From assembly GCF_050320075.1 (NCBI RefSeq), contig NZ_CP190018.1: a DNA stretch of 64,000 nt; one strand, given 5' to 3'. Below the pieces are notes generated by a model. That model had not been told where the DNA came from. It saw only the letters and a list, made by a program, of their open reading frames with translations, and ran no database searches. How positions within the stretch are numbered: the stretch's first letter is position 1; every line of letters starts with the position of its first letter. The DNA is from Escherichia coli. GTDB lineage: Bacteria > Pseudomonadota > Gammaproteobacteria > Enterobacterales > Enterobacteriaceae. A program made the position numbers and the translations under genes. This document shows positions 1 through 64,000 of the stretch, piece after piece.

Positions 1-55
1 GGATGGGCGCCCAGAATTTAATCAACCAGGCGTGTTTGAATTGCTGCCATGACAT
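1..55 (-). CDS. yedE: YedE-family inner-membrane transporter, first 18 codons only (gene continues beyond window start)
   Basis: Reverse complement of 1..55 translates to MSWQQFKHAWLIKFWAPI, matching the recalled YedE N-terminus; divergent from yedD as in K-12. Confidence 0.55.
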   Translation of the reverse strand, partial: MSWQQFKHAWLIKFWAPI

Positions 56-238
56 GAATGTAGCCTCTGAACTCAGAAGGTTTGAAACAGGAGTCGCGAA
101 TCATACACCATGCAAATTTATTTTCGGGGTAATAATTCACAAAAATAATAGTTAGATCAAATTTCTCTCTGAACCTGGAAAGGCTGGCGACATCAGGGCT
201 TTAATGCCACAATCCTCTTTTCTTCTCATGCAGGACGA

Positions 239-655
239 ATGATGAAAAAACTCGCAATTGCAGGCGCGCTCATGTTGCTGGCGGGCTGTGCCGAAGTCGA
301 AAACTATAACAATGTCGTGAAAACCCCCGCGCCGGACTGGCTGGCGGGCTACTGGCAGACCAAAGGGCCGCAACGTGCGCTGGTCAGTCCGGAAGCGATA
401 GGCAGCCTGATTGTCACTAAAGAGGGCGATACTCTGGATTGCCGTCAGTGGCAGCGGGTGATTGCCGTGCCGGGCAAGTTGACATTGATGTCAGATGATC
501 TCACTAACGTTACCGTAAAACGTGAGCTGTACGAGGTTGAGCGTGACGGTAACACCATTGAGTACGATGGTATGACGATGGAGCGTGTGGATCGCCCGAC
601 GGCAGAGTGTGCCGCCGCGCTGGATAAAGCGCCGTTACCGACGCCACTGCCGTAA
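239..655 (+). CDS. yedD: lipoprotein YedD
   Basis: 138-aa ORF with lipoprotein signal (LLAGC) matching YedD; sits next to amyA. Confidence 0.85.
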   Translation: MMKKLAIAGALMLLAGCAEVENYNNVVKTPAPDWLAGYWQTKGPQRALVSPEAIGSLIVTKEGDTLDCRQWQRVIAVPGKLTLMSDDLTNVTVKRELYEVERDGNTIEYDGMTMERVDRPTAECAAALDKAPLPTPLP

Positions 656-688
656 TGAAATCTCCCCGGCTTGCCGCCGGGGATGAAT

Positions 689-2176
689 TTAAATCACCTC
701 TTCGATAACCCACACGCTGACGCTGCCGCCGTTGCAAAAGAAGGTCGCTTCGCCGTTTTCGTCGGTCACAACGCTCTCTTGCCGATTCCCCAGAAAATCA
801 CGCCAGGTTTTATTGCCGTAATTCTCTCCCAGATGAATGGTTTTTTCGCCATCATCCCCGTTTGACATAACCACCACGCAGCCGGGATATTCGTCGGTGC
901 CACTGCGGCTAAAGGCAATGCAGTTCGGATGGTCGAAAAATAACGTCTGTACACCGTGGGCGAAACGCTGACGGGCGAGAATTAACTCATCAAGTTGTTC
1001 GATTATTGGCATATCTATCGGATAGGTTTGCCCGTCACCGCCAACATCTTCGTAATGCGCGCCATAGAGGTCCGGATAGAATACCGAAGGAACGCCATTT
1101 TCCCGCAACAAAATTAGAGCATACGCCAGCGGTTTAAACCACGGTTCGACCGGTGCTTCGAGGGCTTGCAACGGTTGGGTGTCGTGGTTGGCAACGAGTG
1201 TTACGGCGTGAAAAGGATCGGCTTCCACTAATGTACCCGTGAAAATCTGCGTCATGTCGTAGTCGCGCCCCATGCGCGATGCTTCATGGAATTTCATCTG
1301 CAGCGGTGCATCGAACAGCATGGTTTTGCCTTCCACCTGATCAATATACGTTTGCAGTTTATCGACTTCATGCGACCAGTATTCAGCCACAATAAATAGC
1401 GGCTTTGGTGCAACTTCTTGTACGTGTTCGATCCACTCTTTATAAAACCACGCCGGAATATGTTTGACCGCATCAAGACGAAAACCGTCGCATTGCGTTT
1501 GTTCCATCACCCAGCGCGCCCAGTATTTAATCTCTTCCGTCACGGCATGATTGCGGAAATCGATATTCTCGCCCATCAGATAATCGAAATTACCGAGTTC
1601 ATCATCAACCTGATCGTTCCAGCCTTCGCCGGTGTAGTCGTTAACAATTTTAAAAATGCCATCTTCATCAGGGTTTTCGATATGGTCGATACCGCTAAAA
1701 CATTTGAAATCCCAGATAAACTGCGAGTATTGCCCGGCACGGGCGGGGAAGGTGTAACGCGTCCAGCCTTCGCACTCAATGATTTCTTCGTCAATTTGCG
1801 TACGGTCATCAGCATTTACACGCTGCACGCGAATAGCTTCTTTTTCATCCGCGCCCATTTTGTGGTTGACTACCACGTCCAGCAGCACCGCAATGTCATT
1901 ACGTTTCAGAGCGTCAATGGCGGCCAGCAGTTGTGCTTTATCGCCATATTTAGTAGGGATGCTGCCTTTCTGATCAAACTCGCCTAAATCAAATAAATCA
2001 TAGGAGTCGTAGCCGACCGAATACCCGCCCGATGCGCCTTTATAGGCGGGCGGCAACCAGACCATATTGATACCAATATCATTAAAACCGTCGGCGCGCT
2101 CGGCCAGTTCAGGCCAGAGCTTACCGCCTTCCGGGTAATACCAGTGAAAACATTGTAACAGCGTGGGATTACGCAT
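689..2176 (-). CDS. amyA: cytoplasmic alpha-amylase
   Basis: 495-aa ORF recognised as E. coli AmyA. Confidence 0.95.
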
Positions 2177-2253
2177 TCTTCGACTCCATTCAAGGGGAAC
2201 ATTAGAAGCGTAGCCGTAATCGGATTATTCGCGAGCCATCGGCTCGTTAAGAT

Positions 2254-2619
2254 TCAAAAGAGGTTATCCTGCGGAGCCAGCACAAAGCCGCCCTGATCGC
2301 CATAGGCACTTAACACCGATTTTTGCATCGATGACTGACCGACCAGTTTCGCCAGTTCATCCATCCGAATCTGTAATAACTGCTTCACCTTGCTTTCGTT
2401 ATCGAGAATCAGGCGCAGCATCGGGCGGAGTTGCTCCTGCATCGTGGTGGACGGCTCAACCTCTTCAGTCAGGTGTGCAATCTCCTGCACCGCATTCACA
2501 TACGCCATTTCGCTGGCGATGAGTTCGTCCCACTGTTCTTCCGTTGCCAGGCGTAACATGAGCTGGCTTTTTTCGACGAGTTGTTGCCAGGCGAAATACA
2601 AATGCGGTGCGTGGTTCAT
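2254..2619 (-). CDS. fliT: flagellar export chaperone / anti-FlhDC factor FliT
   Basis: 121-aa ORF, last gene of fliDST. Confidence 0.9.
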
Positions 2620-3029
2620 CAGACTGGGTCCTGAATCAAAGAAGGGGAGAGTAACGACTCTTTCCAGGCATCGGCAATATTGCGCATTAATGCTTCCACT
2701 TCTTCGACTGCGGAGACATCGTTGCGTAAATTGGCTTGCAGCAAACGCCTGACCATATAGCTATAAAGAGCAATCAAGTTTTGGGTTAATTCGTCATTGC
2801 TCTCTTCATCAAGACTCACCCGCAGTCCGTTCTCAATAATGTTGATCGCTTTTGACAAAGAGACGCCTTTGCCTTGCTGATTGTTGTCCTGCATAAACAG
2901 GCGCGCTCTAACCAGTGCGCTCAGCACTCCATCAAATAGCATGGTGACCAGCTGCTGCTGGCTGGCGCTCATTACGGCGCTTTCGACGCCAATTTGTGCA
3001 TAGGCCTGGGTGCCTTTTGCCGCGTACAT
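2619..3029 (-). CDS. fliS: flagellin-specific chaperone FliS
   Basis: 136-aa ORF in fliDST. Confidence 0.9.
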
Positions 3030-3053
3030 GACCTGTCTCCCGATGAATATTGA

Positions 3054-4460
3054 TTACTTGGAATTACTGTTGTTTTCGAACTGCTGCGTTAAGTAGCTGC
3101 TGGTGCTGTTTAACGAGGTCATTAAAACGTCCAGTTGGGTAAATTGTTCTTTGTAGCGCGCGACCTGCGCATCAATGCGATCGCTGGCGGCGTTGTAGTC
3201 TTTAGTTAACTTATTCAGGGTCTTACTAACGCCATCGGTAGCGGCTTTAATAATGCCTGTTGTCGAAAGCCAACTGGTCAGGTTGCTGCCGATGGTGGTT
3301 GTGATGCCGGTTTTTTTACCATCGCCAACAATCAATGCACCTACGCCGCTGGCATCTTTTTTCAATGCAGCGGTGAGTTTGTCGGCATCCAGCTCCAGTT
3401 TGCCATCGCTGGGATCGGTCGTGATACCAATCTGCGCCAGCGTTTTATAGTTGGAAGAACTGACGGTATTACTCAGCATCGATTTCAACTGCGTCTGAAT
3501 CGTCCGCAGCGTGGAGTCGCCGAGCAGTGCGCCATTGCTAGAACTCTGGCTATCAGCTCCCGCATCTACGGCGGTGTATTTGGTCAGGCTGCTGAAGGTA
3601 TCTATTAGCGAGTTATAGGCATTCACCCAGTCTTTAATCGCCGTTTGCGCTTTGGAGGTGTCCTGAGTGATGGTTAGCGTCTGGTTGCCCGTGGTGACAT
3701 CGTTCAGGTTCAGGGTGATGTTTTCCAGCGCGTCGCTGATGGTGTTGCTGCTGTTCTCAATGGCGACGTTGTTGACCGTCAGCTGCGCATTCTGGGCGGC
3801 GACCGAGACCTCCATACCGTTGCTACTGGCACTGGCGTCATAGCCCATAAAACTTTGTAGCGCATCATCACCGCTAACCGAGAGCGTCATCGCATTATCA
3901 AGGCCGGTGTCATTCGATGTGACTGACAGACGATATTCACCGTTACCCACGTTAATGATGCTTGCGCTTACACCTGCTTTTGCGTTGTTGATGGCATCAC
4001 GGATCCCGCTTAACGACGAGTTAGCCGCGCTGATATCAATGGTGATCGGCTCTTTGTCGCCGCCTTGTTGAATGGTGAGTTTGCTGTCGCTGGTGGCGAT
4101 CGCCGTTTTCGTATCGTCTCTGGTGGTGCGCGTGGTCAGGGTTTGCGCCTGCGCCAGATGGGTGACGCTGATGGTGTATTTCCCGGCGATGGCGTTACCC
4201 GCAGTGGTGGCACTGAACGCGGTGGTGCTGCTGGTAGTGCTGGTGGCGGAAAAAAGATCGGCTTTAGACAATGCAGTATTGGCGGTCTGGAAAGTCGTCA
4301 GCGCGCTTTTCAGCGTACCGTAGGCGCTAAGTTTAGCGGTAAACGACGATTGCTGATTTGAAATAGGGGTTAGCGTCGCTTTTTGCGCGGCGGTGAGGCT
4401 ATCAAGGATTGAACTTAAATCCAGGCCTGACCCGACTCCCAGCGATGAAATACTTGCCAT
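3054..4460 (-). CDS. fliD: flagellar filament cap protein FliD
   Basis: 468-aa Ser/Thr-rich ORF, divergent from fliC. Confidence 0.95.
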   Translation of the reverse strand: MASISSLGVGSGLDLSSILDSLTAAQKATLTPISNQQSSFTAKLSAYGTLKSALTTFQTANTALSKADLFSATSTTSSTTAFSATTAGNAIAGKYTISVTHLAQAQTLTTRTTRDDTKTAIATSDSKLTIQQGGDKEPITIDISAANSSLSGIRDAINNAKAGVSASIINVGNGEYRLSVTSNDTGLDNAMTLSVSGDDALQSFMGYDASASSNGMEVSVAAQNAQLTVNNVAIENSSNTISDALENITLNLNDVTTGNQTLTITQDTSKAQTAIKDWVNAYNSLIDTFSSLTKYTAVDAGADSQSSSNGALLGDSTLRTIQTQLKSMLSNTVSSSNYKTLAQIGITTDPSDGKLELDADKLTAALKKDASGVGALIVGDGKKTGITTTIGSNLTSWLSTTGIIKAATDGVSKTLNKLTKDYNAASDRIDAQVARYKEQFTQLDVLMTSLNSTSSYLTQQFENNSNSK

Positions 4461-4502
4461 GCGATTTCCTTTTATCTTTCGACACGTAAAACGAATACCG
4501 GG

Positions 4503-4530
4503 GTTATCGGCCTGAATTGCGCAAAGTTTA
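4503..4530 (-). promoter_or_regulatory. sigma28 (FliA) class III promoter for fliDST
   Basis: Minus strand reads TAAACTTT-N11-GCCGATAA about 45 bp upstream of the fliD start. Confidence 0.5.
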
Positions 4531-4622
4531 CGTTTAATTGTTTTTTTTAATAGCGGGAATAAGGGGCAGAGAAAAGAGTATTTCGGCGACTAACAAAAAA
4601 TGGCTGTTTGTGAAAAAAATTC

Positions 4623-4649
4623 TAAAGGTTGTTTTACGACAGACGATAA
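4623..4649 (+). promoter_or_regulatory. sigma28 (FliA) promoter for fliC
   Basis: TAAAGGTT-N11-GACGATAA about 75 bp upstream of the fliC ATG. Confidence 0.55.
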
Positions 4650-4725
4650 CAGGGTTGACGGCGATTGAGCCGACGGGTGGAAACCCAATACGTAATCAAC
4701 GACTTGCAATATAGGATAACGAATC

Positions 4726-6396
4726 ATGGCACAAGTCATTAATACCAACAGCCTCTCGCTGATCACTCAAAATAATATCAACAAGAACCAGTCTGCGCTG
4801 TCGAGTTCTATCGAGCGTCTGTCTTCTGGCTTGCGTATTAACAGCGCGAAGGATGACGCCGCAGGTCAGGCGATTGCTAACCGTTTTACTTCTAACATTA
4901 AAGGCCTGACTCAGGCTGCACGTAACGCCAACGACGGTATTTCTGTTGCACAGACCACTGAAGGCGCGCTGTCCGAAATCAACAACAACTTACAGCGTAT
5001 TCGTGAACTGACGGTTCAGGCGACGACCGGAACTAACTCCACCTCTGACCTGGACTCCATTCAGGACGAAATCAAATCCCGTCTTGATGAAATTGACCGC
5101 GTATCCGGCCAGACCCAGTTCAACGGCGTGAACGTACTGTCAAAAGATGGCTCGATGAAAATTCAGGTCGGCGCGAACGATGGTGAAACCATCACGATTG
5201 ATCTGAAAAAGATCGACTCTTCTACATTGAAGCTGACCGGTTTTAACGTGAATGGCGAAGGTGAAACAGCCAATACTGCTGCAACACTTAAAGATATGGT
5301 TGGTTTAAAACTCGATAATACGGGGGTCACTACAGCTGGAGTTAATAGATATATTGCTGACAAAGCCGTCGCAAGTAGCACGGATATTTTGAATGCGGTA
5401 GCTGGTGTTGATGGCAGTAAAGTTTCCACGGAGGCAGATGTTGGTTTTGGTGCGGCTGCCCCTGGTACGCCAGTGGAATATACTTATCATAAAGATACTA
5501 ACACATATACGGCTTCTGCTTCAGTTGATGCGACTCAACTGGCGGCATTCCTGAATCCTGAAGCGGGTGGTACCACTGCTGCAACAGTAAGTATTGGCAA
5601 CGGTACAACAGCTCAAGAGCAAAAAGTCATTATTGCTAAAGATGGTTCTTTAACTGCTGCTGATGACGGTGCCGCTCTCTATCTTGATACTAATGGTAAC
5701 TTAAGTAAAACTAACGCAGGCACTGATACTCAAGCTAAACTGTCTGACTTAATGGCAAACAATGCTAAGGCAAAAACAGTCATTACAACAGATAAAGGTA
5801 CATTTACTGCTAATACGACAAACGATGGTTTTGATGGGGTAGATATTTCTGTTGATGCTTCAACGTTTGCTAATGCCGTTAAAAATGAGACTTACACTGC
5901 AACTGTTGGTGTAACTTTACCAGCGACATATACAGTCAATAATGGCACTGCTGCATCAGCGTATTTAGTCGATGGAAAAGTGAGCCAAACTCCTGCCGAG
6001 TATTTTGCTCAAGCTGATGGCACTATTACTAGTGGTGAAAATGCGGCTACCAGTAAAGCTATCTATGTAAGTGCCAATGGTAACTTAACGACTAACACAA
6101 CGAGTGAATCTGAAGCGACTACCAACCCGCTGGCAGCATTGGATGACGCTATCGCGTCCATCGACAAATTCCGTTCATCCCTTGGTGCTATCCAGAACCG
6201 TCTGGATTCCGCGGTCACCAACCTGAACAACACCACTACCAACCTGTCCGAAGCGCAGTCCCGTATTCAGGACGCCGACTATGCGACCGAAGTGTCCAAC
6301 ATGTCGAAAGCGCAGATTATTCAGCAGGCCGGTAACTCCGTGCTGGCAAAAGCTAACCAGGTACCGCAGCAGGTTCTGTCTCTGCTGCAGGGTTAA
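4726..6396 (+). CDS. fliC: flagellin (H antigen), 556 aa with non-K-12 central domain
   Basis: Conserved flagellin N terminus ([12 protein letters not shown]...) and C terminus (...QVLSLLQG); central region differs in length and sequence from the 498-aa K-12 flagellin. Confidence 0.95.
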
Positions 6397-6439
6397 TCGT
6401 CGTAACCTGATTAACTGAGACTGACGGCAACGCCAAATT

Positions 6440-6539
<100 letters not shown>

Positions 6540-6570
6540 ACATGAATGGTAATTTGCCAGCAACGTGCTT

Positions 6571-6595
6571 CCCCGCCACCGGCGGGGTTTTTTCT
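6571..6595 (+). terminator. rho-independent terminator ending the fliC 3'UTR
   Basis: CCCCGCCACCGGCGGGG hairpin followed by a T-run. Confidence 0.6.
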
Positions 6596-6715
6596 GTCCG
6601 CAATTTACCGGTAACCCCCAAATAACCCCTCATTTCACCCACTAATCGTCCGATTAAAAACCCTGCAGAAACGGATAATCATGCCGATAACTCATATAAC
6701 GCAGGGCTGTTTATC

Positions 6716-7435
6716 GTGAATTCACTCTATACCGCTGAAGGTGTAATGGATAAACACTCGCTGTGGCAGCGTTATGTCCCGCTGGTGCGTCACGAAGCAT
6801 TGCGCCTGCAGGTTCGACTGCCCGCGAGCGTGGAACTTGACGATCTGCTACAGGCGGGCGGCATTGGGTTACTTAATGCCGTCGAACGCTATGACGCCCT
6901 ACAAGGAACGGCATTTACAACTTACGCAGTGCAGCGTATCCGTGGCGCTATGCTGGATGAACTTCGCAGCCGTGACTGGGTGCCGCGCAGCGTGCGACGC
7001 AACGCGCGTGAAGTGGCACAGGCAATAGGGCAACTGGAGCAGGAACTTGGCCGTAACGCCACGGAAACTGAGGTAGCGGAACGTTTAGGGATCGATATTG
7101 CCGATTATCGCCAAATGTTGCTCGACACCAATAACAGCCAGCTCTTCTCCTACGATGAGTGGCGCGAAGAGCACGGCGATAGCATTGAACTGGTTACTGA
7201 TGATCATCAGCGAGAAAACCCGCTACAACAGCTGCTGGACAGTAATCTGCGCCAGCGGGTGATGGAAGCTATCGAAACGTTGCCGGAGCGCGAAAAACTG
7301 GTATTAACCCTCTATTACCAGGAAGAGCTGAATCTCAAAGAGATTGGCGCGGTGCTGGAGGTCGGGGAATCGCGGGTCAGTCAGTTACACAGCCAGGCCA
7401 TTAAACGGTTACGCACTAAACTGGGTAAGTTATAA
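6716..7435 (+). CDS. fliA: RNA polymerase sigma-28 factor FliA (GTG start)
   Basis: 239-aa ORF recognised as FliA; starts VNSLYTAEGV at GTG. Confidence 0.9.
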   Translation: MNSLYTAEGVMDKHSLWQRYVPLVRHEALRLQVRLPASVELDDLLQAGGIGLLNAVERYDALQGTAFTTYAVQRIRGAMLDELRSRDWVPRSVRRNAREVAQAIGQLEQELGRNATETEVAERLGIDIADYRQMLLDTNNSQLFSYDEWREEHGDSIELVTDDHQRENPLQQLLDSNLRQRVMEAIETLPEREKLVLTLYYQEELNLKEIGAVLEVGESRVSQLHSQAIKRLRTKLGKL

Positions 7436-7480
7436 CGTCAGTAAATGCCGCACTTTAATTTTGACTACCAGGAGTTCTTA

Positions 7481-8032
7481 ATGATGGTGCAGCACCTGAA
7501 AAGACGGCCATTAAGCCGCTATCTTAAAGACTTTAAACACAGCCAGACCCATTGCGCGCATTGCCGTAAATTACTCGACCGCATTACCCTCGTTCGCGAC
7601 GGCAAAATAGTGAATAAAATCGAGATTTCCCGCCTGGACATGCTGCTTGATGAAAATGGCTGGCAAGTGGAACAAAAATCATGGGCGGCATTGTGCCGAT
7701 TCTGCGGTGATTTACATTGCAAAACGCAGAGTGATTTTTTCGATATTATCGGCTTTAAGCAATTTCTTTTTGAGCAAACTGAAATGAGCCCAGGTACGGT
7801 GCGTGAATATGTCGTTCGTCTGCGCCGTTTGGGTAATCATCTACACGAGCAAAATATTTCCCTCGATCAGCTGCAGGATGGTTTCCTTGATGAAATCCTC
7901 GCCCCATGGCTGCCCACCACCAGCACCAACAATTACCGCATCGCGTTACGGAAGTATCAACACTATCAGCGTCAAACGCGTACCGGACTTGTGCAGAAAT
8001 CCTCCAGCCTGCCTGCTTCTGATATATATTAA
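7481..8032 (+). CDS. fliZ: flagellar regulator FliZ
   Basis: Recognised as FliZ; start trimmed to the MMVQHLKRR methionine inside the longer track ORF. Confidence 0.85.
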   Translation: MMVQHLKRRPLSRYLKDFKHSQTHCAHCRKLLDRITLVRDGKIVNKIEISRLDMLLDENGWQVEQKSWAALCRFCGDLHCKTQSDFFDIIGFKQFLFEQTEMSPGTVREYVVRLRRLGNHLHEQNISLDQLQDGFLDEILAPWLPTTSTNNYRIALRKYQHYQRQTRTGLVQKSSSLPASDIY

Positions 8033-8119
8033 ATAAGAATAAGATGTAGCGGAGTTGTTTTTGTGTTTACAAACAATGGCTCTACACTGCAAACAGACAT
8101 AACAACATTCGGGGTGAAT

Positions 8120-10011
<1,892 letters not shown>

Positions 10012-10025
10012 CTCCGGAAACGCTC

Positions 10026-10694
10026 ATGCAAGAAAGTATACAACTGGTTATTGATTCCTTGCCGTTCCTGCTGAAAGGGGCTGGGTATACGCTGCAACTC
10101 AGTATCGGCGGCATGTTTTTTGGCTTACTGCTCGGGTTTATTCTCGCGCTGATGCGCCTTTCGCCAATCTGGCCCGTGCGCTGGCTGGCGCGTTTTTATA
10201 TCTCTATTTTTCGTGGTACGCCGCTCATCGCCCAACTGTTTATGATCTATTACGGCTTGCCGCAGTTTGGCATCGAACTAGATCCCATTCCGTCAGCAAT
10301 GATTGGTCTGTCGCTAAACACTGCCGCCTATGCTGCCGAAACGCTGCGCGCCGCCATTTCTTCTATTGATAAAGGTCAGTGGGAAGCTGCTGCCAGTATT
10401 GGTATGACGCCGTGGCAGACCATGCGTCGCGCGATTTTGCCACAGGCGGCGCGGGTGGCGTTGCCGCCGCTGTCGAACAGCTTTATCAGCCTGGTAAAAG
10501 ATACGTCGCTGGCCGCGACAATCCAGGTGCCGGAGCTGTTCCGTCAGGCGCAGTTGATTACCTCGCGTACGCTGGAGGTGTTCACCATGTACCTGGCGGC
10601 TTCGCTCATCTACTGGATCATGGCGACAGTATTATCGACGTTGCAGAACCATTTTGAGAATCAACTTAATCGCCAGGAGAGAGAACCAAAATGA
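10026..10694 (+). CDS. tcyL: cystine ABC transporter permease
   Basis: 222-aa polytopic permease recognised as YecS/TcyL. Confidence 0.9.
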   Translation: MQESIQLVIDSLPFLLKGAGYTLQLSIGGMFFGLLLGFILALMRLSPIWPVRWLARFYISIFRGTPLIAQLFMIYYGLPQFGIELDPIPSAMIGLSLNTAAYAAETLRAAISSIDKGQWEAAASIGMTPWQTMRRAILPQAARVALPPLSNSFISLVKDTSLAATIQVPELFRQAQLITSRTLEVFTMYLAASLIYWIMATVLSTLQNHFENQLNRQEREPK

Positions 10695-11443
10695 GTGCCA
10701 TTGAAGTTAAGAACCTGGTGAAAAAATTCCACGGTCAGACGGTGCTGCACGGTATCGACCTTGAGGTGAAGCCTGGCGAAGTGGTGGCAATTATCGGGCC
10801 AAGTGGTTCCGGCAAAACCACGTTGCTACGCAGCATAAATCTGCTGGAACAACCGGAAGCGGGAACCATCACCGTTGGCGATATCACCATTGATACTGCA
10901 CGTTCATTAAGTCAGCAAAAATCGCTGATTCGCCAGTTGCGTCAGCACGTCGGGTTTGTCTTCCAGAACTTTAATTTGTTTCCGCATCGTACGGTGCTGG
11001 AAAACATTATTGAAGGGCCGGTGATCGTCAAAGGCGAACCGAAAGAAGAGGCCACGGCGCGCGCTCGCGAGCTGCTGGCGAAAGTTGGGCTGGAAGGTAA
11101 AGAAACCAGCTATCCACGTCGTTTGTCTGGCGGTCAACAGCAGCGTGTCGCGATTGCGCGAGCGCTGGCTATGCGTCCTGAGGTGATTTTGTTTGACGAG
11201 CCAACGTCGGCGCTGGATCCAGAGCTGGTGGGCGAAGTCCTGAACACCATCCGCCAGCTGGCGCAGGAAAAGCGCACGATGGTGATTGTGACGCACGAAA
11301 TGAGCTTTGCCCGGGATGTTGCGGACCGGGCGATCTTTATGGACCAGGGGCGGATAGTCGAGCAGGGGGCCGCAAAAGCGTTATTTGCCGATCCTCAGCA
11401 GCCTCGCACCCGCCAGTTCCTCGAGAAGTTTCTGCTGCAATAA
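10691..11443 (+). CDS. tcyN: cystine ABC transporter ATP-binding protein
   Basis: 250-aa ABC ATPase (GPSGSGKTT, LSGGQQQR), 4-bp overlap with tcyL. Confidence 0.9.
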   Translation: MSAIEVKNLVKKFHGQTVLHGIDLEVKPGEVVAIIGPSGSGKTTLLRSINLLEQPEAGTITVGDITIDTARSLSQQKSLIRQLRQHVGFVFQNFNLFPHRTVLENIIEGPVIVKGEPKEEATARARELLAKVGLEGKETSYPRRLSGGQQQRVAIARALAMRPEVILFDEPTSALDPELVGEVLNTIRQLAQEKRTMVIVTHEMSFARDVADRAIFMDQGRIVEQGAAKALFADPQQPRTRQFLEKFLLQ

Positions 11444-11672
11444 TAAGAAAAAATCAGCCCCGACGATTCACCTGTCGGGGCGGGACGCCATTTCAAGCGT
11501 GATAAATCTGCTTAACAAATCAGCATAACTCATTAATAACATAAGAGAATGCGATGGCTTGCAAAAGTAATTCATTGCCTGAATAATATAAATTATATAT
11601 AAATCTTATTTATGTGATAGTTTGAATTATCATTATAAATGATACTCACTCTCAGGGGCGTTGCGGTTTACT

Positions 11673-12395
11673 ATGCAGGATACGGATTTTTTCAGCTGGC
11701 GTCGCACGATGCTGTTGCGTTTTCAGAGGATGGAGGCCGCAGAAGAGGTCTACCATGAAATAGAGCTTCAGGCTCAGCAGCTGGAGTACGATTACTATTC
11801 GTTATGTGTTCGCCACCCGGTACCATTCACGCGACCTAAAGTGGCTTTCTACACCAATTACCCTGAGGCTTGGGTTAGTTATTATCAGGCAAAAAACTTT
11901 CTCGCAATTGATCCTGTGCTGAACCCTGAAAACTTTAGTCAGGGCCATTTAATGTGGAATGATGACTTATTCAGCGAAGCACAGCCGTTATGGGAAGCCG
12001 CGCGCGCACATGGTTTACGCCGCGGTGTCACTCAGTATTTAATGCTGCCAAATCGGGCGCTGGGCTTTTTGTCCTTTTCCCGTTGCAGCACGCGCGAAAT
12101 ACCCATTCTTAGTGATGAACTGCAATTAAAAATGCAGTTACTGGTGCGAGAAAGTCTGATGGCTCTGATGCGTTTAAATGATGAAATAGTGATGACGCCA
12201 GAGATGAATTTCAGCAAGCGCGAAAAAGAAATTCTGAAATGGACGGCGGAAGGGAAGACATCAGCAGAGATAGCGATGATTTTGTCAATCTCTGAGAATA
12301 CGGTCAATTTCCATCAGAAAAACATGCAGAAAAAAATCAATGCACCAAATAAGACCCAGGTGGCCTGTTACGCGGCCGCTACTGGCTTAATTTGA
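11673..12395 (+). CDS. sdiA: LuxR-family quorum-sensing regulator SdiA
   Basis: Recognised as SdiA; start at MQDTDFFSW ATG (track ORF begins at an upstream TTG). Confidence 0.9.
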   Translation: MQDTDFFSWRRTMLLRFQRMEAAEEVYHEIELQAQQLEYDYYSLCVRHPVPFTRPKVAFYTNYPEAWVSYYQAKNFLAIDPVLNPENFSQGHLMWNDDLFSEAQPLWEAARAHGLRRGVTQYLMLPNRALGFLSFSRCSTREIPILSDELQLKMQLLVRESLMALMRLNDEIVMTPEMNFSKREKEILKWTAEGKTSAEIAMILSISENTVNFHQKNMQKKINAPNKTQVACYAAATGLI

Positions 12396-12461
12396 TCGCT
12401 TTTCTTTCTGCGTGCCAGATGCAAAAACCGGCTGAAAGGCACGCTCTCAGCCGGTTTTATA

Positions 12462-12686
12462 TTACTGACGGTAGGCTTGTTTAATTTGCTTAACCGTTTT
12501 GGAAAATACTGCAGCCTGGGTTTCGTCTTCGATCAGCGCAAGCTGTTTTTCCATCTTTAACATCACGCGGCCCGCGTCAGCTTGTCCCATCGCCTGCAGC
12601 ATCAGCGTCAGCATCGCTTTCAGGCAGGAGACTTCATTTGCCAGTTCTTGATTATTCTCGGCAGTAGAAAAATCAGGCGTACTCAT
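12462..12686 (-). CDS. yecF: uncharacterised protein YecF
   Basis: 74-aa ORF in conserved position between sdiA and uvrY. Confidence 0.8.
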
Positions 12687-13144
12687 TTATTTTCCTCGTC
12701 ATGTTGCAATGAAAATTTGCGGTGAAAAATGTTAAGGCGGCGGAGTATACCATAAGCTTTGCTAAAAATAGCAGTGGTTGTTTTTTGAGCGTGATATCGG
12801 CAGTGCTATAAAATACGTTAATATAATGACCAATAAATATTTTTATCATGAATGTTTTTTGCCCGTATTGTTCGGGTTAATTAATGTTACATATTCAGCG
12901 GGCTGATTTTCATTTTTGCTGAATAAAGTCAATTTTTGTCACATTTCATCGCAGGGCTTACAGTGAAACGATCCCGGAAGCCGTTGGTGACGGGCGTGAC
13001 CATAACTGTGGACAATCGAATTTACAAAAACGAGAGAAAAATCGAATACCCACCATTTTTAACGTTTCAAAGTTGCAATAAAAACCGCTAATATACGAAT
13101 GACTAACTATCAGTAGCGTTATCCCTATTTCTGGAGATATTCCT

Positions 13145-13801
13145 TTGATCAACGTTCTACTTGTTGATGACCACGAACTGGTGCGCGCAGGGATACGACG
13201 CATTCTGGAAGATATAAAGGGTATAAAAGTCGTCGGTGAGGCATCGTGCGGTGAAGACGCCGTTAAGTGGTGCCGGGCAAATGCCGTTGACGTGGTGCTA
13301 ATGGACATGAGTATGCCGGGCATTGGCGGTCTTGAGGCGACGCGTAAAATCGCGCGTTCCACAGCTGATGTCAAAATCATCATGCTTACCGTCCATACAG
13401 AAAACCCTTTACCAGCGAAAGTCATGCAGGCCGGTGCTGCTGGCTACCTCAGCAAAGGCGCGGCTCCGCAGGAAGTCGTGAGTGCGATCCGTTCTGTCTA
13501 TTCAGGGCAGCGTTACATTGCTTCTGACATCGCTCAACAAATGGCGTTAAGCCAGATCGAACCAGAAAAAACAGAAAGCCCATTTGCCAGTTTGTCTGAA
13601 CGTGAATTGCAGATTATGCTGATGATCACCAAGGGCCAGAAGGTCAATGAGATCTCAGAACAGCTCAATCTCAGTCCGAAAACGGTGAACAGCTACCGCT
13701 ATCGTATGTTCAGTAAACTAAACATTCATGGCGATGTTGAGCTGACTCACCTGGCAATTCGCCATGGTCTGTGTAATGCGGAGACATTATCAAGTCAGTG
13801 A
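13145..13801 (+). CDS. uvrY: response regulator UvrY (TTG start)
   Basis: 218-aa receiver + LuxR HTH protein recognised as UvrY. Confidence 0.9.
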
Positions 13802-15630
13802 GTGATCAGTTTGACGCAAAAGCGTTTTTAAAAACCGTAACCAGCCAGCCAGGCGTTTATCGCATGTATGATGCTGGTGGTACGGTTATCTATGTCGGCA
13901 AAGCGAAAGACCTGAAAAAACGGCTTTCCAGCTATTTCCGTAGCAACCTCGCTTCGCGCAAAACCGAAGCGCTGGTCGCCCAGATCCAGCAAATTGATGT
14001 AACGGTTACTCATACAGAAACCGAAGCGCTGTTGCTGGAACACAACTACATCAAACTCTATCAGCCGCGTTACAACGTTTTGCTACGCGATGATAAATCT
14101 TATCCTTTTATCTTCCTGAGTGGCGATACCCACCCGCGTCTGGCGATGCATCGTGGTGCGAAGCATGCCAAAGGTGAATATTTCGGCCCGTTCCCGAATG
14201 GCTATGCCGTACGTGAAACACTGGCGCTACTGCAAAAGATATTCCCCATTCGCCAGTGCGAAAATAGTGTTTATCGCAATCGCTCGCGTCCGTGTCTGCA
14301 ATATCAGATAGGGCGCTGTCTGGGACCGTGCGTTGAAGGACTGGTGAGTGAAGAAGAATACGCTCAGCAGGTCGAGTATGTGCGCCTGTTTTTGTCTGGC
14401 AAAGATGATCAGGTGCTTACGCAACTCATTAGCCGTATGGAAACTGCCAGCCAGAATCTGGAGTTTGAAGAAGCGGCACGTATTCGCGACCAAATTCAGG
14501 CGGTGCGACGCGTCACCGAAAAACAGTTTGTGTCCAATACCGGCGACGACCTCGACGTTATTGGTGTGGCGTTCGATGCGGGCATGGCTTGTGTCCATGT
14601 ATTGTTCATTCGTCAGGGCAAAGTGCTCGGCAGCCGCAGCTATTTCCCGAAAGTGCCTGGCGGTACGGAACTGAGCGAGGTGGTAGAAACCTTCGTAGGT
14701 CAGTTCTATTTACAAGGCAGCCAGATGCGCACCTTACCGGGTGAGATCCTGCTCGATTTTAATCTTAGCGATAAAACGCTGCTCGCCGATTCCCTTTCAG
14801 AACTGGCGGGACGCAAGATTAATGTTCAAACCAAACCTCGCGGCGATCGGGCGCGTTATCTGAAACTCGCGCGCACCAATGCGGCGACGGCCTTAACCAG
14901 CAAACTTTCGCAGCAATCTACCGTTCACCAGCGACTGACCGCGCTTGCCAGCGTGTTGAAATTGCCGGAAGTGAAGCGGATGGAGTGCTTTGACATCAGC
15001 CATACCATGGGTGAACAAACCGTCGCTTCCTGTGTGGTGTTTGATGCTAACGGCCCGCTGCGTGCGGAGTATCGGCGCTATAACATTACTGGCATCACGC
15101 CGGGCGATGATTATGCGGCGATGAATCAGGTGCTGCGTCGGCGTTATGGTAAAGCCATCGACGACAGTAAGATCCCGGATGTGATCCTTATTGACGGCGG
15201 CAAAGGCCAGCTTGCGCAGGCGAAAAATGTCTTCGCCGAACTGGATGTCTCATGGGATAAAAATCATCCGCTGCTTCTTGGCGTTGCCAAAGGTGCAGAT
15301 AGGAAGGCAGGGTTGGAAACGCTGTTCTTTGAGCCGGAAGGTGAGGGATTCAGTTTGCCGCCAGATTCTCCCGCGCTGCATGTTATCCAGCATATTCGCG
15401 ATGAATCACACGATCACGCGATTGGCGGGCACCGTAAGAAACGGGCGAAGGTCAAAAATACCAGTTCCCTGGAAACCATTGAAGGCGTCGGGCCAAAACG
15501 TCGGCAAATGTTGTTGAAATATATGGGCGGTTTGCAAGGTTTACGTAACGCCAGCGTTGAGGATATTGCAAAAGTGCCGGGTATTTCGCAAGGTCTGGCA
15601 GAAAAGATCTTCTGGTCGTTGAAACATTGA
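13798..15630 (+). CDS. uvrC: excinuclease ABC subunit C (GTG start)
   Basis: 610-aa ORF with GIY-YIG N terminus, overlapping the uvrY stop. Confidence 0.95.
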
Positions 15631-15686
15631 TGTCTCTGTAGCAACATAGGGGTAATCTTACTGACAACAGATAGTTACCCGTCATT

Positions 15687-16235
15687 ATGCAATTTAATAT
15701 CCCTACGTTGCTTACACTGTTCCGTGTCATCCTTATCCCATTCTTTGTATTGGTCTTTTATCTGCCTGTCACCTGGTCGCCGTTTGCCGCCGCGCTCATT
15801 TTCTGCGTCGCGGCGGTGACTGACTGGTTCGATGGTTTTCTGGCACGCCGCTGGAACCAGAGTACCCGGTTTGGTGCTTTCCTTGACCCTGTAGCAGATA
15901 AAGTTCTCGTGGCTATCGCCATGGTGCTGGTAACCGAGCATTATCACAGCTGGTGGGTGACCTTACCGGCAGCAACGATGATCGCCCGTGAAATTATTAT
16001 TTCTGCGCTACGCGAATGGATGGCGGAGTTGGGTAAACGCAGTAGCGTGGCTGTCTCCTGGATTGGGAAAGTGAAAACCACCGCCCAGATGGTGGCGCTG
16101 GCCTGGCTGCTGTGGCGTCCGAACATTTGGGTTGAGTACGCCGGTATTGCACTTTTCTTTGTGGCTGCGGTACTGACTCTGTGGTCAATGTTGCAATATT
16201 TGAGCGCTGCGCGTGCAGATTTGCTTGATCAGTGA
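15687..16235 (+). CDS. pgsA: CDP-diacylglycerol--glycerol-3-phosphate 3-phosphatidyltransferase
   Basis: 182-aa membrane protein recognised as PgsA. Confidence 0.95.
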
Positions 16236-16386
16236 TCGTTTCGGCGCAATTTTCAGCAAACGATCAAAAGTGGTGAAAAATATCGTTGACTCATCGCGCC
16301 AGGTAAGTAGAATGCAACGCATCGAACGGCGGCACTGATTGCCAGACGATAATAAAATCAAGTGATTAACTGATTGCTTGATGAAT

Positions 16387-16462
<76 letters not shown>

Positions 16463-16516
16463 GTTTAAAAGGCATCGGCGTCAAGCGGATGTCTGGCTGA
16501 AAGGCCTGAAGAATTT

Positions 16517-16590
16517 GGCGCGTTAACAAAGCGGTTATGTAGCGGATTGCAAATCCGTCTAGTCCGGTTCGACTCCGGAACGCGCCTCCA
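16517..16590 (+). tRNA. cysT: tRNA-Cys (GCA)
   Basis: GGCGCGTTAACAAAGCGG...CGCGCCTCCA, anticodon GCA. Confidence 0.95.
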
Positions 16591-16602
16591 CTTTCTTCCC
16601 GA

Positions 16603-16689
16603 GCCCGGATGGTGGAATCGGTAGACACAAGGGATTTAAAATCCCTCGGCGTTCGCGCTGTGCGGGTTCAAGTCCCGCTCCGGGTACCA
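16603..16689 (+). tRNA. leuZ: tRNA-Leu (UAA)
   Basis: GCCCGGATGGTGGAATCGGTAGACACAAGGGATTTAAAATCCC...CCGGGTACCA, long variable arm, anticodon TAA. Confidence 0.95.
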
Positions 16690-16763
16690 TGGGAAAGATA
16701 AGAATAAAATCAAAGCAATAAGCAGTGTCGTGAAACCACCTTCGGGTGGTTTTTTTGTGCCTG
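16634..16763. repeat. direct repeat copy 1 (att-like): 3' 56 nt of leuZ plus ~74 bp downstream including terminator
   Basis: Near-identical to 20765..20895; begins in the leuZ anticodon loop. Confidence 0.85.
16733..16757 (+). terminator. rho-independent terminator of the glyW-cysT-leuZ operon
   Basis: AAACCACCTTCGGGTGGTTT hairpin followed by TTTTTTT. Confidence 0.7.
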
Positions 16764-16941
16764 AAATTCACGCCCTGTGCATATCCTGTGCTCACGGGGG
16801 GCAATGAGCTGCAATCTCAAGCCCGGCAATGCCGAATCGAACGTGTCGCCTCCAGCATAGAGAACCAGGCCGCTTTGCCTGTTTTCCGGTACTCTTCCGG
16901 GAAGGGGGGCCAGCTGAGCAAGCTATAATGCTCTGGCCACC

Positions 16942-17673
16942 CTAAGCACAAAGTTGCTTAATTCGTGCAATCACCTCATCTCTGTATTTCTGGTGTCCGC
17001 GCATAGCCCTTGGATGGGCTATCCTGAAACAGATTGTATGACCTGTTTTGAACTCCCATAGCTTCCCCGGAATGACTGAAGAAGTCTCATAGCCGCCTAG
17101 CTCAGTAAGCACCTGTTTTATGATGTAGTCTGTTCTCCGGGCTCCGGATGCAAAGATGGTGAAATCAGGCTCAAGGTGTTTAATTTGTACCGCCAGCAGT
17201 TTCAGCGAGGCTAATATGACTTCCTGCACTTCATTTTGAGGGCGATTGAGAGGGGGCAGTCCGTCGTAATCCCACGCCAGTAGATTGGCATACACGATAG
17301 CCTGAGGAGGAATATTAAGCTCCCGGGCCAGCCGGAAGTGATACTGCGTGAAGCGGCTACGTGATTTGTGGTTCGTGGTGCCATCATTTTGTGCCGGAAG
17401 ATGTTTCCTGTAACGATCTACAGCCTCTTCAACCACCTGCCCGATGGTGACGTCAGGTATAAGTCCCAGAACCCGTGATATCGTATTCTTACCATTCAGC
17501 GTATTCCAGCCAGCGGTTTCACGCCCAACCAGCATGATTTTTACCGGTGAGTGCCAGTATTCTTCAAAGGGCACGGGTAAAAAGACGCCTGAGTATTTAT
17601 CCTCATTCAGGTTAAATGACTGGGCGTCAACTTCCTGTAATATCCGTTTGTATGCGTCTAATAGTCTTTCCAT
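16942..17673 (-). CDS. hypothetical protein, 243 aa, with uracil-DNA-glycosylase-superfamily-like motif pattern (tentative)
   Basis: Long intact ORF; N-terminal KIMLVGRETAGW resembles UDG motif A (family 4 IMFVGEAPG), C-terminal IAHPRAMRG resembles motif B (HPxxxxR); no database search possible. Confidence 0.55.
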   Translation of the reverse strand: MERLLDAYKRILQEVDAQSFNLNEDKYSGVFLPVPFEEYWHSPVKIMLVGRETAGWNTLNGKNTISRVLGLIPDVTIGQVVEEAVDRYRKHLPAQNDGTTNHKSRSRFTQYHFRLARELNIPPQAIVYANLLAWDYDGLPPLNRPQNEVQEVILASLKLLAVQIKHLEPDFTIFASGARRTDYIIKQVLTELGGYETSSVIPGKLWEFKTGHTICFRIAHPRAMRGHQKYRDEVIARIKQLCA

Positions 17674-17753
17674 TCTTCAATCCTGCCCCGTAATAAAAAT
17701 ACCTTCAGATATATATTATTTTCATGATATCAATCAGATACATGAGGATAAAT

Positions 17754-18440
17754 ATGCAAAAATCCTTCCGATTCACCAATTCATCCATCAAAGCCCTTCC
17801 GGCAAACACAGATACCCGATCTACAGAGCTTGAGGTATCTGATACCGAAGTCATTGGCCTCAAATGCCTCTCAGGTCGAACGGGCAACAAACGTTTCCTC
17901 CTGCGCTACACATTCCACGGTACCAAAAAAAGTATCAGTATTGGCAGATTCCCTGAAATCGATGTGGGAACAGCCCGTCAGATAGCTCGTCGTCACAAGG
18001 AGGCGATTGCACTGGGAAATGACCCTAAGGCAGAGCGCGATAATTATCGGGCGATGCCAACGCTTAGTGAGTTTTTTCACCAGACCTATGTTCCGTTCAT
18101 CAAGCGCCATAAAAAGTCCTGGGATAAGGATGTTCAGCGTTTCACGCAATACATTGAACCTCGTCTGGGGAAGATACGTTACTGCGACCTTCAGGCCCGG
18201 GAAATCCAGCAGGTGCTTTTTGACATGCTTGAGGGCCGTATTCACGGCCAGCAGTATGCACCGTCTACCTGTAACAGGGCACTGGCTATTCTGAAAACCA
18301 TGGGCCGTTATGCGCTACGACAGGATGTCCTGGAGAAGAATGAAGCCGATAAGATCCCTTTGCTGAAGGAGAATAATCACCGGACGCGCTTTTTTGACGC
18401 TGATGAGATCAGGAGAATCCTTGATGCTGCGTCTCGATAA
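17754..18440 (+). pseudogene. P4-type tyrosine integrase, N-terminal fragment only (catalytic domain missing)
   Basis: MQKSFRFTNSSIKALP... arm-binding/DUF4102-like N terminus and core-binding region; ORF stops at ~228 aa versus ~400 aa expected, so the R..HxxR..Y catalytic domain is absent. Confidence 0.75.
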
Positions 18441-18454
18441 CCCAATAAAGCTGC

Positions 18455-18490
<36 letters not shown>

Positions 18491-18491
18491 C

Positions 18492-18535
<44 letters not shown>

Positions 18536-18655
18536 TTCTAAGGCTTGCTTTAATGCTAAGGCTAAATGATTTTGATATAGTAAGTTCATACTTAGCGGGC
18601 AGATGCCCACAGACATAGTACCGAAAATAAATCAGGTATTCTGCGAGATTTCAGT

Positions 18656-19984
18656 ATGAAAATAGCCAATATTAGACTTACGAATTTTAGATGTTTTGAC
18701 GAGTTTAGTGTTGATTTTGACCCAAGACTTACAGTTCTCATTGCTCGTAATGGTAGAGGGAAATCTACTCTGCTTGACGCGGTAGCATTAGCTTTAGGAC
18801 CATTTTTAACTCGTTTGCCAGGGATCAAAGGGCTAAGTTTCAAGAAAACCGATTTCCGGATCGACGAAAATGGAGACCAGCCGTCCTATATGCGAGTAAG
18901 TTGTACTAGTACAACGGGTATAACTTGGGATAGAACTGAGCGAAGAGATCTGACAAAAAAAACGTTAGGTAGCATCCCCCAAGGGGCAGCCCTTAAAGCC
19001 TTGAATGATTACGTCGATACGTTCATTGATTCTCACAATGAGAATAAACACTATACATTGCCAATTTTTGTTTATTACGGAACTGGGCGTGGAGTGTTTG
19101 ATATACCACTCAGAAAACGTGCATTTAACAAGCATTTTTCTCGATTTGAGGCCCTTGACGGTGCTCTTGAAAGCAAAACAAATTTCAAAAGATTTGTGCA
19201 ATATTTTTATTTTCTTGAAGAAAAAGAAAATAGATTACAGAAAGAGCAACGATCATTTGAAGTAGAAATCCCTGAATTAAGGGCAATACGCTTGGCTGTG
19301 GAAAAATTACTGCCAGAGTTTAGCAATATTCGCTCGGCAGTACCTGCTGGAATTATGGTCGATTGGTGTAAGCCTATTGGAAATGGTGAAACAACCATAC
19401 AAAAGCTAAGGATTGAACAACTTAGTGATGGCTATAGAACAACTTTAGCTATGGTTATGGATATTGCAGCAAGAATGGCAGAAGCTAACCCCTATTCGAG
19501 TGATCCTCTAAGTTCTGAGGGGATAATTCTCATTGATGAGGTAGATCTGCATCTGCATCCGGAATGGCAACGTGAGTTTCTCCCTAGATTAATCAACGTT
19601 TTCCCTCATCTTCAGTTCATAGTATCGACGCATTCACCATTTATCATCCAGTCTGTCAAAGAGGGGATGTTGGTCGATCTTGATAAAGATGACATTTCGG
19701 ATAGCCCCTCTTTGAATAAAGAACTCAGCATCGAAGATATTGCTGAGGGTGTAATGGGAATGGAAAAAGTTCAACGAAGTGAATTGTTTAACAAACAAGT
19801 CGCAGTTTCAGATAGATATTATCAGTTACTGAATGAAGGAAGAAGTGAAAGCGACCCAGAGGTAAGGAAGCTCTCCGCTGAGCTTGATAAATTGGAAGAG
19901 TTTTTTGGAGATAACCCAGCTTATGTAGCCTTACTTCGTGCTGAGCGCCGAAAAATAATGGGGACACAAGGAAGTAAACAATGA
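18656..19984 (+). CDS. ABC/AAA-type ATPase (RecF/SMC-like head, AAA_15/21-like), 442 aa; Septu PtuA-like candidate
   Basis: Walker A NGRGKST (K36), signature-like LSDGYR, Walker B IILIDEVD, H-loop STHSP; ~37% GC; stop overlaps the downstream start (ATGA). Confidence 0.85.
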   Translation: MKIANIRLTNFRCFDEFSVDFDPRLTVLIARNGRGKSTLLDAVALALGPFLTRLPGIKGLSFKKTDFRIDENGDQPSYMRVSCTSTTGITWDRTERRDLTKKTLGSIPQGAALKALNDYVDTFIDSHNENKHYTLPIFVYYGTGRGVFDIPLRKRAFNKHFSRFEALDGALESKTNFKRFVQYFYFLEEKENRLQKEQRSFEVEIPELRAIRLAVEKLLPEFSNIRSAVPAGIMVDWCKPIGNGETTIQKLRIEQLSDGYRTTLAMVMDIAARMAEANPYSSDPLSSEGIILIDEVDLHLHPEWQREFLPRLINVFPHLQFIVSTHSPFIIQSVKEGMLVDLDKDDISDSPSLNKELSIEDIAEGVMGMEKVQRSELFNKQVAVSDRYYQLLNEGRSESDPEVRKLSAELDKLEEFFGDNPAYVALLRAERRKIMGTQGSKQ

Positions 19985-20592
19985 GACCTGTAAATCGACC
20001 TCCATATAATGGAACTGTTTATGCAGATTATAAATCATTTTTACCTTCGCTATTAACTGCATATGGCGGATATTGTTCTTATTGTGAGCGGCCGGATAAG
20101 GTTGATGTGGAGCATGTTGTCCCAAAAACGCATGCACCACTTTTGATTACTGATTGGAACAATTTTTTACTGGGTTGCCCTCGCTGTAACCGAGATTTTA
20201 AAAAAAGTAAGAATACTCAACGTATAGGCTATGTTTGGCCAGATGTTGAGAATACATTTAATTTATTGACATACCATCCAGATGGTAGAGTAGAGCCTAA
20301 GCAGGGGCTGTCTGCCGGACTAACTGCGCAGGTACAGGCTACTATTGATTTGGTATGTCTTGATGATGGTAACCAAGTACAAAAAACTTTAAATCTTGGT
20401 AGAAGGAGATATTTTGGACTCGCGAATAAGGCCAAGACTCTTTATCTGAGTAATTTATTGAGTATTGATGAGGTCATGGATATGGCTCAGTTAGGATATT
20501 GGTCGATCTGGTATAATGTGTTTCAAGGTGTACCTGCTGTCCTTTCAGCTTTGGAGAATTCCTATCCTAATACCGCTATAAACCGCCCATGA
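19981..20592 (+). CDS. HNH endonuclease, 203 aa; Septu PtuB-like candidate
   Basis: Zinc-finger HNH pattern C32-x2-C35 ... H45 ... N60 ... C66-x2-C69; translationally coupled to the upstream ATPase. Confidence 0.85.
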   Translation: MRPVNRPPYNGTVYADYKSFLPSLLTAYGGYCSYCERPDKVDVEHVVPKTHAPLLITDWNNFLLGCPRCNRDFKKSKNTQRIGYVWPDVENTFNLLTYHPDGRVEPKQGLSAGLTAQVQATIDLVCLDDGNQVQKTLNLGRRRYFGLANKAKTLYLSNLLSIDEVMDMAQLGYWSIWYNVFQGVPAVLSALENSYPNTAINRP

Positions 20593-20764
20593 CATAGGTG
20601 AAATGAATTGGCTCAGGTGCGTACAAGGGGAAGACTTACCTGTGCAGCTTCTGTGTTCAACGTTATCCATGTCTATCTATTTACTGCCAATTACAGTAAA
20701 GTTGGTGGATAATTACAGCAAAGTGTTGCAATGGGTTGCTATGTAAATCATTGATCCTGCGTAG

Positions 20765-20895
20765 AATTTAAAATCCCTCGGCGTTCGCGCTGTGCGGGTT
20801 CAAGTACCCGCTCCGGGTACCATGGGAAAGATAAGAATAAAATCAAAGCAATAAGCAGTGTCGTGAAACCACCTTCGGGTGGTTTTTTTGTGCCT
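20765..20895. repeat. direct repeat copy 2 (att-like): partial leuZ 3' half + terminator copy with a 1-bp insertion
   Basis: Matches 16634..16763 except an extra A (CAAGTACCCGCTCC versus CAAGTCCCGCTCC). Confidence 0.85.
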
Positions 20896-21017
20896 GCAAC
20901 TTGTCGTTACACCCTCCTTAATTTTTAATCACCGGCAAAGCCACTCAAAAAGTATCTCTGTTACGGACCGACATGTAAGATAGGTGCTGGCGAGTTGAGA
21001 TCCACAAGGAAAAGCGT

Positions 21018-21683
21018 ATGAAAACGGGACCGTTAAACGAAAGTGAGTTGGAATGGCTGGACGATATTCTGACCAAATACAACACTGACCACGCCATTCT
21101 TGATGTGGCGGAGCTGGACGGTTTATTGACGGCGGTGTTGAGTTCTCCGCAAGAGATTGAACCGGCACAGTGGCTGGTTGCCGTGTGGGGTGGGGCTGAC
21201 TATGTGCCACGCTGGGCGTCAGAGAAAGAGATGACGCGCTTTATGAACCTGGCTTTTCAGCATATGGCTGATACCGCAGAGCGTCTGAACGAATTCCCGG
21301 AGCAGTTTGAGCCGTTATTCGGCTTGCGAGAAGTCGATGGCAGCGAGCTGACGATTGTTGAGGAGTGGTGCTTTGGCTATATGCGGGGCGTGGCACTTTC
21401 TGACTGGTCAACGTTGCCCGATTCGTTAAAACCAGCGCTGGAGGCGATTGCGCTGCACGGTACTGAGGAAAACTTCGAGCGGTTAGAGAAGATGTCGCCA
21501 GAAGCGTTTGAAGAGAGCGTAGATGCCATTCGACTGGCGGCGCTTGATCTACATGCGTACTGGATGGCGCATCCGCAGGAAAAAGCTGTTCAGCAACCGA
21601 TCAAAGCAGAAGAGAAACCGGGGCGTAATGATCCTTGCCCGTGCGGTAGTGGTAAGAAATTTAAGCAGTGCTGCCTGCATTAA
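21018..21683 (+). CDS. yecA: SEC-C motif protein YecA
   Basis: 221-aa ORF ending in the SEC-C metal-binding motif [13 protein letters not shown]. Confidence 0.9.
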
Positions 21684-21744
21684 GAGATCAAATTGGGTGT
21701 CAGCGTTAATTCTGGCACCCAATAAGGAATTTGAGGCTATCTGA

Positions 21745-22956
21745 TCACCCCACTTCTGGTAACAAGCCTGCTGCAATCAAAAATTGCACGCTAATCACAG
21801 CAATACCACAGAGAAACACCACCACCAGCGCCGGACGACCACCTTTCACCCGGTAACCCGCCTGAGGATTGTGCTTTCTGCTTTGCCAGGTCAACAGCGA
21901 AGGGATAATCAATGCCAGTACCGCCAGCGCCACACCGGCGTAACCCAGCGCCATCACAAATCCTCGTGGATAAAACAGTGCAAACGCCAACGGCGGCAGA
22001 AAGGTAATTGCACCAGTTTGCAATCGTCCACCAACGGTATTTGAATGCTGAAACAAATCTGCCAGATAATCAAATAAACCTAACGCAACGCCGAGAAATG
22101 ACGTGGCGAGGGCTAAATCAGCAAATAAATGCACCGCCAGCTCAACATGCGGAGAGGCCACCATTTCGCGTAATGCCTGTAACAGCCCGTTTAATCCGGC
22201 ATGATTAGCCAGCAATCCCATAAAGGTTGTTGAATCAATGCTGCCAAGCGTCGCCACCTGCCAGAAAATATATGCCACCAGGGGGATCGCACTACCGATT
22301 ATAAACACCCAGCGTAGCTTACGAATGTTGCCATCCATATAGCTGACAATACTCGGCACGCTACCGTGAAAACCAAACGACGTAAAAATCACCGGGATTG
22401 CAGATAGTGCGAGCCCCTGTTGCAACGGCAGGGTTAAAAGATTCACCTTATGAATATGCGGAAGTAGCAGTACCAGCATCACCACCAGAAAAATAATTTT
22501 GGCGCTGAACAGAAAACGGTTAAATAAATCGACCAGCGAAGTTCCGACACAAACCACGCCACCGGCAACAAAAGTGAACAACAGCACGCCAGCGGTTGCC
22601 GACATTGAAATACCTGTCCAGTCGCTGATGCTGGAAGCCAACAATTCACCAGCACCGCTGATGTATGCCGCAGTCAGAGCATACATTAAGAACATCATAC
22701 TGAAGCCCGTCAGCCACTGACCGTAGCGTCCCAGATAGCGTTTTGCCAGCGTGCCAAGACCGGTATCTGCCGGAACATGCTGGTACACCTCCAGCAGTAA
22801 TAGCGCCGTGTAGCACATCAACGCCCAAAGCCCAATTAACAAGATTAACGTGACGCTAAAACCAACACCTGCCGCAGCCAGCGGCATTGCCAGCATGCCT
22901 GCGCCAATTGTGGTTCCCGCCACGATAAAAACACTTCCCAGAGTTCTGTTTTTCAC
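21745..22956 (-). CDS. tyrP: tyrosine-specific transport protein
   Basis: 403-aa polytopic membrane protein recognised as TyrP. Confidence 0.95.
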
Positions 22957-23145
22957 GCTTTCTTCTGTCCTGACAATCTTTATGAGTGATATCTGCGGCG
23001 CAGGTTAAGGCATAACGGCTGCTTCGTCAAACCGACGTTACATATAGTGTAAATATAAATGTACAATAAAAGCGTTTAGTTCTGCGCTGGCGCAAAGTCT
23101 TCATAAGCGGCAATCGCTACGCTAGCCTTTTTTTGAGGAGGAACG

Positions 23146-23385
23146 ATGGACTCTATTCACGGTCATGAAGTGTTAAATATGATGATTGAATCAGGTGAGC
23201 AATATACGCATGCCAGTCTGGAAGCTGCGATTAAAGCGCGTTTTGGTGAACAGGCACGTTTTCACACTTGCTCGGCAGACGGGATGACAGCGGGAGAGCT
23301 GGTAGCGTTTCTGGCAGCAAAAGGCAAATTTATACCTTCGGAAGACGGTTTTTCGACCGATCAGAGTAAGATTTGCCGTCACTGA
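23146..23385 (+). CDS. yecH: uncharacterised protein YecH
   Basis: 79-aa ORF in conserved position. Confidence 0.85.
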   Translation: MDSIHGHEVLNMMIESGEQYTHASLEAAIKARFGEQARFHTCSADGMTAGELVAFLAAKGKFIPSEDGFSTDQSKICRH

Positions 23386-23422
23386 TTTGAAACGGCGGCA
23401 GAAAACCTGCCGCCTGAGAGCA

Positions 23423-23920
23423 TTAGTTTTGTGTGTCGAGGGTAGAGAGTTCTTTGTCGATAAAATACAGACCTTCGCCGCTTTTGCCTGCCAGGCTTAA
23501 TTTATCAATAATCGATTTGAACAGTTTCTCTTCTTCATGCTGCTCAGAAACATACCATTGCAGGAAATTAAATGTTGGGTAGTCCTGATTGGTCATTGCA
23601 GCATGAGCCAGTTCGTTAATTTTCTGCGTGATTAATTGTTCGTGTTTATAGGTTTCCTGGAATAATTCATCAAGTGAGGAATATTCAGCAAACGGAGATT
23701 CAACGGTATTAATACGCGGTAAGTTGCCGGTATCAGTCAGATAATCAAACAGACGCTGCATATGCGTCATCTCTTCCTGGGCGTGGCGGCGCAGGAACGC
23801 GGCAGCACCTTCGAAGGTATGATAGCTGCACCAGGCGCTCATTTGCTGATAAAGCAGTGAAGAGTACAGTTCCAGGTTCATCTGCTCATTAAGTTTTTCA
23901 ATCATTTCTGGTTTCAGCAT
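23423..23920 (-). CDS. ftnA: ferritin FtnA
   Basis: Recognised as FtnA ([15 protein letters not shown]...); start trimmed from track ORF. Confidence 0.9.
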
Positions 23921-24090
23921 GATAGTGCTCCACAAAGGTTATATTTGTTGCTGTGGCGTCACTATAATTTGTTATTTTATTATTTGCAAAAGGTAAAATA
24001 TAAACTTCATTTATTAAAAATACGAATGGGAATAAAACGCATTACCGCTATTTATTTAATCAGCGAAGATCCCCTCGCTGATTAAAACAT

Positions 24091-24414
24091 TTAGAGAAAG
24101 ACAGGGAAGGCGGAATGATGGCACTGATATGACAAAGTGAATTCCATATTCAAACATAAGGAACCCGCAAAAAGGCTACAGTTTCCTACTGGCTGACCAA
24201 AGGGGATCGCGTGGGTATAGCCTTCCTGCTGGCATGCGCGATCGGCGATCCCGCGACTGACATAACGATCGGTATGGGCATGCTGCAAAAAAGCCTGATC
24301 ATAAACCAACCGAACAATACCTGTTGCCGCGTCAACTTCGCCCACATGAGCCTGGCGAGTAACTGTGCACCCCGCCAGCGTTATTAATGAAAGAGTCAGA
24401 ATCAGAAGTCTCAT
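24091..24414 (-). CDS. yecR: lipoprotein YecR
   Basis: 107-aa ORF with lipobox LAGC. Confidence 0.8.
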   Translation of the reverse strand: MRLLILTLSLITLAGCTVTRQAHVGEVDAATGIVRLVYDQAFLQHAHTDRYVSRGIADRACQQEGYTHAIPFGQPVGNCSLFAGSLCLNMEFTLSYQCHHSAFPVFL

Positions 24415-24578
24415 GGTCCAGCCAGAAGAGTAAAAGAAAGCACTATTTTACGCGTTACAGCGCTGCGACAATGGCCGGAAAAGACGCCTGGCAGGCGCTA
24501 TTTCTCGCCATCTGTATGTGTCAGAAATGGGGGGGCTGCTTTTTGATTATCATTTTTATAACATTAAAGGGGTATTTA

Positions 24579-24594
24579 TGTGATTTGCATCACA
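24579..24594. promoter_or_regulatory. CRP-binding-site-like palindrome upstream of azuC
   Basis: TGTGAtttgcaTCACA, a perfect CRP half-site pair, ~80 bp upstream of azuC. Confidence 0.5.
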
Positions 24595-24675
24595 TAAAGA
24601 TTGATTTTTGTGATGGTTGTCATATTATAAGTGCAAAGACAATAACACCTGCATAACAAATAATCGGAGTGCCGC

Positions 24676-24762
24676 GATGAAACTGCGCAAGATCCTGAAA
24701 AGTATGTTCAATAACTATTGCAAAACGTTCAAAGACGTACCACCAGGCAATATGTTCCGATA
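24676..24762 (+). CDS. azuC: small protein AzuC (28 aa)
   Basis: ATG...TAG ORF encoding MKLRKILKSMFNNYCKTFKDVPPGNMFR; below the ORF-track cutoff, recognised from the known small protein. Confidence 0.6.
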
Positions 24763-24764
24763 GC

Positions 24765-24792
24765 AAAAAACCTGCTCCGGCAGGTTTTTTTG
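24765..24792 (+). terminator. rho-independent terminator after azuC
   Basis: AAACCTGCTCCGGCAGGTTT hairpin followed by a T-run. Confidence 0.6.
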
Positions 24793-24877
24793 TGTCCTGA
24801 TGACGGTGGATGTGACTATCGCTGAAGATGTGAAGCCGCTACTATAACGGCTTTCAAAATGCTATCAGGAGTTTACG

Positions 24878-25129
24878 ATGTCCCAGCCGCTGAATGCCGA
24901 TCAGGAACTGGTTTCTGATGTGGTTGCTTGCCAGTTGGTTATCAAACAAATTCTGGATGTTCTCGATGTAATCGCGCCCGTTGAAGTTCGTGAAAAAATG
25001 TCCAGCCAGCTGAAGAATATCGACTTTACGCACCATCCCGCCGCCGCAGACCCGGTCACCATGCGGGCAATCCAAAAAGCCATCGCGCTGATTGAACTCA
25101 AGTTTACCCCACAGGGCGAATCCCATTAA
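24878..25129 (+). CDS. yecJ: uncharacterised protein YecJ
   Basis: 83-aa ORF in conserved position. Confidence 0.8.
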
Positions 25130-25208
25130 AAAAACCGCTGCTTCAAAAAGATGAGGCAGCGGTTTCTCAAAAACTTCATCGGCGCAATGCATTAGCGCCG
25201 ATGTATGA

Positions 25209-25712
25209 TCAATGCAGCTGATGCGACACGACATTCAGAACATGTTGATCGGTCTGCACAGGGCACATACCCGCAAGTTTCGCACTGCGCACTTCATCAA
25301 GAATGGTTTGCAGCAACAGGCCATCATGCTGCTGTTCTTTTTCCAGATCGCGCAGGAAATTGGCGGTTGAATCATCATTCAGTTCTTTCGCTTCATCGGC
25401 TAACTGTGCCAACGTACTAGAACGTTGCTCGTATTCTTCCATCGTTTTTTGGAAAAGTTCTTCCAGTGAGTTCAGTTTTTCACCGGGAACATCAATGGCT
25501 TTAACGATGGGGGTAGCGCCGACACTCTTCATAAAGTTAAACATGCGCATCATTTGGGTCACATTACTCTGTGCCTGGGCGCGAAGGAAAGTGGCGGTGC
25601 CGTTCAGACTCTGTTCAGAACACCAGTTACTCAGGTGAAGGTAGAGATTGGATGCGTAAAACTCGCGGTTCATTTGAGAGTTGAGTTTGAGAAGCATTCC
25701 AGCGGTTGCCAT
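25209..25712 (-). CDS. ftnB: ferritin-like protein FtnB
   Basis: 167-aa ORF recognised as FtnB. Confidence 0.9.
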
Positions 25713-26507
25713 ACCTAATATCCTTATATCCAGAAGTGGAGAGGTGCAAGATAAATCAAAACACCATAATTACTGTTTGCAGAATAATTCCTTTCTGCCG
25801 GTCCGAAATGTGATCGTGGAGTCAATTCTGACGATGATCTGAAATAAGAATAACGTCTGAATGGGTATAAGAAAATGCTTAAATCATCAAGTTTATATAT
25901 TTTTACATTTCATTGATGAAATCAATGTAACTGCAATGAATTTTAATGATAGTGCTTTTTGTATCTTGTTGATATTAATCGGTGAATTTGAATTCATGAT
26001 GAAGCAATGATTTTTTAAAACGTTTTTTCATTTTTGCGATATGGCTCTCGGTATACGTGTTCTGTTAATTAATGAGCACGGTGATAATTAATGGCGAAAT
26101 GAATGACGCGCTTTTTCCACATCTTTGAGTTGCGGTTATTACACCCTTTCAAAAACTCAACGCCAGGTAATGTGGCCTATTGACTGGTTAAAAAAAAGAC
26201 ATCCCGCTGGGTACCAAAGACAACAAGGATTTCCAGGCTAATCTTATGGATTAATCTGCTGTGCACTAGACAATTTGTCAGACAAATTGGCTTTTCCTTA
26301 TGTCTTTTCCCGCTAAATTTATGCACGTTCTCACTGTAATTCTGCGATGTGATATTGCTCTCCTATGGAGAATTAATTTCTCGCTAAAACTATGTCAACA
26401 CAGTCACTTATCTTTTAGTTAAAAGGTAATGCTTTGTTTTCCGATTAATTTAACGAATGTCATTCGTTTTTGCCCTACACAAAACGACACTAAAGCTGGA
26501 GAGAACC

Positions 26508-27497
26508 ATGCACAAATTTACTAAAGCCCTGGCAGCCATTGGTCTGGCAGCCGTTATGTCACAATCCGCTATGGCGGAGAACCTGAAGCTCGGTTTCCTG
26601 GTGAAGCAACCGGAAGAGCCGTGGTTCCAGACCGAATGGAAGTTTGCCGATAAAGCTGGGAAGGATTTAGGGTTTGAAGTTATTAAGATTGCCGTGCCGG
26701 ATGGCGAAAAAACATTGAACGCGATCGACAGCCTGGCTGCCAGTGGCGCAAAAGGTTTCGTTATTTGTACTCCGGACCCGAAACTCGGCTCTGCCATCGT
26801 GGCGAAAGCGCGTGGCTACGATATGAAAGTCATTGCCGTGGATGACCAGTTTGTTAACGCCAAAGGCAAGCCAATGGATACCGTTCCGCTGGTGATGATG
26901 GCAGCGACCAAAATTGGCGAACGTCAGGGCCAGGAACTGTATAAAGAGATGCAGAAACGTGGCTGGGATGTCAAAGAAAGCGCGGTGATGGCGATTACCG
27001 CCAACGAACTGGATACGGCTCGTCGCCGTACTACGGGGTCTATGGATGCGCTGAAAGCTGCAGGATTCCCGGAAAAACAAATTTATCAGGTACCTACCAA
27101 ATCTAACGACATCCCGGGGGCATTTGACGCTGCCAACTCAATGCTGGTTCAACATCCGGAAGTTAAACATTGGCTGATCGTCGGTATGAACGACAGCACC
27201 GTACTTGGCGGCGTACGCGCGACGGAAGGTCAGGGCTTTAAAGCGGCCGATATCATCGGTATCGGTATTAACGGTGTGGATGCGGTGAGCGAACTGTCTA
27301 AGGCACAGGCAACCGGCTTCTACGGTTCCCTGCTGCCAAGCCCGGACGTACATGGCTATAAATCCAGCGAAATGCTTTACAACTGGGTAGCAAAAGACGT
27401 TGAACCGCCAAAATTTACCGAAGTTACCGACGTGGTATTGATCACGCGTGACAACTTTAAAGAAGAACTGGAGAAAAAAGGTTTAGGCGGTAAGTAA
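26508..27497 (+). CDS. araF: L-arabinose ABC transporter periplasmic binding protein
   Basis: Recognised as AraF; start at MHKFTKALAA with signal peptide. Confidence 0.95.
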   Translation: MHKFTKALAAIGLAAVMSQSAMAENLKLGFLVKQPEEPWFQTEWKFADKAGKDLGFEVIKIAVPDGEKTLNAIDSLAASGAKGFVICTPDPKLGSAIVAKARGYDMKVIAVDDQFVNAKGKPMDTVPLVMMAATKIGERQGQELYKEMQKRGWDVKESAVMAITANELDTARRRTTGSMDALKAAGFPEKQIYQVPTKSNDIPGAFDAANSMLVQHPEVKHWLIVGMNDSTVLGGVRATEGQGFKAADIIGIGINGVDAVSELSKAQATGFYGSLLPSPDVHGYKSSEMLYNWVAKDVEPPKFTEVTDVVLITRDNFKEELEKKGLGGK

Positions 27498-27566
27498 TTT
27501 GCCAGAAAAATTCCCCTCTGCATGATGCAGAGGGGGTGTGAACGACCAGTGATTCACGGAGACGTT

Positions 27567-29081
27567 ATGCAACAGTCTACCCCGTATCTCTCATTTCGCG
27601 GCATCGGTAAAACGTTTCCCGGCGTTAAGGCGCTGACGGATATTAGTTTTGATTGCTATGCCGGTCAGGTTCATGCGTTGATGGGTGAAAATGGCGCAGG
27701 AAAATCAACTCTCTTAAAAATCCTCAGCGGCAACTATGCGCCAACCACGGGTTCTGTAGTGATTAATGGGCAGGAAATGTCCTTTTCCGACACGACCGCA
27801 GCACTTAACGCGGGTGTGGCGATTATTTACCAGGAACTGCATCTCGTGCCGGAAATGACCGTCGCGGAAAACATCTATCTCGGCCAGCTGCCGCATAAAG
27901 GCGGCATTGTGAATCGCTCATTGCTGAATTATGAGGCGGGTTTACAACTTAAACATCTTGGTATGGATATTGACCCGGACACGCCGCTGAAATATCTCTC
28001 CATTGGTCAGTGGCAGATGGTTGAAATCGCCAAAGCGCTGGCGCGTAACGCCAAAATTATCGCCTTTGATGAGCCAACCAGCTCCCTCTCTGCCCGTGAA
28101 ATCGACAATCTTTTCCGCGTTATTCGTGAACTGCGAAAAGAGGGGCGGGTGATCTTATACGTTTCTCACCGTATGGAAGAAATATTTGCCCTCAGCGATG
28201 CCATCACCGTCTTTAAAGATGGGCGTTATGTCAAAACCTTTACTGATATGCAGCAGGTTGACCACGACGCCCTGGTGCAGGCGATGGTCGGGCGCGACAT
28301 CGGTGATATCTACGGCTGGCAACCGCGTAGTTATGGCGAGGAGCGCCTGCGTCTTGATGCTGTGAAAGCACCAGGCGTGCGTACGCCAATAAGTCTGGCG
28401 GTTCGCAGTGGAGAAATTGTCGGTCTGTTTGGTCTGGTCGGGGCAGGGCGTAGCGAATTAATGAAAGGCATGTTTGGCGGTACGCAAATCACCGCCGGTC
28501 AGGTTTATATCGACCAACAGCCGATCGATATTCGTAAACCGAGCCACGCTATTACCGCAGGCATGATGCTCTGCCCGGAAGATCGCAAAGCGGAAGGCAT
28601 TATTCCTGTGCACTCCGTTCGCGACAATATCAACATCAGTGCCAGACGCAAACATGTGCTCGGCGGTTGTGTAATCAACAACGGTTGGGAAGAAAACAAT
28701 GCCGATCACCACATTCGTTCGCTCAACATCAAAACGCCGGGCGCTGAGCAACTGATTATGAATCTCTCAGGCGGAAATCAGCAAAAAGCCATTCTGGGCC
28801 GCTGGTTATCGGAAGAGATGAAGGTCATTTTGCTGGATGAACCTACGCGCGGCATTGATGTTGGCGCTAAGCACGAAATATATAACGTAATTTATGCGCT
28901 GGCGGCGCAGGGTGTGGCGGTGCTGTTTGCCTCCAGCGACTTACCTGAAGTCCTCGGCGTTGCCGACCGGATTGTGGTGATGCGGGAAGGTGAAATCGCC
29001 GGTGAATTGTTACACGAGCAGGCAGATGAGCGTCAGGCACTGAGCCTTGCGATGCCTAAAGTCAGCCAGGCTGTTGCCTGA
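27567..29081 (+). CDS. araG: L-arabinose ABC transporter ATP-binding protein
   Basis: Duplicated ABC ATPase, start at [10 protein letters not shown]. Confidence 0.95.
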
Positions 29082-29092
29082 GTAAGGAGAGT

Positions 29093-32448
<3,356 letters not shown>

Positions 32449-32454
32449 GTGCGG

Positions 32455-32883
32455 TTAATCTCCCGTAAGTGGAACTAACAGCACATCGACCTCACTTGAG
32501 GCAATCACTCTTTTCGCCGAGCAGGATGCTCGCGAAAAGAAACTGTGATTGTGATTACCGCAAATCACCAAATCGAAATGATATTTGCGACAAACTTCCA
32601 GAATATGTTCGCTTAACTCACCGTAGGCAATAAACGTCTTGTCAACGGGATACCCCGCATCCTGAATTAACTTATCAAGAAAGCTTTGCGTTTCTTCCTG
32701 CATCACGCTGCGTAAATCTTCAAGCATCGGCGCAGCTAATTGATTGTACATTTCCGGGTCGGAAGCGAGAGTAATTAAACTGATGTGTCCCTTTACTGGC
32801 CTGGCGATAGATACCGCTTTTGCCAGCAGTTGCTGACTTTCCGGTGTAACCGCAACGGCGACAAGAATATTGCTATAGCTCAT
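32455..32883 (-). CDS. uspC: universal stress protein C
   Basis: 142-aa Usp-family ORF. Confidence 0.9.
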   Translation of the reverse strand: MSYSNILVAVAVTPESQQLLAKAVSIARPVKGHISLITLASDPEMYNQLAAPMLEDLRSVMQEETQSFLDKLIQDAGYPVDKTFIAYGELSEHILEVCRKYHFDLVICGNHNHSFFSRASCSAKRVIASSEVDVLLVPLTGD

Positions 32884-33385
32884 AACCTGTTCCTTATTCT
32901 GTGAACTTCAGGTGACATTAAAGCTTTACTCCTAATGGAGAAACGACGCAATCCCAACTCAGTCAAACAGGTAAATATTAGTCTGATTATTAGTAAAGAC
33001 AATTAATCAATCACTCTCGGTGATCATATGATTTCAACTGTAATTATAAGAAAATAATGTACTGATTCTCCATATTAAACAAGTGGTTAATATATGTAAA
33101 ACATTTTATTAACATTAAGTTGATTGTTGCCTTTCTTTGTATTTAATTAGTTTGTTGTGCGGTAAGTGTCTGTTTAAAAATAGCTTATCTGGTATTGCAT
33201 TAAAGCAATTATTTATAGCAGATGATTATTTACGGTGAGTTATTTTAACTGTGCGCAACATCCCATTTCGATTATTCCTGTTTCATTTTTGCTTGCTAGC
33301 GTCGCGAAAAACTTTTTAACAGATTGAAATACACCCAAAACAAAAGTATGACTTATACATTTATGTTAAGTAATTGAGCGTTTTG

Positions 33386-33401
33386 TGTGATCTGCATCAC
33401 A
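33386..33401. promoter_or_regulatory. CRP-binding-site-like palindrome in the flhDC regulatory region
   Basis: TGTGAtctgcaTCACA ~270 bp upstream of flhD. Confidence 0.5.
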
Positions 33402-33663
33402 CATTATTGAAAATCGCAGCCCCCCTCCGTTGTATGTGAGTGTAGTGACGAGTAAAGTTGCGTCGATTTAGGAAAAATCTTAGATAAGTGTAAAGAACCC
33501 CTTCTATTTGTAAGGACTTATTAAATCCCAAAAAGGGGCTCTGCCTATTGCAGCTTATCGCAACTATTCTAATGCTAATTATTTTTTACCGGGGCTTCCC
33601 GGCGACATCACGGGGTGCGGTGAGACCGCATAAAAATAAAGTTGGTTATTCTGGGTGGGAATA

Positions 33664-34014
33664 ATGCATACCTCCGAGTTGCTGAAACACATTTATGACA
33701 TCAACTTGTCATATTTACTACTTGCACAGCGTCTGATTGTTCAGGACAAAGCGTCCGCAATGTTTCGTCTCGGCATAAATGAAGAAATGGCGACAACGTT
33801 AGCGGCACTGACTCTTCCGCAAATGGTTAAGCTGGCAGAAACCAATCAACTGGTTTGTCACTTTCGTTTTGACAGCCACCAGACGATTACTCAGTTGACG
33901 CAAGATTCCCGCGTTGACGATCTCCAGCAAATTCATACCGGCATCATGCTCTCAACACGCTTGCTGAATGATGTTAATCAGCCTGAAGAAGCGCTGCGCA
34001 AGAAAAGGGCCTGA
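33664..34014 (+). CDS. flhD: flagellar master regulator FlhD
   Basis: Recognised as FlhD; start at [11 protein letters not shown]. Confidence 0.9.
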
Positions 34015-34016
34015 TC

Positions 34017-34595
34017 ATGAGTGAAAAAAGCATTGTTCAGGAAGCGCGGGATATTCAGCTGGCAATGGAATTGATCACCCTTGGCGCTCGTTTGCAGATG
34101 CTGGAAAGCGAAACACAGTTAAGTCGCGGACGCCTGATAAAACTCTATAAAGAACTGCGCGGAAGCCCACCGCCGAAAGGCATGCTGCCATTCTCAACCG
34201 ACTGGTTTATGACCTGGGAACAAAACGTTCATGCTTCGATGTTCTGTAACGCATGGCAGTTTTTACTGAAAACCGGTTTGTGTAATGGCGTCGATGCGGT
34301 GATCAAAGCCTACCGTTTATACCTTGAACAGTGCCCGCAAGCAGAAGACGGACCGCTGCTGGCATTAACCCGTGCCTGGACATTGGTGCGGTTTGTTGAA
34401 AGTAGATTACTGCAACTTTCCAGCTGCAACTGCTGCGGCGGCAATTTTATTACCCACGCTCACCAGCCTGTTGGCAGCTTTGCCTGCAGCTTATGTCAGC
34501 CGCCATCCCGGGCAGTAAAAAGACGTAAACTTTCCCAGAATCCTGCCGATATTATCCCACAACTGCTGGATGAACAGAGAGTACAGGCTGTTTAA
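34017..34595 (+). CDS. flhC: flagellar master regulator FlhC
   Basis: 192-aa ORF with zinc-binding cysteines, recognised as FlhC. Confidence 0.95.
34526..34552 (+). promoter_or_regulatory. sigma28 promoter for the motAB-cheAW operon, inside the flhC 3' coding region
   Basis: TAAACTTT-N11-GCCGATAT. Confidence 0.5.
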
Positions 34596-34653
34596 CTTAT
34601 ACGGTGTGGCGCAACATTCCAGCAGCGGTAACGACGTACCGCTGCTTTTTTTT
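34560..34653 (+). ncRNA. motR: candidate MotR-type 5'UTR-derived sRNA (sigma28 promoter to intrinsic terminator)
   Basis: sigma28 promoter at 34526..34552 followed by hairpin AGCAGCGGTAACGACGTACCGCTGCT + T8 at 34621..34653, upstream of motA; boundaries approximate. Confidence 0.3.
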
Positions 34654-34721
34654 GCCCCAATCGCGCGTTAACGCCTGACGACTGAACATCCTGTCATGGT
34701 CAACAGTGGAAGGATGATGTC

Positions 34722-35605
34722 GTGCTTATCTTATTAGGTTACCTGGTTGTTCTCGGTACAGTTTTCGGCGGTTATTTGATGACCGGTGGAAGCCTTGGAG
34801 CACTCTATCAACCCGCTGAACTGGTGATTATTGCCGGTGCAGGGATTGGGTCGTTTATCGTCGGCAATAATGGCAAAGCGATTAAAGGCACGCTGAAGGC
34901 GCTGCCGTTGCTGTTTCGTCGCTCCAAATACACCAAAGCAATGTATATGGATCTGCTGGCTCTGCTTTATCGGTTGATGGCGAAATCGCGGCAGATGGGG
35001 ATGTTTTCGCTGGAACGTGATATTGAAAATCCCCGTGAGAGCGAGATCTTCGCCAGCTACCCACGCATCCTTGCGGATAGCGTCATGCTTGATTTTATCG
35101 TCGATTATCTGCGTCTGATTATCAGCGGTCACATGAACACCTTCGAAATCGAAGCCCTGATGGATGAAGAGATTGAGACGCACGAAAGCGAGGCAGAAGT
35201 CCCGGCGAACAGTCTGGCGCTGGTCGGGGACTCACTTCCGGCGTTTGGTATTGTCGCTGCTGTGATGGGGGTCGTTCACGCGTTAGGTTCAGCCGATCGT
35301 CCTGCCGCCGAGCTGGGGGCGCTTATCGCACATGCGATGGTGGGGACTTTCCTCGGTATTTTATTGGCTTACGGATTTATTTCCCCATTAGCGAGTGTTT
35401 TACGTCAGAAAAGCGCCGAAACCAGCAAAATGATGCAGTGCGTCAAAGTCACACTGCTTTCTAATCTGAACGGTTACGCACCGCCTATCGCCGTTGAGTT
35501 TGGTCGCAAAACGCTCTATTCCAGCGAACGTCCGTCGTTTATTGAACTGGAAGAGCATGTGCGTGCGGTGAAAAATCCGCAACAACAGACGACAACCGAG
35601 GAAGC

Positions 35606-35609
<4 letters not shown>
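34722..35609 (+). CDS. motA: flagellar motor stator protein MotA (GTG start)
   Basis: 295-aa ORF recognised as MotA. Confidence 0.95.
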
Positions 35610-38501
<2,892 letters not shown>

Positions 38502-38521
38502 ATGAGTAAAAAGGTAACAAT

Positions 38522-39025
38522 ATGACCGGTATGACGAATGTAACAAAGCTGGCCAGCGAGCCGTCAGGCCAGGAATTTCTGGTATTTACCCTTGGTGATG
38601 AAGAGTACGGTATTGATATCCTGAAAGTGCAGGAGATCCGTGGCTATGATCAGGTAACACGGATTGCGAACACGCCAGCGTTTATCAAAGGCGTCACGAA
38701 TCTGCGCGGTGTTATTGTGCCGATTGTGGACTTACGAATTAAGTTCAGCCAGGTGGATGTGGACTATAACGACAACACGGTAGTTATCGTCCTGAATCTC
38801 GGACAGCGGGTGGTCGGCATCGTGGTTGACGGCGTTGCAGACGTGCTTTCATTGACGGCGGAGCAAATTCGTCCGGCACCGGAATTTGCCGTGACGCTTT
38901 CAACAGAATATCTCACTGGACTGGGCGCACTGGGCGACCGGATGTTGATTCTGGTGAACATCGAAAAACTGCTGAACAGCGAAGAGATGGCGCTGTTAGA
39001 TAGCGCGGCGTCAGAAGTGGCGTAA
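38522..39025 (+). CDS. cheW: chemotaxis coupling protein CheW
   Basis: 167-aa ORF recognised as CheW. Confidence 0.95.
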
Positions 39026-39051
39026 TTCTCCCGATTTCCTCAATTGCAATG

Positions 39052-39080
39052 AACCCGATGACCTGCGCATCGGGTTTTTT
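39052..39080 (+). terminator. rho-independent terminator after cheW
   Basis: AACCCGATGACCTGCGCATCGGGTT hairpin + T-run. Confidence 0.6.
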
Positions 39081-39111
39081 ATTTCAGTTTCGCGGCGGGT
39101 GGCATCAGCAA

Positions 39112-39138
39112 TAAAGTTTCCCCCTTCCTTGCCGATAA
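39112..39138 (+). promoter_or_regulatory. sigma28 promoter for tar-tap-cheRBYZ
   Basis: Perfect consensus TAAAGTTT-N11-GCCGATAA ~30 bp upstream of tar. Confidence 0.6.
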
Positions 39139-39169
39139 CGAGATCAACTTGTTTTCAGGAAGGTGCCTT

Positions 39170-40831
39170 ATGATTAACCGTATCCGCGTAGTCACGCTGT
39201 TGGTAATGGTGCTGGGGGTATTCGCACTGTTACAGCTTATTTCCGGCAGTCTGTTTTTTTCTTCCCTTCACCATAGCCAGAAGAGCTTTGTGGTTTCCAA
39301 TCAATTACGGGAACAGCAGGGCGAGCTGACGTCAACCTGGGATTTAATGCTGCAAACGCGCATTAACCTGAGTCGTTCAGCGGTGCGGATGATGATGGAT
39401 TCCTCCAATCAACAAAGTAACGCCAAAGTTGAATTGCTCGATAGCGCCAGGAAAACATTGGCCCAGGCAGCGACGCATTATAAAAAATTCAAAAGCATGG
39501 CACCGTTACCTGAAATGGTCGCTACCAGTCGTAATATTGATGAAAAATATAAAAACTATCACACAGCGTTAACTGAACTGATTGATTATCTTGATTATGG
39601 CAATACTGGAGCTTATTTCGCTCAGCCAACCCAGGGAATGCAAAATGCAATGGGCGAAGCGTTTGCTCAGTACGCCCTCAGCAGTGAAAAAATGTATCGC
39701 GATATCATCACTGACAACGCAGATGATTACCGATTTGCCCAATGGCAACTGGCGGTTATTGCGCTGGTGGTGGTATTGATTCTGCTGGTGGCGTGGTACG
39801 GCATTCGCCGTATGTTGCTTACACCGCTGGCAAAAATTATTGCTCACATTCGCGAAATCGCCAGTGGTAACCTGGCGAATACCCTGACCATTGACGGGCG
39901 CAGTGAAATGGGCGACCTGGCGCAGAGCGTTTCACATATGCAACGCTCTTTGACTGACACCGTCACTCATGTGCGTGAAGGTTCAGATGCCATCTATGCC
40001 GGTACCCGTGAAATTGCGGCAGGCAACACCGATCTTTCCTCCCGTACTGAACAGCAGGCATCTGCGCTGGAAGAAACTGCCGCCAGCATGGAGCAGCTCA
40101 CCGCGACAGTGAAGCAAAACGCCGATAACGCCCGCCAGGCCTCACAACTGGCGCAAAGTGCCTCTGACACTGCCCAGCACGGCGGCAAAGTAGTGGATGG
40201 CGTAGTGAAAACGATGCATGAGATCGCCGATAGTTCGAAGAAAATTGCCGACATTATCAGCGTTATCGATGGTATTGCCTTCCAGACTAATATCCTCGCG
40301 CTGAATGCCGCTGTTGAAGCAGCACGAGCGGGTGAACAAGGCCGTGGTTTTGCCGTGGTGGCGGGCGAAGTGCGTAATCTTGCCAGCCGCAGCGCCCAGG
40401 CGGCAAAAGAGATCAAAGCCCTCATTGAAGACTCCGTCTCGCGCGTTGATACCGGTTCGGTGCTGGTCGAAAGCGCCGGGGAAACAATGAACAATATCGT
40501 CAATGCTGTCACTCGCGTGACTGACATTATGGGCGAGATTGCATCGGCATCGGATGAACAGAGCCGTGGCATCGATCAAGTCGCATTGGCGGTTTCGGAA
40601 ATGGATCGCGTCACGCAACAGAACGCATCGCTGGTGCAGGAATCAGCTGCCGCCGCAGCTGCGCTGGAAGAACAGGCCAGTCGTTTAACGCAAGCGGTTT
40701 CCGCGTTTCGTCTGGCAGCCAGCCCACTCACCAATAAACCGCAAACACCATCCCGTCCTGCCAGTGAGCAACCACCGGCACAGCCACGACTGCGAATTGC
40801 TGAACAAGATCCAAACTGGGAAACATTTTGA
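39170..40831 (+). CDS. tar: methyl-accepting chemotaxis protein II (aspartate/maltose)
   Basis: Recognised as Tar; start at [11 protein letters not shown]; ends in NWETF pentapeptide. Confidence 0.95.
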
Positions 40832-40876
40832 CGAGTATTTACTAACGCGGTCATTGCCGCCTGATGGGGAGCGTTG

Positions 40877-42478
40877 ATGTTTAATCGTATTCGAATTTCG
40901 ACCACGCTGTTTTTAATTTTGATTCTCTGCGGGATCTTGCAGATTGGCAGTAACGGCATGTCTTTTTGGGCATTTCGCGACGATTTGCAACGACTGAATC
41001 AGGTCGAACAGAGCAATCAGCAACGTGCGGCTTTAGCGCAAACTCGGGCGGTAATGTTACAGGCCAGTACCGCGCTGAACAAAGCGGGCACTCTGACGGC
41101 GCTTAGCTATCCGGCGGATGACATTAAAACGTTGATGACGACGGCGCGCGCCAGTCTGACGCAATCCACCACGCTGTTTAAAAGTTTTATGGCGATGACT
41201 GCGGGCAACGAGCACGTCAGGGCGTTGCAAAAAGAGACGGAGAAAAGTTTTGCCCGCTGGCACAACGATCTCGAACATCAGGCGACCTGGCTTGAAAGTA
41301 ATCAACTTTCGGATTTCCTCACTGCGCCGGTGCAGGAATCACAGAATGCGTTTGACGTTAACTTTGAGGCCTGGCAGCTGGAGATCAACCATGTGCTGGA
41401 AGCTGCCAGTGCGCAAAGCCAGCGTAACTATCACATTTCGGCGCTGGTGTTTATCAGCATGATTATTGTTGCAGCGCTCTACATCAGCAGTGCGCTGTGG
41501 TGGACGCGCAAGATGATTGTTCAACCACTGGCCATCATCGGTAGCCATTTTGACAGCATTGCTGCGGGTAATCTGGCGCGTCCGATTGCAGTGTATGGTC
41601 GCAATGAGATCACCGCCATTTTTGCCAGTCTGAAGACCATGCAGCAGGCTTTGCGTGGGACGGTAAGTGATGTGCGTAAGGGAAGCCAGGAGATGCACAT
41701 TGGTATCGCGGAGATTGTCGCAGGCAATAACGATCTCTCAAGTCGTACCGAACAGCAGGCGGCATCGCTGGCACAAACGGCCGCCAGTATGGAGCAATTA
41801 ACCGCCACGGTAGGGCAAAACGCCGATAACGCACGACAGGCGTCGGAACTGGCAAAAAATGCCGCGACAACGGCGCAGGCGGGCGGTGTTCAGGTCAGTA
41901 CCATGACTCACACCATGCAGGAGATCGCCACCAGCTCGCAAAAAATTGGCGACATTATCAGCGTTATCGACGGCATTGCTTTCCAGACCAATATTCTGGC
42001 CCTGAATGCGGCAGTGGAAGCGGCTCGCGCCGGAGAGCAGGGTCGTGGTTTTGCGGTAGTGGCAGGTGAAGTGCGCAATCTTGCCAGCCGTAGCGCCCAG
42101 GCAGCAAAAGAGATCAAAGGGCTGATCGAAGAGTCAGTCAATCGTGTCCAGCAGGGTTCGAAACTGGTGAATAACGCCGCCGCGACCATGACTGATATTG
42201 TCAGTTCGGTGACCCGCGTGAACGACATTATGGGAGAAATTGCTTCGGCCTCGGAAGAACAACGGCGGGGGATTGAGCAGGTTGCGCAGGCTGTCAGCCA
42301 GATGGATCAGGTGACACAGCAGAACGCCTCGCTGGTAGAAGAAGCGGCGGCGGCAACGGAACAACTGGCGAACCAGGCTGACCATCTTTCGTCGCGTGTG
42401 GCGGTATTTACCCTTGAAGAACATGAAGTAGCACGACATGAGTCGGCGCAGTTACATATTGCGCCAGTGGTATCCTGA
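40877..42478 (+). CDS. tap: methyl-accepting chemotaxis protein IV (dipeptide)
   Basis: Recognised as Tap; start at MFNRIRISTTL. Confidence 0.95.
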   Translation: MFNRIRISTTLFLILILCGILQIGSNGMSFWAFRDDLQRLNQVEQSNQQRAALAQTRAVMLQASTALNKAGTLTALSYPADDIKTLMTTARASLTQSTTLFKSFMAMTAGNEHVRALQKETEKSFARWHNDLEHQATWLESNQLSDFLTAPVQESQNAFDVNFEAWQLEINHVLEAASAQSQRNYHISALVFISMIIVAALYISSALWWTRKMIVQPLAIIGSHFDSIAAGNLARPIAVYGRNEITAIFASLKTMQQALRGTVSDVRKGSQEMHIGIAEIVAGNNDLSSRTEQQAASLAQTAASMEQLTATVGQNADNARQASELAKNAATTAQAGGVQVSTMTHTMQEIATSSQKIGDIISVIDGIAFQTNILALNAAVEAARAGEQGRGFAVVAGEVRNLASRSAQAAKEIKGLIEESVNRVQQGSKLVNNAAATMTDIVSSVTRVNDIMGEIASASEEQRRGIEQVAQAVSQMDQVTQQNASLVEEAAAATEQLANQADHLSSRVAVFTLEEHEVARHESAQLHIAPVVS

Positions 42479-42496
42479 AGTGATTGAGAAGGCGCT

Positions 42497-43357
42497 ATGA
42501 CTTCATCTCTGCCCTGTGGGCAAACGTCTTTATTGTTACAGATGACCGAGCGCCTGGCGCTTTCCGACGCGCATTTTCGGCGGATAAGTCAATTGATCTA
42601 TCAACGAGCCGGGATCGTCCTGGCCGACCATAAACGCGACATGGTTTACAACCGACTGGTTCGTCGTTTGCGTTCGCTGGGACTGACGGATTTCGGCCAT
42701 TACCTGAACTTGCTGGAATCTAATCAGCACAGCGGTGAGTGGCAGGCGTTTATCAATTCGCTGACCACGAATCTGACGGCATTTTTCCGTGAGGCGCATC
42801 ATTTTCCTCTGCTCGCGGATCACGCCCGGCGTCGTTCTGGCGAGTATCGCGTATGGAGCGCGGCGGCTTCGACCGGCGAAGAGCCGTACAGCATTGCGAT
42901 GACACTGGCTGACACATTGGGCACCGCGCCCGGACGCTGGAAAGTGTTTGCCAGCGACATTGACACCGAAGTGCTGGAAAAAGCCAGAAGCGGTATTTAT
43001 CGCCATGAAGAGTTGAAAAATCTGACGCCGCAGCAACTGCAGCGGTACTTCATGCGAGGGACGGGACCGCATCAAGGGCTGGTACGCGTGCGTCAGGAAT
43101 TGGCGAATTATGTTGATTTTGCCCCGCTGAATTTACTGGCGAAACAGTACACCGTGCCGGGGCCGTTTGATGCGATCTTCTGTCGTAACGTCATGATCTA
43201 CTTCGATCAAACTACCCAGCAGGAGATTTTGCGCCGCTTTGTTCCGCTCCTTAAACCCGACGGATTGCTGTTTGCGGGTCACTCTGAAAACTTTAGCCAC
43301 CTTGAGCGCCGCTTCACGCTGCGTGGTCAGACGGTGTATGCGCTAAGTAAGGATTAA
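42497..43357 (+). CDS. cheR: chemotaxis methyltransferase CheR
   Basis: 286-aa ORF recognised as CheR. Confidence 0.95.
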
Positions 43358-43359
43358 CG

Positions 43360-44813
<1,454 letters not shown>

Positions 44814-44823
44814 GGATGCGACT

Positions 44824-45468
44824 ATGATGCAACCATCAATCAAACCTGCTGACGAGCATTCAGCTGGCGATATCATTGCGCGCATCGGCAGCCTGACGCG
44901 TATGCTGCGCGACAGTTTGCGGGAGCTGGGGCTGGATCAGGCCATTGCCGAAGCGGCGGAAGCCATCCCCGATGCGCGCGATCGTTTGTACTATGTTGTG
45001 CAGATGACCGCCCAGGCTGCGGAGCGGGCGCTGAACAGTGTTGAGGCGTCACAACCGCATCAGGATCAAATGGAGAAATCAGCAAAAGCGTTAACCCAAC
45101 GTTGGGATGACTGGTTTGCCGATCCGATTGACCTTGCCGACGCCCGAGAACTGGTAACAGATACGCGGCAATTTCTGGCAGATGTCCCCGCGCATACCAG
45201 CTTTACTAACGCGCAGCTGCTGGAAATCATGATGGCGCAGGATTTTCAGGATCTCACCGGACAGGTCATTAAGCGGATGATGGATGTCATTCAGGAGATC
45301 GAACGTCAGTTGCTGATGGTGCTGTTGGAAAACATCCCCGAACAGGAGTCGCGTCCAAAACGTGAAAACCAGAGTTTGCTTAATGGACCTCAGGTCGATA
45401 CCAGCAAAGCCGGTGTGGTAGCCAGTCAGGATCAGGTGGACGATTTGTTGGATAGTCTTGGATTTTGA
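44824..45468 (+). CDS. cheZ: CheY-P phosphatase CheZ
   Basis: Recognised as CheZ; start at [10 protein letters not shown]. Confidence 0.95.
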
Positions 45469-45475
45469 TTTGTAT

Positions 45476-45540
45476 TGCCTGATGTGGCGTGACTACGTCA
45501 TATCAGGCGGTCGTATAACGCGATGACGCCGCATCCGACA
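45476..45540. repeat. REP-like palindromic elements downstream of cheZ
   Basis: TGCCTGATGTGGCGTGACTACGTCATATCAGGCGG and GACGCCGCATCCGACA-type motifs. Confidence 0.5.
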
Positions 45541-45669
45541 AACGCATACTATGCTTGATGTGTGGCAGTAAAAGCCCTAAATCCCGCCTGTTTTGCCCCT
45601 TACTCAAACCATTGAACGCTTTGCGCTCTGGCATCATTTACGCTTAATACTCTTTCCAGGATTGGCGAC

Positions 45670-46818
45670 GTGTCTGACGAGAGCGACGACAAAACAGAAG
45701 CCCCCACACCTCACCGACTAGAAAAAGCGCGGGAAGAGGGGCAAATCCCGCGTTCCCGTGAACTGACTTCACTGCTGATTTTGTTAGTGGGCGTTAGTGT
45801 TATCTGGTTTGGCGGTGTGTCGCTGGCCCGTCGATTGTCGGGCATGCTCTCCGCTGGGCTGCATTTTGATCACAGTATTATCAATGACCCGAATCTGATC
45901 CTCGGGCAAATTATTCTGCTGATCAGAGAAGCCATGCTGGCGCTGCTGCCGCTGATTAGCGGCGTGGTGCTGGTGGCGCTCATTTCTCCGGTCATGCTGG
46001 GAGGGCTGGTATTTAGCGGAAAATCCTTGCAGCCGAAGTTTTCCAAACTCAACCCGCTACCGGGCATTAAACGGATATTCTCGGCTCAGACTGGCGCGGA
46101 GTTGCTTAAGGCAATTTTGAAAACCATCCTGGTTGGCAGCGTGACGGGATTTTTTCTCTGGCATCACTGGCCGCAGATGATGCGCTTAATGGCCGAGTCT
46201 CCGATTACCGCCATGGGTAATGCGATGGATCTGGTAGGGCTATGCGCGCTGCTGGTGGTACTTGGTGTTATTCCGATGGTGGGATTTGACGTCTTTTTCC
46301 AAATCTTCAGCCACCTGAAAAAGCTGCGAATGTCGCGGCAGGATATTCGTGATGAGTTCAAACAAAGCGAAGGCGACCCCCAAGTTAAAGGGCGGATCCG
46401 TCAGATGCAGCGAGCGGCCGCACGGCGTCGGATGATGGCCGATGTGCCGAAAGCGGACGTTATCGTCAATAACCCAACTCACTACTCAGTGGCTTTGCAG
46501 TACGACGAAAACAAAATGAGTGCGCCAAAAGTCGTTGCCAAGGGCGCGGGGCTGGTGGCATTACGCATTCGTGAAATTGGCGCTGAAAATAACGTCCCTA
46601 CGCTTGAAGCGCCGCCGCTGGCGCGAGCGCTGTATCGACATGCGGAGATCGGTCAACAAATCCCGGGTCAACTGTACGCCGCGGTGGCGGAAGTGCTGGC
46701 CTGGGTCTGGCAACTGAAACGCTGGCGTCTGGCTGGTGGACAGCGCCCTGTACAACCTACTCATCTTCCGGTGCCGGAAGCCCTGGATTTTATTAACGAG
46801 AAACCGACCCATGAGTAA
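45670..46818 (+). CDS. flhB: flagellar export apparatus protein FlhB (GTG start)
   Basis: 382-aa ORF with NPTH autocleavage motif. Confidence 0.9.
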   Translation: MSDESDDKTEAPTPHRLEKAREEGQIPRSRELTSLLILLVGVSVIWFGGVSLARRLSGMLSAGLHFDHSIINDPNLILGQIILLIREAMLALLPLISGVVLVALISPVMLGGLVFSGKSLQPKFSKLNPLPGIKRIFSAQTGAELLKAILKTILVGSVTGFFLWHHWPQMMRLMAESPITAMGNAMDLVGLCALLVVLGVIPMVGFDVFFQIFSHLKKLRMSRQDIRDEFKQSEGDPQVKGRIRQMQRAAARRRMMADVPKADVIVNNPTHYSVALQYDENKMSAPKVVAKGAGLVALRIREIGAENNVPTLEAPPLARALYRHAEIGQQIPGQLYAAVAEVLAWVWQLKRWRLAGGQRPVQPTHLPVPEALDFINEKPTHE

Positions 46819-48889
46819 TCTGGCCGCGATGCTGCGCCTGCCTGCAAACCTGAAATCGACACAATGGCAGATCCTTGCCGGACCGATTTTGATCCTGTTG
46901 ATTTTGTCGATGATGGTGCTGCCACTGCCCGCATTCATACTCGACCTGTTGTTTACCTTCAATATTGCCTTGTCGATCATGGTGTTGCTGGTGGCGATGT
47001 TTACCCAGCGCACGCTTGAGTTTGCTGCGTTTCCGACCATTCTATTGTTTACTACGTTGTTGCGTCTGGCACTTAACGTAGCTTCAACCCGCATCATTTT
47101 GATGGAAGGGCATACCGGCGCGGCGGCGGCTGGGAAGGTGGTCGAAGCGTTCGGTCACTTCCTCGTTGGTGGCAATTTCGCTATCGGTATCGTGGTGTTC
47201 GTCATTCTCGTGATCATCAACTTTATGGTCATTACCAAAGGTGCCGGGCGTATCGCAGAAGTGGGGGCGCGCTTTGTTCTCGATGGTATGCCGGGTAAGC
47301 AGATGGCGATTGACGCCGACCTTAACGCCGGATTGATTGGTGAAGATGAGGCGAAAAAACGCCGCTCCGAAGTGACTCAGGAAGCCGATTTTTACGGCTC
47401 AATGGACGGGGCAAGTAAGTTTGTTCGCGGCGATGCCATCGCCGGGATCCTCATCATGGTCATTAACGTTGTCGGCGGGTTGCTGGTCGGCGTGCTGCAA
47501 CATGGCATGAGCATGGGACACGCCGCGGAAAGTTATACGCTATTGACCATTGGCGACGGTCTGGTGGCACAAATCCCGGCGCTGGTGATTTCTACCGCCG
47601 CGGGGGTCATCGTTACGCGTGTCAGCACCGATCAGGATGTTGGCGAGCAGATGGTGAATCAGCTTTTCAGTAACCCGAGCGTTATGTTGTTAAGCGCCGC
47701 CGTGCTCGGTTTACTCGGCCTGGTGCCCGGAATGCCGAACCTGGTATTTTTGCTGTTCACTGCCGGATTGCTTGGGCTGGCCTGGTGGATCCGCGGACGT
47801 GAACAAAAAGCGCCTGCCGAACCAAAACCGGTAAAAATGGCAGAGAATAATACCGTTGTCGAAGCGACGTGGAACGATGTACAACTGGAAGATTCCTTGG
47901 GAATGGAAGTGGGTTATCGACTGATCCCGATGGTTGATTTCCAACAAGATGGCGAGTTGCTGGGCCGTATTCGTAGTATTCGTAAGAAATTTGCTCAGGA
48001 GATGGGGTTTCTGCCGCCGGTGGTGCACATTCGCGACAATATGGATCTGCAACCTGCACGTTATCGCATTTTGATGAAAGGCGTAGAGATTGGCACTGGC
48101 GATGCCTATCCGGGGCGCTGGCTGGCAATTAACCCAGGTACCGCTGCCGGGACGTTACCTGGTGAGGCGACCGTCGATCCGGCATTTGGCCTGAATGCTA
48201 TCTGGATTGAAAGTGCGCTTAAAGAACAGGCGCAGATTCAGGGGTACACCGTGGTTGAGGCCAGCACGGTGGTGGCAACGCATCTTAACCACCTCATTAG
48301 CCAGCATGCCGCAGAGCTGTTTGGTCGTCAGGAGGCGCAACAGCTGTTGGATCGCGTCGCCCAGGAGATGCCAAAGCTGACGGAAGATCTCGTTCCTGGC
48401 GTCGTCACGCTCACCACACTGCATAAAGTGCTGCAAAATCTGCTCGATGAAAAAGTGCCGATTCGCGATATGCGCACTATTCTCGAAACGCTGGCGGAAC
48501 ATGCGCCCATCCAAAGCGATCCACATGAATTAACCGCCGTCGTGCGCGTGGCGTTGGGACGGGCGATTACCCAGCAGTGGTTTCCTGGCAAAGATGAAGT
48601 TCATGTTATTGGCCTCGATACACCGCTGGAACGTTTGTTGCTACAGGCGTTGCAGGGCGGGGGCGGACTGGAGCCAGGGCTGGCGGATCGTTTACTGGCG
48701 CAAACTCAGGAAGCTCTATCCCGTCAGGAGATGTTGGGTGCGCCGCCAGTTTTATTGGTGAACCACGCGCTGCGACCATTATTGTCTCGCTTCCTGCGCC
48801 GCAGCTTGCCGCAGTTAGTGGTGCTGTCGAATCTGGAACTATCTGATAACCGACATATCCGCATGACGGCGACAATTGGCGGTAAATGA
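46811..48889 (+). CDS. flhA: flagellar export apparatus protein FlhA
   Basis: Recognised as FlhA; start at MSNLAAMLRL, 8-bp overlap with flhB. Confidence 0.95.
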   Translation: MSNLAAMLRLPANLKSTQWQILAGPILILLILSMMVLPLPAFILDLLFTFNIALSIMVLLVAMFTQRTLEFAAFPTILLFTTLLRLALNVASTRIILMEGHTGAAAAGKVVEAFGHFLVGGNFAIGIVVFVILVIINFMVITKGAGRIAEVGARFVLDGMPGKQMAIDADLNAGLIGEDEAKKRRSEVTQEADFYGSMDGASKFVRGDAIAGILIMVINVVGGLLVGVLQHGMSMGHAAESYTLLTIGDGLVAQIPALVISTAAGVIVTRVSTDQDVGEQMVNQLFSNPSVMLLSAAVLGLLGLVPGMPNLVFLLFTAGLLGLAWWIRGREQKAPAEPKPVKMAENNTVVEATWNDVQLEDSLGMEVGYRLIPMVDFQQDGELLGRIRSIRKKFAQEMGFLPPVVHIRDNMDLQPARYRILMKGVEIGTGDAYPGRWLAINPGTAAGTLPGEATVDPAFGLNAIWIESALKEQAQIQGYTVVEASTVVATHLNHLISQHAAELFGRQEAQQLLDRVAQEMPKLTEDLVPGVVTLTTLHKVLQNLLDEKVPIRDMRTILETLAEHAPIQSDPHELTAVVRVALGRAITQQWFPGKDEVHVIGLDTPLERLLLQALQGGGGLEPGLADRLLAQTQEALSRQEMLGAPPVLLVNHALRPLLSRFLRRSLPQLVVLSNLELSDNRHIRMTATIGGK

Positions 48890-49281
48890 TGAGAACCTTA
48901 TTAGCAATATTATTGTTTCCGCTGCTGGTGCAAGCCGCCGGGGAGGGGATGTGGCAGGCGAGTAGTGTGGGCGTTACGCTGAATCACCGTGGTGAGTCGA
49001 TGTCGTCAGCGCCTCTTTCTACTCGACAACCTGCTGCAGGATTGATGACGCTGGTGGCGTGGCGTTATCAGCTTATCGGCCCGACACCTGCAGGACTGCG
49101 GGTTCGCTTGTGTTCACAATCTCGTTGTGTCGAATTAGAAGGGCAGAGTGGAACCACCGTGGCCTTTTCCGGTATACCGGCGATAGAACCGTTGCGATTT
49201 ATCTGGGAAGTGCCTGGCGGTGGGCGGTTAATTCCGCCGCTAAAGGTACAACGGAATGAAGTGATTGTGAATTATCGTTAA
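48889..49281 (+). CDS. flhE: flagellar protein FlhE
   Basis: 130-aa ORF with signal peptide, start at MRTLLAILLF. Confidence 0.9.
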   Translation: MRTLLAILLFPLLVQAAGEGMWQASSVGVTLNHRGESMSSAPLSTRQPAAGLMTLVAWRYQLIGPTPAGLRVRLCSQSRCVELEGQSGTTVAFSGIPAIEPLRFIWEVPGGGRLIPPLKVQRNEVIVNYR

Positions 49282-49287
49282 TGATAA

Positions 49288-49319
49288 AAAAGCCGATGTC
49301 TGCCATGACATCGGCTTTT
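49288..49319. terminator. bidirectional rho-independent terminator between convergent flhE and argS
   Basis: AAAAAAGCCGATGTC...GACATCGGCTTTT hairpin with A/T runs on both sides. Confidence 0.6.
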
Positions 49320-49333
49320 GCCGTATAACGCGA

Positions 49334-51067
49334 TTACATACGCTCTACTGTCTCAATACCCAGCGTATCCAGACCCAGTTTCAGCGTCTTCGCCGTCAGT
49401 TGTGCCAGTTTCAGACGGCTGTTACGCACTTCTTCGTTTTCTGCGCTGAGGATCGGGCAGTGCTCGTAGAAGCCAGAGAACAGACCAGCCAGATCGTACA
49501 GGTAAGCACACATCACATGCGGCGTGCCTTCACGGGCAACCACGGTGAGGGTTTCTTCAAACTGCAGCAGGCGAGCTGCCAGTTGCGCTTCACGATCTTC
49601 ACGGATGATAACCGGAGCTGCAGCCAGTTGCTCTTCGTCAATTTCTGCTTTACGGAACACGGACAATACACGCGTGTATGCATACTGCATGTATGGCGCG
49701 GTATTACCCTCAAACGCCAGCATGTTGTCCCAGTCGAAGATGTAGTCCGTGGTGCGGTTTTTGGAGAGATCCGCATATTTCACCGCACCAATACCAACTG
49801 CGTTAGCCAGTTTTTCCAGCTCGTCGGCTGGCATATCCGGGTTCTTTTCTGCCACCAGACGACGTGCACGCTCCAGGGCTTCATCCAGCAGATCCGCCAG
49901 TTTCACTGTACCACCCGCGCGGGTTTTGAACGGTTTGCCGTCTTTGCCCAGCATCATGCCGAACATGTGGTGTTCCAGCGGTACGGATTCCGGTACATAG
50001 CCTGCTTTACGGACGATAGCCCACGCCTGCATCAGGTGTTGATGCTGACGGGAGTCGATGTAATACAGCACGCGATCGGCATGCAGTGTTTCATAACGAT
50101 ATTTCGCACAGGCGATATCAGTGGTGGTGTAGAGATAGCCACCATCTTTCTTCTGAATGATCACGCCCATCGGTTCGCCTTCCTTGTTTTTGAACTCATC
50201 AAGGAATACGACGGTCGCGCCTTCACTTTCTACTGCCAGACCTTTGGCTTTCAGGTCCGCCACGATACCCGGCAGCATTGGGTTGTAGAGACTTTCACCC
50301 ATGACGTCATCGCGGGTCAACGTCACGTTCAGACGATCGTAGGTGATCTGGTTCTGCGTCATGGTGATGTCGACCAGTTTGCGCCACATCTCGCGGAAAT
50401 ATTCGTCACCGCTTTGCAGTTTGACTACGTAGTTACGTGCACGCTCGGCAAACTCTTCATCTTCGTCGTAATGCTTTTTCGCATCGCGGTAGAAACCTTC
50501 AAGGTCAGCCAGCTCCATTTCACCGGCGTTTTCTTGCTGCTGCTTTTCCAACCACGCAATCAGCATACCGAACTGAGTACCCCAGTCGCCGACGTGGTTC
50601 GCGCGAATCACTTTGTGACCGAGGAACTCCAGAGTACGCACTGCCGCGTCACCAATAATGGTAGAGCGCAGGTGACCGACGTGCATCTCTTTCGCCACGT
50701 TCGGAGCGGAGTAGTCAACCACAATGGTCTGTTTTTCTGGCGTAGCAACACCGAGACGATCGGACGCCAGCGCCTGCTGAACATGATCAGCCAGGAAGGC
50801 TGGATCAAGAAAAATGTTGATAAAGCCTGGACCGGCGATCTCAACTTTGCTGGCGATACCGTTAAGATCCAGATGAGTCAGCACCTGCTCTGCTAATTGT
50901 CGCGGTGCCATACCCAGTTTTTTAGCAACTGCCATCATGCCGTTAGCCTGATAGTCGCCGAACTGAACTTTTGCTGACTGACGAACCTGCGGTTCGCAAT
51001 CCGCAGGCGCGCCTGCCGCAATCATGGCCTGACGGACTTTTTCTGAGAGAAGAGCCTGAATATTCAC
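49334..51067 (-). CDS. argS: arginine--tRNA ligase
   Basis: 577-aa class I aaRS with HVGH and KMSK-like motifs. Confidence 0.95.
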
Positions 51068-51282
51068 CGGAATACCTTACATTGATGAAGCGAGCAAAAA
51101 TTGCCCGCACCAGTTAAAGAAATTAGGGCGGGAGTATACTGCAAATGGCTGTTTTCGTCAGCAACGTGCGCGTGGCGTATTGCCGTTTTCACTATTGCAT
51201 CAGAAGCGGCGTGAAATCAGCGGTTGGTTGGCGCAGGGCAACAGGGTAAATTAACGCTTTTACTGAAAGACGAAGAGTGATT

Positions 51283-51849
51283 ATGGCGAACTGGCAATCT
51301 ATCGACGAGCTGCAGGATATTGCATCGGATTTACCGCGATTTACCCACGCATTAGATGAACTTTCCCGCCGTTTGGGGTTGGATATCACTCCGCTGACTG
51401 CCGATCACATTTCTTTGCGTTGCCATCAAAACGCCACCGCTGAGCGCTGGCGTCGCGGGTTTGAACAGTGCGGCGAGCTTTTGTCAGAAAATATGATCAA
51501 TGGCAGGCCGATTTGTCTGTTTAAATTGCATGAACCGGTACAGGTTGCGCACTGGCAGTTTTCCATTGTGGAGCTACCGTGGCCCGGGGAAAAACGTTAC
51601 CCGCACGAAGGTTGGGAACATATTGAAATCGTTCTGCCGGGCGATCCAGAAACGCTGAATGCCCGTGCGCTGGCATTGCTTTCTGATGAAGGACTCAGCC
51701 TGCCGGGGATCTCAGTGAAAACCAGTTCGCCAAAAGGTGAGCATGAGCGATTACCGAATCCGACGCTGGCGGTCACCGATGGCAAAACAACTATTAAGTT
51801 TCATCCGTGGTCCATTGAAAAGATCGTTGCCAGCGAGCAGTCGGCGTAA
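51283..51849 (+). CDS. yecM: uncharacterised protein YecM
   Basis: Start at MANWQSIDEL; conserved position. Confidence 0.85.
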   Translation: MANWQSIDELQDIASDLPRFTHALDELSRRLGLDITPLTADHISLRCHQNATAERWRRGFEQCGELLSENMINGRPICLFKLHEPVQVAHWQFSIVELPWPGEKRYPHEGWEHIEIVLPGDPETLNARALALLSDEGLSLPGISVKTSSPKGEHERLPNPTLAVTDGKTTIKFHPWSIEKIVASEQSA

Positions 51850-51853
51850 TTAA

Positions 51854-52609
<756 letters not shown>

Positions 52610-52656
52610 TTTTTACCGTTGCATCATGTCGCCCAATATGATGCTTGCTCGTACCA

Positions 52657-52688
52657 GGCCCCTGCAATTTCAACAGGGGCCTTTTTTT
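52657..52688 (+). terminator. rho-independent terminator after cutC
   Basis: GGCCCCTGCAATTTCAACAGGGGCC hairpin + TTTTTTT. Confidence 0.65.
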
Positions 52689-52994
52689 ATCCCTGAATAG
52701 TATAAAAAATGAACGATTACCGCGATCTGTTGAGCGGGTGACAGTGCACATAGCGTTGTGCTAAAAATTTTTATATATTCATATTAATTATGTAATTTAA
52801 ATTACTAAAACTGACAAATATGTATTCTAAATAACAACTGGGTTATTCCTTAGCAATTAATGATTACATTGTAATAAATCATATTCTTTATCGATTATTT
52901 CAGGCAGTGTTGTGCCGAATTATGCAAGCGGTCAATTCGTTGTATATTTAATTATACAATGATTTCGGTGTTCTGGAATTAATTAGAGGAATCT

Positions 52995-54095
52995 ATGCGA
53001 GGGAAAAAACGCATTGGGTTAATGTTTTTGCTGATAGCGGTTGTGGTTGGTGGCGGCGGGTTATTGCTGGCGCAAAAAGCCTTACATAAAACGTCGGATA
53101 CAGCATTTTGCCTTTCCTGCCACTCGATGAGTAAACCTTTTGAGGAATATCAGGGAACTGTCCACTTTTCGAACCAGAAAGGGATACGTGCGGAATGTGC
53201 CGATTGCCATATTCCAAAGTCAGGGATGGATTATTTATTTGCTAAATTAAAAGCATCTAAAGATATTTATCATGAATTTGTTAGCGGCAAAATAGACAGT
53301 GACGATAAGTTCGAAGCGCATCGTCAGGAAATGGCCGAAACAGTATGGAAAGAATTAAAAGCCACTGACTCTGCAACGTGCCGTAGTTGCCATTCTTTTG
53401 ATGCCATGGATATTGCCTCGCAAAGTGAATCTGCGCAGAAAATGCATAACAAAGCACAAAAGGGCGGCGAAACCTGTATCGATTGTCATAAAGGCATTGC
53501 TCATTTTCCGCCAGAAATAAAAATGGATGACAACGCGGCGCATGAGCTGGAAAGTCAGGCCGCTACTTCAGTGACTAATGGCGTACATATTTATCCTTTC
53601 AAAACTTCTCGCATAGGCGAGCTGGCTACCGTGAATCCTGGTACCGATCTCATCGTCGTTGATGCCAGTGGCAAACAGCCGATCGTTCTGTTGCAGGGTT
53701 ATCAAATGCAGGGCAGTGAAAACACGCTCTACCTGGCGGCAGGTCAACGGCTGGCACTAGCCACATTAAGTGAAGAAGGTATCAAGGCGCTCACGGTAAA
53801 CGGGGAATGGCAGGCTGACGAATACGGCAATCAATGGCGTCAGGCGTCTTTACAGGGTGCGCTTACCGATCCCGCATTAGCGGACCGTAAACCGCTATGG
53901 CAATACGCTGAAAAACTTGACGATACCTATTGCGCTGGTTGCCATGCCCCTATTGCCTCCGACCATTACACCGTCAATGCATGGCCGTCCATTGCCAAAG
54001 GAATGGGGGCGCGAACCAGCATGAGCGAAAACGAACTGGACATTTTGACGCGGTACTTCCAGTACAACGCCAAAGATATTACCGAGAAACAGTGA
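52995..54095 (+). CDS. torY: NapC/NirT-type multihaem c-type cytochrome TorY
   Basis: 366-aa ORF with CxxCH haem-binding motifs (CLSCH, CADCH, CRSCH, CIDCH, CAGCH). Confidence 0.9.
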
Positions 54096-54119
54096 TCCTC
54101 GTTGATCAGGGAGGAAGTT

Positions 54120-56549
54120 ATGACATTAACAAGACGTGAATTTATTAAACACAGCGGTATTGCCGCTGGGGCGCTGGTGGTGACATCGGCTGCACCGCTA
54201 CCCGCATGGGCAGAAGAGAAGGGTGGCAAAATCCTCACCGCGGGCCGTTGGGGAGCGATGAACGTAGAAGTGAAGGACGGCAAGATTGTTTCTTCAACAG
54301 GCGCGCTGGCGAAAACTATACCGAACTCCTTACAGTCTACGGCGGTGGATCAGGTACACACCACGGCGCGTATTCAGCATCCGATGGTGAGAAAAAGCTA
54401 TCTCGATAATCCACTGCAACCGGCGAAAGGTCGTGGCGAAGATACCTATGTACAGGTGAGCTGGGAACAAGCATTAAAACTGATTCATGAGCAACACGAT
54501 CGTATTCGTAAAGCTAACGGACCATCGGCCATTTTTGCCGGATCTTACGGCTGGCGATCTTCTGGCGTGTTGCATAAAGCGCAAACCTTACTGCAACGTT
54601 ATATGAACCTTGCGGGCGGTTATTCCGGGCATAGCGGCGATTATTCAACCGGGGCAGCACAGGTGATCATGCCGCATGTGGTCGGTTCTGTAGAGGTGTA
54701 TGAACAGCAGACCTCCTGGCCGCTGATTCTGGAAAACAGCCAGGTTGTGGTGCTGTGGGGGATGAACCCGCTGAATACCTTGAAAATTGCCTGGAGCAGT
54801 ACCGATGAGCAAGGGCTGGAATACTTCCATCAGCTGAAAAAATCTGGCAAACCCGTGATTGCCATTGATCCTATTCGCTCCGAAACCATCGAATTCTTTG
54901 GCGATAATGCCACCTGGATCGCGCCGAATATGGGCACCGACGTGGCACTGATGTTAGGGATCGCGCATACCCTGATGACACAAGGCAAACACGATAAAGT
55001 GTTCCTTGAAAAATACACTACCGGATATCCGCAGTTTGAAGAGTATCTGGCAGGCAAAAGCGATAATACGCCGAAGAGCGCGGCCTGGGCGGCGGAAATT
55101 TCTGGCGTACCGGAAGCGCAGATAGTCAAACTCGCTGAACTGATGGCGGCAAATCGCACAATACTGATGGCAGGCTGGGGAATTCAGCGCCAGCAATATG
55201 GTGAACAGAAACACTGGATGCTGGTGACGCTGGCGGCGATGTTAGGGCAGATTGGTACACCGGGCGGCGGGTTTGGTTTCTCTTATCATTACTCCAATGG
55301 TGGCAACCCGACGCGTGTTGGCGGCGTGCTGCCGGAAATGTCTGCGGCGATTGCCGGACAGGCCAGCGAGGCCGCTGATGATGGCGGAATGACGGCGATT
55401 CCTGTTGCCCGTATCGTCGATGCGCTGGAAAATCCTGGCGGCAAATATCAGCATAACGGTAAAGAGCAAACGTACCCAAATATCAAAATGATCTGGTGGG
55501 CGGGTGGCGGTAACTTTACCCATCACCAGGATACTAATCGTCTGATTAAAGCATGGCAGAAACCGGAGATGATCGTCGTTTCTGAATGCTACTGGACCGC
55601 AGCTGCTAAACATGCAGATATCGTATTACCGATCACCACATCGTTTGAGCGCAATGACTTGACGATGACCGGTGATTACAGCAACCAGCATATTGTACCG
55701 ATGAAGCAGGCTGTCGCTGCGCAATTTGAAGCGCGTAACGATTTTGACGTGTTTGCCGATCTTGCTGAATTACTCAAACCTGGCGGAAAAGAGATCTATA
55801 CCGAAGGTAGAGATGAAATGGCGTGGCTGAAATTTTTCTATGATGCCGCTCAGAAAGGTGCGCGTGCGCAACGCGTGACTATGCCGATGTTTAATGCTTT
55901 CTGGCAGCAAAATAAACTGATCGAAATGCGCCGCAGCGAGAAGAACGAACAGTACGTTCGTTATGGTGATTTCCGCGCCGATCCGGTGAAAAATGCGCTG
56001 GGTACGCCAAGCGGCAAAATTGAGATTTACTCCAAAACGCTGGAAAAATTTGGCTATAAGGATTGCCCGGCACACCCAACCTGGCTTGCGCCTGATGAGT
56101 GGAAAGGTTCCGCCGACGAGAAGCAGTTGCAGCTTCTGACCGCACATCCGGCACACCGTTTACACAGTCAGCTTAACTATGCGGAACTGCGTAAAAAATA
56201 TGCGGTTGCCGATCGTGAACCGATCACTATTCACACCGAAGATGCTGCTCGCTTTGGTATTGCGAATGGCGATCTGGTGCGTGTCTGGAACAGACGTGGT
56301 CAGATTCTGACAGGCGCGGTGGTGACTGACGGGATCAAAAAAGGCGTGGTATGCGTGCATGAAGGTGCATGGCCAGATCTGGAAAATGGCTTGTGTAAAA
56401 ACGGCAGTGCGAACGTGTTAACGGCGGATATCCCCAGCTCTCAGCTGGCAAATGCCTGTGCCGGTAACTCTGCGCTGGTGTATATCGAAAAATATACGGG
56501 CAATGCACCGAAGTTAACGGCGTTTGATCAGCCAGCTGTTCAGGCATAA
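54120..56549 (+). CDS. torZ: trimethylamine-N-oxide reductase 2 (molybdoenzyme)
   Basis: Start at [13 protein letters not shown], a twin-arginine signal; 809 aa. Confidence 0.95.
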
Positions 56550-56583
56550 GACGTGAAAAGCGCCCGGAAACGGGCGCTAATCT

Positions 56584-58731
<2,148 letters not shown>

Positions 58732-58783
58732 ACAAACTCCCTTTAAAATGGCCGATGGCACCTGTCTATGATAGGTGGCAAAT

Positions 58784-59128
58784 TCAGAAAAGAGAAGATT
58801 GCTGTGGAATAGCCGGAACTGCTCCGATCTCTGGAAGCGTTTTACGTAAGTCTTCCCACAGGGTATGTACCAGTTCCGGGGCCTGGGCAATATCTGGCGT
58901 ATGTAAAAAAAGATAAGGCGTAGTGGTCTGATGCCACTGCGCTAATTTTTGTAACCAGACCTGAAATAATTCCCGGTTTTGCGTCATATCATCACTACCG
59001 ATAAAACGGATCAGCGGATTTGTCGCCGTCAGTACAGCATGTACCGGAACTTTAGGTTTTTTTCGTTGAGCGTCGCGAATAGCTTCACTGTGTGGACGTG
59101 CTGCATGAACCGGGCGGCTGTCTAAAAT
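58784..59128 (-). pseudogene. yecE: yecE 3' fragment (C-terminal ~114 codons); 5' portion displaced by an insertion
   Basis: Translation ILDSRPVHAARPHSEAIRDAQ...QQSSLF matches the YecE C terminus; upstream in frame there is a TAG stop and unrelated AT-rich DNA. Confidence 0.7.
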
Positions 59129-59180
59129 CATCAAGGTCTAAATGCACTACATGGGCACCTAAACATATACATGTGATGTT

Positions 59181-59203
59181 GAGGTGTTAGAAAGGGGGCT
59201 GTT
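59181..59203 (-). terminator. hairpin downstream of the 306-aa minus-strand gene
   Basis: AGGGGGCTGTTCAGCCCCT inverted repeat immediately after the stop of 59219..60139. Confidence 0.35.
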
Positions 59204-59218
59204 CAGCCCCTGATAGAC

Positions 59219-60139
59219 TTAGTAATTATCCCTGACAACTTCATCATATCTTTCAATGAAGGTTAGTTGTTTATTACTTCCATTATAACTATCAACCCAT
59301 TTGTCTACAGCTTCATCGAATAGAAATAAAAAATCCGTATAATTTATATACACTACATTATCATAATATTGGGTTGGGTGACCTCTTTTACATACAGCAA
59401 TACTAAGACGTCTTTCTTTACCCTGAGTAACTTTGTGTGAATTAAGATTAGTCATGTGAAGCAATGAGTTCCTTAATTCATATAATTCGTCGGAAGTTAC
59501 TCCAAGTTTTTGTATATCTGAGTATGTATCTAACCAATTTTGAAAGACTCTTCTTTTGTTTCCAAACTCAATATAAGCTATAGTATCAATAAATGACATT
59601 AATAGCTTGAAGCTTGACAAGTAATGTTTTTTGTTAAACAGAAGCTTTATTGGTTCCATATGGTCATCATTAAGAAGTTCCTTAATGTGAAAACCATCAT
59701 CTTTCATATACTTATCAAGATAGTCTGGCAAGTCTTTTACACCTTCAATGTGATAGTTAGGTGTGTGCTTATTCCTTAATTGCTCTGACATTGATAACTG
59801 AATATCATATTGTAATTTGCCTTTAACAACGGGGGTGACTATAGCTAAAGGGTTTTCAGGTGCATTTTGAGCTTCTAATGCTAATTCAAACGGAGCAAAA
59901 GGATTACCAATCCGCAAATTTGCATTATATCTTTCAAGTGTCAATTTGTCATTTTCTAAAACAGAAGGGTGTATCCCATAAAATAAACGACAAGAAGCTA
60001 AGTCAATCTCCAAATTCCGCTTTAAAAAATCTAATTTTTGCGCATCATCGCCATCATGTTCGTGAGGTACTATTCCGGCATGTGTGATATGAACTCCATC
60101 AGGACTAAAGCAAAATATGTTGTAGATAATCTCTTTCAT
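59219..60139 (-). CDS. hypothetical protein, 306 aa, with RNxxxH (HEPN-like) motif; candidate Abi-type RNase (tentative)
   Basis: Long intact ORF in AT-rich DNA at the island edge; motif R223-N-S-L-L-H228 fits the HEPN R-x4-6-H consensus; no other recognisable domain. Confidence 0.65.
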   Translation of the reverse strand: MKEIIYNIFCFSPDGVHITHAGIVPHEHDGDDAQKLDFLKRNLEIDLASCRLFYGIHPSVLENDKLTLERYNANLRIGNPFAPFELALEAQNAPENPLAIVTPVVKGKLQYDIQLSMSEQLRNKHTPNYHIEGVKDLPDYLDKYMKDDGFHIKELLNDDHMEPIKLLFNKKHYLSSFKLLMSFIDTIAYIEFGNKRRVFQNWLDTYSDIQKLGVTSDELYELRNSLLHMTNLNSHKVTQGKERRLSIAVCKRGHPTQYYDNVVYINYTDFLFLFDEAVDKWVDSYNGSNKQLTFIERYDEVVRDNY

Positions 60140-61249
60140 ACCATTCTAACCTTCAGTGAAAATAAAGTTTTAACTATCATTAGATTATGAACAATCACAA
60201 TTGGCCTGTAAATAACAGGGCATAAACAGGTTCGTTTAGCTTGATTTTATCACTATAACTGTCTGATTTAACGGTAACTCACCAAGTATACACACAGTAA
60301 TTACACAATCCTGTTATTATGTAACTTATTGAAATATATAAATAATTTTTACATTCTTTGTTTGGGGTAAGCTGTGTAATGTTAGTCGTCCCTCTCCAGA
60401 CACTATATATAGTGCTATATACAGGACTATATAACGATATATAGATGTTTGGTCACATGGTATAACTATCAAACCACTTAACGATTTCCTACGTGAAAGT
60501 TAGAAAGTGATAGTTATAGTTACCTTGTCAAATCTTCGTAGTCCCTTCTTAAAAAATCGTGAAAGGTAATCTTGTTATCTATACAGAATCTACGTAGATG
60601 CTTCTTAGTGCGCAAAACAGCTATTATGTTAAAAACGCACTGTATACGTATCAGTACTGATTTATAAGGGTTTTGTGTATTGGCTGATAAGAGGCTATAC
60701 AGCACCTTGAGAGCATGTCTTCTAAGTCATTGACATATAAGGTCACAGAAGTTTGTAGCTGTTACAGAGAAAACTGGATAGGACTTCACAGAACTATAAA
60801 ATGTTACAGCTATTGATAGGTGAAATCTTCTTGATAGATGCTTTGAAGTGTGGTGAAGGCTTTTTGAGGTGGGGCTAAACAGATATCATGAAGAAAGTCA
60901 ATAGTTGATTCGGTTTATCGAATAAACCTCATAGATATTTTAAAATTCTGCAAAGGGGGTCACATAGCTGGTGTGACGGGTACTTAGCAGCTACAGACAT
61001 CTATCAGATATTTTTGAAGATTTTTAGAAGGGGAATTTGAAGAGGGGCTACTACGATTTTATAAAAATTTTCAGATTCTGAAAAGTTACTGTACAGAATA
61101 TGTACAGATATCTTTAAAGTATCTGTAAAAACTTTTAAGATAAAAGATAGATATCCCAGAAAGGATATCCGTTTAGAAAACCTATTAAGTATCTCTTAAA
61201 AGAGAGTAAACCTTGTCAAGAGTGATTGCAATAAAAATTTTTATTTCTT
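60140..61249. other. 1.1 kb AT-rich ORF-free region with clustered short repeats and palindromes (divergent control region, origin or ncRNA locus)
   Basis: No ORF above 61 aa; recurring TACAG/GATAG-containing motifs; palindrome GTCACAtagctggTGTGAC at ~60959..60977; CTATATATAG-type repeats at ~60400..60445. Confidence 0.5.
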
Positions 61250-61912
61250 ATGTCAATTGAGTGTATTTTAATCGGGAAACATCATGGGGGTTCTGATTAC
61301 TGGAGAACTCCATTTTTGTTATTTAAGAACTTACACCGTGAATTTATTTTCAGTCTGGATGGTGCTGCAACTAAGCACGATACGTTATTACCCCGCTTTA
61401 CGGATGATATTCACAATCAGTCATGGGATGGTGAACGGGTATTCTGTAACCCACCATACAGCGACACTAAAACATTCCTCGTAAAAGCGTCTGAGGCAGA
61501 TTTATCGGTATTCCTGATACCGTACCGACCCCAAACCATATACTGGCTTAAGCACATCTTCACAAACCCGCTTTGCCATGAAATCCGTATTCTTCATCGT
61601 GCAGTTAAATACCTTCCACCAGCAGGGCATAACAGGCTTACTATTAGGTCGCCGTTTCCAAGTGCAGTCGTTGTTTTTAAAAAAGAACCACGCAGGCATG
61701 AAATTACGCAGATGGTTTGCTGTGCTGATACATTGCTACCGTTAACCATCATTAACAGAGGAGGCTTGAGAGGAAGGCCCACCATTTACCCACCTGAGAC
61801 GCTCGACAGCTTCATAAAACTATACAGGCAAGGCAAACCCATTAAGTGCATTGCAGATGCTCTCAGAATGCCTCTGAGCACGTCATACAGGATTGCTCAA
61901 AGGTTGAGCTAG
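61250..61912 (+). CDS. phage Dam-like DNA N6-adenine methyltransferase with C-terminal HTH-like segment
   Basis: DYWRTPFLLF ... FSLDGAA ... CNPPYSD (motif IV N/DPPY) typical of phage N6-A MTases; C-terminal IKCIADALRMPLSTSYRIAQRL looks helix-turn-helix; start codon uncertain. Confidence 0.6.
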   Translation: MSIECILIGKHHGGSDYWRTPFLLFKNLHREFIFSLDGAATKHDTLLPRFTDDIHNQSWDGERVFCNPPYSDTKTFLVKASEADLSVFLIPYRPQTIYWLKHIFTNPLCHEIRILHRAVKYLPPAGHNRLTIRSPFPSAVVVFKKEPRRHEITQMVCCADTLLPLTIINRGGLRGRPTIYPPETLDSFIKLYRQGKPIKCIADALRMPLSTSYRIAQRLS

Positions 61913-62276
61913 AATTCTCATAAATATGGTCATTTACAAGACAGGTGATTTAGATATTAAGAGGTATCCCTGTGAACAATAAATGACCAATCAGTAATTA
62001 TCCTGTGAAATAATTGTTGCAATTTATAATCACACATGGTATAGTTTCATAGTGGACTGATAAAAAAGTTCATGTCTTGAAGTGGTAACACTTGGGGAGG
62101 TGTCAGATGATTGACGTATATTAACCTCTCATTCATGGTAATACCTCAGCGTTTTAATCATCGTACTGTTTCAGGCATGGACTTCTTTATCAGTCCATCA
62201 ATCCCCCAGATATTTTAATCACACAGGCTAATCGGTTTTATCCGGTTGGCCTTTTCACGTATGAGGTAATTTATGA

Positions 62277-63245
62277 ATGAAAAAAGAAACTAATGCTTTT
62301 ATTATGGTAGATAAACGAGTTGCACAATTCCCTAAAACATTAAAGCCAATTGACCGCTTGGTATATTTCACTATGCTGGATGGTGCTGATTATTACGAAT
62401 CTAAGTTCGGGAGATACGCACCAAGTATTGACTATTTGATGGTTATGTCTGGTGCTACACGTAATACAGTTATTGATTCACTTAAGAGACTTGAGTCACA
62501 CAGACTTATCGAAAAGACCAATGTAAAGGGTCAGCAAAGTATTTTTAAAGTATTCACGTTGGATGAGCGTCCAGAGGTCTTATCAGAACCTACCCTTGAT
62601 GAGCGTCGTAGAGCTAAATTATCAGGTCAACCAGAATCTGACAGTAACCCAACCAAAAATTGGTTACCTACCCAACCAGAATTTGGTTACCTACCTAACC
62701 AGAATTTGGTTACATGTAATACTGAATATAAAGACAAAAATATAAATACTGAAGAAGAAAGACTAAAAGGGAACTTTGAAGAAGAATCTCTTAAGAAGGG
62801 AGCTTCGCTCTGTGATTCACATGAATGTGATATTAAAGAAGATGACTTTCTTTCTTTGGATGAATTAAATGATTTTCTCTCTATGAATGAATCTGGCCTT
62901 GATAGTGAAGCTACTAAAGAGGCTGTTAAAAAGGAAGATAAAATCTCTGATGTGAATATCGATAGTGACCATAAAAACACACAGTGCCCCGCCACTGATG
63001 ATGAGATGGACCCCTTCGATGATTACCTTGATGAAGAGTCAGAGCGTGAAAAAGCCATTAAGAGGGTAGAGAAGAAAAAGAGATTCGAGCTTGCAAGACA
63101 AAAGAACAAAGTATCGGGTTTAGACCCATTCGATGACAGTGACGATGATGACTTTTCTTTCACACCAAGAAAGAAACAAACTCAGGATGACAAGAAGCAA
63201 AAAATTAAACCGAAGATGTATTTTGCTGGTGGAGGTATGCGCTAA
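62277..63245 (+). CDS. winged-helix DNA-binding protein with long acidic low-complexity tail (replication-initiator/regulator-like)
   Basis: N-terminal ~95 aa resemble phage Rep/replisome-organiser winged helix; C-terminal two-thirds D/E/K-rich with a twice-repeated DPFDD motif. Confidence 0.55.
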   Translation: MKKETNAFIMVDKRVAQFPKTLKPIDRLVYFTMLDGADYYESKFGRYAPSIDYLMVMSGATRNTVIDSLKRLESHRLIEKTNVKGQQSIFKVFTLDERPEVLSEPTLDERRRAKLSGQPESDSNPTKNWLPTQPEFGYLPNQNLVTCNTEYKDKNINTEEERLKGNFEEESLKKGASLCDSHECDIKEDDFLSLDELNDFLSMNESGLDSEATKEAVKKEDKISDVNIDSDHKNTQCPATDDEMDPFDDYLDEESEREKAIKRVEKKKRFELARQKNKVSGLDPFDDSDDDDFSFTPRKKQTQDDKKQKIKPKMYFAGGGMR

Positions 63246-63541
63246 TGAAAGAATATCACGGTGAAAAGAGATACAAAGATTACCTGTTAAAGCGTTATAG
63301 CATTTCTCGTGAAGGCCACTTAATGAAGGATACTCACGGGGAAGTTTACCGGATTAGACCGAAGAAAGAAGGGAGGGATTATTTCTTTTACGATGGTGTG
63401 ACAGATTTAAAGATTGATGCTTTGAAGTTTGCGGCGCTGTATCATTATGATATCTGGGACTCAGTCCACCAGCTACGATTAAAAGACGGTGACCCCGGTA
63501 ATCTGAGGGCCACCAATATTATCAAGGGAAAGTGCCGGTAA
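63245..63541 (+). CDS. small HNH-like endonuclease-domain protein (tentative)
   Basis: 98-aa ORF translationally coupled (ATGA overlap) to the upstream gene; VHQLRLKDGDPGNLRATNI resembles the HNH_3 H-x-DG-x-NL-x-T pattern. Confidence 0.4.
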   Translation: MKEYHGEKRYKDYLLKRYSISREGHLMKDTHGEVYRIRPKKEGRDYFFYDGVTDLKIDALKFAALYHYDIWDSVHQLRLKDGDPGNLRATNIIKGKCR

Positions 63542-63799
63542 GTCCACCAGCTATTTATTTATTGAAATCTCTATCTCAACACGAAGAAGTTTAAGTCGAA
63601 TTGTAAGCTTTGTCTTTTTTGTAATGACTCGATTCATAACGCAAAACACCAATAGCACAATAAATACCGCAAAGCCCAACGAGCTAAAACGATGAGATTC
63701 AATAATTGCTGTGAAAAAATCATGCATTAATTTTCCTTTTGCGAAAGGAAACAGCACCTGTATCAGCCCCTATAACCATAATATCATGTAAATGAGATG

Positions 63800-63828
63800 T
63801 TGACAATATGTTAAATAAATGTTATGAT
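63800..63828 (+). promoter_or_regulatory. near-consensus sigma70 promoter
   Basis: TTGACA-N17-TATGAT followed by AAGGAG Shine-Dalgarno and ATG at 63866. Confidence 0.5.
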
Positions 63829-63865
63829 TGTAGTATGAGTAAGAGATTTAAGGAGATTTTTACAA

Positions 63866-64000
63866 TGACTCACACAGTTACGCGCCTTTTGCCAGAGGCA
63901 TTTGAACGACTGGCAGCAATCAAAGCCAAATATCCCGATATGAAGCACACAGCGCTTGTTGGAGAGCTTTTAAAAGAGTCGGTAACCCTGACCCCTTTCG
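63866..64000 (+). CDS. ribbon-helix-helix-like DNA-binding protein, 5' portion only (runs off window end)
   Basis: MTHTVTRLLPEAFERLAAIKAKYPDMKHTALVGELLKE has the beta-strand then helix pattern of RHH/CopG/antitoxin-type proteins; strong promoter and SD upstream. Confidence 0.4.

Follow-up and report, generated by a model that had tools for sequence, protein, structure and literature searches.

The stretch of Escherichia coli DNA analysed here (the window, 64,000 nucleotides) carries at 4726–6396, on the plus strand, a fliC gene that we assign to the H18 type of flagellin, in a subvariant typical of sequence type ST963. The gene was identified from the list of open reading frames, from Pfam, and from its 100% identity to the gene that 14 complete genomes have annotated as ‘FliC/FljB family flagellin’. 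The reading frame opens with ATG and runs uninterrupted through 556 codons to its stop; the open reading frame list gives exactly the bounds and the length that the initial annotation had assigned to it. Pfam places Flagellin_N (PF00669) at residues 5–140 (E 2.9e-46), Flagellin_C (PF00700) at residues 470–554 (E 1.4e-31) and an enterobacterial ‘FliC’ family match at residues 344–460. Both the ends with PF00669 and PF00700 and the locus, in which fliD-fliS-fliT and fliA-fliZ flank fliC and a sigma-28 promoter pattern is present, are those of a bacterial flagellin of the FliC/FljB family.

The neighbouring genes fliS, fliD, fliA, fliZ, tcyJ and dcyD follow the gene order of K-12, with the strand reversed. 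Divergent from fliC is fliD, for the filament cap (3054–4460, minus strand; 98.15% nucleotide identity to K-12), and beyond it fliS, for the flagellin export chaperone (2619–3029, minus strand); both are open reading frames annotated in strain 746, which is identical here. On the other side lies fliA (6716–7435, plus strand; 99.17% nucleotide identity to K-12), likewise an annotated open reading frame, encoding the sigma-28 that would drive fliC transcription. The fliD–fliC intergenic region matches K-12 at 263 of 265 positions. Pattern matching finds a putative sigma-28 (FliA) class-3 promoter for fliC at 4623–4649 on the plus strand (TAAAGGTT, an 11-nt spacer and GACGATAA), whose function we infer from the known K-12 promoter, and a putative divergent promoter of sigma-28 type for fliD at 4504–4530 on the minus strand (TAAACTTT, an 11-nt spacer and GCCGATAA). 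Downstream, where the fliC–fliA intergenic region is identical to K-12 at 308 of 320 positions, the fliC 3′UTR (6400–6594, plus strand) appears homologous to the K-12 FliX sRNA: in K-12 the ncRNA fliX lies directly 3′ of fliC, and 187 of 195 K-12 positions are identical. This homology is drawn from the K-12 annotation and the alignment; Rfam returned no family match in the 3′UTR. Read directly, the 3′UTR contains REP-like palindromes and a terminator hairpin at 6571–6587, followed by a T-run at 6588–6593.

FliC of K-12 strain MG1655 has 498 aa (1497 nt), the length that the initial annotation gives for it, and comparison with it divides the window’s protein into three parts. The N-terminal D0/D1 segment (codons 1–164, 4726–5217, plus strand) is conserved, with 95.1% amino acid identity to K-12 and 99.4% to H18 alleles, as is the C-terminal D1/D0 segment (codons 468–556, 6127–6393, plus strand), with 96.6% and 100%, respectively. 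Between them, the central variable region (codons 165–467, 5218–6126, plus strand) is only 20.9% identical to K-12, and that in a forced alignment. At the nucleotide level, blastn aligns the window to K-12 over 1–5216 at 97.3% and over 6127–13504 at 97.9%, with no alignment to K-12 over 5217–6126. The centre is also low in G+C (0.40–0.46, against about 0.5 in the flanks). Thus, the first reading of this gene, as a flagellin with conserved ends of about 170 and 100 aa around a non-K-12 centre, is borne out, with measured ends of about 165 and 90 aa; it would have been overturned by a centre identical to that of K-12 fliC, which is not what we find. As K-12-like ends enclose a non-K-12 centre, the strain has an H type other than that of K-12, again as first proposed, and we name this type below as H18. 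We rejected H48, the K-12 antigen type, for this gene on the mismatch of the central domain.

How much of fliC has been exchanged is less apparent from the protein than from the DNA. In successive 60-nt steps, identity to K-12 is 96.7–100% as far as 4859; between 4860 and the point where the alignment stops it is 80–92%, with a recovery on the 3′ side at about 6216, some 180 nt short of the fliC stop. Elevated divergence from K-12 therefore runs from about 4860 (codon ~46) to about 6216, which is most of fliC. Across codons 1–164, nucleotide identity to K-12 is 89.8%; 34 of the differing codons are synonymous and 8 are non-synonymous, and for codons 468–556 these counts are 16 and 3. Most of the differences at the ends are synonymous, so the conserved ends have the same divergent history as the centre. 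Overall, most of the gene is divergent, an extent that purifying selection masks at the protein level.

Comparison with close relatives extends this further. Over the backbone at 21–33 kb, 47 complete genomes match the window at 99% or more, and all others at 98.7% or less. Among the former is strain 144, a sister genome in which this site encodes a different flagellin, of 562 aa, with a centre 33.3% identical to that of the window. The window and strain 144 differ at about 1.2% of sites over a tract at 770–16,472 that contains fliC: there are about 185 differences inside it, excluding the unalignable fliC centre, compared with about 9 over 16.5–59.1 kb. It follows that, on the scale of this lineage, the difference in H type belongs to a recombination tract that is at least 15.7 kb long. 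The tract spans amyA to pgsA, and its right edge adjoins the glyW-cysT-leuZ tRNA cluster. In the two sister lineages, the flanks lie at about the same distance from enteroaggregative E. coli (EAEC) 042. No near-identical donor is present among the complete genomes, where the next best match for the right flank is at 99.4%.

The initial annotation had proposed a localised allelic replacement in the central part of fliC. In its strict form, this would be an intragenic event in which the central segment alone was swapped into a K-12-like fliC. Part of the proposal stands, in that protein ends 95–97% identical to K-12 surround an unalignable centre and the neighbouring genes are 98–99% identical to K-12. 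Two results argue against the restriction to the centre: nucleotide identity to K-12 is already down to 80–92% from about 4860 and stays low until about 180 nt before the stop, with differences that are mostly synonymous, and the tract that differs from strain 144 is at least 15.7 kb long. We consider a swap of the centre alone improbable. On the reading that we prefer, exchange of fliC within a longer tract, sister lineages come to differ in H antigen through recombination tracts of several kilobases and not through gene-centre swaps.

Several lines of evidence identify the H type. Fourteen complete E. coli genomes carry the window’s fliC at 100% identity and a fifteenth carries it at 99.9%; the genomes that share its allele also match the initial 25 kb of the window at about 100%. 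Two carriers of the identical gene are documented: CE2050 is the reference genome of ST963 (PMC9429958), and MS14384 is an ST963 strain typed OgN12:H18 (PMC10024524). The ST963 paper and its supplements do not state a serotype (PMC9429958). By protein, FliC is 98.0% identical to the 554-aa flagellin of EAEC 042 (O44:H18), differing at 11 of 556 positions and with 96.7% identity in the centre. It is 98.7% identical to a common 554-aa allele (for example, that of NCTC9112), from which it differs by five substitutions, all but one in the centre, and by a 2-residue indel (TTNDGFDG in the window versus TTK--FDG). The H18 call thus draws on the in-silico typing of one identical strain and on the 98% match to a strain that was serotyped. 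The papers on MS-H and ECTyper name H18 simply as an entry in lists. A literature search by strain name found no H type for the 562-aa allele like that of strain 144, nor for the strains with the 554-aa allele.

The centre, too, groups with those of H18 strains. Centre identities are 96.7–98.0% to H18 alleles, 55.6% to H6, 33.3% to strain 144 and, as given above, 20.9% to K-12. In a search of 5426 complete genomes with the centre, 15 matched at 99% or more, 203 at 95–99%, 2 at 90–95% and 234 at 60–80%; the last group includes strains named O127:H6 and O102:H6. The centre is therefore present at 95% identity or more in 218 of 5426 complete genomes (about 4%). As these identities are bimodal, at 95% and above or 80% and below with only the two genomes at 90–95%, the allele falls inside the H18 cluster. 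Together with the identity to MS14384 and the closeness to EAEC 042, this leads us to conclude from the sequence that the intact gene is almost certainly a functional fliC for the flagellar antigen H18, of the 556-aa subvariant that is typical of ST963. Among complete genomes, only 15 have the exact subvariant, and all of them apparently belong to the ST963 lineage; the exact protein is on record for at least 1000 contigs, under the name ‘FliC/FljB family flagellin’.

We considered whether the changes specific to ST963 might make the allele a novel H type, or one that is set apart serologically. In favour of this are the position of its differences from NCTC9112, a 2-residue indel and five substitutions of which four lie in the centre, and the distances themselves, 11 of 556 positions from EAEC 042 and 2.8% of nucleotides from the common allele. 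However, the identical allele of MS14384 was typed as H18, the centre stands at 96.7–98.0% to the alleles of H18 strains with the next type, H6, far off at 55.6%, and the bimodal distribution puts the allele within the H18 cluster, so a separate type is very unlikely. Relative to classical H18 alleles, the subvariant differs at 7–11 positions, 6–10 of them in the exposed centre and including the 2-residue indel, and within H18 it might still be subtly different serologically.

Two observations concern NCTC9112 itself. Differences between its fliC and that of the window are unevenly spread: 19 fall at fliC nt 301–500 (within 4726–5226 of the window), all but one of them synonymous, and others cluster at nt 901–1600, with none at 501–900. 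This clustering suggests intragenic mosaicism among H18 alleles. In addition, the fliD gene adjoining its 554-aa H18-type fliC is annotated as a frameshifted pseudogene (L003 1328–2735), so that NCTC9112 may be non-motile although its fliC is intact.

A search of solved structures with phmmer relates the H18 flagellin to that of H6. The best matches to FliC are 7SQJ and 7SN7 (E 4.3e-235), colinear over residues 1–556 versus 1–548, followed by the H7 (7SN4) and K-12 (8CXM) structures, which align well at the ends only. 7SN7 and 7SQJ represent the filament of enteropathogenic E. coli (EPEC) O127:H6, the flagellin of which has the outer domains D2, D3 and D4 (PMC8931119). The outer-domain region of the window’s FliC is thus colinear with and homologous to that of EPEC H6, and the 55.6% identity between the centres makes it safe to infer that their outer domains share a fold. 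By this homology, the centre is predicted to be the surface-exposed, H-antigen-determining part of the protein, corresponding to the D2-D3-D4 outer domains of H6 flagellin. On the same 55.6%, we rejected membership of H6 for the gene. That the gene is an H6/H18 mosaic or an H6-type member, as a best structural match that is colinear over the full length might suggest, is extremely improbable, since the centre has just 55.6% protein and about 65% DNA identity to H6 and contains no near-identical segment.

Outside fliC, the window is largely ordinary backbone. It is colinear throughout with K-12 positions 1,951,867–2,008,331 at 97.3–98.2% identity, apart from a few indels, and the surroundings of fliC, with fliD at 98.2% and fliA at 99.2% rounded identity to K-12, are as backbone-like as the initial annotation had described the fli and flh genes. 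The exceptions to colinearity are the fliC centre, a 4-kb islet by leuZ, the K-12 IS1 upstream of flhD, the yecT region and an insertion in yecE. Two RNAs recognized by Rfam are expected backbone features: MicL sRNA (52,381–52,688, plus strand; 368 bits), within or after cutC, and C0465 RNA (39,045–39,122, minus strand; 100 bits).

The islet (16,634–20,899) is not in K-12, adjoins the glyW-cysT-leuZ tRNA cluster and is bordered by direct repeats of 131–134 bp at 16634–16766 and 20766–20899. Its genes encode a truncated integrase, a 243-aa protein that matches no family and a defence pair of the Septu type, made up of PtuA (18656–19984; PADLOC PtuA, E 2e-190) and PtuB/HNH (19981–20592; E 6e-61). 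The islet is also found in sister strain 144. The window is without the IS1 (IS1H) that MG1655 has upstream of flhDC; at this site, 33,358–33,365, a junction overlap of about 8 bp is consistent with an IS1 target duplication in K-12. At 49,292–49,330, about 39 bp stand in place of the K-12 yecT/yecV region (~770 bp, flhE–argS). Alignment to both K-12 and strain 144 ends within yecE, and foreign DNA follows from 59,131 to the end of the window at 64,000, with the far end of the insertion beyond the window. This DNA encodes a phage-type Dam N6-adenine methyltransferase with a helix-turn-helix (HTH; 61250–61912); 306-aa and 322-aa reading frames in it have no Pfam match. Of the 5426 complete genomes, just two contain the full 59,131–64,000 segment (YZLc1-3 and Ec-U3, which have the same fliC type); it is therefore a strain-level insertion of a mobile element or prophage that disrupts yecE.

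Established flagellar biology suggests how this flagellin would work, and fliD, fliS, fliA and the flh, che and mot genes are present and colinear with K-12. As for any enterobacterial flagellin, FliA (sigma-28) would transcribe fliC from the class-3 promoter, and FliC would be chaperoned by FliS, exported by the flagellar type III apparatus and polymerised under the FliD cap. The N- and C-terminal helices (residues ~1–165 and 468–556) would form the D0/D1 core of the filament, with the surface recognized by TLR5, and the 303-residue centre would form the exposed outer domains, homologous to D2-D3-D4 of H6, by which the H antigen is defined. All of this, from expression and export to polymerisation, TLR5 recognition of D1 and antigenic specificity, is expected here by analogy. 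The H type of a lineage is set by homologous recombination at the fliC locus; in the clonal complex to which ST963 (of phylogroup D and near ST38) belongs, the exchanged DNA is the tract of at least 15.7 kb from amyA to pgsA.

The outer domains of H6 flagellin tetramerise into a sheath with a seam (PMC8931119); the paper does not list the H6 interface residue by residue. Filaments of H18, those of the ST963 subvariant included, could form an H6-like sheath, with tetramerised D2/D4 contacts and possibly a seam, that alters waveform and tumbling in viscous media; we regard this as a tentative idea, somewhat more doubtful than probable. If it is true, then the changes in the ST963 centre, including the ND insertion, might subtly alter the lattice or the antigenic surface, and the sheath itself would be a modest structural result.

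The allele is otherwise an ordinary one, already catalogued, and there is nothing new about it. H18 flagellin is a well-studied molecule: the FliC of EAEC 042 is reportedly the classic IL-8-inducing ‘EAEC flagellin’ of the work by Steiner and colleagues from 2000 (a reference of PMC2808357). Another H18 strain is UMN026 (O17:K52:H18). The window’s fliC opens no new question, and its value is one of annotation, in that the H type of the strain is fixed as H18. The region is also nearly identical to ST963 genomes, and the two findings together point to the ST963 lineage.

Set against known systems, the gene is nearest to the H18 flagellins of EAEC 042 and NCTC9112, with which it shares the locus, the architecture, the centre and an identical C-terminal stretch of 89 residues. 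It differs from them in length (556 versus 554 aa), in having ND for K at residues ~366–368 and in 5–9 further substitutions. The EPEC O127:H6 flagellin is colinear over its full length, with homologous D2-D3-D4 and near-identical D0/D1 domains, but is of another H type, at 548 versus 556 aa and with several small indels. The K-12 H48 flagellin (498 aa; PDB 8CXM) shares the locus, the promoter, the UTRs and D0/D1 ends at 95–97% identity, whereas its centre is unrelated in sequence and 58 residues shorter.

Follow-up and report, generated by a model that had tools for sequence, protein, structure and literature searches.

The 243-aa protein encoded at 16942-17673 of the window (the whole 64,000-nt stretch of Escherichia coli DNA analyzed here) has a uracil-DNA glycosylase (UDG) fold, an assignment that is solid, and its gene belongs to the same family as the 'UDG' published for E. 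coli pipolins. The gene lies in a decayed E. coli pipolin that has lost piPolB and whose interior (window 18441-20765) has been replaced by the defence system Septu. Judged from its sequence, the protein most probably works on its own as an active DNA glycosylase of the monofunctional type. Its annotation as a UDG was already known from the pipolin literature and is not new as an annotation.

A decayed pipolin with Septu at tRNA-Leu

The gene order in this region is sdiA - uvrY - uvrC - pgsA - tRNA-Gly/Cys/Leu, followed by the insert and then by yecA - tyrP, and the tRNA-Leu is the integration target of the island. The features of the island, given as window positions, are:

16603-16689, plus strand: tRNA-Leu (anticodon TAA), the last of the Gly-Cys-Leu tRNA cluster (ARAGORN and the RefSeq annotation of an identical locus)
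16634-16766, plus strand: tRNA-proximal att direct repeat, comprising the 3' part of tRNA-Leu and the terminator (repeat search)
16942-17673, minus strand: 243-aa UDG-superfamily gene, the pipolin 'UDG' (intact ORF with an ATG start)
17754-18440, plus strand: truncated tyrosine integrase, retaining just the N-terminal arm-binding and core-binding part (similarity; RefSeq pseudogene)
18656-19984, plus strand: Septu PtuA, an AAA ATPase (PADLOC PDLC00267, E 2e-190)
19981-20592, plus strand: Septu PtuB, an HNH endonuclease (PADLOC PDLC00315, E 6e-61)
20766-20899, plus strand: distal att direct repeat at the island end, just before yecA (repeat search)

The att repeats measure 133 nt, with segments of 43 and 93 nt recurring at 98-99% identity 4.13 kb downstream, and they enclose four genes: the UDG-like ORF, the truncated integrase, PtuA and PtuB. 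The integrase remnant noticed in an earlier, sequence-only reading of this DNA is indeed one, as it matches residues 1-237 of a 400-aa integrase at 98% identity, and relatives have the gene in full length; it is divergent from the UDG-like gene across an 81-bp spacer. PtuA and PtuB form one operon with a 4-nt gene overlap and make up a complete Septu system.

E. coli pipolins use Leu-tRNA as their integration site and lie between att repeats, one of which overlaps the Leu-tRNA. The window shows this arrangement together with a tyrosine recombinase syntenic with the UDG at the tRNA end, and the hallmark that is missing between its att repeats is piPolB. Positions 16501-18461 are 96% identical to a full island carrying the polymerase; the similarity to the full pipolin ends at about 18461, inside the integrase gene, and tblastn gave no match in the window for piPolB, DUF2787, WYL or small core genes. 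The absence of piPolB, set against the 96% identity to a polymerase-bearing island, thus identifies the insert as a remnant rather than a complete pipolin. The 'mobile island' of the sequence-only reading can accordingly be named more specifically as a decayed pipolin, a type of element in which this gene is already listed as a UDG. This stretch of E. coli chromosome matches strain 746 and 39 further complete genomes at 100% identity over 4.8 kb. A pipolin remnant joined to Septu in precisely this arrangement was seen in 40 of 5426 complete E. coli genomes.

Pipolin papers published between 2017 and 2024 annotate the gene as a frequent 'type-4 UDG' beside the att-proximal recombinase (Redrejo-Rodriguez et al. 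2017, PMC5695915; Flament-Simon et al. 2020, PMC7385651; ExplorePipolin, PMC9710591; Mateo-Caceres et al. 2024, PMC11551731). The published gene and the one studied here share their place between the Leu-tRNA-overlapping att repeat and a XerC/IntSXT-type recombinase as well as their enterobacterial host range, whereas the window copy sits in a remnant devoid of piPolB, DUF2787 and WYL genes. The authors of these papers assign maintenance to the att-proximal conserved core and defence to a distal cargo module, and they class the UDGs with replication-associated genes. A literature search by accession numbers found no paper.

The ORF itself is a real gene under purifying selection, as indicated by dN/dS values of 0.11-0.26 against 16 relatives. 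An AGGA Shine-Dalgarno-like element lies about 8 nt 5' of its ATG, and a promoter scan of window 16600-18000 found no consensus sigma-70 site. Its G+C content of about 50% is host-like, unlike that of the AT-rich Septu module (about 40%). Database variants of the protein include a 246-aa form ending in QLCTQGG and forms of 284 and 293 aa, the latter two with an N-terminal extension from a start further upstream.

Fold, pocket and predicted substrate

Searches with the single protein against Pfam, NCBIfam (E<=1), PADLOC and PDB sequences returned no match. A family profile built from a 79-sequence alignment, with identity down to 22%, matched the Sulfolobus tokodaii family-4 UDG by sequence (E 3e-6), and hhalign of this family against a four-member family-4 mini-alignment gave a probability of 80% (E 1.3e-5). 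Together these two results indicate that the resemblance to UDGs is more than chance. The reference family-4 enzymes were those of Thermus thermophilus (1UI0), Thermotoga maritima (1L9G) and S. tokodaii (4ZBY). The alpha/beta fold with its four-stranded parallel sheet agrees with solved UDGs, so that the UDG-like fold suggested by the sequence-only reading is borne out by structure as well as by profile. Additionally, 31 of the 79 family members touch Pfam UDG at E<=0.1, and relatives are already named 'Uracil-DNA glycosylase-like domain-containing protein' in AlphaFold DB/UniProt.

The segments of the protein that bear on the pocket are:

17503-17541, minus strand: motif-A-like loop after strand beta1, residues 45-57, KIMLVGRETAGWN (secondary structure and column counts)
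17266-17286, minus strand: end of strand beta2, residues 130-136, NLLAWDY (alignments and column counts)
16993-17025, minus strand: motif B, residues 217-227, RIAHPRAMRGH (alignments and column counts)

The ORF and the two peptides proposed earlier as UDG motifs lie where they had been placed: KIMLVGRETAGW comprises residues 45-56 (window 17506-17541), and IAHPRAMRG comprises residues 218-226 (window 16996-17022). The assignment of IAHPRAMRG to motif B was confirmed by alignment, in which H220-P221 pair with the motif-B His-Pro of the family-4 structures 4ZBX and 1UI0, and H220 pairs with H155 of the T. thermophilus enzyme (hhalign). N130 pairs with the base-reading Asn, which is N80 in T. thermophilus UDG and N82 in the S. 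tokodaii enzyme. In a forced global alignment F108 pairs with the stacking Phe of 'RPF', and about 45 extra residues (57-102) separate it from motif A. The proposed motif A stands in part: a non-canonical GRETAG loop (G50-R-E52-T-A-G-W) directly follows strand beta1 (residues 46-50) and was placed by position, while neither hhalign nor forced global alignment gave a sequence alignment to canonical motif A.

Conservation across the family is concentrated in these segments and a few further residues. G50, S156 and P169 are invariant in all 79 members; E52, F174, R217, H220 and P221 are present in 78, W56, N130, W206 and F208 in 77, F108 in 73, and D135 in just 40. The consensus of the motif-A-like loop is G-x-E-[TP]-x-x-W, read as GRETAG(W) in the window protein, which has every family-invariant residue of the 79-sequence alignment and likewise all the less strictly conserved ones counted here. 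Since all conserved pocket residues are kept, the pocket is likely to be intact.

The enzyme would flip a pyrimidine into a pocket built from the motif-A loop G50-x-E52-T-x-G-W56, the stacking aromatic F108, Asn130 at the end of strand beta2 and the motif-B pair His220-Pro221. Asn130 would read the O4/N3-H face of a uracil-type base and His220 would stabilise the leaving base, with Glu52 as the best candidate for the catalytic, water-activating carboxylate. In Brig1 the base-reading Asn is reported to be replaced by Glu, and a cytosine derivative is read. From the Asn found in 77 of 79 members and the motif-B His, as against the Glu of Brig1, we infer a uracil-type substrate, which may be U, hmU or hypermodified T. 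The hmC or glucosyl-hmC target considered in the sequence-only reading is thus not favoured, as the base-reading residue is the Asn of uracil enzymes and not Brig1's Glu.

The protein is not a strict family-4 ('type-4') UDG. Family-4 enzymes carry four cysteines holding a 4Fe-4S cluster, whereas the window protein has only two (C215 and C242) and therefore cannot form such a cluster; the family-4 invariant C13, C16 and C100 have no counterpart in it. Motif A reads GE[AG]PG in family 4 and GRETAG(W) here, and family 4 has no counterpart to the N-terminal 44 residues or to the roughly 45 additional residues that separate motif A from the stacking Phe. With the Fe-S cysteines and the family-4 motif A both absent, the published label needs revision.

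Brig1 and Brig3 are UDG-fold anti-phage glycosylases acting on alpha-glucosyl-hmC and hmC, respectively. Membership of the Brig1 family was rejected, as the model NF047634 (antiviral_Brig1, cut-off 230 bits) gave a Brig1 control 303 bits and the window protein nothing. Between the two families hhalign returned a probability of 0.1%, so that no relation is detectable beyond the fold. Brig1 combines GLNPG with Glu at the base-reading position, in contrast to GRETAG with Asn. Compared by description only, the Brig3 residues N50-P51-S52 ... D127 ... N225 (preprint) are unlike GRETAG. Brig2 is a UDG-like enzyme carried by integrons and directed against phages whose DNA has hypermodified thymidine (Getz et al. 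2025 preprint). By description it has the UDG fold, is mostly proteobacterial and associated with mobile elements, and acts on uracil-type bases, as Asn130 would predict for the window protein.

Distribution, gene decay and the partner of distant relatives

Although the sequence-only reading took the protein for an orphan, its relatives form 180 clusters at 90% identity and 504 at 50% identity (E<=0.001), and 535 of the 5426 complete E. coli genomes (about 10%) carry the gene, in the chromosome every time. It lies 252-269 bp from tRNA-Leu in every enterobacterial locus whose contig reaches the tRNA cluster, with the same arrangement in Escherichia, Citrobacter, Enterobacter, Buttiauxella, Franconibacter and Shimwellia; the distance is likewise kept in Kosakonia, where no integrase was detected. 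Among the enterobacterial loci sampled, surviving integrases are a near-identical gene, divergent and 79-82 bp upstream of the UDG-like gene. In most longer loci conserved small genes come next after the integrase, together with genes for a DUF2787 protein and WYL regulators, and the full order from tRNA-Leu through UDG and integrase to these genes recurs in Escherichia, Citrobacter, Enterobacter, Buttiauxella and Franconibacter. Seven loci also carry a protein of about 850 aa that is a DNA polymerase in RefSeq and matches Pfam DNA_pol_B_2.

The histories of the UDG-like gene and the integrase are discordant. Loci L012 and L014 differ by a dS of 0.66 in the UDG and 0.13 in the integrase, whereas L014 and L026 have identical UDGs (dS 0) and an integrase dS of 0.53, a pattern that points to recombination within or near the 81-bp spacer region. 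This agrees with the published incongruence of UDG, XerC and piPolB trees. The gene is also frameshifted in strains HKUOPY1 and I3, in both of which the integrase is intact, as is the polymerase in I3, and it is truncated by IS elements in NCTC9041. The disrupted alleles are:

L083, 10992-11731
L084, 10986-11725
L085, 10992-11633

In an evenly spaced sample of 40 E. coli hits, about one third were shortened or had a 1-nt length change; this is a rough estimate, and decay of the gene seems common among E. coli carriers.

No homologue was found by tblastn in 50,697 phage genomes, and a phage origin was rejected on this result despite a strong PHROG match (phrog_29550). For the UDG (window 16945-17673) and for each of the small core proteins of one pipolin (L010; 85, 123, 177 and 144 aa) there is a match to a PHROG without known function, with E values from 1e-33 to 1e-172; such PHROGs were presumably built from islands annotated as prophages.

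Outside Enterobacterales the homologues have no related integrase or tRNA adjacent, and most have no polymerase nearby and are located in defence islands. Throughout the clade at 51-55% identity (Marinobacter, Halopseudomonas, Stutzerimonas, Methylotuvimicrobium and others) the UDG-like gene is the second of a two-gene operon, whose first gene encodes an acidic protein of about 110 aa (pI 4.3-4.9) and either overlaps the UDG-like gene or stands 13-15 nt away. The partner has no family in Pfam, NCBIfam or PHROG. It is known from clades with 33-55% identity, with a distant homologue divergently placed in Vibrio and Photobacterium (L049, L053, L072). A hidden partner gene in E. coli was rejected, as a partner-family profile gave no match either in the window or among the Enterobacterales loci. 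Variable genes flank the pairs, including ZacABC, an HIT protein, a PD-T4-1-like nuclease, AbiJ, BrxR and WYL regulators and ADP-ribosylglycohydrolases, and in Proteus a solo UDG-like gene abuts Mrr and a type I R-M system. In four distinct loci an ADP-ribosylglycohydrolase-family gene adjoins the pair, on either side, and three of these loci (L043/L044, L046 and L067) have a divergent WYL regulator too. The genes concerned are:

L031-L046, L061-L070 and L082 (for example L061, 7657-7986): acidic partner directly upstream of the UDG-like gene
L042, 10765-11877: ADP-ribosylglycohydrolase
L043, 2127-3389: ADP-ribosylglycohydrolase
L046, 5140-6429: ADP-ribosylglycohydrolase
L067, 5847-7082: ADP-ribosylglycohydrolase

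The metagenomic defence island of L067 also contains a second, sequence-unrelated UDG-like gene (1993-3137, minus strand; 261 aa, GITPG and HPSG, faint Pfam UDG match), which a small gene (120 aa, basic C-terminus) precedes and overlaps.

A different context was found on a Cupriavidus metallidurans plasmid (L081, 6271-7756), where a NucS-domain endonuclease gene stands immediately ahead of a distant homologue (25% identity). This pair stands between imuA-imuB-dnaE2 (ImuABC) and ligD-ku in a block flanked by IS481 copies, a context that is repair-type and not defence-type. The most distant members are represented by three metagenomic contigs too short for their contexts to be informative.

Immunity, repair and other possible roles

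Our preferred reading, held tentatively and a little short of even confidence, is that of a pipolin glycosylase with an immune, Brig-like role. On this reading, phage DNA entering the cell would lose uracil or 5-substituted (hypermodified) uracil to the enzyme, which would leave abasic sites that block replication or are cleaved by AP endonucleases of the host. Frameshifts and IS truncation in carriers, the lack of a phage homologue and the defence neighbours of relatives together favour an accessory, possibly immune, role. An ADP-ribosylglycohydrolase neighbour has been reported for Brig1 and Brig3, and its recurrence beside relatives of the window gene counts in the same direction. A defence role is thus plausible, with the defence-island context of relatives supporting but not proving it. 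Against a simple defence reading count the place of the gene beside the att-proximal conserved core instead of in the distal cargo module, its host-like G+C content unlike that of Septu, the replication-associated grouping by the pipolin authors and the Cupriavidus repair cluster. The immune reading is further weakened by the missing PADLOC and NCBIfam matches, by the undetectable relation to Brig1 and by a motif A matched to canonical UDGs by position only; additionally, with the acidic partner missing in E. coli, the context of the clades at 33-55% identity may not transfer.

A broader version of this reading, which we consider unlikely as a whole, would make the family, in its solo pipolin form and its two-gene form, a fourth, sequence-independent lineage of UDG-fold immune glycosylases directed at uracil- or hypermodified-thymidine-containing phage DNA. 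The partner would then act as a regulator or a DNA-mimic inhibitor, and the ADP-ribosylglycohydrolase would lay the base open by removing a sugar or ADP-ribose adduct, in analogy to BapA-Brig3.

A serious rival to immunity, although we regard it as rather doubtful, is a repair or replication accessory, that is, an ordinary glycosylase for uracil or damaged bases that cleans the DNA of the primer-independent, translesion-capable PolB, or a partner of this polymerase. Physical partnerships of this kind are known for poxvirus D4 with E9 and for UDG domains fused to phage family-A polymerases. The protein retains N130 and H220, the canonical residues of the uracil type, the position of the gene beside the att-proximal core is constant among pipolins whose cargo differs considerably, and the same published classification, G+C content and NucS-ImuABC/LigD/Ku neighbourhood that speak against defence speak for repair. 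E. coli, however, already has Ung and Mug, and the gene is frameshifted where the integrase, or the integrase and the polymerase, are intact. It is conversely kept intact in the window, where there is no piPolB, its history is discordant with that of the integrase, and most non-enterobacterial relatives sit in defence islands with no polymerase nearby.

An improbable third explanation is a non-catalytic or conditionally toxic UDG-fold protein, either a sensor or binder of modified DNA or the toxic half of a two-gene module in which the acidic partner is an inhibitor or DNA mimic and the E. coli copy is partner-less. Inactivated glycosylase folds do act as sensors in END nucleases, and a sensor would agree with the non-canonical motif A; the E. 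coli protein, however, is single-domain and stand-alone, with no effector to signal to, and its candidate catalytic residues E52 and H220 are almost invariant. The toxic module draws on the acidic partner encoded immediately before the gene at every locus of the clade with 51-55% identity and on the divergently placed homologue in Vibrio and Photobacterium, but the window and the Enterobacterales loci all lack the partner, and its role is speculation given that it has no recognisable family.

Known directionality factors are small basic DNA-binding proteins and not UDG folds, and an accessory role in recombination for the adjacent integrase (excision or directionality factor) is scarcely credible: the divergent position between the att core and the integrase, 81 bp away, in every sampled enterobacterial locus keeping the integrase would suit it, but we rejected it on the fold, on the independent recombination seen in the dS values, on the pseudogenes in islands with an intact integrase, and on the non-Enterobacterales homologues with neither a related integrase nor a tRNA adjacent.

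Under either the immune or the repair role, the published 'type-4 UDG' label should change. Roughly a tenth of complete E. coli genomes carry the gene natively; it consists of one small ORF, in a host already used for Brig-type assays. If it supports replication or repair by piPolB, it would help to explain pipolin biology. If the preferred immune reading is true, pipolins would have a defence function beside their conserved core and not just in the cargo module, and UDG-fold immunity would reach uracil-type modified bases in enterobacteria.

What the first reader, a model, noticed from the sequence alone, without database searches (positions are those of the whole stretch)
18656..20592. AT-rich ATPase + HNH nuclease operon in the leuZ island: Septu-like candidate anti-phage system
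Two translationally coupled genes (stop/start overlap ATGA at 19981..19984) sit in ~37% GC DNA inside a tRNA-associated island. Gene 1 is a 442-aa ABC/AAA-type ATPase (Walker A NGRGKST with K36, Walker B IILIDEVD, H-loop STHSP) with no nuclease or TOPRIM domain. Gene 2 is a 203-aa zinc-finger HNH endonuclease (C32/C35, H45, N60, C66/C69). ATPase + HNH is the architecture of Septu (PtuA/PtuB); PARIS and OLD/Gabija pair an ATPase with TOPRIM instead. I cannot tell from sequence alone whether this is a described Septu subtype or a new variant, which is what makes it worth checking.
Basis: partly seen in the sequence, partly recalled or inferred. Interest (0 to 1): 0.8.

Follow-up and report, generated by a model that had tools for sequence, protein, structure and literature searches.

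The report
Ordinary Septu (PtuAB) anti-phage operon
The two overlapping genes are a standard two-gene Septu anti-phage defence system (PtuA ATPase plus PtuB HNH nuclease) carried on a small decayed island next to the leuZ tRNA gene of E. coli; existing defence-gene catalogues already recognise it, so it is real but not new.

Summary
ORFs 18656..19984 (442 aa) and 19981..20592 (203 aa) overlap by ATGA and carry the stated Walker A, Walker B, H-loop and zinc-finger HNH motifs. They lie in a 4.1-kb island flanked by 133-nt direct repeats at leuZ. There are two corrections: GC is 40.0%, not about 37%, and the conserved HNH Asn is N61, not N60.

The Septu interpretation is supported. PADLOC PtuA and PtuB models match both proteins full-length (E 2e-190 and 6e-61). 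The predicted folds match only solved PtuA and PtuB chains from E. coli Septu and retron I-A. No reverse transcriptase or TOPRIM domain is present. The gene pair recurs as a unit in five unrelated genomic contexts, and non-synonymous change is far rarer than synonymous change.

It is a type I Septu system of a catalogued subfamily (PDLC00267/PDLC00315). It sits in 40 of 5,426 complete E. coli genomes, where RefSeq labels it only "AAA family ATPase / HNH endonuclease". It differs from the two tested E. coli Septu systems, at about 30% PtuA identity. Its trigger and substrate (DNA or tRNA-Tyr) therefore remain unknown.

Verdict: already known, low interest.

The parts
16603..16689 (+). tRNA-Leu(UAA) leuZ, the integration target. 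It is the last gene of the glyW-cysT-leuZ cluster.
   Evidence: ARAGORN; Rfam tRNA; RefSeq annotation of the identical locus.
16634..16766 (.). Left copy of the 133-nt direct repeat (attL-like). It comprises the 3' 56 nt of leuZ plus 77 nt downstream, including the leuZ terminator hairpin.
   Evidence: the repeat finder families D1 and D2; sequences printed.
16942..17673 (-). 243-aa gene of unknown function. It travels with the island integrase and is not part of the ATPase-nuclease pair.
   Evidence: No PADLOC, NCBIfam or Pfam hit. phrog_29550 (unknown function) at E 1.7e-172. Found beside the integrase in leuZ islands carrying other cargo. Absent from ptuAB loci of other genera.
17724..18440 (+). 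Truncated tyrosine-integrase gene: arm-binding and N-terminal part only, catalytic C-terminus missing.
   Evidence: Weak XerC/XerD and phrog_1 integrase hits to the N-terminal region. RefSeq marks it a pseudogene missing its C-terminus. A full-length 1,200-nt version exists in strain LD93-1.
18455..18536 (.). 82-nt fragment of an IS3-family element, directly after the integrase break point.
   Evidence: 97-98% identity to DNA annotated as IS3-family transposase on E. coli plasmids (hits H44 and H45).
18553..18581 (+). Candidate extended -10 promoter (ATGCTA-N17-TGaTATAGT), about 75 nt upstream of ptuA. This is a consensus match only.
   Evidence: Own scan. The stricter tool scan found no promoter-like site upstream of ptuA.
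18656..19984 (+). ptuA: 442-aa ABC/SMC-type ATPase. Walker A K36, signature-like motif 256-LSDGYR-261, Walker B D294/E295, H-loop H326. The C-terminal extension (about residues 354-442) is predicted helical.
   Evidence: PADLOC PtuA PDLC00267, E 2.1e-190, full length. Pfam AAA_23/AAA_21/AAA_15. PDB PtuA 8ee4, E 5e-43. Model pLDDT 82, and all 50 listed Foldseek hits are PtuA chains. Invariant residues.
19981..20592 (+). ptuB: 203-aa HNH (beta-beta-alpha-Me) nuclease. Zinc finger C32/C35/C66/C69, H45, N61, N70, and a helical C-terminal domain (about residues 112-192). Its start overlaps the ptuA stop (ATGA).
   Evidence: PADLOC PtuB PDLC00315, E 6.1e-61, full length. Pfam HNH. Model pLDDT 97, and the only significant Foldseek hits are PtuB chains. 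The family profile hits Septu PtuB 8ee7_C at E 7.7e-8. Invariant residues.
20766..20899 (.). Right copy of the direct repeat (attR-like). It is a pseudo 3' fragment of leuZ with a 1-nt insertion, plus a second copy of the leuZ terminator hairpin (about 20866-20890). That hairpin is the only obvious terminator after ptuB.
   Evidence: the repeat finder; sequence comparison.

Best explanation
This is a type I Septu anti-phage defence operon, ptuA-ptuB. It is the cargo of a small, no longer mobile integrative island at leuZ.

Shown here:
- The two genes encode a PtuA-family ABC/SMC-like ATPase and a PtuB-family HNH nuclease, with all catalytic residues intact.
- They are translationally coupled.
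- They move between genomes as a self-contained pair.
- Across genera, non-synonymous change is far rarer than synonymous change in both genes.

Inferred from solved and tested homologues:
- PtuA dimers oligomerise. Pairs of their helical C-terminal extensions clamp the helical C-terminal domain of PtuB, giving a PtuA-rich complex (6:2 in E. coli ATCC 25922 Septu).
- ATP bound to PtuA keeps the HNH nuclease off.
- Infection, through a phage protein cue and/or a fall in ATP, releases the nuclease. The nuclease then cuts nucleic acid and stops phage production, at the cost of growth arrest at high multiplicity of infection.

Substrate: I judge DNA (nicking or cleavage) somewhat more likely (about 55%) than tRNA-Tyr (about 35%). 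Sequence cannot decide this, because both outcomes have been reported for homologues that are about equally distant.
For: Identity of the proteins:
- Full-length PADLOC hits: PtuA 631.5 bits and PtuB 204.1 bits.
- PtuA matches solved Septu PtuA 8ee4 at E 5.2e-43.
- PtuB matches retron I-A PtuB chains at E 3.5e-7. The family profile reaches Septu PtuB 8ee7_C at E 7.7e-8.
- The PtuB model (pLDDT 97.1) has only PtuB chains as significant structural neighbours, best TM 0.72 to 8eea_G.
- For the PtuA model (pLDDT 82), all 50 listed neighbours are PtuA chains. Its C-terminus forms helices at 376-393, 401-415 and 421-441.
- Catalytic residues are invariant across homologues.

Behaviour as a defence cassette:
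- The ATPase plus HNH pair is conserved, with a 4-nt overlap in 4 of 5 cases. It occurs in Pectobacterium, Proteus, Shewanella (next to GmrSD and NYN genes and IS elements), Vibrio (next to a prophage integrase) and Fulvitalea (inside a type I R-M operon). The neighbours differ every time.
- Against the Pectobacterium orthologues, pN/pS is 0.098/0.770 for ptuA and 0.178/0.769 for ptuB.
- The island is flanked by direct repeats at a tRNA gene. The same site holds other defence-type cargo in other strains.

Mechanism, from the literature:
- 6:2 PtuAB complex that cleaves DNA, with ATP inhibiting the nuclease (PMC12640716, citing Li et al. 2024).
- Pairs of PtuA C-terminal extensions sandwich the PtuB C-terminal domain (PMC12819146).
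- Septu EcB88 needs Walker A, Walker B and HNH residues, and cleaves the tRNA-Tyr variable loop (PMC13096335).
Against: - No experiment exists for this subfamily. No held paper lists WP_001595859 or WP_001595858.
- PtuA is only about 28-31% identical to the two tested E. coli Septu ATPases.
- PtuB is not significantly similar by pairwise comparison to either tested PtuB: E 0.96 to 8ee7_C and E 0.89 to EcB88 PtuB. Trigger, stoichiometry and substrate may therefore differ.
- The signature-like motif is LSDGYR (Y260 invariant). It is LSDGLR in ATCC 25922 PtuA and LSDGQR in Ec78 PtuA (PMC12819146).
- No strong sigma-70 consensus lies upstream of ptuA.
- The surrounding island is decayed, and the locus is rare: 40 of 5,426 complete genomes, all at least 99% identical. 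Conservation within E. coli therefore says nothing about selection.
- NCBIfam's curated PtuA, PtuB and TIGR02646 models all score below their cut-offs.
Confidence: 0.88

Rival explanations
1. It is a leftover effector module of a type I-A retron (Septu type II). In such systems PtuAB is held inactive by a reverse transcriptase and msDNA, and here it would have lost that partner.
For: By sequence, the closest solved relatives of PtuB are retron I-A PtuB chains (E 3.5e-7). NCBIfam's best hits are the retron Ec78 PtuA and PtuB models. PADLOC ATPase_I-A scores 249.8 bits.
Against: - No reverse-transcriptase ORF and no retron RNA lie in or near the island.
- The NCBIfam retron models score far below their cut-offs: 240 versus 500 bits, and 46.7 versus 150 bits.
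- This PtuA is 442 aa. The solved retron PtuA chains are 542-552 aa, and Ec78 PtuA carries an N-terminal extension and a helical flap (PMC12819146).
- None of the five homologous loci examined has a reverse transcriptase next to the pair.
- Septu type I models score 2.5 to 4 times higher.
Confidence: 0.02
2. The genes are intact but silent or non-protective in this strain. They would be a passenger remnant in a degenerate island, with no current defence role.
For: - The integrase is truncated and an IS3 fragment abuts it.
- No strong promoter consensus lies upstream.
- One of the 40 genomes has an IS3 element inserted in the 3' end of ptuB.
- All E. coli copies are at least 99% identical (the 15 listed are 100%), so there is no within-species evidence of selection.
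Against: - Both ORFs are complete, and every invariant family residue is present.
- None of the 15 listed copies other than the IS3-carrying genome shows an interruption.
- A candidate extended -10 promoter (TGaTATAGT) lies 75 nt upstream.
- Non-synonymous change is far rarer than synonymous change across genera.
- Septu EcB88 was active from its native 300-bp flank (PMC13096335).
Confidence: 0.07
3. It is an ATPase-nuclease pair with a non-defence role. It could act in DNA repair or recombination (SbcCD/RecF/Rad50-like), or as an addiction module that stabilises the island.
For: The N-terminal 45-65 residues of PtuA match Rad50, RecF, SbcC and SMC heads. Retron-free PtuAB of Eco7 is toxic when over-expressed (PMC12640716).
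Against: - Similarity to repair ATPases is limited to the P-loop head and scores at most about 39 bits, against 631 bits for PtuA.
- There is no coiled-coil or Mre11/SbcD partner.
- The distribution is patchy and horizontally transferred: rare in E. coli, and sited next to R-M genes, GmrSD genes and prophage integrases. This fits defence genes, not housekeeping repair.
Confidence: 0.03

Closest known systems
Septu type I (PtuA/PtuB), PADLOC subfamily models PDLC00267 and PDLC00315
   Same: Both proteins match these models over their whole length at very high scores (631.5 and 204.1 bits). The locus has the same two-gene, same-strand, overlapping architecture and no third gene.
   Different: Nothing detectable; this is the family it belongs to. 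I found no experimental study of a member of this subfamily.
E. coli ATCC 25922 Septu (PDB 8EE4, 8EE7, 8EEA, 8SUX; Li et al. 2024)
   Same: PtuA aligns over residues 1-353 at E 5e-43 and shares the fold (TM 0.62-0.68). The PtuB fold gives the best TM of all PDB chains (0.72). Both systems have a helical PtuA C-terminal extension and a helical PtuB C-terminal domain.
   Different: PtuA is about 28-30% identical and PtuB about 18%, with pairwise E 0.96. The proteins here are shorter: 442 versus 465 aa, and 203 versus 243 aa. The signature-like motif is LSDGYR rather than LSDGLR. The 6:2 stoichiometry, ATP inhibition and DNA nicking are untested for this variant.
E. coli Septu EcB88 (strain JBBDAGI-19-0041; WP_000981116.1 / WP_016243072.1), which cleaves the tRNA-Tyr variable loop
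   Same: It is a stand-alone PtuA plus PtuB pair in E. coli. The Walker A Lys, Walker B Asp and HNH His/Asn required there (K43, D316, H75, N91) correspond to K36, D294, H45 and N61 here. The His-to-Asn spacing of 16 residues is the same (PMC13096335).
   Different: It falls in different PADLOC subfamilies, PDLC00271 and PDLC00344. PtuA is 31% identical. PtuB shows no significant pairwise similarity (E 0.89).
Retron type I-A effectors (Ec78/Eco7, Ec83/Eco4 PtuAB; 'Septu type II')
   Same: The ATPase and HNH folds are homologous.
   Different: There is no reverse transcriptase or msr-msd here. The PtuA here is about 100 aa shorter than the solved retron PtuA chains (442 versus 542-552 aa), which carry an N-terminal extension and a helical flap (PMC12819146). 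NCBIfam equivalog cut-offs are not reached.
Gabija (GajA), PARIS (AriA/AriB), OLD-family ATPase-nucleases
   Same: They share a related ABC-type ATPase head (weak hits: AriA E 2e-10, GajA about E 1e-3).
   Different: Their nuclease is TOPRIM, either fused or on a separate protein. Here no TOPRIM domain is found, and the nuclease is a separate HNH protein.

Membership tests
Septu type I (PtuAB) | PtuA: ABC/SMC-like ATPase recognised by a PtuA profile | tested here: met
   PADLOC PDLC00267, E 2.1e-190, 631.5 bits, residues 1-432 against profile positions 1-430 of 438. PDB PtuA 8ee4 at E 5.2e-43. Foldseek: all 50 listed hits are PtuA chains.
Septu type I (PtuAB) | PtuB: HNH nuclease recognised by a PtuB profile | tested here: met
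   PADLOC PDLC00315, E 6.1e-61, 204.1 bits, residues 1-200 against profile positions 1-209 of 227. Pfam HNH at E 6.5e-6. Foldseek: all 9 significant hits are PtuB chains.
Septu type I (PtuAB) | ptuA and ptuB adjacent, co-oriented, forming a self-contained two-gene unit | tested here: met
   ATGA overlap at 19981..19984. The pair is conserved in five other genera with unrelated neighbours.
Septu type I (PtuAB) | Intact catalytic residues shown to be essential in tested Septu systems (Walker A Lys, Walker B Asp/Glu, HNH His and Asn) | tested here: met
   K36, D294/E295 and H326 in PtuA; H45, N61 and N70 in PtuB. All are invariant in the family alignments. The requirement was shown for the EcB88 system (PMC13096335).
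Septu type I (PtuAB) | Absence of an associated reverse transcriptase and ncRNA (separates type I from type II / retron I-A) | tested here: met
   No RT-like ORF in the island. Rfam at E<=1 finds only the three tRNAs and a sub-threshold sRNA hit.
Septu type I (PtuAB) | PtuA oligomer binds PtuB through the PtuA C-terminal extension and the PtuB C-terminal domain (6:2 in the solved E. coli complex) | not testable with these tools
   Only single-chain models were possible. They show the expected helical elements: PtuA 376-441 and PtuB 112-192. The profile of this PtuB family aligns to the C-terminal part of 8ee7_C.
Septu type I (PtuAB) | Confers phage resistance that depends on both the ATPase and the nuclease | not testable with these tools
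   Needs a cloning and plaque assay. No published test of these accessions was found.
Retron type I-A (Ec78/Ec83-like; Septu type II) | Reverse transcriptase plus msr-msd ncRNA encoded next to ptuAB; PtuA and PtuB reach the NCBIfam equivalog cut-offs | tested here: not met
   No RT or ncRNA. NF041760 scores 240.1 bits against a cut-off of 500. NF041761 scores 46.7 bits against 150.
TIGR02646 (retron-system putative HNH endonuclease subfamily) | Score at or above the curated cut-off of 52.15 bits | tested here: not met
   38.1 bits. JGI nevertheless labels the identical protein 'TIGR02646 family'.
Gabija / PARIS / OLD-family | TOPRIM nuclease domain fused to, or partnered with, the ABC ATPase | tested here: not met
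   No TOPRIM domain in either protein. AriA, GajA and OLD similarity is confined to the ATPase head or the Walker B region.

The most novel reading that the evidence does not exclude
This Septu subfamily (PADLOC PDLC00267/PDLC00315; short 203-aa PtuB; invariant Tyr in the PtuA signature-like motif) is as distant from each of the two studied E. coli Septu systems as they are from retron PtuAB. It might use a different infection cue or cut a different substrate than either, that is, neither nicked DNA nor the tRNA-Tyr variable loop. That would add a third functional flavour to PtuAB.
Probability: 0.25. Interest if true: 0.35.

Novelty: already known. Interest (0 to 1): 0.15.

Why it matters
It matters only modestly.

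- It confirms that a generically annotated pair ("AAA family ATPase / HNH endonuclease") in about 0.7% of complete E. coli genomes is a Septu defence system.
- It shows that the leuZ-yecA junction holds interchangeable cargo. In one other strain that cargo is defence-type (DUF262 and type I R-M genes).
- PtuAB homologues have been reported to hit different targets: nicked or plasmid DNA, ssDNA and tRNA-Tyr. An untested, compact third E. coli subfamily would therefore be a convenient comparison point for learning what sets PtuB substrate choice. That is incremental work within a known system.

Tried and rejected
- **Retron link:** looked for a reverse transcriptase or retron RNA. None was found, and the NCBIfam retron PtuA and PtuB models fall below their cut-offs.
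- **Three-gene system with the upstream 243-aa gene:** rejected. It has no defence, Pfam or NCBIfam hit. It co-occurs with the integrase rather than with ptuAB. It is absent from ptuAB loci elsewhere.
- **Identity with a tested E. coli Septu:** this is not the EcB88 system, whose sequences I took from the supplement of PMC13096335. PtuA is 31% identical, PtuB is not significantly similar, and the PADLOC subfamilies differ. It is also not the ATCC 25922 system.
- **Literature on these accessions:** none found. Li et al. 2024 (PMC12318543) is not held, so its findings are cited second-hand from PMC12640716 and PMC12819146.
- **Phage or plasmid carriage of this subfamily:** no homologue above 60% identity in the phage or plasmid collections.
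- **Promoter:** the tool scan gave nothing upstream of ptuA. A looser scan gave only a candidate extended -10 element.
- **dN/dS:** could not be computed as a ratio because synonymous sites are saturated. pN and pS are reported instead.
Full report
**1. Observation**

The window is E. coli chromosome. It runs uvrY-uvrC-pgsA, then glyW-cysT-leuZ, then an insert, then yecA-tyrP-ftnA.

They are 18656..19984 (+, 442 aa) and 19981..20592 (+, 203 aa), and the stop of the first overlaps the start of the second in ATGA.

The quoted motifs are present, and family alignments show that they are the conserved ones:
- In the ATPase, N32, G33, G35 and K36 (Walker A), L256-S257-D258-G259-Y260-R261 (signature-like motif), D294, E295 and D297 (Walker B and D-loop) and T325-H326-S327 (H-loop) are invariant in 34 homologues.
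- In the nuclease, C32, C35, E44, H45, W59, N61, C66, C69, N70 and K74 are invariant in 68 homologues.

Two details need correcting:
- GC of both genes is 40.0% (window 48.8%), not about 37%. Only one 400-nt sub-window reaches 36.7%.
- The conserved HNH asparagine is N61, not N60.

**2. Surroundings**

A 133-nt direct repeat brackets a 4,133-bp insert. Its copies lie at 16634-16766 and 20766-20899. The repeat is the last 56 nt of leuZ plus 77 nt that include the leuZ terminator, and the right copy carries a 1-nt insertion. K-12 and most E. coli have the empty site.

From left to right, the insert holds:
- a 243-aa gene of unknown function on the minus strand (no PADLOC, NCBIfam or Pfam hit; phrog_29550, unknown function);
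- an integrase gene that has lost its catalytic C-terminus;
- an 82-nt IS3-family fragment at the break point;
- the two genes of interest.

In other strains the same left end (243-aa gene plus integrase) carries different cargo. In one it is a DUF262 protein with remnants of a type I restriction system. In another it is a set of hypothetical proteins. leuZ-yecA is thus a variable-cargo site, and this island is a decayed, immobile occupant.

The whole 1,937-bp operon is present at 99% identity or more in 40 of 5,426 complete E. coli genomes. It is always chromosomal, and RefSeq calls the products only "AAA family ATPase" (WP_001595859.1) and "HNH endonuclease" (WP_001595858.1). In one genome an IS3 element has clipped the 3' end of the nuclease gene.

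**3. What it is**

*Profile matches.* PADLOC's Septu models match both proteins end to end. PtuA PDLC00267 gives E 2.1e-190 and 631.5 bits. PtuB PDLC00315 gives E 6.1e-61 and 204.1 bits. The best non-Septu models are far weaker: retron I-A ATPase 250 bits, AriA 89 bits, HNH_I-A 46 bits. Pfam sees only ABC/SMC-type ATPase families in the first protein and HNH in the second, with no TOPRIM domain.

*Solved structures, by sequence.* The ATPase matches PtuA of E. coli ATCC 25922 Septu (8ee4, E 5.2e-43, residues 1-353) and the retron I-A PtuA proteins. The nuclease alone reaches only retron I-A PtuB chains (E 3.5e-7), and Septu PtuB 8ee7_C only at E 0.96. A profile of its family reaches 8ee7_C at E 7.7e-8 through the C-terminal domain.

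*Predicted structures.*
- The PtuB model (pLDDT 97.1, pTM 0.91) has nine significant PDB neighbours, and all are PtuB chains. The best TM-score (0.72) is to the E. coli Septu complex 8eea_G. The next hits have E above 2.
- For the PtuA model (pLDDT 82.0), all 50 listed neighbours are PtuA chains. The model shows a helical C-terminal extension, with helices at 376-393, 401-415 and 421-441.

*Exclusion of a retron.* No reverse transcriptase ORF or retron RNA is present. The NCBIfam retron-type PtuA and PtuB equivalogs and TIGR02646 are all below their curated cut-offs. The locus therefore meets every sequence-testable criterion of Septu type I and fails those of retron I-A, Gabija, PARIS and OLD.

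**4. Evidence that the pair is a functional, mobile unit**

Homologues of PtuB were traced to five other genomes. In each, a 423-442-aa ATPase sits immediately upstream, and a 4-nt ATGA overlap is present in four of the five. The neighbours are unrelated in every case:
- housekeeping genes in Pectobacterium and Proteus;
- GmrSD genes, an NYN gene and IS elements in Shewanella;
- a prophage integrase and prophage regulator genes in Vibrio;
- a position between hsdS and hsdR of a type I R-M operon on a Fulvitalea plasmid.

Against the closest orthologue (Pectobacterium; 85% and 72% amino-acid identity), synonymous sites are saturated (pS 0.77). Non-synonymous differences are few (pN 0.098 for ptuA and 0.178 for ptuB). 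This points to purifying selection on both genes.

The ATPase family is large, with more than 2,700 proteins at E<=1e-10 among the candidates scored. No relative above 60% identity is found in the phage or plasmid collections.

**5. How it most likely works**

*Shown here:* the domain content, the intact catalytic residues, the translational coupling and the self-contained two-gene unit.

*Inferred from studied homologues:*
- PtuA forms the scaffold of a PtuA-rich complex, 6:2 in ATCC 25922 Septu (PMC12640716, citing Li et al. 2024).
- Pairs of PtuA C-terminal extensions sandwich the helical C-terminal domain of PtuB (PMC12819146).
- ATP binding inhibits the nuclease (PMC12640716).
- Stand-alone Septu is reported to respond to a phage protein cue, the tail fibre (PMC12819146).
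- Once released, the HNH nuclease cuts nucleic acid and phage production stops, with growth retardation at high multiplicity of infection (PMC13096335).

*Substrate.* The target cannot be read from sequence, because the reports on homologues differ:
- ATCC 25922 PtuAB acts on nicked and plasmid DNA.
- Eco4 PtuAB cuts ssDNA.
- Ec78 PtuAB nicks supercoiled plasmid in vitro.
- Eco7 and Septu EcB88 cause tRNA-Tyr cleavage in vivo (PMC11555353, PMC12640716, PMC12819146, PMC13096335).

I rate DNA about 55%, tRNA-Tyr about 35% and other about 10%.

*Expression.* A candidate extended -10 promoter (TGaTATAGT, ending at 18581) lies 75 nt upstream. The stricter scan found no promoter-like site upstream of ptuA. 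The duplicated leuZ terminator at about 20866-20890 is the likely transcript end.

**6. Comparison with what is known, and novelty**

Two stand-alone E. coli Septu systems have been studied.
- The ATCC 25922 proteins (465 and 243 aa) are about 28-30% (PtuA) and about 18% (PtuB) identical to those here.
- I recovered the EcB88 proteins (WP_000981116.1 and WP_016243072.1) from the supplement of PMC13096335. Its PtuA is 31% identical, and its PtuB is not significantly similar in pairwise comparison.
- EcB88 falls in PADLOC subfamilies PDLC00271 and PDLC00344, against PDLC00267 and PDLC00315 here.
- The mutation numbering in Wu et al. (K43, D316/E317; H75) matches the EcB88 type, not this one.

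The locus is therefore a third E. coli Septu subfamily with no experimental representative that I could find. It is nonetheless squarely inside a catalogued family. Its own subfamily HMMs have been in PADLOC-DB since at least 2023, and they score about 1.4 bits per position, which implies they were built from close relatives. I therefore rate it "already known".

**7. Verdict**

This is a real, well-formed and very probably functional Septu type I system. It is ordinary from the standpoint of discovery. Interest is 0.15.

The only non-trivial open point is which trigger and substrate this subfamily uses. The chance that it differs from both studied E. coli systems is perhaps 25%, and that would be an incremental finding.

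Noticed in passing
window 16942..17673 (-): A 243-aa gene lies between leuZ and the island integrase. It has no Pfam, NCBIfam or PADLOC match but a near-perfect match to phrog_29550 (unknown function). It is conserved next to the integrase in leuZ islands that carry different cargo, so it may be an island maintenance or excision factor, or a separate accessory gene.
   Followed up: partly
window 17724..18536: The island integrase is truncated after about 238 codons. An 82-nt IS3-family fragment (18455-18536, 97-98% identical to IS3-family transposase DNA on E. coli plasmids) sits right at the break. This suggests an IS-mediated deletion that immobilised the island.
   Followed up: partly
window 16634-16766 and 20766-20899: The direct repeat flanking the island is unusually long (133 nt). 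It extends 77 nt past the 3' end of leuZ and duplicates the leuZ terminator. The right-hand pseudo-leuZ fragment has a 1-nt insertion.
   Followed up: yes
L003 (E. coli C325) 10453-16085; L002 (E. coli LD93-1) 10452-20079: The same leuZ-yecA site holds other cargo behind the same 243-aa gene and integrase. In C325 it is type I restriction remnants, an M48 peptidase and a DUF262 (GmrSD-like) protein. In LD93-1 it is DUF2787, DUF726 and large hypothetical proteins. The site therefore carries variable cargo.
   Followed up: partly
L004 (E. coli NRZ105019) 4326-6146: In one of the 40 carrier genomes an IS3-family element is inserted in the 3' end of ptuB, shortening the annotated gene to 582 nt. 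This is a natural knockout candidate.
   Followed up: no
L010 (Fulvitalea axinellae plasmid AP025324.1) 1-9150: A ptuAB homologue pair, plus a 245-aa unknown gene, is nested between hsdM-hsdS and hsdR of a type I restriction-modification operon.
   Followed up: no
L009 (Vibrio fluvialis) 3682-5645: The PtuB here is 44% identical to the window's PtuB, but its partner PtuA is only 30% identical. Elsewhere PtuA is the better-conserved partner (85% versus 72%, 73% versus 58%). This suggests partner swapping between Septu subfamilies. The pair sits directly after a prophage-type integrase.
   Followed up: no
window ~58500-64000: A second low-GC block (35-38% GC) runs off the window end. It holds ORFs at 59219..60139 (-), 61250..61912 (+; weak phage N6-adenine / orphan methyltransferase hits) and 62277..63245 (+). 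The others have no NCBIfam or PADLOC match. It is possibly another horizontally acquired island.
   Followed up: partly

What the first reader, a model, noticed from the sequence alone, without database searches (positions are those of the whole stretch)
32884..33663. flhDC regulatory region is intact and IS-free
The ~780 bp between uspC and flhD contains no insertion sequence or transposase ORF. Laboratory K-12 lineages often carry IS1/IS5 insertions here that raise motility. The region retains a perfect CRP palindrome (TGTGAtctgcaTCACA, 33386..33401). This strain therefore has the basal, regulated flhDC promoter.
Basis: partly seen in the sequence, partly recalled or inferred. Interest (0 to 1): 0.2.

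Follow-up and report, generated by a model that had tools for sequence, protein, structure and literature searches.

The report
Ordinary IS-free flhDC promoter region
The 780 bp between uspC and flhD is the normal, uninterrupted control region of the E. coli flagellar master operon, as in about 97% of complete E. coli genomes, so the finding is correct but ordinary.

Summary
uspC runs 32455..32883 (-), the flhD ATG is at 33664, and the 780-bp gap holds no IS, IS end or transposase fragment. TGTGATCTGCATCACA lies at 33386..33401.

After removing IS1 from MG1655 and IS5 from W3110, both K-12 sequences are collinear with the window: 38 substitutions and one 1-bp indel. The two K-12 target sites, 33358..33365 and TTAA 33366..33369, are empty here.

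An empty interval is the norm. Three 400-bp sub-queries are uninterrupted in 96.6-99.0% of 5,426 complete genomes. The MG1655-type IS1 junction occurs in 49 genomes and the W3110-type IS5 junction in 62. Every listed carrier is a K-12 laboratory line or has a K-12-sized (about 4.5-4.7 Mb) genome.

Three qualifications apply:
- The perfect CRP palindrome is the species-majority allele (4,224 genomes). K-12's TCACG variant is the minority (411).
- The window carries a minority haplotype (about 6%) with -10 hexamer TAAAGT instead of TACAGT, plus a cluster of 5'UTR differences.
- Lacking an IS does not predict low motility, because IS-free uropathogenic strains are reported as highly motile.

Verdict: already known, low interest. 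Side note: FlhC carries a rare G130R change (2 of 5,426 genomes) at a poorly conserved position.

The parts
32455..32883 (-). uspC coding sequence (142 aa), transcribed divergently from flhDC
   Evidence: ORF. NCBIfam UspC equivalog at 280.7 bits against a cutoff of 167. Annotated uspC in the near-identical strains 746 and YZLc1-3.
32884..33663 (.). uspC-flhD intergenic regulatory region, 780 bp, AT-rich (GC 0.27-0.43), uninterrupted
   Evidence: 100% identical to many natural isolates. No IS similarity.
33358..33365 (.). Unoccupied target site CATTTATG, which is duplicated on either side of IS1H in MG1655
   Evidence: IS1H boundaries and the 8-bp duplication were read from NC_000913.3. The window holds a single copy.
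33366..33369 (.). Unoccupied TTAA, the IS5 target duplicated in W3110, at -99..-96 from the transcription start
   Evidence: W3110 junctions. PMC5100188 places the IS5 TTAA target 96-99 bp upstream of the flhD start, which matches a start at 33465.
33386..33401 (.). CRP (CAP) binding site TGTGATCTGCATCACA with both half-sites at consensus, centred at 33393.5 = -71.5
   Evidence: The K-12 homologue is TGTGATCTGCATCACG. CAP is reported to bind about 72 nt upstream of the flhD start (bioRxiv 10.1101/2021.05.11.443715, citing Soutourina 1999).
33430..33458 (+). Inferred flhDC core promoter: -35 TTGTAT (33430-33435), 17-bp spacer, -10 TAAAGT (33453-33458; TACAGT in K-12 and in 8 other haplotypes)
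   Evidence: Position is inferred from the homology-mapped start at 33465. The hexamer difference is shown. The A allele occurs in 348 of 5,426 genomes. The simple consensus scan did not call this weak, activator-dependent promoter.
33465..33663 (+). flhDC 5' untranslated leader, 199 nt (198 nt in K-12; extra T at 33526), with 10 differences from K-12 clustered at 33497..33545
   Evidence: The start was mapped from the MG1655 annotation, where the AsflhD 3' end at 1978395 equals ATG+198, using the alignment. Haplotypes are compared and predicted folds.
33465..33685 (-). Homologue of the antisense RNA AsflhD, which starts 22 nt inside flhD and runs to the flhD transcription start
   Evidence: MG1655 annotation b4839. 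bioRxiv 10.1101/2021.05.11.443715. Assigned by homology only; there is no Rfam family.
33664..34014 (+). flhD, intact, protein identical to K-12 FlhD
34017..34595 (+). flhC, intact, 192 aa; differs from K-12 by E111D and G130R
   Evidence: The G130R allele is in 2 of 5,426 genomes. Position 130 is variable across the family.

Best explanation
This is the ordinary, uninterrupted uspC-flhDC intergenic region of a natural E. coli isolate. It belongs to a small clone closest to strains YZLc1-3 and Ec-U3. The interval carries the standard flhDC control architecture. An AT-rich upstream silencing region is followed by a consensus CRP site centred at -71.5, which makes this a class I CRP-activated sigma-70 promoter. 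Next come a weak core promoter and a 199-nt leader that is the known target of CsrA, several small RNAs and the antisense RNA AsflhD. No insertion sequence has landed in it, so transcription should remain under these native controls. That contrasts with the MG1655 (IS1) and W3110 (IS5) laboratory lines. Shown here: the anatomy, the absence of any IS, collinearity with K-12, and the population frequencies. Inferred from K-12 literature by homology: the transcription start, CRP dependence and repressor binding.
For: The genes and the gap are confirmed. K-12 with its IS removed is collinear with the window: 1,559 against 1,560 bp, 38 substitutions and one 1-bp indel. IS1H and IS5 are annotated in MG1655 and W3110 exactly where the window has single-copy CATTTATG and TTAA. 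The interval is 100% identical to many natural isolates. 400-bp sub-queries are uninterrupted in 5,370, 5,243 and 5,268 of 5,426 genomes. There is no IS similarity, terminal repeat, transposase fragment or multi-copy plasmid match. The CRP pattern is far above chance. Its centre at -71.5 and the TTAA at -99..-96 both agree with published positions (PMC5100188; 10.1101/2021.05.11.443715). FlhD and FlhC are intact.
Against: Nothing contradicts the structural claim. Functional equivalence to the K-12 IS-free promoter is not shown. The haplotype has A for C in the -10 hexamer and in the spacer, found in only 348 of 5,426 genomes. It also has 10 leader differences that change the predicted fold. 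The sub-query method would miss insertions shorter than about 700 bp in other genomes, and insertions within about 80 bp of either flanking gene, so the population percentages are approximate.
Confidence: 0.95

Rival explanations
1. The interval is intact, but it is a functionally distinct cis-regulatory allele. The lineage-specific changes would shift the flhDC expression set-point without any IS. These changes are -10 TACAGT to TAAAGT, spacer C to A at 33439, and the leader cluster at 33497..33545 that strengthens a predicted hairpin.
For: All nine other haplotypes examined have C at 33439 and 33455. The A allele is confined to 348 of 5,426 genomes. The predicted leader fold differs: -60.3 against -54.2 kcal/mol, with a different hairpin at +19..+95. 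IS-free natural isolates can be highly motile (10.1101/840991).
Against: Both hexamers match the TATAAT consensus at 4 of 6 positions. The folds are predictions without covariation support. No expression data exist. Neutral lineage polymorphism in an AT-rich intergenic region is the default expectation.
Confidence: 0.2
2. The promoter is intact, but motility in this clone is altered downstream by rare coding changes: FlhC G130R and CheW S106A. In that case the state of the promoter says little about the phenotype.
For: The G130R allele was found in only 2 of 5,426 complete genomes. It lies seven residues before the first invariant cysteine of the C137/C140/C157/C160 cluster. CheW S106A is shared by the same clone.
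Against: Position 130 is poorly conserved among 65 diverse FlhC homologues: G 28, D 9, R 7, K 7, N 5. Arginine is therefore naturally tolerated. The allele persists in isolates from China and Burkina Faso, which argues against a recent disabling laboratory mutation.
Confidence: 0.08
3. The interval hides a degraded IS, a MITE or an excision scar.
For: None was found. The region is AT-rich and is a known IS hot spot (PMC5493358).
Against: The window aligns base for base with K-12 minus its IS elements, and the target sites are single-copy. There are no terminal repeats and no similarity to IS1 or IS5. There are no multi-copy hits among 72,556 plasmids. The same 780-bp length is found in natural isolates.
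Confidence: 0.01

Closest known systems
IS-free uspC-flhDC intergenic region of E. coli K-12 lines such as BW25113, RV308 and NEB5-alpha (the 'poorly motile' K-12 type)
   Same: Same genes, same order, and nearly the same length (780 against 779 bp). Same CRP site position, same inferred transcription start and same leader organisation. About 97.5% identical.
   Different: 38 substitutions and one 1-bp indel across uspC to flhD. The CRP half-site is TCACA here and TCACG in K-12. The -10 hexamer is TAAAGT against TACAGT. Ten differences cluster in the leader at +33..+81.
IS-activated flhDC promoters of MG1655 (IS1H) and W3110, MC4100 and DH10B (IS5)
   Same: The flanking sequence and the target sites are the same. 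These are CATTTATG at 33358..33365 and TTAA at 33366..33369.
   Different: The window has no IS and no target-site duplication.
Class I CRP-dependent promoters (CRP site centred near -61.5, -71.5, -82.5 or -92.5)
   Same: A consensus 16-bp core is centred at -71.5 from the homology-mapped start (10.1101/2021.05.11.443715).
   Different: Nothing structural differs. Activation by CRP was not measured for this allele.

Membership tests
Wild-type (uninterrupted) E. coli uspC-flhDC intergenic region | Flanked by divergent uspC and flhD, with flhC and motAB downstream | tested here: met
   Annotation of near-identical genomes.
Wild-type (uninterrupted) E. coli uspC-flhDC intergenic region | Collinear over its full length with the K-12 interval once the K-12 IS elements and one target-duplication copy are removed | tested here: met
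   1,560 against 1,559 bp, 38 substitutions and one 1-bp indel.
Wild-type (uninterrupted) E. coli uspC-flhDC intergenic region | Same uninterrupted arrangement as the bulk of the species | tested here: met
   Sub-queries are uninterrupted in 96.6-99.0% of 5,426 genomes. The interval is 100% identical to many isolates.
IS-activated flhDC allele (K-12 laboratory type) | An IS1, IS5 or other IS between uspC and the flhD promoter | tested here: not met
IS-activated flhDC allele (K-12 laboratory type) | Duplicated target site (CATTTATG or TTAA) flanking the insertion | tested here: not met
   Both sites are single-copy in the window.
Class I CRP-activated promoter | Match to TGTGA-N6-TCACA | tested here: met
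   Perfect match at 33386..33401, with a chance expectation of 0.02 per window.
Class I CRP-activated promoter | Site centred near -71.5 from the transcription start | tested here: met
   The centre at 33393.5 lies -71.5 from a start at 33465. The start was mapped by homology from the MG1655 annotation and cross-checked against the published -99..-96 IS5 site (PMC5100188). The start was not measured in this strain.
Class I CRP-activated promoter | Transcription depends on cAMP-CRP | not testable with these tools
   Known for K-12 and UTI89 from the literature (10.1101/2021.05.11.443715; 10.1101/840991). Not measured for this allele.

The most novel reading that the evidence does not exclude
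The window's minority haplotype could be a natural, IS-independent cis-regulatory variant that resets flhDC expression in a phylogenetically restricted group (about 6% of genomes). Its features are a changed -10 hexamer and spacer, a consensus CRP site, and a leader with a stronger predicted hairpin. In this particular clone it is combined with rare FlhC G130R and CheW S106A changes.
Probability: 0.15. Interest if true: 0.3.

Novelty: already known. Interest (0 to 1): 0.06.

Why it matters
It matters little beyond annotation. The result says that this strain's flagellar master operon is under its native multi-input control and has not been rewired by a transposon. That is the normal condition in E. 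coli outside certain K-12 laboratory lines.

Two by-products are useful. First, a population figure: about 1-3% of complete genomes have this interval interrupted, and 111 of them carry the two canonical K-12 junctions. Second, a reminder that the K-12 reference is atypical at the CRP site, because the consensus palindrome is the species norm.

Tried and rejected
- **Rfam:** a scan of 31000..36000 at E<=1 gave no match. No curated family covers the flhD leader or AsflhD.
- **Promoter scan:** the simple sigma-70 consensus scan did not call the flhDC promoter and found no more sites than shuffles do. That is expected for a weak, activator-dependent promoter.
- **Repeats:** The repeat finder gave only chance-level short repeats.
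- **Primary papers:** Barker 2004, Soutourina 1999, Fahrner and Berg 2015 and Zhang 2017 are not held in the library. Published positions are therefore cited second-hand from PMC5100188, PMC5493358 and two bioRxiv preprints.
- **FlhC G130R as an inactivating change:** I considered this and rejected it as the leading reading, because position 130 is variable and R or K occurs in 14 of 65 diverse homologues.
- **Compensatory changes in the leader:** I looked for them across 10 haplotypes. The differences change stem strength rather than co-varying cleanly, so no structural claim is made.
- **First 1,560-bp query:** this search could not detect IS insertions, because split matches up to 1,280 bp apart are joined into one place. 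I replaced it with 400-bp queries and with junction queries.

Full report
**Observation**

The window around the finding reads otsB, otsA, then uspC (32455..32883, minus strand), a 780-bp gap (32884..33663), then flhD (ATG 33664, 116 aa), flhC (34017..34595), motA and motB. NCBIfam equivalog models confirm UspC, FlhD and FlhC well above their cut-offs.

The sequence TGTGATCTGCATCACA is at 33386..33401, as stated. The pattern TGTGA-N6-TCACA occurs twice in the 64-kb window against 0.02 expected from shuffles. The gap is AT-rich, with GC between 0.27 and 0.43.

**Absence of an IS**

MG1655 (NC_000913.3) has IS1H, 768 bp, annotated between flhD and uspC. W3110 (NC_007779.1) has an IS5 transposase gene there.

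- In MG1655 the element is flanked by a duplicated CATTTATG.
- In W3110 the 1,195-bp IS5 is flanked by a duplicated TTAA.

After removing each IS and one copy of its duplication, the two K-12 sequences become identical to each other (1,559 bp). They align end to end with the window's 1,560 bp, differing by 38 substitutions and one 1-bp indel. The window holds single, unoccupied copies of both target sites, at 33358..33365 and 33366..33369.

Other checks agree:
- Direct comparison of the gap with IS1H and IS5 gives only 9-11 nt chance matches.
- No IS1 or IS5 terminal repeat is found, even allowing 3-5 mismatches.
- Neither element occurs anywhere in the 64-kb window.
- The longest ORF in the gap is 44 aa, and none has a Pfam match above threshold.
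- A sensitive blastn of the gap against 72,556 plasmid records hit only 13 records. Seven are chromosome-scale E. coli records holding the same locus, five are Salmonella homologues of the promoter-proximal part, and one is evidently misassembled. A fragment of a common IS would have hit very many records.

**How unusual is an IS-free interval?**

It is not unusual. The uspC-flhD segment is 100% identical to many natural isolates from dogs, humans, poultry and water. That first query could not reveal insertions, because the tool joins split matches, so I used 400-bp sub-queries. With these, an insertion of 700 bp or more splits the match into two places.

| Sub-query (window) | Genomes uninterrupted, of 5,426 | Percent |
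|---|---|---|
| 32884-33283 | 5,370 | 99.0% |
| 33124-33523 | 5,243 | 96.6% |
| 33264-33663 | 5,268 | 97.1% |

Junction queries of 40 bp of flank plus 20 bp of IS end found two groups:
- The MG1655-type IS1 junction is in 49 genomes, including MG1655 stocks and derivatives and RP437. Four small-genome isolates labelled as of human or chicken origin (HS-01, HS-02, BS-01, BS-04) also carry it.
- The W3110-type IS5 junction is in 62 genomes, including W3110, MC4100, DH10B, MC1061, HMS174 and AG100.

Every listed carrier of either junction is a named K-12 laboratory line or has a K-12-sized genome of about 4.5-4.7 Mb. Many other K-12 lines are IS-free here, for example RV308 and NEB5-alpha.

Natural isolates with IS1 in the interval do exist, but they are rare and look different:
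- Strains 2017.17.01CC and EC06, both from human gut, have uspC, then IS1, then a deletion that removes flhDC through flhE.
- Strain TUM13881 has IS1 with a deletion on the uspC side.

**Mapping the control elements**

MG1655 annotates the antisense RNA AsflhD as ending at 1978395. That is 198 nt upstream of the flhD ATG and is the flhD transcription start. Through the alignment this maps to window 33465; the window's leader is one base longer.

Two independent published positions fit this start:
[quoted passage not shown] That equals 33366..33369.
[quoted passage not shown] The centre of the site, 33393.5, is at -71.5.

The inferred core promoter is TTGTAT (33430-35), a 17-bp spacer, then TAAAGT (33453-58). 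This is the geometry of a class I CRP-dependent promoter. [quoted passage not shown] Similarity to Salmonella, at about 70%, covers only 33383..33661. That stretch runs from the CRP site to the ATG, which marks the conserved functional core.

First, K-12's own CRP site is TGTGATCTGCATCACG, with G at the position of window 33401. The exact 40-mer with the perfect palindrome is in 4,224 genomes and the K-12 version in 411. The window therefore has the species-typical site, and the reference strain is the odd one.

Second, the window is not the K-12 promoter. Only about 6% of genomes are 99% or more identical to it. Among ten haplotypes aligned, only the window has A at 33439 (spacer) and A at 33455 (-10 hexamer TAAAGT against TACAGT). 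The A allele at 33455 occurs in 348 of 5,426 genomes. Ten differences from K-12 cluster in the leader at 33497..33545, and the predicted minimum-energy fold differs: -60.3 against -54.2 kcal/mol. These folds are predictions only, and I saw no clean compensatory pattern.

Third, an IS-free promoter does not imply low motility. A preprint reports that three uropathogenic strains lacking any insertion were fast and flagella-dependent, with cAMP control retained in UTI89 (10.1101/840991).

**State of the regulator itself**

FlhD is identical to the K-12 protein. FlhC differs from K-12 by E111D and G130R, and from its near-identical relative strain 746 by G130R alone.

The G130R codon was found in only two complete genomes: YZLc1-3 (chicken, China) and Ec-U3 (human urine, Burkina Faso). 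Each differs from the window at only 3 positions over 40-50 kb.

Among 65 diverse FlhC homologues, position 130 is variable (G 28, D 9, R 7, K 7, N 5), whereas C137, C140, C157 and C160 are nearly invariant. The substitution is therefore probably tolerated.

**Verdict**

This is the known, ordinary state of a well-studied locus: novelty 'already known', interest low.

Noticed in passing
window 34404 (flhC codon 130): FlhC carries G130R (GGA to AGA). The change is absent from K-12 and from the near-identical strain 746. It was found in only 2 of 5,426 complete genomes (YZLc1-3 and Ec-U3). Position 130 is variable across 65 diverse FlhC homologues, with R or K in 14, so the change is probably tolerated.
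   Followed up: yes
window 38837 (cheW codon 106): CheW carries S106A relative to strain 746. The change is shared with YZLc1-3 and Ec-U3 (same protein accession, WP_106475179.1). Two of the nine substitutions that separate the window from strain 746 over the first 59 kb are therefore non-synonymous changes in motility genes.
   Followed up: partly
window 33401; 33439; 33455; 33497..33545: The K-12 reference is atypical at the CRP site: TCACG in 411 genomes against consensus TCACA in 4,224. Conversely, the window's -10 hexamer TAAAGT and spacer A are confined to about 6% of genomes. A cluster of leader polymorphisms, including one extra T at 33526, changes the predicted 5'UTR hairpin.
   Followed up: partly
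window 24579..24594: A second perfect CRP palindrome, TGTGATTTGCATCACA, lies about 83 bp upstream of the azuC start codon (24677). It is the only other exact match in the window.
   Followed up: no
window 59131..64000: From 59131 the window loses all similarity to strain 746. A foreign AT-rich element interrupts yecE. It encodes a phage-type Dam methyltransferase (PF05869) fused to an HTH domain, an HTH_36-like protein and several proteins without matches. The full 4.9 kb is present at 100% identity only in YZLc1-3 and Ec-U3, the same two genomes that carry FlhC G130R.
   Followed up: partly
window 16942..20592: A small island lies next to the tRNA-Gly/Cys/Leu cluster. By annotation of the near-identical genomes it contains a hypothetical protein, a truncated integrase, an AAA-family ATPase and an HNH endonuclease. 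It may be a defence-type gene pair.
   Followed up: no
L017 (NZ_AP027822.1), L018 (NZ_CM169496.1), L019 (NZ_CP128907.1): Natural human isolates with IS1 in the uspC-flhD interval show IS1-adjacent deletions. Two have lost flhDC through flhE entirely, with uspC-IS1 joined to the region next to argS. One has lost ftnA through uspC, leaving IS1 upstream of flhD.
   Followed up: partly
plasmid record HM037272.1 (hit H388): A Bacillus thuringiensis CT-43 plasmid record contains 490 bp that are 97% identical to the E. coli uspC-flhD intergenic region. This is most likely contamination or misassembly in that record.
   Followed up: no
window 33383..33661: Nucleotide similarity to Salmonella (about 70%) begins at the CRP site and runs to the flhD ATG. 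The 500 bp upstream show no detectable similarity, which suggests that the distal silencing region evolves freely.
   Followed up: no

Follow-up and report, generated by a model that had tools for sequence, protein, structure and literature searches.

The 3′ end of flhC and the short region that separates it from motA raise the question of whether a promoter located within one flagellar gene and a terminator ahead of the next together constitute a small RNA gene, and how transcription passes the terminator and enters the motA operon. The sequence analyzed (the window) is a 64,000 nt stretch of the Escherichia coli contig NZ_CP190018.1 (assembly GCF_050320075.1), and all positions are those of the window unless K-12 is named.

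The flhC coding sequence is at positions 34017–34595 (+) and is 192 aa in length (open reading frame list; RefSeq annotation of E. coli YZLc1-3 and K-12). Both the promoter and nt 1–37 of the small RNA MotR are within it, and its stop codon is at 34593–34595. The neighboring genes are uspC (32455–32883, −) and flhD (33664–34014), with motB and cheA beyond motA; the region is the enterobacterial flagellar locus. A 901-bp query displays 100% identity to E. coli YZLc1-3, where it is annotated as flhD, flhC and motA; of 5426 complete genomes of the species, 5376 contain this region. The uspC–flhD intergenic region (32884–33663) is 780 bp in length and is without an insertion sequence. K-12 MG1655 carries IS1H between uspC and flhD, which boosts flhDC expression and motility.

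The promoter within flhC

An initial annotation of this sequence placed a sigma-28 (FliA) promoter within the 3′ end of flhC, and a motif search bears this out. The −35 element TAAACTTT is at 34526–34533 (+) and the −10 element GCCGATAT, which encodes Ala177-Asp178-Ile179 of FlhC, is at 34545–34552 (+). The spacer between them is exactly 11 nt, and the whole promoter (34526–34552) encompasses flhC codons 170–179. The sequence matches the sigma-28 consensus TAAAGTTT-N11-GCCGATAA at 14 of 16 positions, i.e. there are two mismatches. This is beyond chance: with up to three mismatches allowed, five matches to the consensus are seen in the 64-kb window where 0.89 are expected, and 0 of 100 shuffled sequences reach five. 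Three of the other four matches are known promoters, those of tar (tar-tap-cheRBYZ; 39112–39138, +, a perfect consensus), fliC (4623–4649, +) and fliD (4504–4530, −, divergent from the fliC promoter).

The start of transcription (+1) is the A at 34559, as mapped from the motR annotation and from the 5′-phosphorylated cloning primer SM001 (5′P-ACAACTGCTGG...), which sets the +1 of MotR (PMC10578931). This nucleotide is 7 nt past the −10 element; sigma-28 start sites are about 6–8 nt downstream of it. In FliA ChIP-seq, a peak (FAT 101) assigned to “(flhC)motAB-cheAW” is found on the identical 28-mer TAAACTTTCCCAGAATCCTGCCGATATT, the site is listed as strong, and deletion of fliA lowers motA expression from 302 to 1 (Fitzgerald et al. 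2014, PLoS Genet, PMC4183435, Table 2 for the motif).

The terminator and the leader of motA

The initial annotation also described a hairpin followed by eight T residues (34621–34653) between flhC and motA, and this hairpin is the top match of a terminator scan of the region. The intrinsic terminator (34621–34653, +) displays a 10-bp stem (34621–34630 with 34637–34646) in which six pairs are G-C, a 6-nt loop, and a T8 tract at 34646–34653. The isolated hairpin (34621–34646) folds at −17.3 kcal/mol and is contained in the minimum-energy fold of the 96-nt RNA. A G+C-rich hairpin followed by a U tract is the structure of a rho-independent terminator. It is located between the flhC stop codon and the GTG start of motA (34722), and it ends both MotR and the flhDC mRNA.

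The rest of the motA leader (34654–34721, +) is present in read-through transcripts only. It contains the motA Shine-Dalgarno sequence GGAAGGAT (34708–34715, +) and is followed by motA (34722–35609, +; open reading frame list and RefSeq annotation), the first gene of motAB-cheAW. In this leader the sequence CAUCCU (34687–34692) is complementary to AGGAUG of the Shine-Dalgarno region (34711–34716), and across the Enterobacterales a CU-rich box recurs about as far upstream of the motA Shine-Dalgarno sequence. An anti-Shine-Dalgarno hairpin was considered here and rejected, as the predicted fold is no more stable than those of shuffled sequences (z = −0.25).

Identity with motR of K-12

In the RefSeq annotation of K-12, ncRNA motR (b4828), of 95 nt, occupies 1977208–1977302 on the minus strand and shares 37 nt with the 3′ end of flhC. 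By homology to b4828, positions 34559–34653 (+) of the window are MotR, with which the motAB-cheAW mRNA also begins. The window and K-12 copies are identical at 93 of 95 bases and have the same flanks. The promoter, terminator and leader are identical between the window and K-12, and there are only two differences over 231 nt. Thus comparison with the published MotR coordinates identifies the short transcript as MotR, in agreement with the initial annotation. That annotation had called it 5′UTR-derived. The short RNA itself stands, since a 95-nt RNA is published and annotated in K-12, but it is not purely 5′UTR-derived, as nt 1–37 are still coding sequence, from the final codons of flhC.

The published description of K-12 is that a sigma-28 promoter in flhC gives transcripts which either terminate, to form Hfq-bound MotR, or read through to form the motAB-cheAW mRNA (Melamed et al. 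2023, eLife, PMC10578931). The origin of the operon mRNA by read-through, which the initial annotation had proposed, agrees with this description. In the same work a band of about 95 nt co-immunoprecipitates with Hfq and longer bands are ascribed to read-through of the MotR terminator. The 3′ stem-loop with a U tail, which is the Hfq-binding module of MotR, is present in the window as the 10-bp stem and U8.

A scan of the whole window with Rfam 15 at the gathering threshold gave zero family matches at 34559–34653. To our knowledge there is no MotR family in Rfam, thus the missing match is not evidence against membership. The portion of the supplementary tables available from a Term-seq paper (PMC7815308) has no entry for flhC, motA or motR.

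Judged by its sequence, the feature is a known one, i.e. the strain of the window carries its own copy of the motR gene of K-12. Very probably the locus combines motR of E. coli with the promoter of motAB-cheAW and works as published for K-12; by extension from the sequence, this strain would show the same FliA dependence, Hfq binding and targets. With K-12 MotR (PMC10578931) the window shares the locus, the promoter 28-mer, the +1, the 95-nt length and the terminator, and it differs by two substitutions, G40U and A49U. FliX, FlgO and UhpU are likewise sigma-28-dependent, UTR-derived small RNAs, and have the regulon and Hfq dependence in common with MotR. Unlike MotR, however, these three derive from 3′UTRs, either by processing or through transcription from a promoter within uhpT, and MotR is the only one that comes from a 5′ leader, by termination. 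Little is new in the locus as found: publications and the annotation of the reference genome already cover the promoter and terminator, the 95-nt RNA, and the part which this RNA plays in flagellar regulation. The analysis adds a conservation check in 80 genomes, the probably derived state of one base in K-12, and a testable hypothesis on how the ratio of MotR to motA mRNA may be set in cis and why flhDC transcripts spare motA.

The seed region and its alleles

The seed nucleotides G46-U47-G48 of MotR are at 34604–34606 (+), from comparison of primer SM467 with the K-12 sequence. In the published M1 mutant they are changed to CAC (primer SM467, PMC10578931). The window has GGTGTGG at 34603–34609, and the seed GUG is intact. 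The two differences from K-12 flank it: position 34598 (+40) is T instead of G, and position 34607 (+49) is T instead of A, so that the A49 which neighbors the seed in K-12 is U here. U49 (GGUGUGG) prevails in E. albertii, Citrobacter and Salmonella and in most sampled E. coli; A49 is carried by K-12 and O104:H4. On this distribution U49 is the commoner and probably the ancestral base across the Enterobacteriaceae, and A49 of K-12 is probably derived. Much of the study of MotR has thus been done on an RNA with a probably derived base beside the seed, where the window and most relatives have U49. The seed core GGUGUGG is conserved in Escherichia, Salmonella and Citrobacter.

Within E. coli, variation is found at +40, +49 and +54, in the loop, in the length of the T tract, and in the first ~30 nt past the terminator. 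Zero variation is found within the species in the promoter, in +1 to +39, in the stem, and in the last 45 nt before motA. RNAduplex was applied to the K-12, window and M1 alleles of MotR with fliC (both alleles) and rpsJ as targets. The energies are similar and the inactive M1 scores like the wild type, thus this method is without resolving power.

Conservation in the Enterobacterales

The comparative set consists of 80 FlhC loci from the Enterobacterales, one per species. In 78 of these 80 the promoter keeps its place, its −10 element ending 43 nt ahead of the last base of the stop codon, and it has one to three mismatches to the consensus. Because the promoter overlaps a coding sequence, entropy at third codon positions was used as the measure of conservation. 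Invariance of the wobble site is found at just 8.4% of 154 conserved degenerate flhC codons. The entropy is 0 at the wobble sites of codons 167, 168 and 170–172 (the −35 region), 176–178 (the −10 element) and 182–187 (+3 to +20 of the transcript), and those of codons 170–172 are invariant in 72 species. Constraint by this promoter on the evolution of FlhC has been described (2017 preprint 10.1101/188474) and is independently reproduced here. The motif is identical to that of the published intragenic FliA promoter of motAB-cheAW (PMC4183435; 10.1101/188474), the constraint on Ala177-Asp178 is recovered by the wobble entropy, and there is no substantive difference; the frozen wobble sites of codons 182–187 are the addition.

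The terminator has a narrower distribution. The form AGCAGCGG...CCGCUGCU followed by U6–8, which gives an RNA of 91–96 nt, is found in about 62 loci, all of them in the Enterobacteriaceae and Erwiniaceae. In an alignment of 52 sequences, 93.8% of the cells of the hairpin are paired, whereas slid controls reach 20–74%. Both partners have changed in four pairs at the top of the stem; its lower 8 bp are invariant in sequence. Pectobacterium, Brenneria and Dickeya have, in place of the MotR terminator, another hairpin whose T run is weaker; in Serratia and Yersinia the promoter is kept and the terminator is missing. A MotR-like small RNA is probably absent from these five genera, or is made differently. 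Since the promoter extends across the Enterobacterales and the terminator does not, MotR as a terminated small RNA appears phylogenetically narrower and younger than the promoter, and this wider conservation of the promoter is what the 80-genome comparison adds to the published picture. As a separate observation, the loci of the five genera (L070–L082) keep the frozen +1 to +20 segment along with the flhC-internal promoter, although the E. coli-type terminator is absent.

Proposed working of the locus

In the proposed sequence of events, sigma-28 RNA polymerase would bind TAAACTTT-N11-GCCGATAT within the last 70 nt of flhC and start at A34559. The hairpin and U8 of the terminator (34621–34653) would stop most transcripts and free the 95-nt, Hfq-binding MotR. 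The central single-stranded region of MotR (around +44 to +52) would pair with the coding regions of fliC and rpsJ and raise the number of flagella, and a fraction of transcripts would read through to give the motAB-cheAW mRNA. The terminator would also end the class-1 flhDC transcript, so that motA stays dependent on sigma-28. This proposal combines the promoter and terminator, whose presence, position, statistics and conservation are established here along with the identity to the K-12 gene, with the K-12 literature on FliA binding and dependence, on the Hfq-bound RNA of 95 nt, and on the targets and phenotypes of that RNA (PMC4183435, PMC10578931).

The locus has the general design of 5′UTR-derived small RNAs formed by premature termination, in which a promoter-proximal terminator splits transcripts between a short RNA and a full-length mRNA. 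How the split is controlled can be explained in more than one way.

Control of read-through

Melamed et al. (2023, PMC10578931) explicitly speculate that read-through of the motR terminator is part of an autoregulatory loop involving S10 and NusB. Taken as the whole explanation, read-through would be controlled in trans only, by the S10-NusB antitermination complex that MotR itself raises, with no RNA element in cis. This is a tentative explanation and well below an even prospect. It draws on the finding that overexpression of MotR or MotR* raises motAB-cheAW and tar operon mRNA in the wild type, an effect that is lost when nusB is deleted (PMC10578931), although its own authors present it as a hypothesis. 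The sequence GCTGTTTAACT at 34587–34597, which spans the flhC stop codon, has two mismatches to the NusB/S10 boxA (GCTCTTTAACA). However, this sole boxA-like sequence in MotR is at chance frequency and was rejected as evidence for a Nus site; in the leader no boxA (GCUCUUUAACA-like) beyond chance was found, as the window has 25 matches at two mismatches against 17 ± 3.8 expected. A second difficulty concerns transcripts that start at flhDC. In the fliA deletion the expression value of flhC is 107 and that of motA is 1, compared with 302 for motA in the wild type (PMC4183435), thus flhDC-started transcripts read through at a rate of at most about 1%. A trans factor alone leaves this unexplained.

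The same figures would fit a switch in cis, since sigma-28-started transcripts must pass the terminator often enough to yield the 302 units. The block CUGCUGGA at 34563–34570 (+), which is MotR +5 to +12 and flhC codons 183–185, is an exact 8-bp complement of UCCAGCAG at 34618–34625 (+), which is MotR +60 to +67. The latter consists of the UCC just outside the terminator stem and the first five nt of the 5′ arm of the stem. The two are put forward, from complementarity, as the halves of a hypothetical anti-terminator. On the sigma-28 transcript, which would go untranslated at this block, CUGCUGGA would pair with UCCAGCAG once the latter is transcribed and hold half of the 5′ arm of the terminator, and some polymerases would reach motA; on the flhDC mRNA the block would be translated or buried, and the terminator would be fully efficient. 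This model is speculative and is considered unlikely, at roughly a quarter of full confidence.

In addition to the perfect complementarity, the alternative helix is the predicted minimum-energy structure for nascent RNAs of 64–86 nt, before the 3′ arm of the terminator is complete. For a transcript that starts at +1, the pairing probability of the helix is 0.97, 0.97 and 0.91 at +70, +78 and +84, and with 60–300 nt of upstream flhC RNA it is 0–0.15 at +84. The full-length alternative fold is just 3.1 kcal/mol above the terminator fold (−25.5 vs −28.6), however the terminator still wins at equilibrium (P = 0.95), and shuffling of +1 to +59 gives just p = 0.014–0.037. The case is purely one of in silico, thermodynamic prediction, and is modest.

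Both blocks are near-invariant in the 52 orthologues, including the UCC outside the terminator stem, and the 5′ block is invariant in 50 of the 52. L055 and L074, which are Cedecea-like genomes, have a matched double change (G11A with C61U), but no more than one compensatory event is represented. Shuffling of the spacer across the 52 orthologues is an uninformative control (0.98 for the native sequences, 0.94 for shuffled ones). Conservation of the 5′ block is just as high in Pectobacterium, Dickeya, Serratia and Yersinia, all of which lack the MotR terminator, thus something else also freezes this block. With respect to mutants, the change of TGC6–8 to GAG in MotR* is predicted to abolish the helix (−12.8 kcal/mol), and MotR*, which was identified by chance, is reported to be “more abundant” (PMC10578931); an alternative reason for this abundance could be stability or Hfq binding.

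In the predicted structures +5 to +12 and +60 to +67 form an upstream helix that is mutually exclusive with the terminator, which is the arrangement of an attenuator. As in classical attenuators, e.g. the trp leader, the candidate helix uses the 5′ arm of the terminator. Unlike them, the MotR leader is without an evident leader peptide or ligand-binding domain, and the predicted discriminator would be the promoter of origin together with translation of the 5′ block as flhC. A literature search that covered journals open without subscription found no description of a cis anti-terminator at motR, and the candidate helix is possibly the only new element at the locus. The mechanism put forward in PMC10578931 is confined to S10-NusB in trans. 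If the cis switch is real, one strong terminator would both insulate motA from class-1 transcription and pass class-3 transcription. It would explain the invariant lower stem and the flanking UCC as well as the more abundant MotR*. The ratio of MotR to motA mRNA would then be set in cis, a compact case of attenuation specific to the promoter of origin.

Function of the short RNA and significance of the motifs

Apart from the question of read-through, the 95-mer itself could be a functionless by-product, with the hairpin merely the flhDC terminator preceded by the promoter of the downstream gene. A terminator is needed in any case to insulate motA from flhDC transcription, the center of MotR (+38 to +59) is poorly conserved between genera, and families that have the promoter without the terminator exist. 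Against this are the published Hfq co-immunoprecipitation, the RIL-seq targets, and the phenotypes of the M1 seed mutant, including those at the chromosomal locus (PMC10578931), and also the retention of the seed core in the three genera named above. The chromosomal MotR-M1 phenotypes largely refute the by-product explanation, which is very improbable.

That the promoter-like and terminator-like motifs within and after the coding sequence are chance matches is virtually impossible and is already refuted, for although about 0.9 consensus matches at up to three mismatches are expected per window, the site has two mismatches and exact 11-nt spacing, the observed count is not reached in any shuffle, the position of the promoter is constant in 78 of 80 genomes, the wobble sites that it covers are frozen, and the promoter coincides with the FliA ChIP-seq peak.

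Other features of the window

Several further observations concern sigma-28 sites elsewhere in the window. A sigma-28-like site at 12794–12820 (−) has three mismatches, which is at the chance level, and is absent from the published FliA sites; it was rejected as a promoter candidate. It is located upstream of a 74-aa yecF-like open reading frame (12462–12686). The published weak intragenic FliA site in otsA is present at 31292–31319 (−), but its −10 element reads GGCGATAA instead of GCCGATAA, a single change that probably weakens the site further. On the strand opposite the tar promoter, and overlapping it, is the 5′ end of a match to the Rfam C0465 RNA (39045–39122, −; 100 bits).

The fliC gene (4726–6396, +) encodes 556 aa, compared with 498 aa in K-12, and 370 of its first 400 nt are identical to K-12. 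Given the difference in chain length, the window fliC is an H-antigen allele other than that of K-12. It is followed by a homologue of FliX, from the fliC 3′UTR, at 6400–6593 (+), which has about 96% identity to K-12 b4827. A cluster of three tRNA genes is at 16387–16686 (+), and a full-length MicL small RNA is found by Rfam at 52381–52688 (+; 368 bits).

Follow-up and report, generated by a model that had tools for sequence, protein, structure and literature searches.

The chemoreceptor genes tar and tap of Escherichia coli lie head to tail, and the locus raises the question of whether the DNA similarity between these adjacent paralogues is kept up by exchange between them or follows from what their proteins must conserve. 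An earlier note on this DNA held that the two genes share a near-identical stretch of ∼230 bp, that this stretch is a substrate for homologous recombination or gene conversion, and that it makes short-read mapping ambiguous. Here, the reading favored, with a probability of roughly 0.9, is that the similarity reflects selection at the protein level and is not kept up in E. coli by gene conversion, and that perfect runs within the similar DNA give rise to rare deletion fusions.

The tar-tap locus and the extent of the similarity

The window (the whole stretch of 64,000 nucleotides analyzed) is a 100% match to E. coli strain 746, in which RefSeq annotates tar and tap; the gene names proposed from the sequence were therefore correct. 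The genes occur in the order tar, tap between cheW and cheR, as in E. coli orthologues, open the gene run tar-tap-cheR-cheB-cheY-cheZ, and share about 98% DNA identity with those of K-12 (98.1%). Both proteins have the ordered TarH, HAMP, and MCPsignal architecture of Tar/Tsr-type receptors (residues 1–169, 212–262, and 325–482 in Tar), and PF02203, PF00672, and PF00015 were found above the Pfam cut-offs in Tar, in Tap, and in the two natural fusion proteins described below. Tar (553 residues) terminates in DPNWETF, whereas Tap (533 residues) terminates in IAPVVS and lacks NWETF. The NWETF/NWESF pentapeptide docks CheR and CheB and is missing from low-abundance receptors (PMC3676780), and the two proteins thus fall into the high- and low-abundance classes, respectively. 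In genes, order, operon context, and domains, including the hairpin-tip domain PF00015, the locus corresponds to the known E. coli tandem without any difference of substance, strain 746 being ∼2% removed from most E. coli in this region.

Table 1. Positions in the window of the two genes and of the sequence features discussed in the text
Feature	Coordinates	Strand	Remarks
tar, aspartate/maltose chemoreceptor (MCP II)	39170..40831	+	ORF; RefSeq annotation of strain 746; Pfam
tap, dipeptide chemoreceptor (MCP IV)	40877..42478	+	ORF; RefSeq annotation; Pfam TarH, HAMP, MCPsignal
Whole homologous zone, tar copy	40019..40650	+	Tar residues 284–494: methylation helix 1, hairpin tip, methylation helix 2
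Whole homologous zone, tap copy	41720..42351	+	Same alignment, offset 1701
Best-conserved core, tar copy	40229..40438	+	Tar residues 354–423, hairpin tip contacting CheA/CheW
Best-conserved core, tap copy	41930..42139	+	Offset 1701
Longest perfect run (21 nt), tar copy	40249..40269	+	Crossover interval of the ET474/PEC389 fusion
Longest perfect run (21 nt), tap copy	41950..41970	+	Offset 1701
Second-longest perfect run (18 nt), tar copy	40114..40131	+	Tar residues 315–321; crossover interval of the ETEC4088 fusion
Second-longest perfect run (18 nt), tap copy	41815..41832	+	Offset 1701
Chi site inside tap (GCTGGTGG on the minus strand)	41928..41935	-	15 nt upstream of the tap copy of the 21-nt run

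A blastn comparison of the tar and tap genes of the window aligned 651 nt at 73.6% identity (E = 2.5e-110), and a repeat finder detected direct repeats of 300 and 185 nt (77 and 74% identity) at a spacing of exactly 1,701 bp, or 567 codons. Over the whole homologous zone, tar and tap are identical at 73.0% of nucleotides, 78.1% of amino acids, and 47.6% of third codon positions; the corresponding values for the core are 81.9, 92.9, and 52.9%, and a second conserved block at 40019–40138 reaches 78% identity. The similarity noted earlier was thus drawn too narrowly. It is genuine and in register, but its description as near-identical does not hold: tar 40200..40440 and tap 41901..42141 differ at 50 of 241 nt (79.3% identity), and although the encoded proteins are ∼90% identical, third positions match at only 52%. 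The best 60- and 100-nt windows are 92 and 85% identical, and perfect identity extends over at most 21 nt in the window and 24 nt in K-12 and T43. No match between tar and tap was returned by megablast, which requires an exact word of 28 nt. The tap coordinates proposed earlier, 41930..42160, fall in the right region but imply offsets of 1720–1730 in place of 1701 and are 20–30 nt out of register. A chance or compositional resemblance is ruled out by the E value, by the common domain architecture, and by the identity of the 241-nt tar stretch to other in-frame positions of tap, which averages 25.6% and does not exceed 32.8%.

The predicted ambiguity in read mapping was not borne out. Reads of 50, 75, 100, and 150 nt would carry minimally 3, 7, 15, and 24 mismatches to the paralogue, so that even a 100-nt read differs at no fewer than 15 positions. 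The stretch is too diverged to mislead aligners or assemblers and is harmless in this respect for both annotation and mapping.

Origin of the similarity

The near-invariance of the encoded protein explains why the core DNA is ∼80% identical. Over the same core columns, tar and the unlinked tsr gene are 79.5% identical in nucleotides, 92.9% in amino acids, and 52.9% at third positions, and across the entire cytoplasmic zone the identity of tar to tsr is 77.1%, compared with 73.0% to tap. The similarity is therefore not special to the tandem pair.

The alternative, that ongoing gene conversion between the adjacent paralogues (concerted evolution) maintains the similarity, would be favored by their tandem direct orientation. 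Against it, third-position identity between tar and tap within E. coli (0.48–0.53) is no higher than that of tar and tsr, and the longest exact run is unremarkable when codons (P = 0.20) or third positions (P = 0.30) are shuffled. Among ten E. coli lineages, minor alleles agreed with the paralogue at 19 of 49 and 15 of 41 informative sites; these were scattered single sites, and the clustering of paralogue-type sites that conversion tracts would produce was not seen in these lineages. Neighbor-joining trees were constructed for E. coli, Enterobacter hormaechei, Leclercia, and Atlantibacter hermannii, for which tar and tap loci had been obtained via homologous proteins and the contigs encoding them. 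With the cytoplasmic domain, whether all positions or third positions only were used, a tar clade was separated from a tap clade across the four genera. The tree from the 210-nt core alone was less clean, with two tap-like genes outside the tap clade, and did not group genes by genome. The third-position, tree, and ten-lineage results therefore argue for protein-level selection and not for gene conversion, which is very unlikely to maintain the similarity and, as an explanation for E. coli, is largely refuted.

Two observations lie on the side of conversion. Among identical amino acids, the share encoded by the same codon is 0.518 in the cytoplasmic zone, compared with 0.381 expected from codon usage (z = 3.9), and 0.554 in the core, compared with 0.384 expected. 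This modest excess implies that synonymous sites are not fully saturated; the level is alike in tar-tsr (0.52) and tar-trg (0.51). In addition, the paralogues of E. hormaechei L012 share a perfect run of 46 nt (P = 0.0035), which is of tar type and marks the only candidate tract, of ∼55 nt, and conversion between tar and tap may have occurred in some lineages other than E. coli. The tap-like gene of this genome also bears a 51-nt deletion at the tip. Conversion events that were very old or very short could likewise have taken place.

In the favored reading, strong selection on the hairpin-tip protein fixes first and second codon positions, and synonymous sites have largely diverged after a duplication older than the separation of the genera Escherichia, Enterobacter, Leclercia, and Atlantibacter. 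Similarity of tar and tap DNA that stems from protein conservation is ordinary and long known, and the stretch can be regarded as a textbook case of paralogue DNA similarity as a by-product of protein constraint, not of conversion.

Tar-Tap fusions in natural isolates

The suggestion that the similar DNA is a substrate for homologous recombination was borne out when the E. coli population was searched for tar-tap chimeras. Here, a probe joining the Tar N-terminal region to the Tap C-terminal region and cheR matched at one place with a span of 1,429 nt, the value predicted for a 1,701-bp deletion, in 3 of 5,426 complete E. coli genomes. These genomes, ETEC4088, ET474, and PEC389, each carry a single ORF of 1,608 nt, named simply “tar” by RefSeq, directly before cheR, and represent two independent events. 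The last tar-type and first tap-type diagnostic sites are 40113 and 40132 in ETEC4088 and 40248 and 40270 in ET474 and PEC389. A single switch point accounts for 253 of the 264 diagnostic sites in one fusion and for 249 in the other; both fusions are in register and in frame and have lost exactly 1,701 bp, as expected of unequal recombination between direct repeats. The crossover intervals coincide with the two longest perfect runs, a coincidence with a chance of ∼0.002 if breakpoints were uniformly placed; one lies inside the stretch first noted and the other 100 nt upstream of it. In wild E. coli, tar-tap fusions have arisen on two or more occasions, and perfect identity of 18–24 nt sufficed for the formation of hybrid receptor genes.

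It might be argued that these genomes are assembly artifacts in which tar and tap collapsed through their common stretch, given the concern over ambiguity in the earlier note and given that ETEC4088 is the only complete genome with its fusion allele. Such a collapse is highly improbable. At 18–24 nt, the common perfect runs do not reach the length of assembler k-mers and fall far short of that of reads, and each junction is clean and preserves the reading frame. Independent projects yielded ET474 (from a frog in China) and PEC389 (from swine in Korea), whose sequences agree at every position over 4,429 nt. Moreover, the two exact fusion proteins were present on public contigs (28 for one, 71 for the other) and in index blocks (58 and 140), and the context was cheW-fusion-cheR in every one of the 24 contigs inspected per protein.

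A probe that discriminates the reciprocal Tap-N::Tar-C hybrid detected it in 0 of 5,426 genomes, and an extra copy of the tar-3′/tap-5′ junction was on this basis excluded as the duplication product.

Route of exchange and predicted function of the hybrids

Given that the direct repeats are spaced by exactly 1,701 bp, or a whole number of codons, perfect runs within them can support in-register exchange or deletion. Such short runs would support these events only rarely, and the product would be one in-frame hybrid gene in which the ligand-binding, transmembrane, and HAMP parts of Tar are joined to the C-terminal part of Tap. The molecular route, RecA-dependent or not, has to be inferred. Mismatch repair penalizes exchange in homeologous DNA. 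Efficient RecA/RecBCD exchange in E. coli is reportedly subject to a minimum of roughly 25 nt, a figure attributed to Shen and Huang in 1986. None of the perfect runs exceeds this minimum, and they are embedded in homeologous DNA of ∼75–80% identity, which would suit a RecA-independent short-homology route at repeats of 18–24 nt, whether by slippage, template switching, or single-strand annealing. The same route is favored by the recovery of the deletion product only and by other deletions in these genes at even shorter repeats, namely a tar deletion in strain 472 (its imperfect repeats lie in a BLAST overlap of 19 nt), in-frame tap deletions, and the UTI89-type deletion with its CAGG junction. 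By contrast, the placement of the crossovers in the two longest runs is equally compatible with either route, the duplication product could be unstable or selected against, and the Chi site close to one tap crossover would suit a RecBCD route, although a role for this site in the crossovers is speculative. On balance, a RecA-independent origin is a serious candidate with somewhat less than an even chance of being correct.

Both natural fusions end in the Tap-type sequence IAPVVS and lack the pentapeptide. The hybrid receptors would be expected to retain aspartate and maltose sensing and to lose dipeptide sensing; having lost the NWETF tether for CheR, they would therefore be predicted to depend on neighboring Tsr for adaptation. 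Laboratory precedents are the tar-tap hybrid transducers of Slocum, Halden, and Parkinson in 1987 (J Bacteriol 169:2938) and of Weerasuriya, Schneider, and Manson in 1998 (J Bacteriol 180:914), the abstract of the former reportedly describing spontaneous K-12 deletions that arose by recombination between homologous C-terminal regions. Like these hybrids, the natural fusions join the Tar N terminus in register to the Tap C terminus within the conserved cytoplasmic region. Unlike them, they come from wild isolates (pig and frog) and dozens of public assemblies, and their breakpoints are resolved to perfect runs of 18 nt and 21–24 nt. Chimeras of closely related chemoreceptors, Tar-Tap among them, are cited as functional in PMC2229510. 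In the searchable literature, to which most subscription journals do not belong, no published natural tar-tap fusion was found.

It is doubtful that the fusion lineages are selected receptor rewirings and not neutral or mildly harmful accidents, and that they provide in addition a natural read-out of minimum homology. Were this so, their persistence on dozens of contigs, in hosts that include pigs and a frog, would mark an ecological niche, and the junctions would report the minimum perfect homology (about 18–24 nt) for exchange in DNA diverged to 75–80% identity. As a practical matter, the hybrids bear the RefSeq label “tar”; chemoreceptor surveys may therefore score fusion strains as tap-negative with a normal Tar, even though this Tar lacks the NWETF tether.

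Loss of tap from phylogroup B2/uropathogenic E. coli is attributed to Lane et al. 2006 and Borziak et al. 2013 in PMC3559539 and PMC12623472. A deletion of this type was present in about 1,100 of 5,425 genomes. Like the fusions, it is a natural, population-level change at the tar-tap locus that abolishes Tap function. Unlike them, the UTI89-type deletion (41004..42377 in window coordinates) is internal to tap, has a 4-nt CAGG junction, and leaves tar intact, and this common deletion is accordingly ruled out as a tar-tap exchange. “Tap” proteins of 506 and 518 residues, considered as possible chimeras, proved to be products of in-frame internal deletions of tap.

Extent and Coding Content of the tar-tap Similarity

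The queried region of the window is a 100% match to Escherichia coli strain 746, for which the RefSeq annotation places tar (methyl-accepting chemotaxis protein II) and tap (protein IV) between cheW and cheR; the order 3' of tap is cheR, cheB, cheY, cheZ, flhB. TarH, HAMP and MCPsignal domains are present in both proteins. The paralogy of the two genes and the conservation of their signalling domain are textbook knowledge, and there is nothing new or unusual in the similarity itself.

An ungapped alignment of the two genes, offset by 1,701 nt (567 codons), extends from tar position ∼40019 to 40650. A repeat finder returned direct repeats at this spacing (300 nt at 77% and 185 nt at 74% identity), and blastn aligned 651 nt at 73.6% identity (E = 2.5e-110). 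Such similarity is real and far above chance: mean identity between tar 40200..40440 and other in-frame tap registers is 26%. An earlier note had described near-identical stretches of ∼230 bp. This wording is too strong, given that tar 40200..40440 and its in-register partner, tap 41901..42141, differ by 50 mismatches (79.3% identity) and that the best-defined core reaches 81.9%, i.e. about 80%. In addition, the position assigned to the tap copy was 20-30 nt off the true register, and the homologous zone actually spans ∼630 nt. Identity peaks at 92% in the best 60-nt window and 85% in the best 100-nt window, the longest perfect runs are 21, 18, 16 and 14 nt, and megablast of tar against tap returned no match between the genes. 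The ambiguity that the same note expected in short-read mapping is not supported, since a 100-nt read placed at the paralogue carries at least 15 mismatches. At the in-register position, the minimum is 3, 7, 15 and 24 mismatches for reads of 50, 75, 100 and 150 nt, respectively; only very short reads approach ambiguity (36 nt, 2 mismatches).

From the Tar methylation sites at residues 295, 302 and 309, we take the second conserved block to be the first methylation helix. The core lies on either side of the hairpin turn of the cytoplasmic signalling domain, where Tar and Tap are 100% identical across ∼55 residues and 93% identical across the core as a whole. [quoted passage not shown]

Coordinates of features in the tar-tap region (positions in the window)
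Feature	Position	Strand	Description
tar	39170..40831	+	RefSeq annotation of matching strain 746
tap	40877..42478	+	RefSeq annotation of matching strain 746
Best-defined core, tar	40229..40438		Tar residues 354-423
Best-defined core, tap	41930..42139		
Second conserved block	40019-40138		Tar residues 284-323; presumed first methylation helix
Chi octamers, tar	39763-39770, 39784-39791	+	
Chi octamer, tap	41928-41935	-	
Direct repeats, tar deletion of strain 472	40329-40347, 40551-40569		Encode EQGRG and EQSRG

Selection and Gene Conversion

Gene conversion between the neighbours, also proposed in the earlier note, is not borne out in E. coli, where the DNA similarity of the core is due to selection. 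Third codon positions of tar and tap match in only 52.9% of core codons. The same columns compared between tar and tsr, a chemoreceptor gene unlinked to tar and on the opposite side of the chromosome in K-12, give 79.5% nucleotide, 92.9% amino acid and, again, 52.9% third-position identity. Across the whole cytoplasmic zone, tar shares 77.1% identity with tsr but only 73.0% with its neighbour tap. A longest perfect run of 21 nt is expected at such identity (shuffling, P = 0.20-0.30). When conversion tracts were sought in ten E. coli lineages, including strain 746, K-12, O157:H7, O166:H15, UTI89 and one divergent strain, paralogue-consensus bases occurred only as scattered singles, with no clustered tract. 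Of the informative sites, 19 of 49 and 15 of 41 had a minor allele equal to the base of the paralogue, which is roughly the yield of transition-biased mutation.

Tandem tar-like and tap-like genes 5' of cheR were also identified, via exact protein matches, in Enterobacter hormaechei, Atlantibacter hermannii (locus L014) and Leclercia. Neighbour-joining trees of the cytoplasmic domain, built from all positions or from third positions only, resolved a tar clade and a tap clade with no pairing by genome. The tree of the 210-nt core alone was less clear-cut: two tap-like genes fell outside the tap clade, and here too nothing grouped by genome. The tar/tap duplication therefore predates these genera and was followed by independent evolution of the two copies.

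Among identical amino acids of the core, identical codons are used at a frequency of 0.554 against 0.384 predicted by codon usage (z = 3.0); the N-terminal half has no such excess (0.397 against 0.422 predicted). Given that tar-tsr (0.52) and tar-trg (0.51) lie at the same level, the excess is a property of the domain rather than of adjacency and reflects incomplete saturation or site-specific codon preference.

A candidate exception was found in E. hormaechei, on a single metagenome contig (L012). Over a run of 46 nt, corresponding to 40373-40418 in E. coli tar, the two genes match perfectly (P = 0.0035, protein profile held fixed), and tar-type bases are clustered at diagnostic sites of the tap-like gene. 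The hairpin tip of the tap-like gene (4501-6051) is shorter by 51 nt (17 codons), a deletion directly 5' of the run; the run may be a short conversion tract in another genus. The Leclercia tap-like gene (metagenome contig L015, 4501-6078) lacks 27 nt near the tip. Citrobacter sp. JGM124 (locus L013, 3962-6051) has a single MCP gene between cheW and cheR; it is tap-like, with an N-terminal domain 54% identical, and no gene is called in the 540 nt before it.

Natural tar-tap Fusion Genes

Recombination between tar and tap does occur in nature. The earlier note had held the pair to be a substrate for homologous recombination and pointed to population data as the place to look for chimeras, which were indeed present there. 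The probe joined 400 nt of Tar-specific sequence (39620-40019) to 400 nt of the tap 3' end and cheR (42350-42749), the halves merging into one match only where the 1,701-bp unit is absent. A one-place match was obtained in only 3 of 5,426 complete E. coli genomes, ETEC4088 (pig, Belgium), ET474 (frog, China) and PEC389 (swine, Korea), each at the predicted span of 1,429 nt. All three contain one 1,608-nt ORF, annotated "tar" and directly 5' of cheR, with the C-terminus of Tap (...IAPVVS). The exact fusion proteins were found on 28 and 71 contigs and are listed in 58 and 140 index blocks; among 24 contigs inspected per fusion, the position was always between cheW and cheR. Assembly collapse was ruled out by this recurrence and by a junction identity of merely 18-24 nt. 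The reciprocal Tap-N::Tar-C hybrid between intact tar and tap, sought with a probe joining only in the hybrid, was found in 0 of 5,426 genomes.

Each fusion gene has a single switch in diagnostic sites, which lies between 40113 and 40132 in ETEC4088. ET474 and PEC389 do not differ at any of the 4,429 nt compared, and their switch lies between 40248 and 40270. The two intervals coincide exactly with the longest perfect runs of the zone, of 18 nt and 21 nt (24 nt for the second in K-12-like backgrounds); with breakpoints placed uniformly, the chance of both falling there is ∼0.002. Outside the interval between the two crossovers, ETEC4088 and ET474 show ordinary polymorphic differences, and at least two independent fusion events are therefore implied.

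The spacing of 567 codons between the repeats keeps the exchange in register and preserves the reading frame. The fusions may have arisen by a RecA-independent short-homology event, consistent with perfect runs at or below the minimum efficient processing segment of ∼25 nt, with deletions as the sole product observed and with the even shorter repeats used by other deletions in tar and tap. Exchange mediated by RecA/RecBCD may also be considered, for which the minus-strand Chi octamer in tap, 15 nt upstream of the tap copy of the 21-nt run, provides no more than a hint.

The hybrids retain the sensing, transmembrane and HAMP parts of Tar with its first methylation helix, and gain the second methylation helix and C-terminus of Tap, at the cost of the CheR-docking NWETF pentapeptide. 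Dipeptide sensing by Tap would also be lost. Hybrid tar-tap transducers were described in 1987 (Slocum), reportedly as spontaneous deletions through recombination between homologous regions, and engineered again in 1998 (Weerasuriya). The hybrids of Slocum 1987 and Weerasuriya 1998 are among the chimeras of closely related chemoreceptors that are cited as functional (PMC2229510). Receptors without NWETF are poorly methylated alone and depend on neighbouring high-abundance receptors (PMC3676780). No description of natural tar-tap fusions was found in the literature searched, coverage of which was incomplete; the fusion lineages and the location of their breakpoints, in the two longest perfect runs, add a little to what is known.

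Other Lesions and Copies of tar and tap

A tap-internal deletion of ∼1,374 bp (41004..42377) is present in ∼1,100 of 5,425 E. coli genomes, e.g. UTI89 and NC101, and leaves a short pseudogene (UTI89 locus L001, 3278-3429). It matches the Tap loss reported in B2/uropathogenic strains (PMC3559539, PMC12623472), an event different from the tar-tap fusion in being internal to tap, with only the microhomology CAGG at its junction. Different in-frame internal deletions occur in tap alleles P0038, P0025, P0058, P0061 and P0063; methylation helix 1 is shorter by 27 aa in P0038 (506 aa, 352 contigs), and P0025 (518 aa) has lost 15 aa from the hairpin tip. An internal stop interrupts tap in JNE112863 and tar in T43. 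These in-frame deletions and stops suggest relaxed selection on tap in several lineages.

In strain 472 (NZ_CP018245.1; L010 1071-2510), a 222-nt in-frame deletion between imperfect direct repeats takes out one arm of the hairpin tip of tar, and H87 (strain 673) appeared the same in the match table. In GCA_907172595.1, which has an ET474-type fusion, the cheR call is split into parts of 210 and 89 aa (L025 4127-4986), suggesting a frameshift or sequencing error. In a few genomes, the tar-tap junction or parts of it occur in extra copies, at up to 4 places per genome and at 2-5 places on records labelled plasmid; these were rejected as Tap-N::Tar-C hybrids, and larger duplications or mislabelled replicons are the probable explanation. 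The 64-kb window contains 26 Chi octamers (GCTGGTGG), 20 of these on the plus strand, where shuffles predict a total of 1.65.

Follow-up and report, generated by a model that had tools for sequence, protein, structure and literature searches.

The junction between flhE and argS in the window, i.e., the whole 64-kb stretch of Escherichia coli DNA (64,000 nucleotides) analyzed here, very probably represents the common "empty-site" allele of this locus, with one hairpin between the two genes, and the 784-bp junction of K-12 an alternative allele that is also old. The compact form, identified by an unbroken match to a 172-bp query across the junction, is present in 1,783 of 5,426 complete E. coli genomes (33%), and the 784-bp yecT segment of K-12 was matched in 3,642 of 5,426 (67%), 3,554 of these at a coverage of at least 80%. 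The two counts add up to 5,425, which fits a site with two alleles; the remaining variation at the site consists of IS insertions or deletions of the flagellar region. Genomes with the compact allele include O25b:H4 and Seattle 1946, and those with the yecT allele include K-12, B, O157:H7, O104:H4, O111 and O121. Since about a third of sequenced E. coli carry the same form, the compact junction is ordinary, and the absence of yecT is a very common allele that is not special to the window genome. Among the minor variants, flhE is missing in a minority of complete E. coli genomes (H39, H40), where the match to the junction query is limited to its argS half, and at least one genome (H107) carries an IS1 insertion within yecT segment DNA.

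K-12 is not representative at flhE/argS, as a third of sequenced E. coli lack yecT and yecV, and conclusions on these two poorly characterized genes do not carry over to strains with the compact allele. The junction would also offer a tidy natural case of one hairpin serving two convergent genes. The overall importance of the compact junction is small; the allele is already known, being contained in the existing annotation of about 1,800 public genomes, and is unsurprising to a specialist.

In the window, flhE is the last gene of a flhB-flhA-flhE run, and the gene order in the ORF list is flhB, flhA and flhE on the + strand, argS on the − strand, and then yecM, cutC and torY. The flhE ORF ends in CGT TAA (49276-49281), with the TAA at 49279-49281. 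The initial annotation had placed the stops of flhE and argS only 52 bp apart, a distance confirmed by both the sequence and the ORF list. The features of the junction are as follows:

48889..49281, + strand: flhE coding sequence (ORF list; Pfam FlhE PF06366, E = 3e-41; start taken from the RefSeq annotation of the identical CFSAN061763 sequence)
49282..49284, + strand: TGA, a further in-frame stop that immediately follows the TAA of flhE (junction extraction and alignments)
49282..49333, strand-neutral: flhE-argS spacer of 52 bp, the compact allele without yecT (sequence and ORF list)
49286..49291, + sequence: A6 run, giving the six-U tail of the putative argS terminator on the − strand (terminator scan; invariant in 7 Escherichia compact alleles)
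49288..49319, both strands: hairpin with 13-bp perfect arms, a 6-nt loop at 49301-49306 and a G+C-rich core at 49292-49300 / 49307-49315
49316..49319, + strand: T4 run after the stem, a short and weakly conserved U-tract, with no terminator called on the + strand
49334-51067, − strand: argS, arginine--tRNA ligase of 577 aa, stop codon at 49334-49336 (ORF list and RefSeq annotation of the identical locus)

The gene ends in the RefSeq annotation of CFSAN061763, which has an identical junction, are the same as those in the window. A consensus scan of the junction region found no promoter, and an Rfam scan of 49000-49600 gave nothing beyond a match to isrA within argS that is at chance level (E = 0.47, 16 bits vs. 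a gathering score of 51). Two small ORFs that overlap the hairpin, one of 35 aa (49199-49306, − strand) and one of 43 aa (49318-49449, + strand), were rejected as genes, being antisense to flhE and argS and without support.

The initial annotation had also stated, with some hesitation, that in K-12 a small ORF, yecT, lies between argS and flhE. This is correct according to the annotation of MG1655 (NC_000913.3), where yecV is present as well:

1960062-1961795, + strand: argS (b1876)
1961837-1961881, − strand: yecV (b4778), 14 codons
1961972-1962460, + strand: yecT (b1877)
1962580-1962972, − strand: flhE (b1878)

The comparison of the two junctions, which had been proposed as a check, gave 784 bp rather than 52 bp between the argS and flhE stops in MG1655, with yecT and yecV in between, and the K-12 derivative RP437 is the same. 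K-12 YecT is a 162-aa protein of the LprI family (PF07007, E = 1e-17). A tblastn search with this protein gave no match in the 64-kb window at E ≤ 1e-5, and there is no LprI-family ORF between argS and flhE of the window, where the gap is only 52 bp; the suspected absence of yecT was thus borne out.

The window and K-12 share the same convergent flanks, with ArgS 100%, FlhE 95% and the flanking DNA 94-97% identical, and an argS terminator hairpin at the same place relative to the argS stop. However, the 784 bp of K-12 with yecT and yecV stand against 52 bp without either in the window, the sequence of the terminator stem is different, and flhE ends in CGC TGA in K-12 vs. CGT TAA TGA in the window. 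The boundaries of homology, which were read directly from the sequences, lie at the flhE stop codon, where homology ends, and 3 nt outside the argS stop, where it restarts. Since the whole spacer differs, the compact form is not simply K-12 minus yecT. Local alignment of the 52-bp and 784-bp spacers found a single common stretch, ATAAAAAAGCC-GAT, which lies at the left arm of the argS terminator in each allele. Only 2 of 1,000 shuffles reached the score of this 11-nt A-rich left arm. The stretch was set aside as proof of spacer homology, being too short and too typical of terminators. The argS hairpin of K-12, at the equivalent position, folds with −22 kcal/mol. The consensus scan of the K-12 spacer called no terminator, though folding shows this hairpin, and it is suspected that the scan missed it as the loop is too long for its rule.

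Two further observations concern the K-12 spacer itself. The yecV ORF, on the strand opposite argS and yecT, has its end within the left arm of the hairpin that forms the argS terminator of K-12 (L001 2592-2636; 2620-2665) and is missing together with yecT from strains with the compact allele. In addition, a 10-nt direct repeat, GTGAATTATC, occurs in K-12 at the 3′ end of flhE (L001 1881-1890) and over the yecT stop (2009-2018). The repeat was considered as a recombination footprint and set aside, as its two copies do not enclose the entire indel; one such 10-mer over this distance was judged unremarkable and possibly due to chance.

To place the two alleles outside E. coli, one genome per species was scanned with FlhE, which gave 80 loci. 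E. albertii (L006) and the locus L003 both have a 55-bp gap in which the arms of the core hairpin are the same as those of the window, and flhA and argS of L003 are 91-93% identical to E. coli. Their compact junctions differ from that of the window by a loop region that is 3 nt longer and by one extra FlhE codon (Gln). The yecT allele is found in E. whittamii (L005) and in Escherichia sp. E1V33 (L004), in both of which it is 92-95% identical to K-12, about the same as the flanks. L003 is the record NZ_JAATUR010000018.1, labeled "Escherichia coli strain SCPM-O-B-8794"; it is as distant from E. coli as the named cryptic Escherichia species are, and despite its label probably belongs to an Escherichia lineage other than E. 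coli.

Both alleles are old, as each is found in several Escherichia species and the yecT allele has diverged as much as its flanks, suggesting that both predate, or have crossed, the species boundaries within Escherichia. The compact allele is probably the older of the two, since it is common to E. coli and E. albertii, a polarity that rests on a handful of Escherichia lineages, with E. fergusonii outside the sample. The end of flhE itself also varies among these alleles. The tandem stop TAA TGA occurs in all five E. coli compact alleles examined. In E. albertii (CAG TGA) and L003 (CAA TGA), the TGA is the real stop and FlhE has one extra C-terminal Gln; a C>T change thus seems to have removed one C-terminal residue of FlhE in the five examined E. 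coli compact alleles. K-12 flhE arrives at an FlhE of equal length in another way, by ending in CGC TGA.

That the junction arose as an artefact of assembly or collapse is already refuted, and the probability of this reading is practically nil, as 1,783 complete RefSeq genomes have a junction that is identical or nearly so, and the 8 kb around the junction match the window at 99% identity or more in 136 genomes. If the lineage of the window strain had recently lost yecT-yecV by deletion from a K-12-like state, this would account for the location of yecT at exactly the same site in K-12 and in 67% of E. coli genomes, and for the presence of ATAAAAAAGCC-GAT in the left arm of the argS terminator in both alleles. 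However, the 52 bp of the window are not contained in the 784 bp of K-12, from which they differ in both stem and loop. The same 52-bp spacer is also carried by diverse E. coli, including O25b:H4 and ATCC 25922-type strains, and homologous 55-bp spacers are found in E. albertii and L003, whose flanks are 6-11% diverged. Near-identical flanking haplotypes, furthermore, were not seen, the flanks being 89-94% identical. On these sequence comparisons, a recent deletion appears largely refuted and is highly improbable. It is nevertheless possible that one allele was derived from the other by insertion, or by deletion followed by divergence, because the 11-nt A-rich left arm is common to both terminators.

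Beyond Escherichia, the junction holds other genes in most of the loci. An MFS_2 transporter (PF13347) and a GH88 hydrolase (PF07470) follow flhE in 60 of the 76 non-Escherichia loci, and two more loci, both truncated, have MFS_2 only. This two-gene cassette occupies about 3 kb between flhE and argS (e.g., L011 4157-6884; loci L007-L082), and is absent from all five Escherichia lineages sampled and from four Enterobacter/Lelliottia species. In Salmonella and several Citrobacter, a PBP2-like gene is added or substituted at the junction. Its product (PF03717 + PF00905, 623 aa) adjoins argS at L009 (5351-7222, − strand), L014, L021 and Citrobacter loci, and the Salmonella protein may, as we presume, be the PBP2SAL paralogue (STM1910). 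In the four Enterobacter/Lelliottia species, flhE and argS are separated by just 54-57 bp, with one hairpin in each gap, AAAACCCGGC-GATT-GCCGGGTTTT, whose sequence is unrelated to that of the window hairpin, which suggests an independent origin of the compact junction in these species. The flhE/argS junction is thus a site of repeated gene turnover, occupied by the MFS/GH88 cassette, a PBP2-like gene, yecT or nothing.

The most economical reading of this distribution is a history in three steps. The MFS-transporter/GH88 cassette would have been lost in the Escherichia lineage, leaving the compact junction; in a single lineage, the spacer would later have given way to yecT-yecV; and both alleles would have ended up in E. 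coli. The presence or absence of yecT-yecV may further be a long-lived polymorphism across species that is maintained by selection, a proposal that we consider improbable. If so, the target of selection could be the cost or benefit of YecT as an envelope protein, or the transcriptional coupling of argS and flhBAE at a distance of 52 vs. 784 bp. The alternative to selection is neutral sorting together with recombination.

The yecT segment has a G+C content of 39% vs. 53% in its neighbors, and the expression of yecT has been reported to rise moderately in an hns stpA mutant and to be strongly activated with BglJ-RcsB (PMC3950696). Such a low G+C content combined with the BglJ-RcsB and hns stpA response is the usual signature of acquired DNA. 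A search for a vector of YecT identified none, with no match in the phage collection and four records in the plasmid collection (H181-H184). These four "plasmid" records are either 0.4-4.8 Mb in size or, in one case, a Klebsiella oxytoca record of 5 kb whose yecT is 99% that of E. coli, and they are probably chromosomal sequence or contamination rather than real plasmids.

Returning to the window, the 52-bp spacer contains a sole inverted repeat, which is perfect, with the arms AAAAGCCGATGTC (49288-49300) and GACATCGGCTTTT (49307-49319). The single hairpin in the gap, as described in the initial annotation, was found by the terminator scan, by folding and by the inverted-repeat search alike. 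Its 13-bp stem includes 6 G-C pairs, and the predicted RNA hairpin has a folding energy of −25 kcal/mol on the + strand (z = −6.3) and −23 kcal/mol on the − strand (z = −5.5), with 0 of 200 shuffles folding as well. When up to 3 mismatches are permitted, the palindrome still has a single match in the window, against 0.04 expected by chance; the hairpin is therefore not a dispersed repeat, and a REP/BIME-like dispersed palindromic repeat was rejected on this single copy of the motif within the 64 kb. In an alignment of seven alleles, i.e., the five E. coli compact alleles, L003 and E. albertii, the 9-bp core stem and the A6 run are invariant and the loop varies. Since the stem is invariant among the sequences examined, this constitutes conservation rather than covariation.

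On the argS strand, the core stem, located 18 nt from the argS stop codon, is followed by the U-tract UUUUUUAUCAUU, and a terminator is predicted here by the consensus scan. A G+C-rich stem-loop just past the argS stop with a U-tract directly 3′ of it is what is seen in Rho-independent terminators. The sequence and its conservation suggest that the hairpin is a canonical intrinsic (Rho-independent) terminator for argS, in which the argS transcript would fold into the hairpin followed by UUUUUU. On the flhE strand, the stem is followed by UUUUG only, which falls below the scan rule of at least 5 T in 8 bases. The corresponding run in the allele alignment is TGTT in A42, O16:H6 and O25b:H4 and CTTT in L003, and such a short, unconserved U-run on the flhE side argues against a selected canonical terminator for flhE.

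The initial annotation had regarded the hairpin as a bidirectional terminator shared by both genes. The part of this claim that holds is that the gap is flanked by convergent flhE (+) and argS (−), that a stem-loop is predicted in both RNAs and that the argS terminator is called; termination on the flhE strand, where only UUUUG follows the stem, was not called. Two-way termination by the hairpin is nevertheless plausible from the sequence. The flhBAE transcript would form an equally stable hairpin followed by UUUUG, at which RNA polymerase probably terminates or pauses less efficiently, and polymerases that approach from argS and collide with it head-on may perhaps help to stop it. Ju et al. 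2019 documented bidirectional terminators at convergent gene pairs of E. coli, as described in a preprint (bioRxiv 10.1101/2022.10.23.513370), which also states, citing the same study, that polymerase collisions have been proposed to help at such terminators. The published SEnd-seq data are from K-12, which carries the yecT allele. The window hairpin resembles the SEnd-seq bidirectional terminators (Ju et al. 2019) in being a G+C-rich perfect hairpin between convergent genes, bordered by a run of A at one end and a run of T at the other, so that U residues would follow the hairpin in either transcript. However, it is asymmetric, with six U on the argS side vs. four U on the flhE side, the latter unconserved.

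The hairpin could instead terminate argS only, with flhBAE being stopped by Rho, polymerase collision or RNA processing, or reading through, which we regard as possible but doubtful. The scan finds a terminator on the − strand only, and the T-run on the flhE side is 4 nt long and replaced by TGTT or CTTT in other compact alleles vs. the invariant A6, both of which agree with termination of argS alone. However, the hairpin on the + strand, at −25 kcal/mol, is equally stable and begins at most 10 nt from the flhE stop, and the 52 bp leave no room for any other structure. Hairpins between convergent genes, moreover, terminate both ways at many E. coli loci without a canonical U-tract, as stated in the preprint (bioRxiv 10.1101/2022.10.23.513370), and the independent compact junctions of Enterobacter/Lelliottia have hairpins with A and T runs on both sides. 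Two-way termination remains plausible, and the element is best described, as far as its sequence suggests, as a putative intrinsic terminator of argS that is situated, in addition, 10 nt behind flhE.
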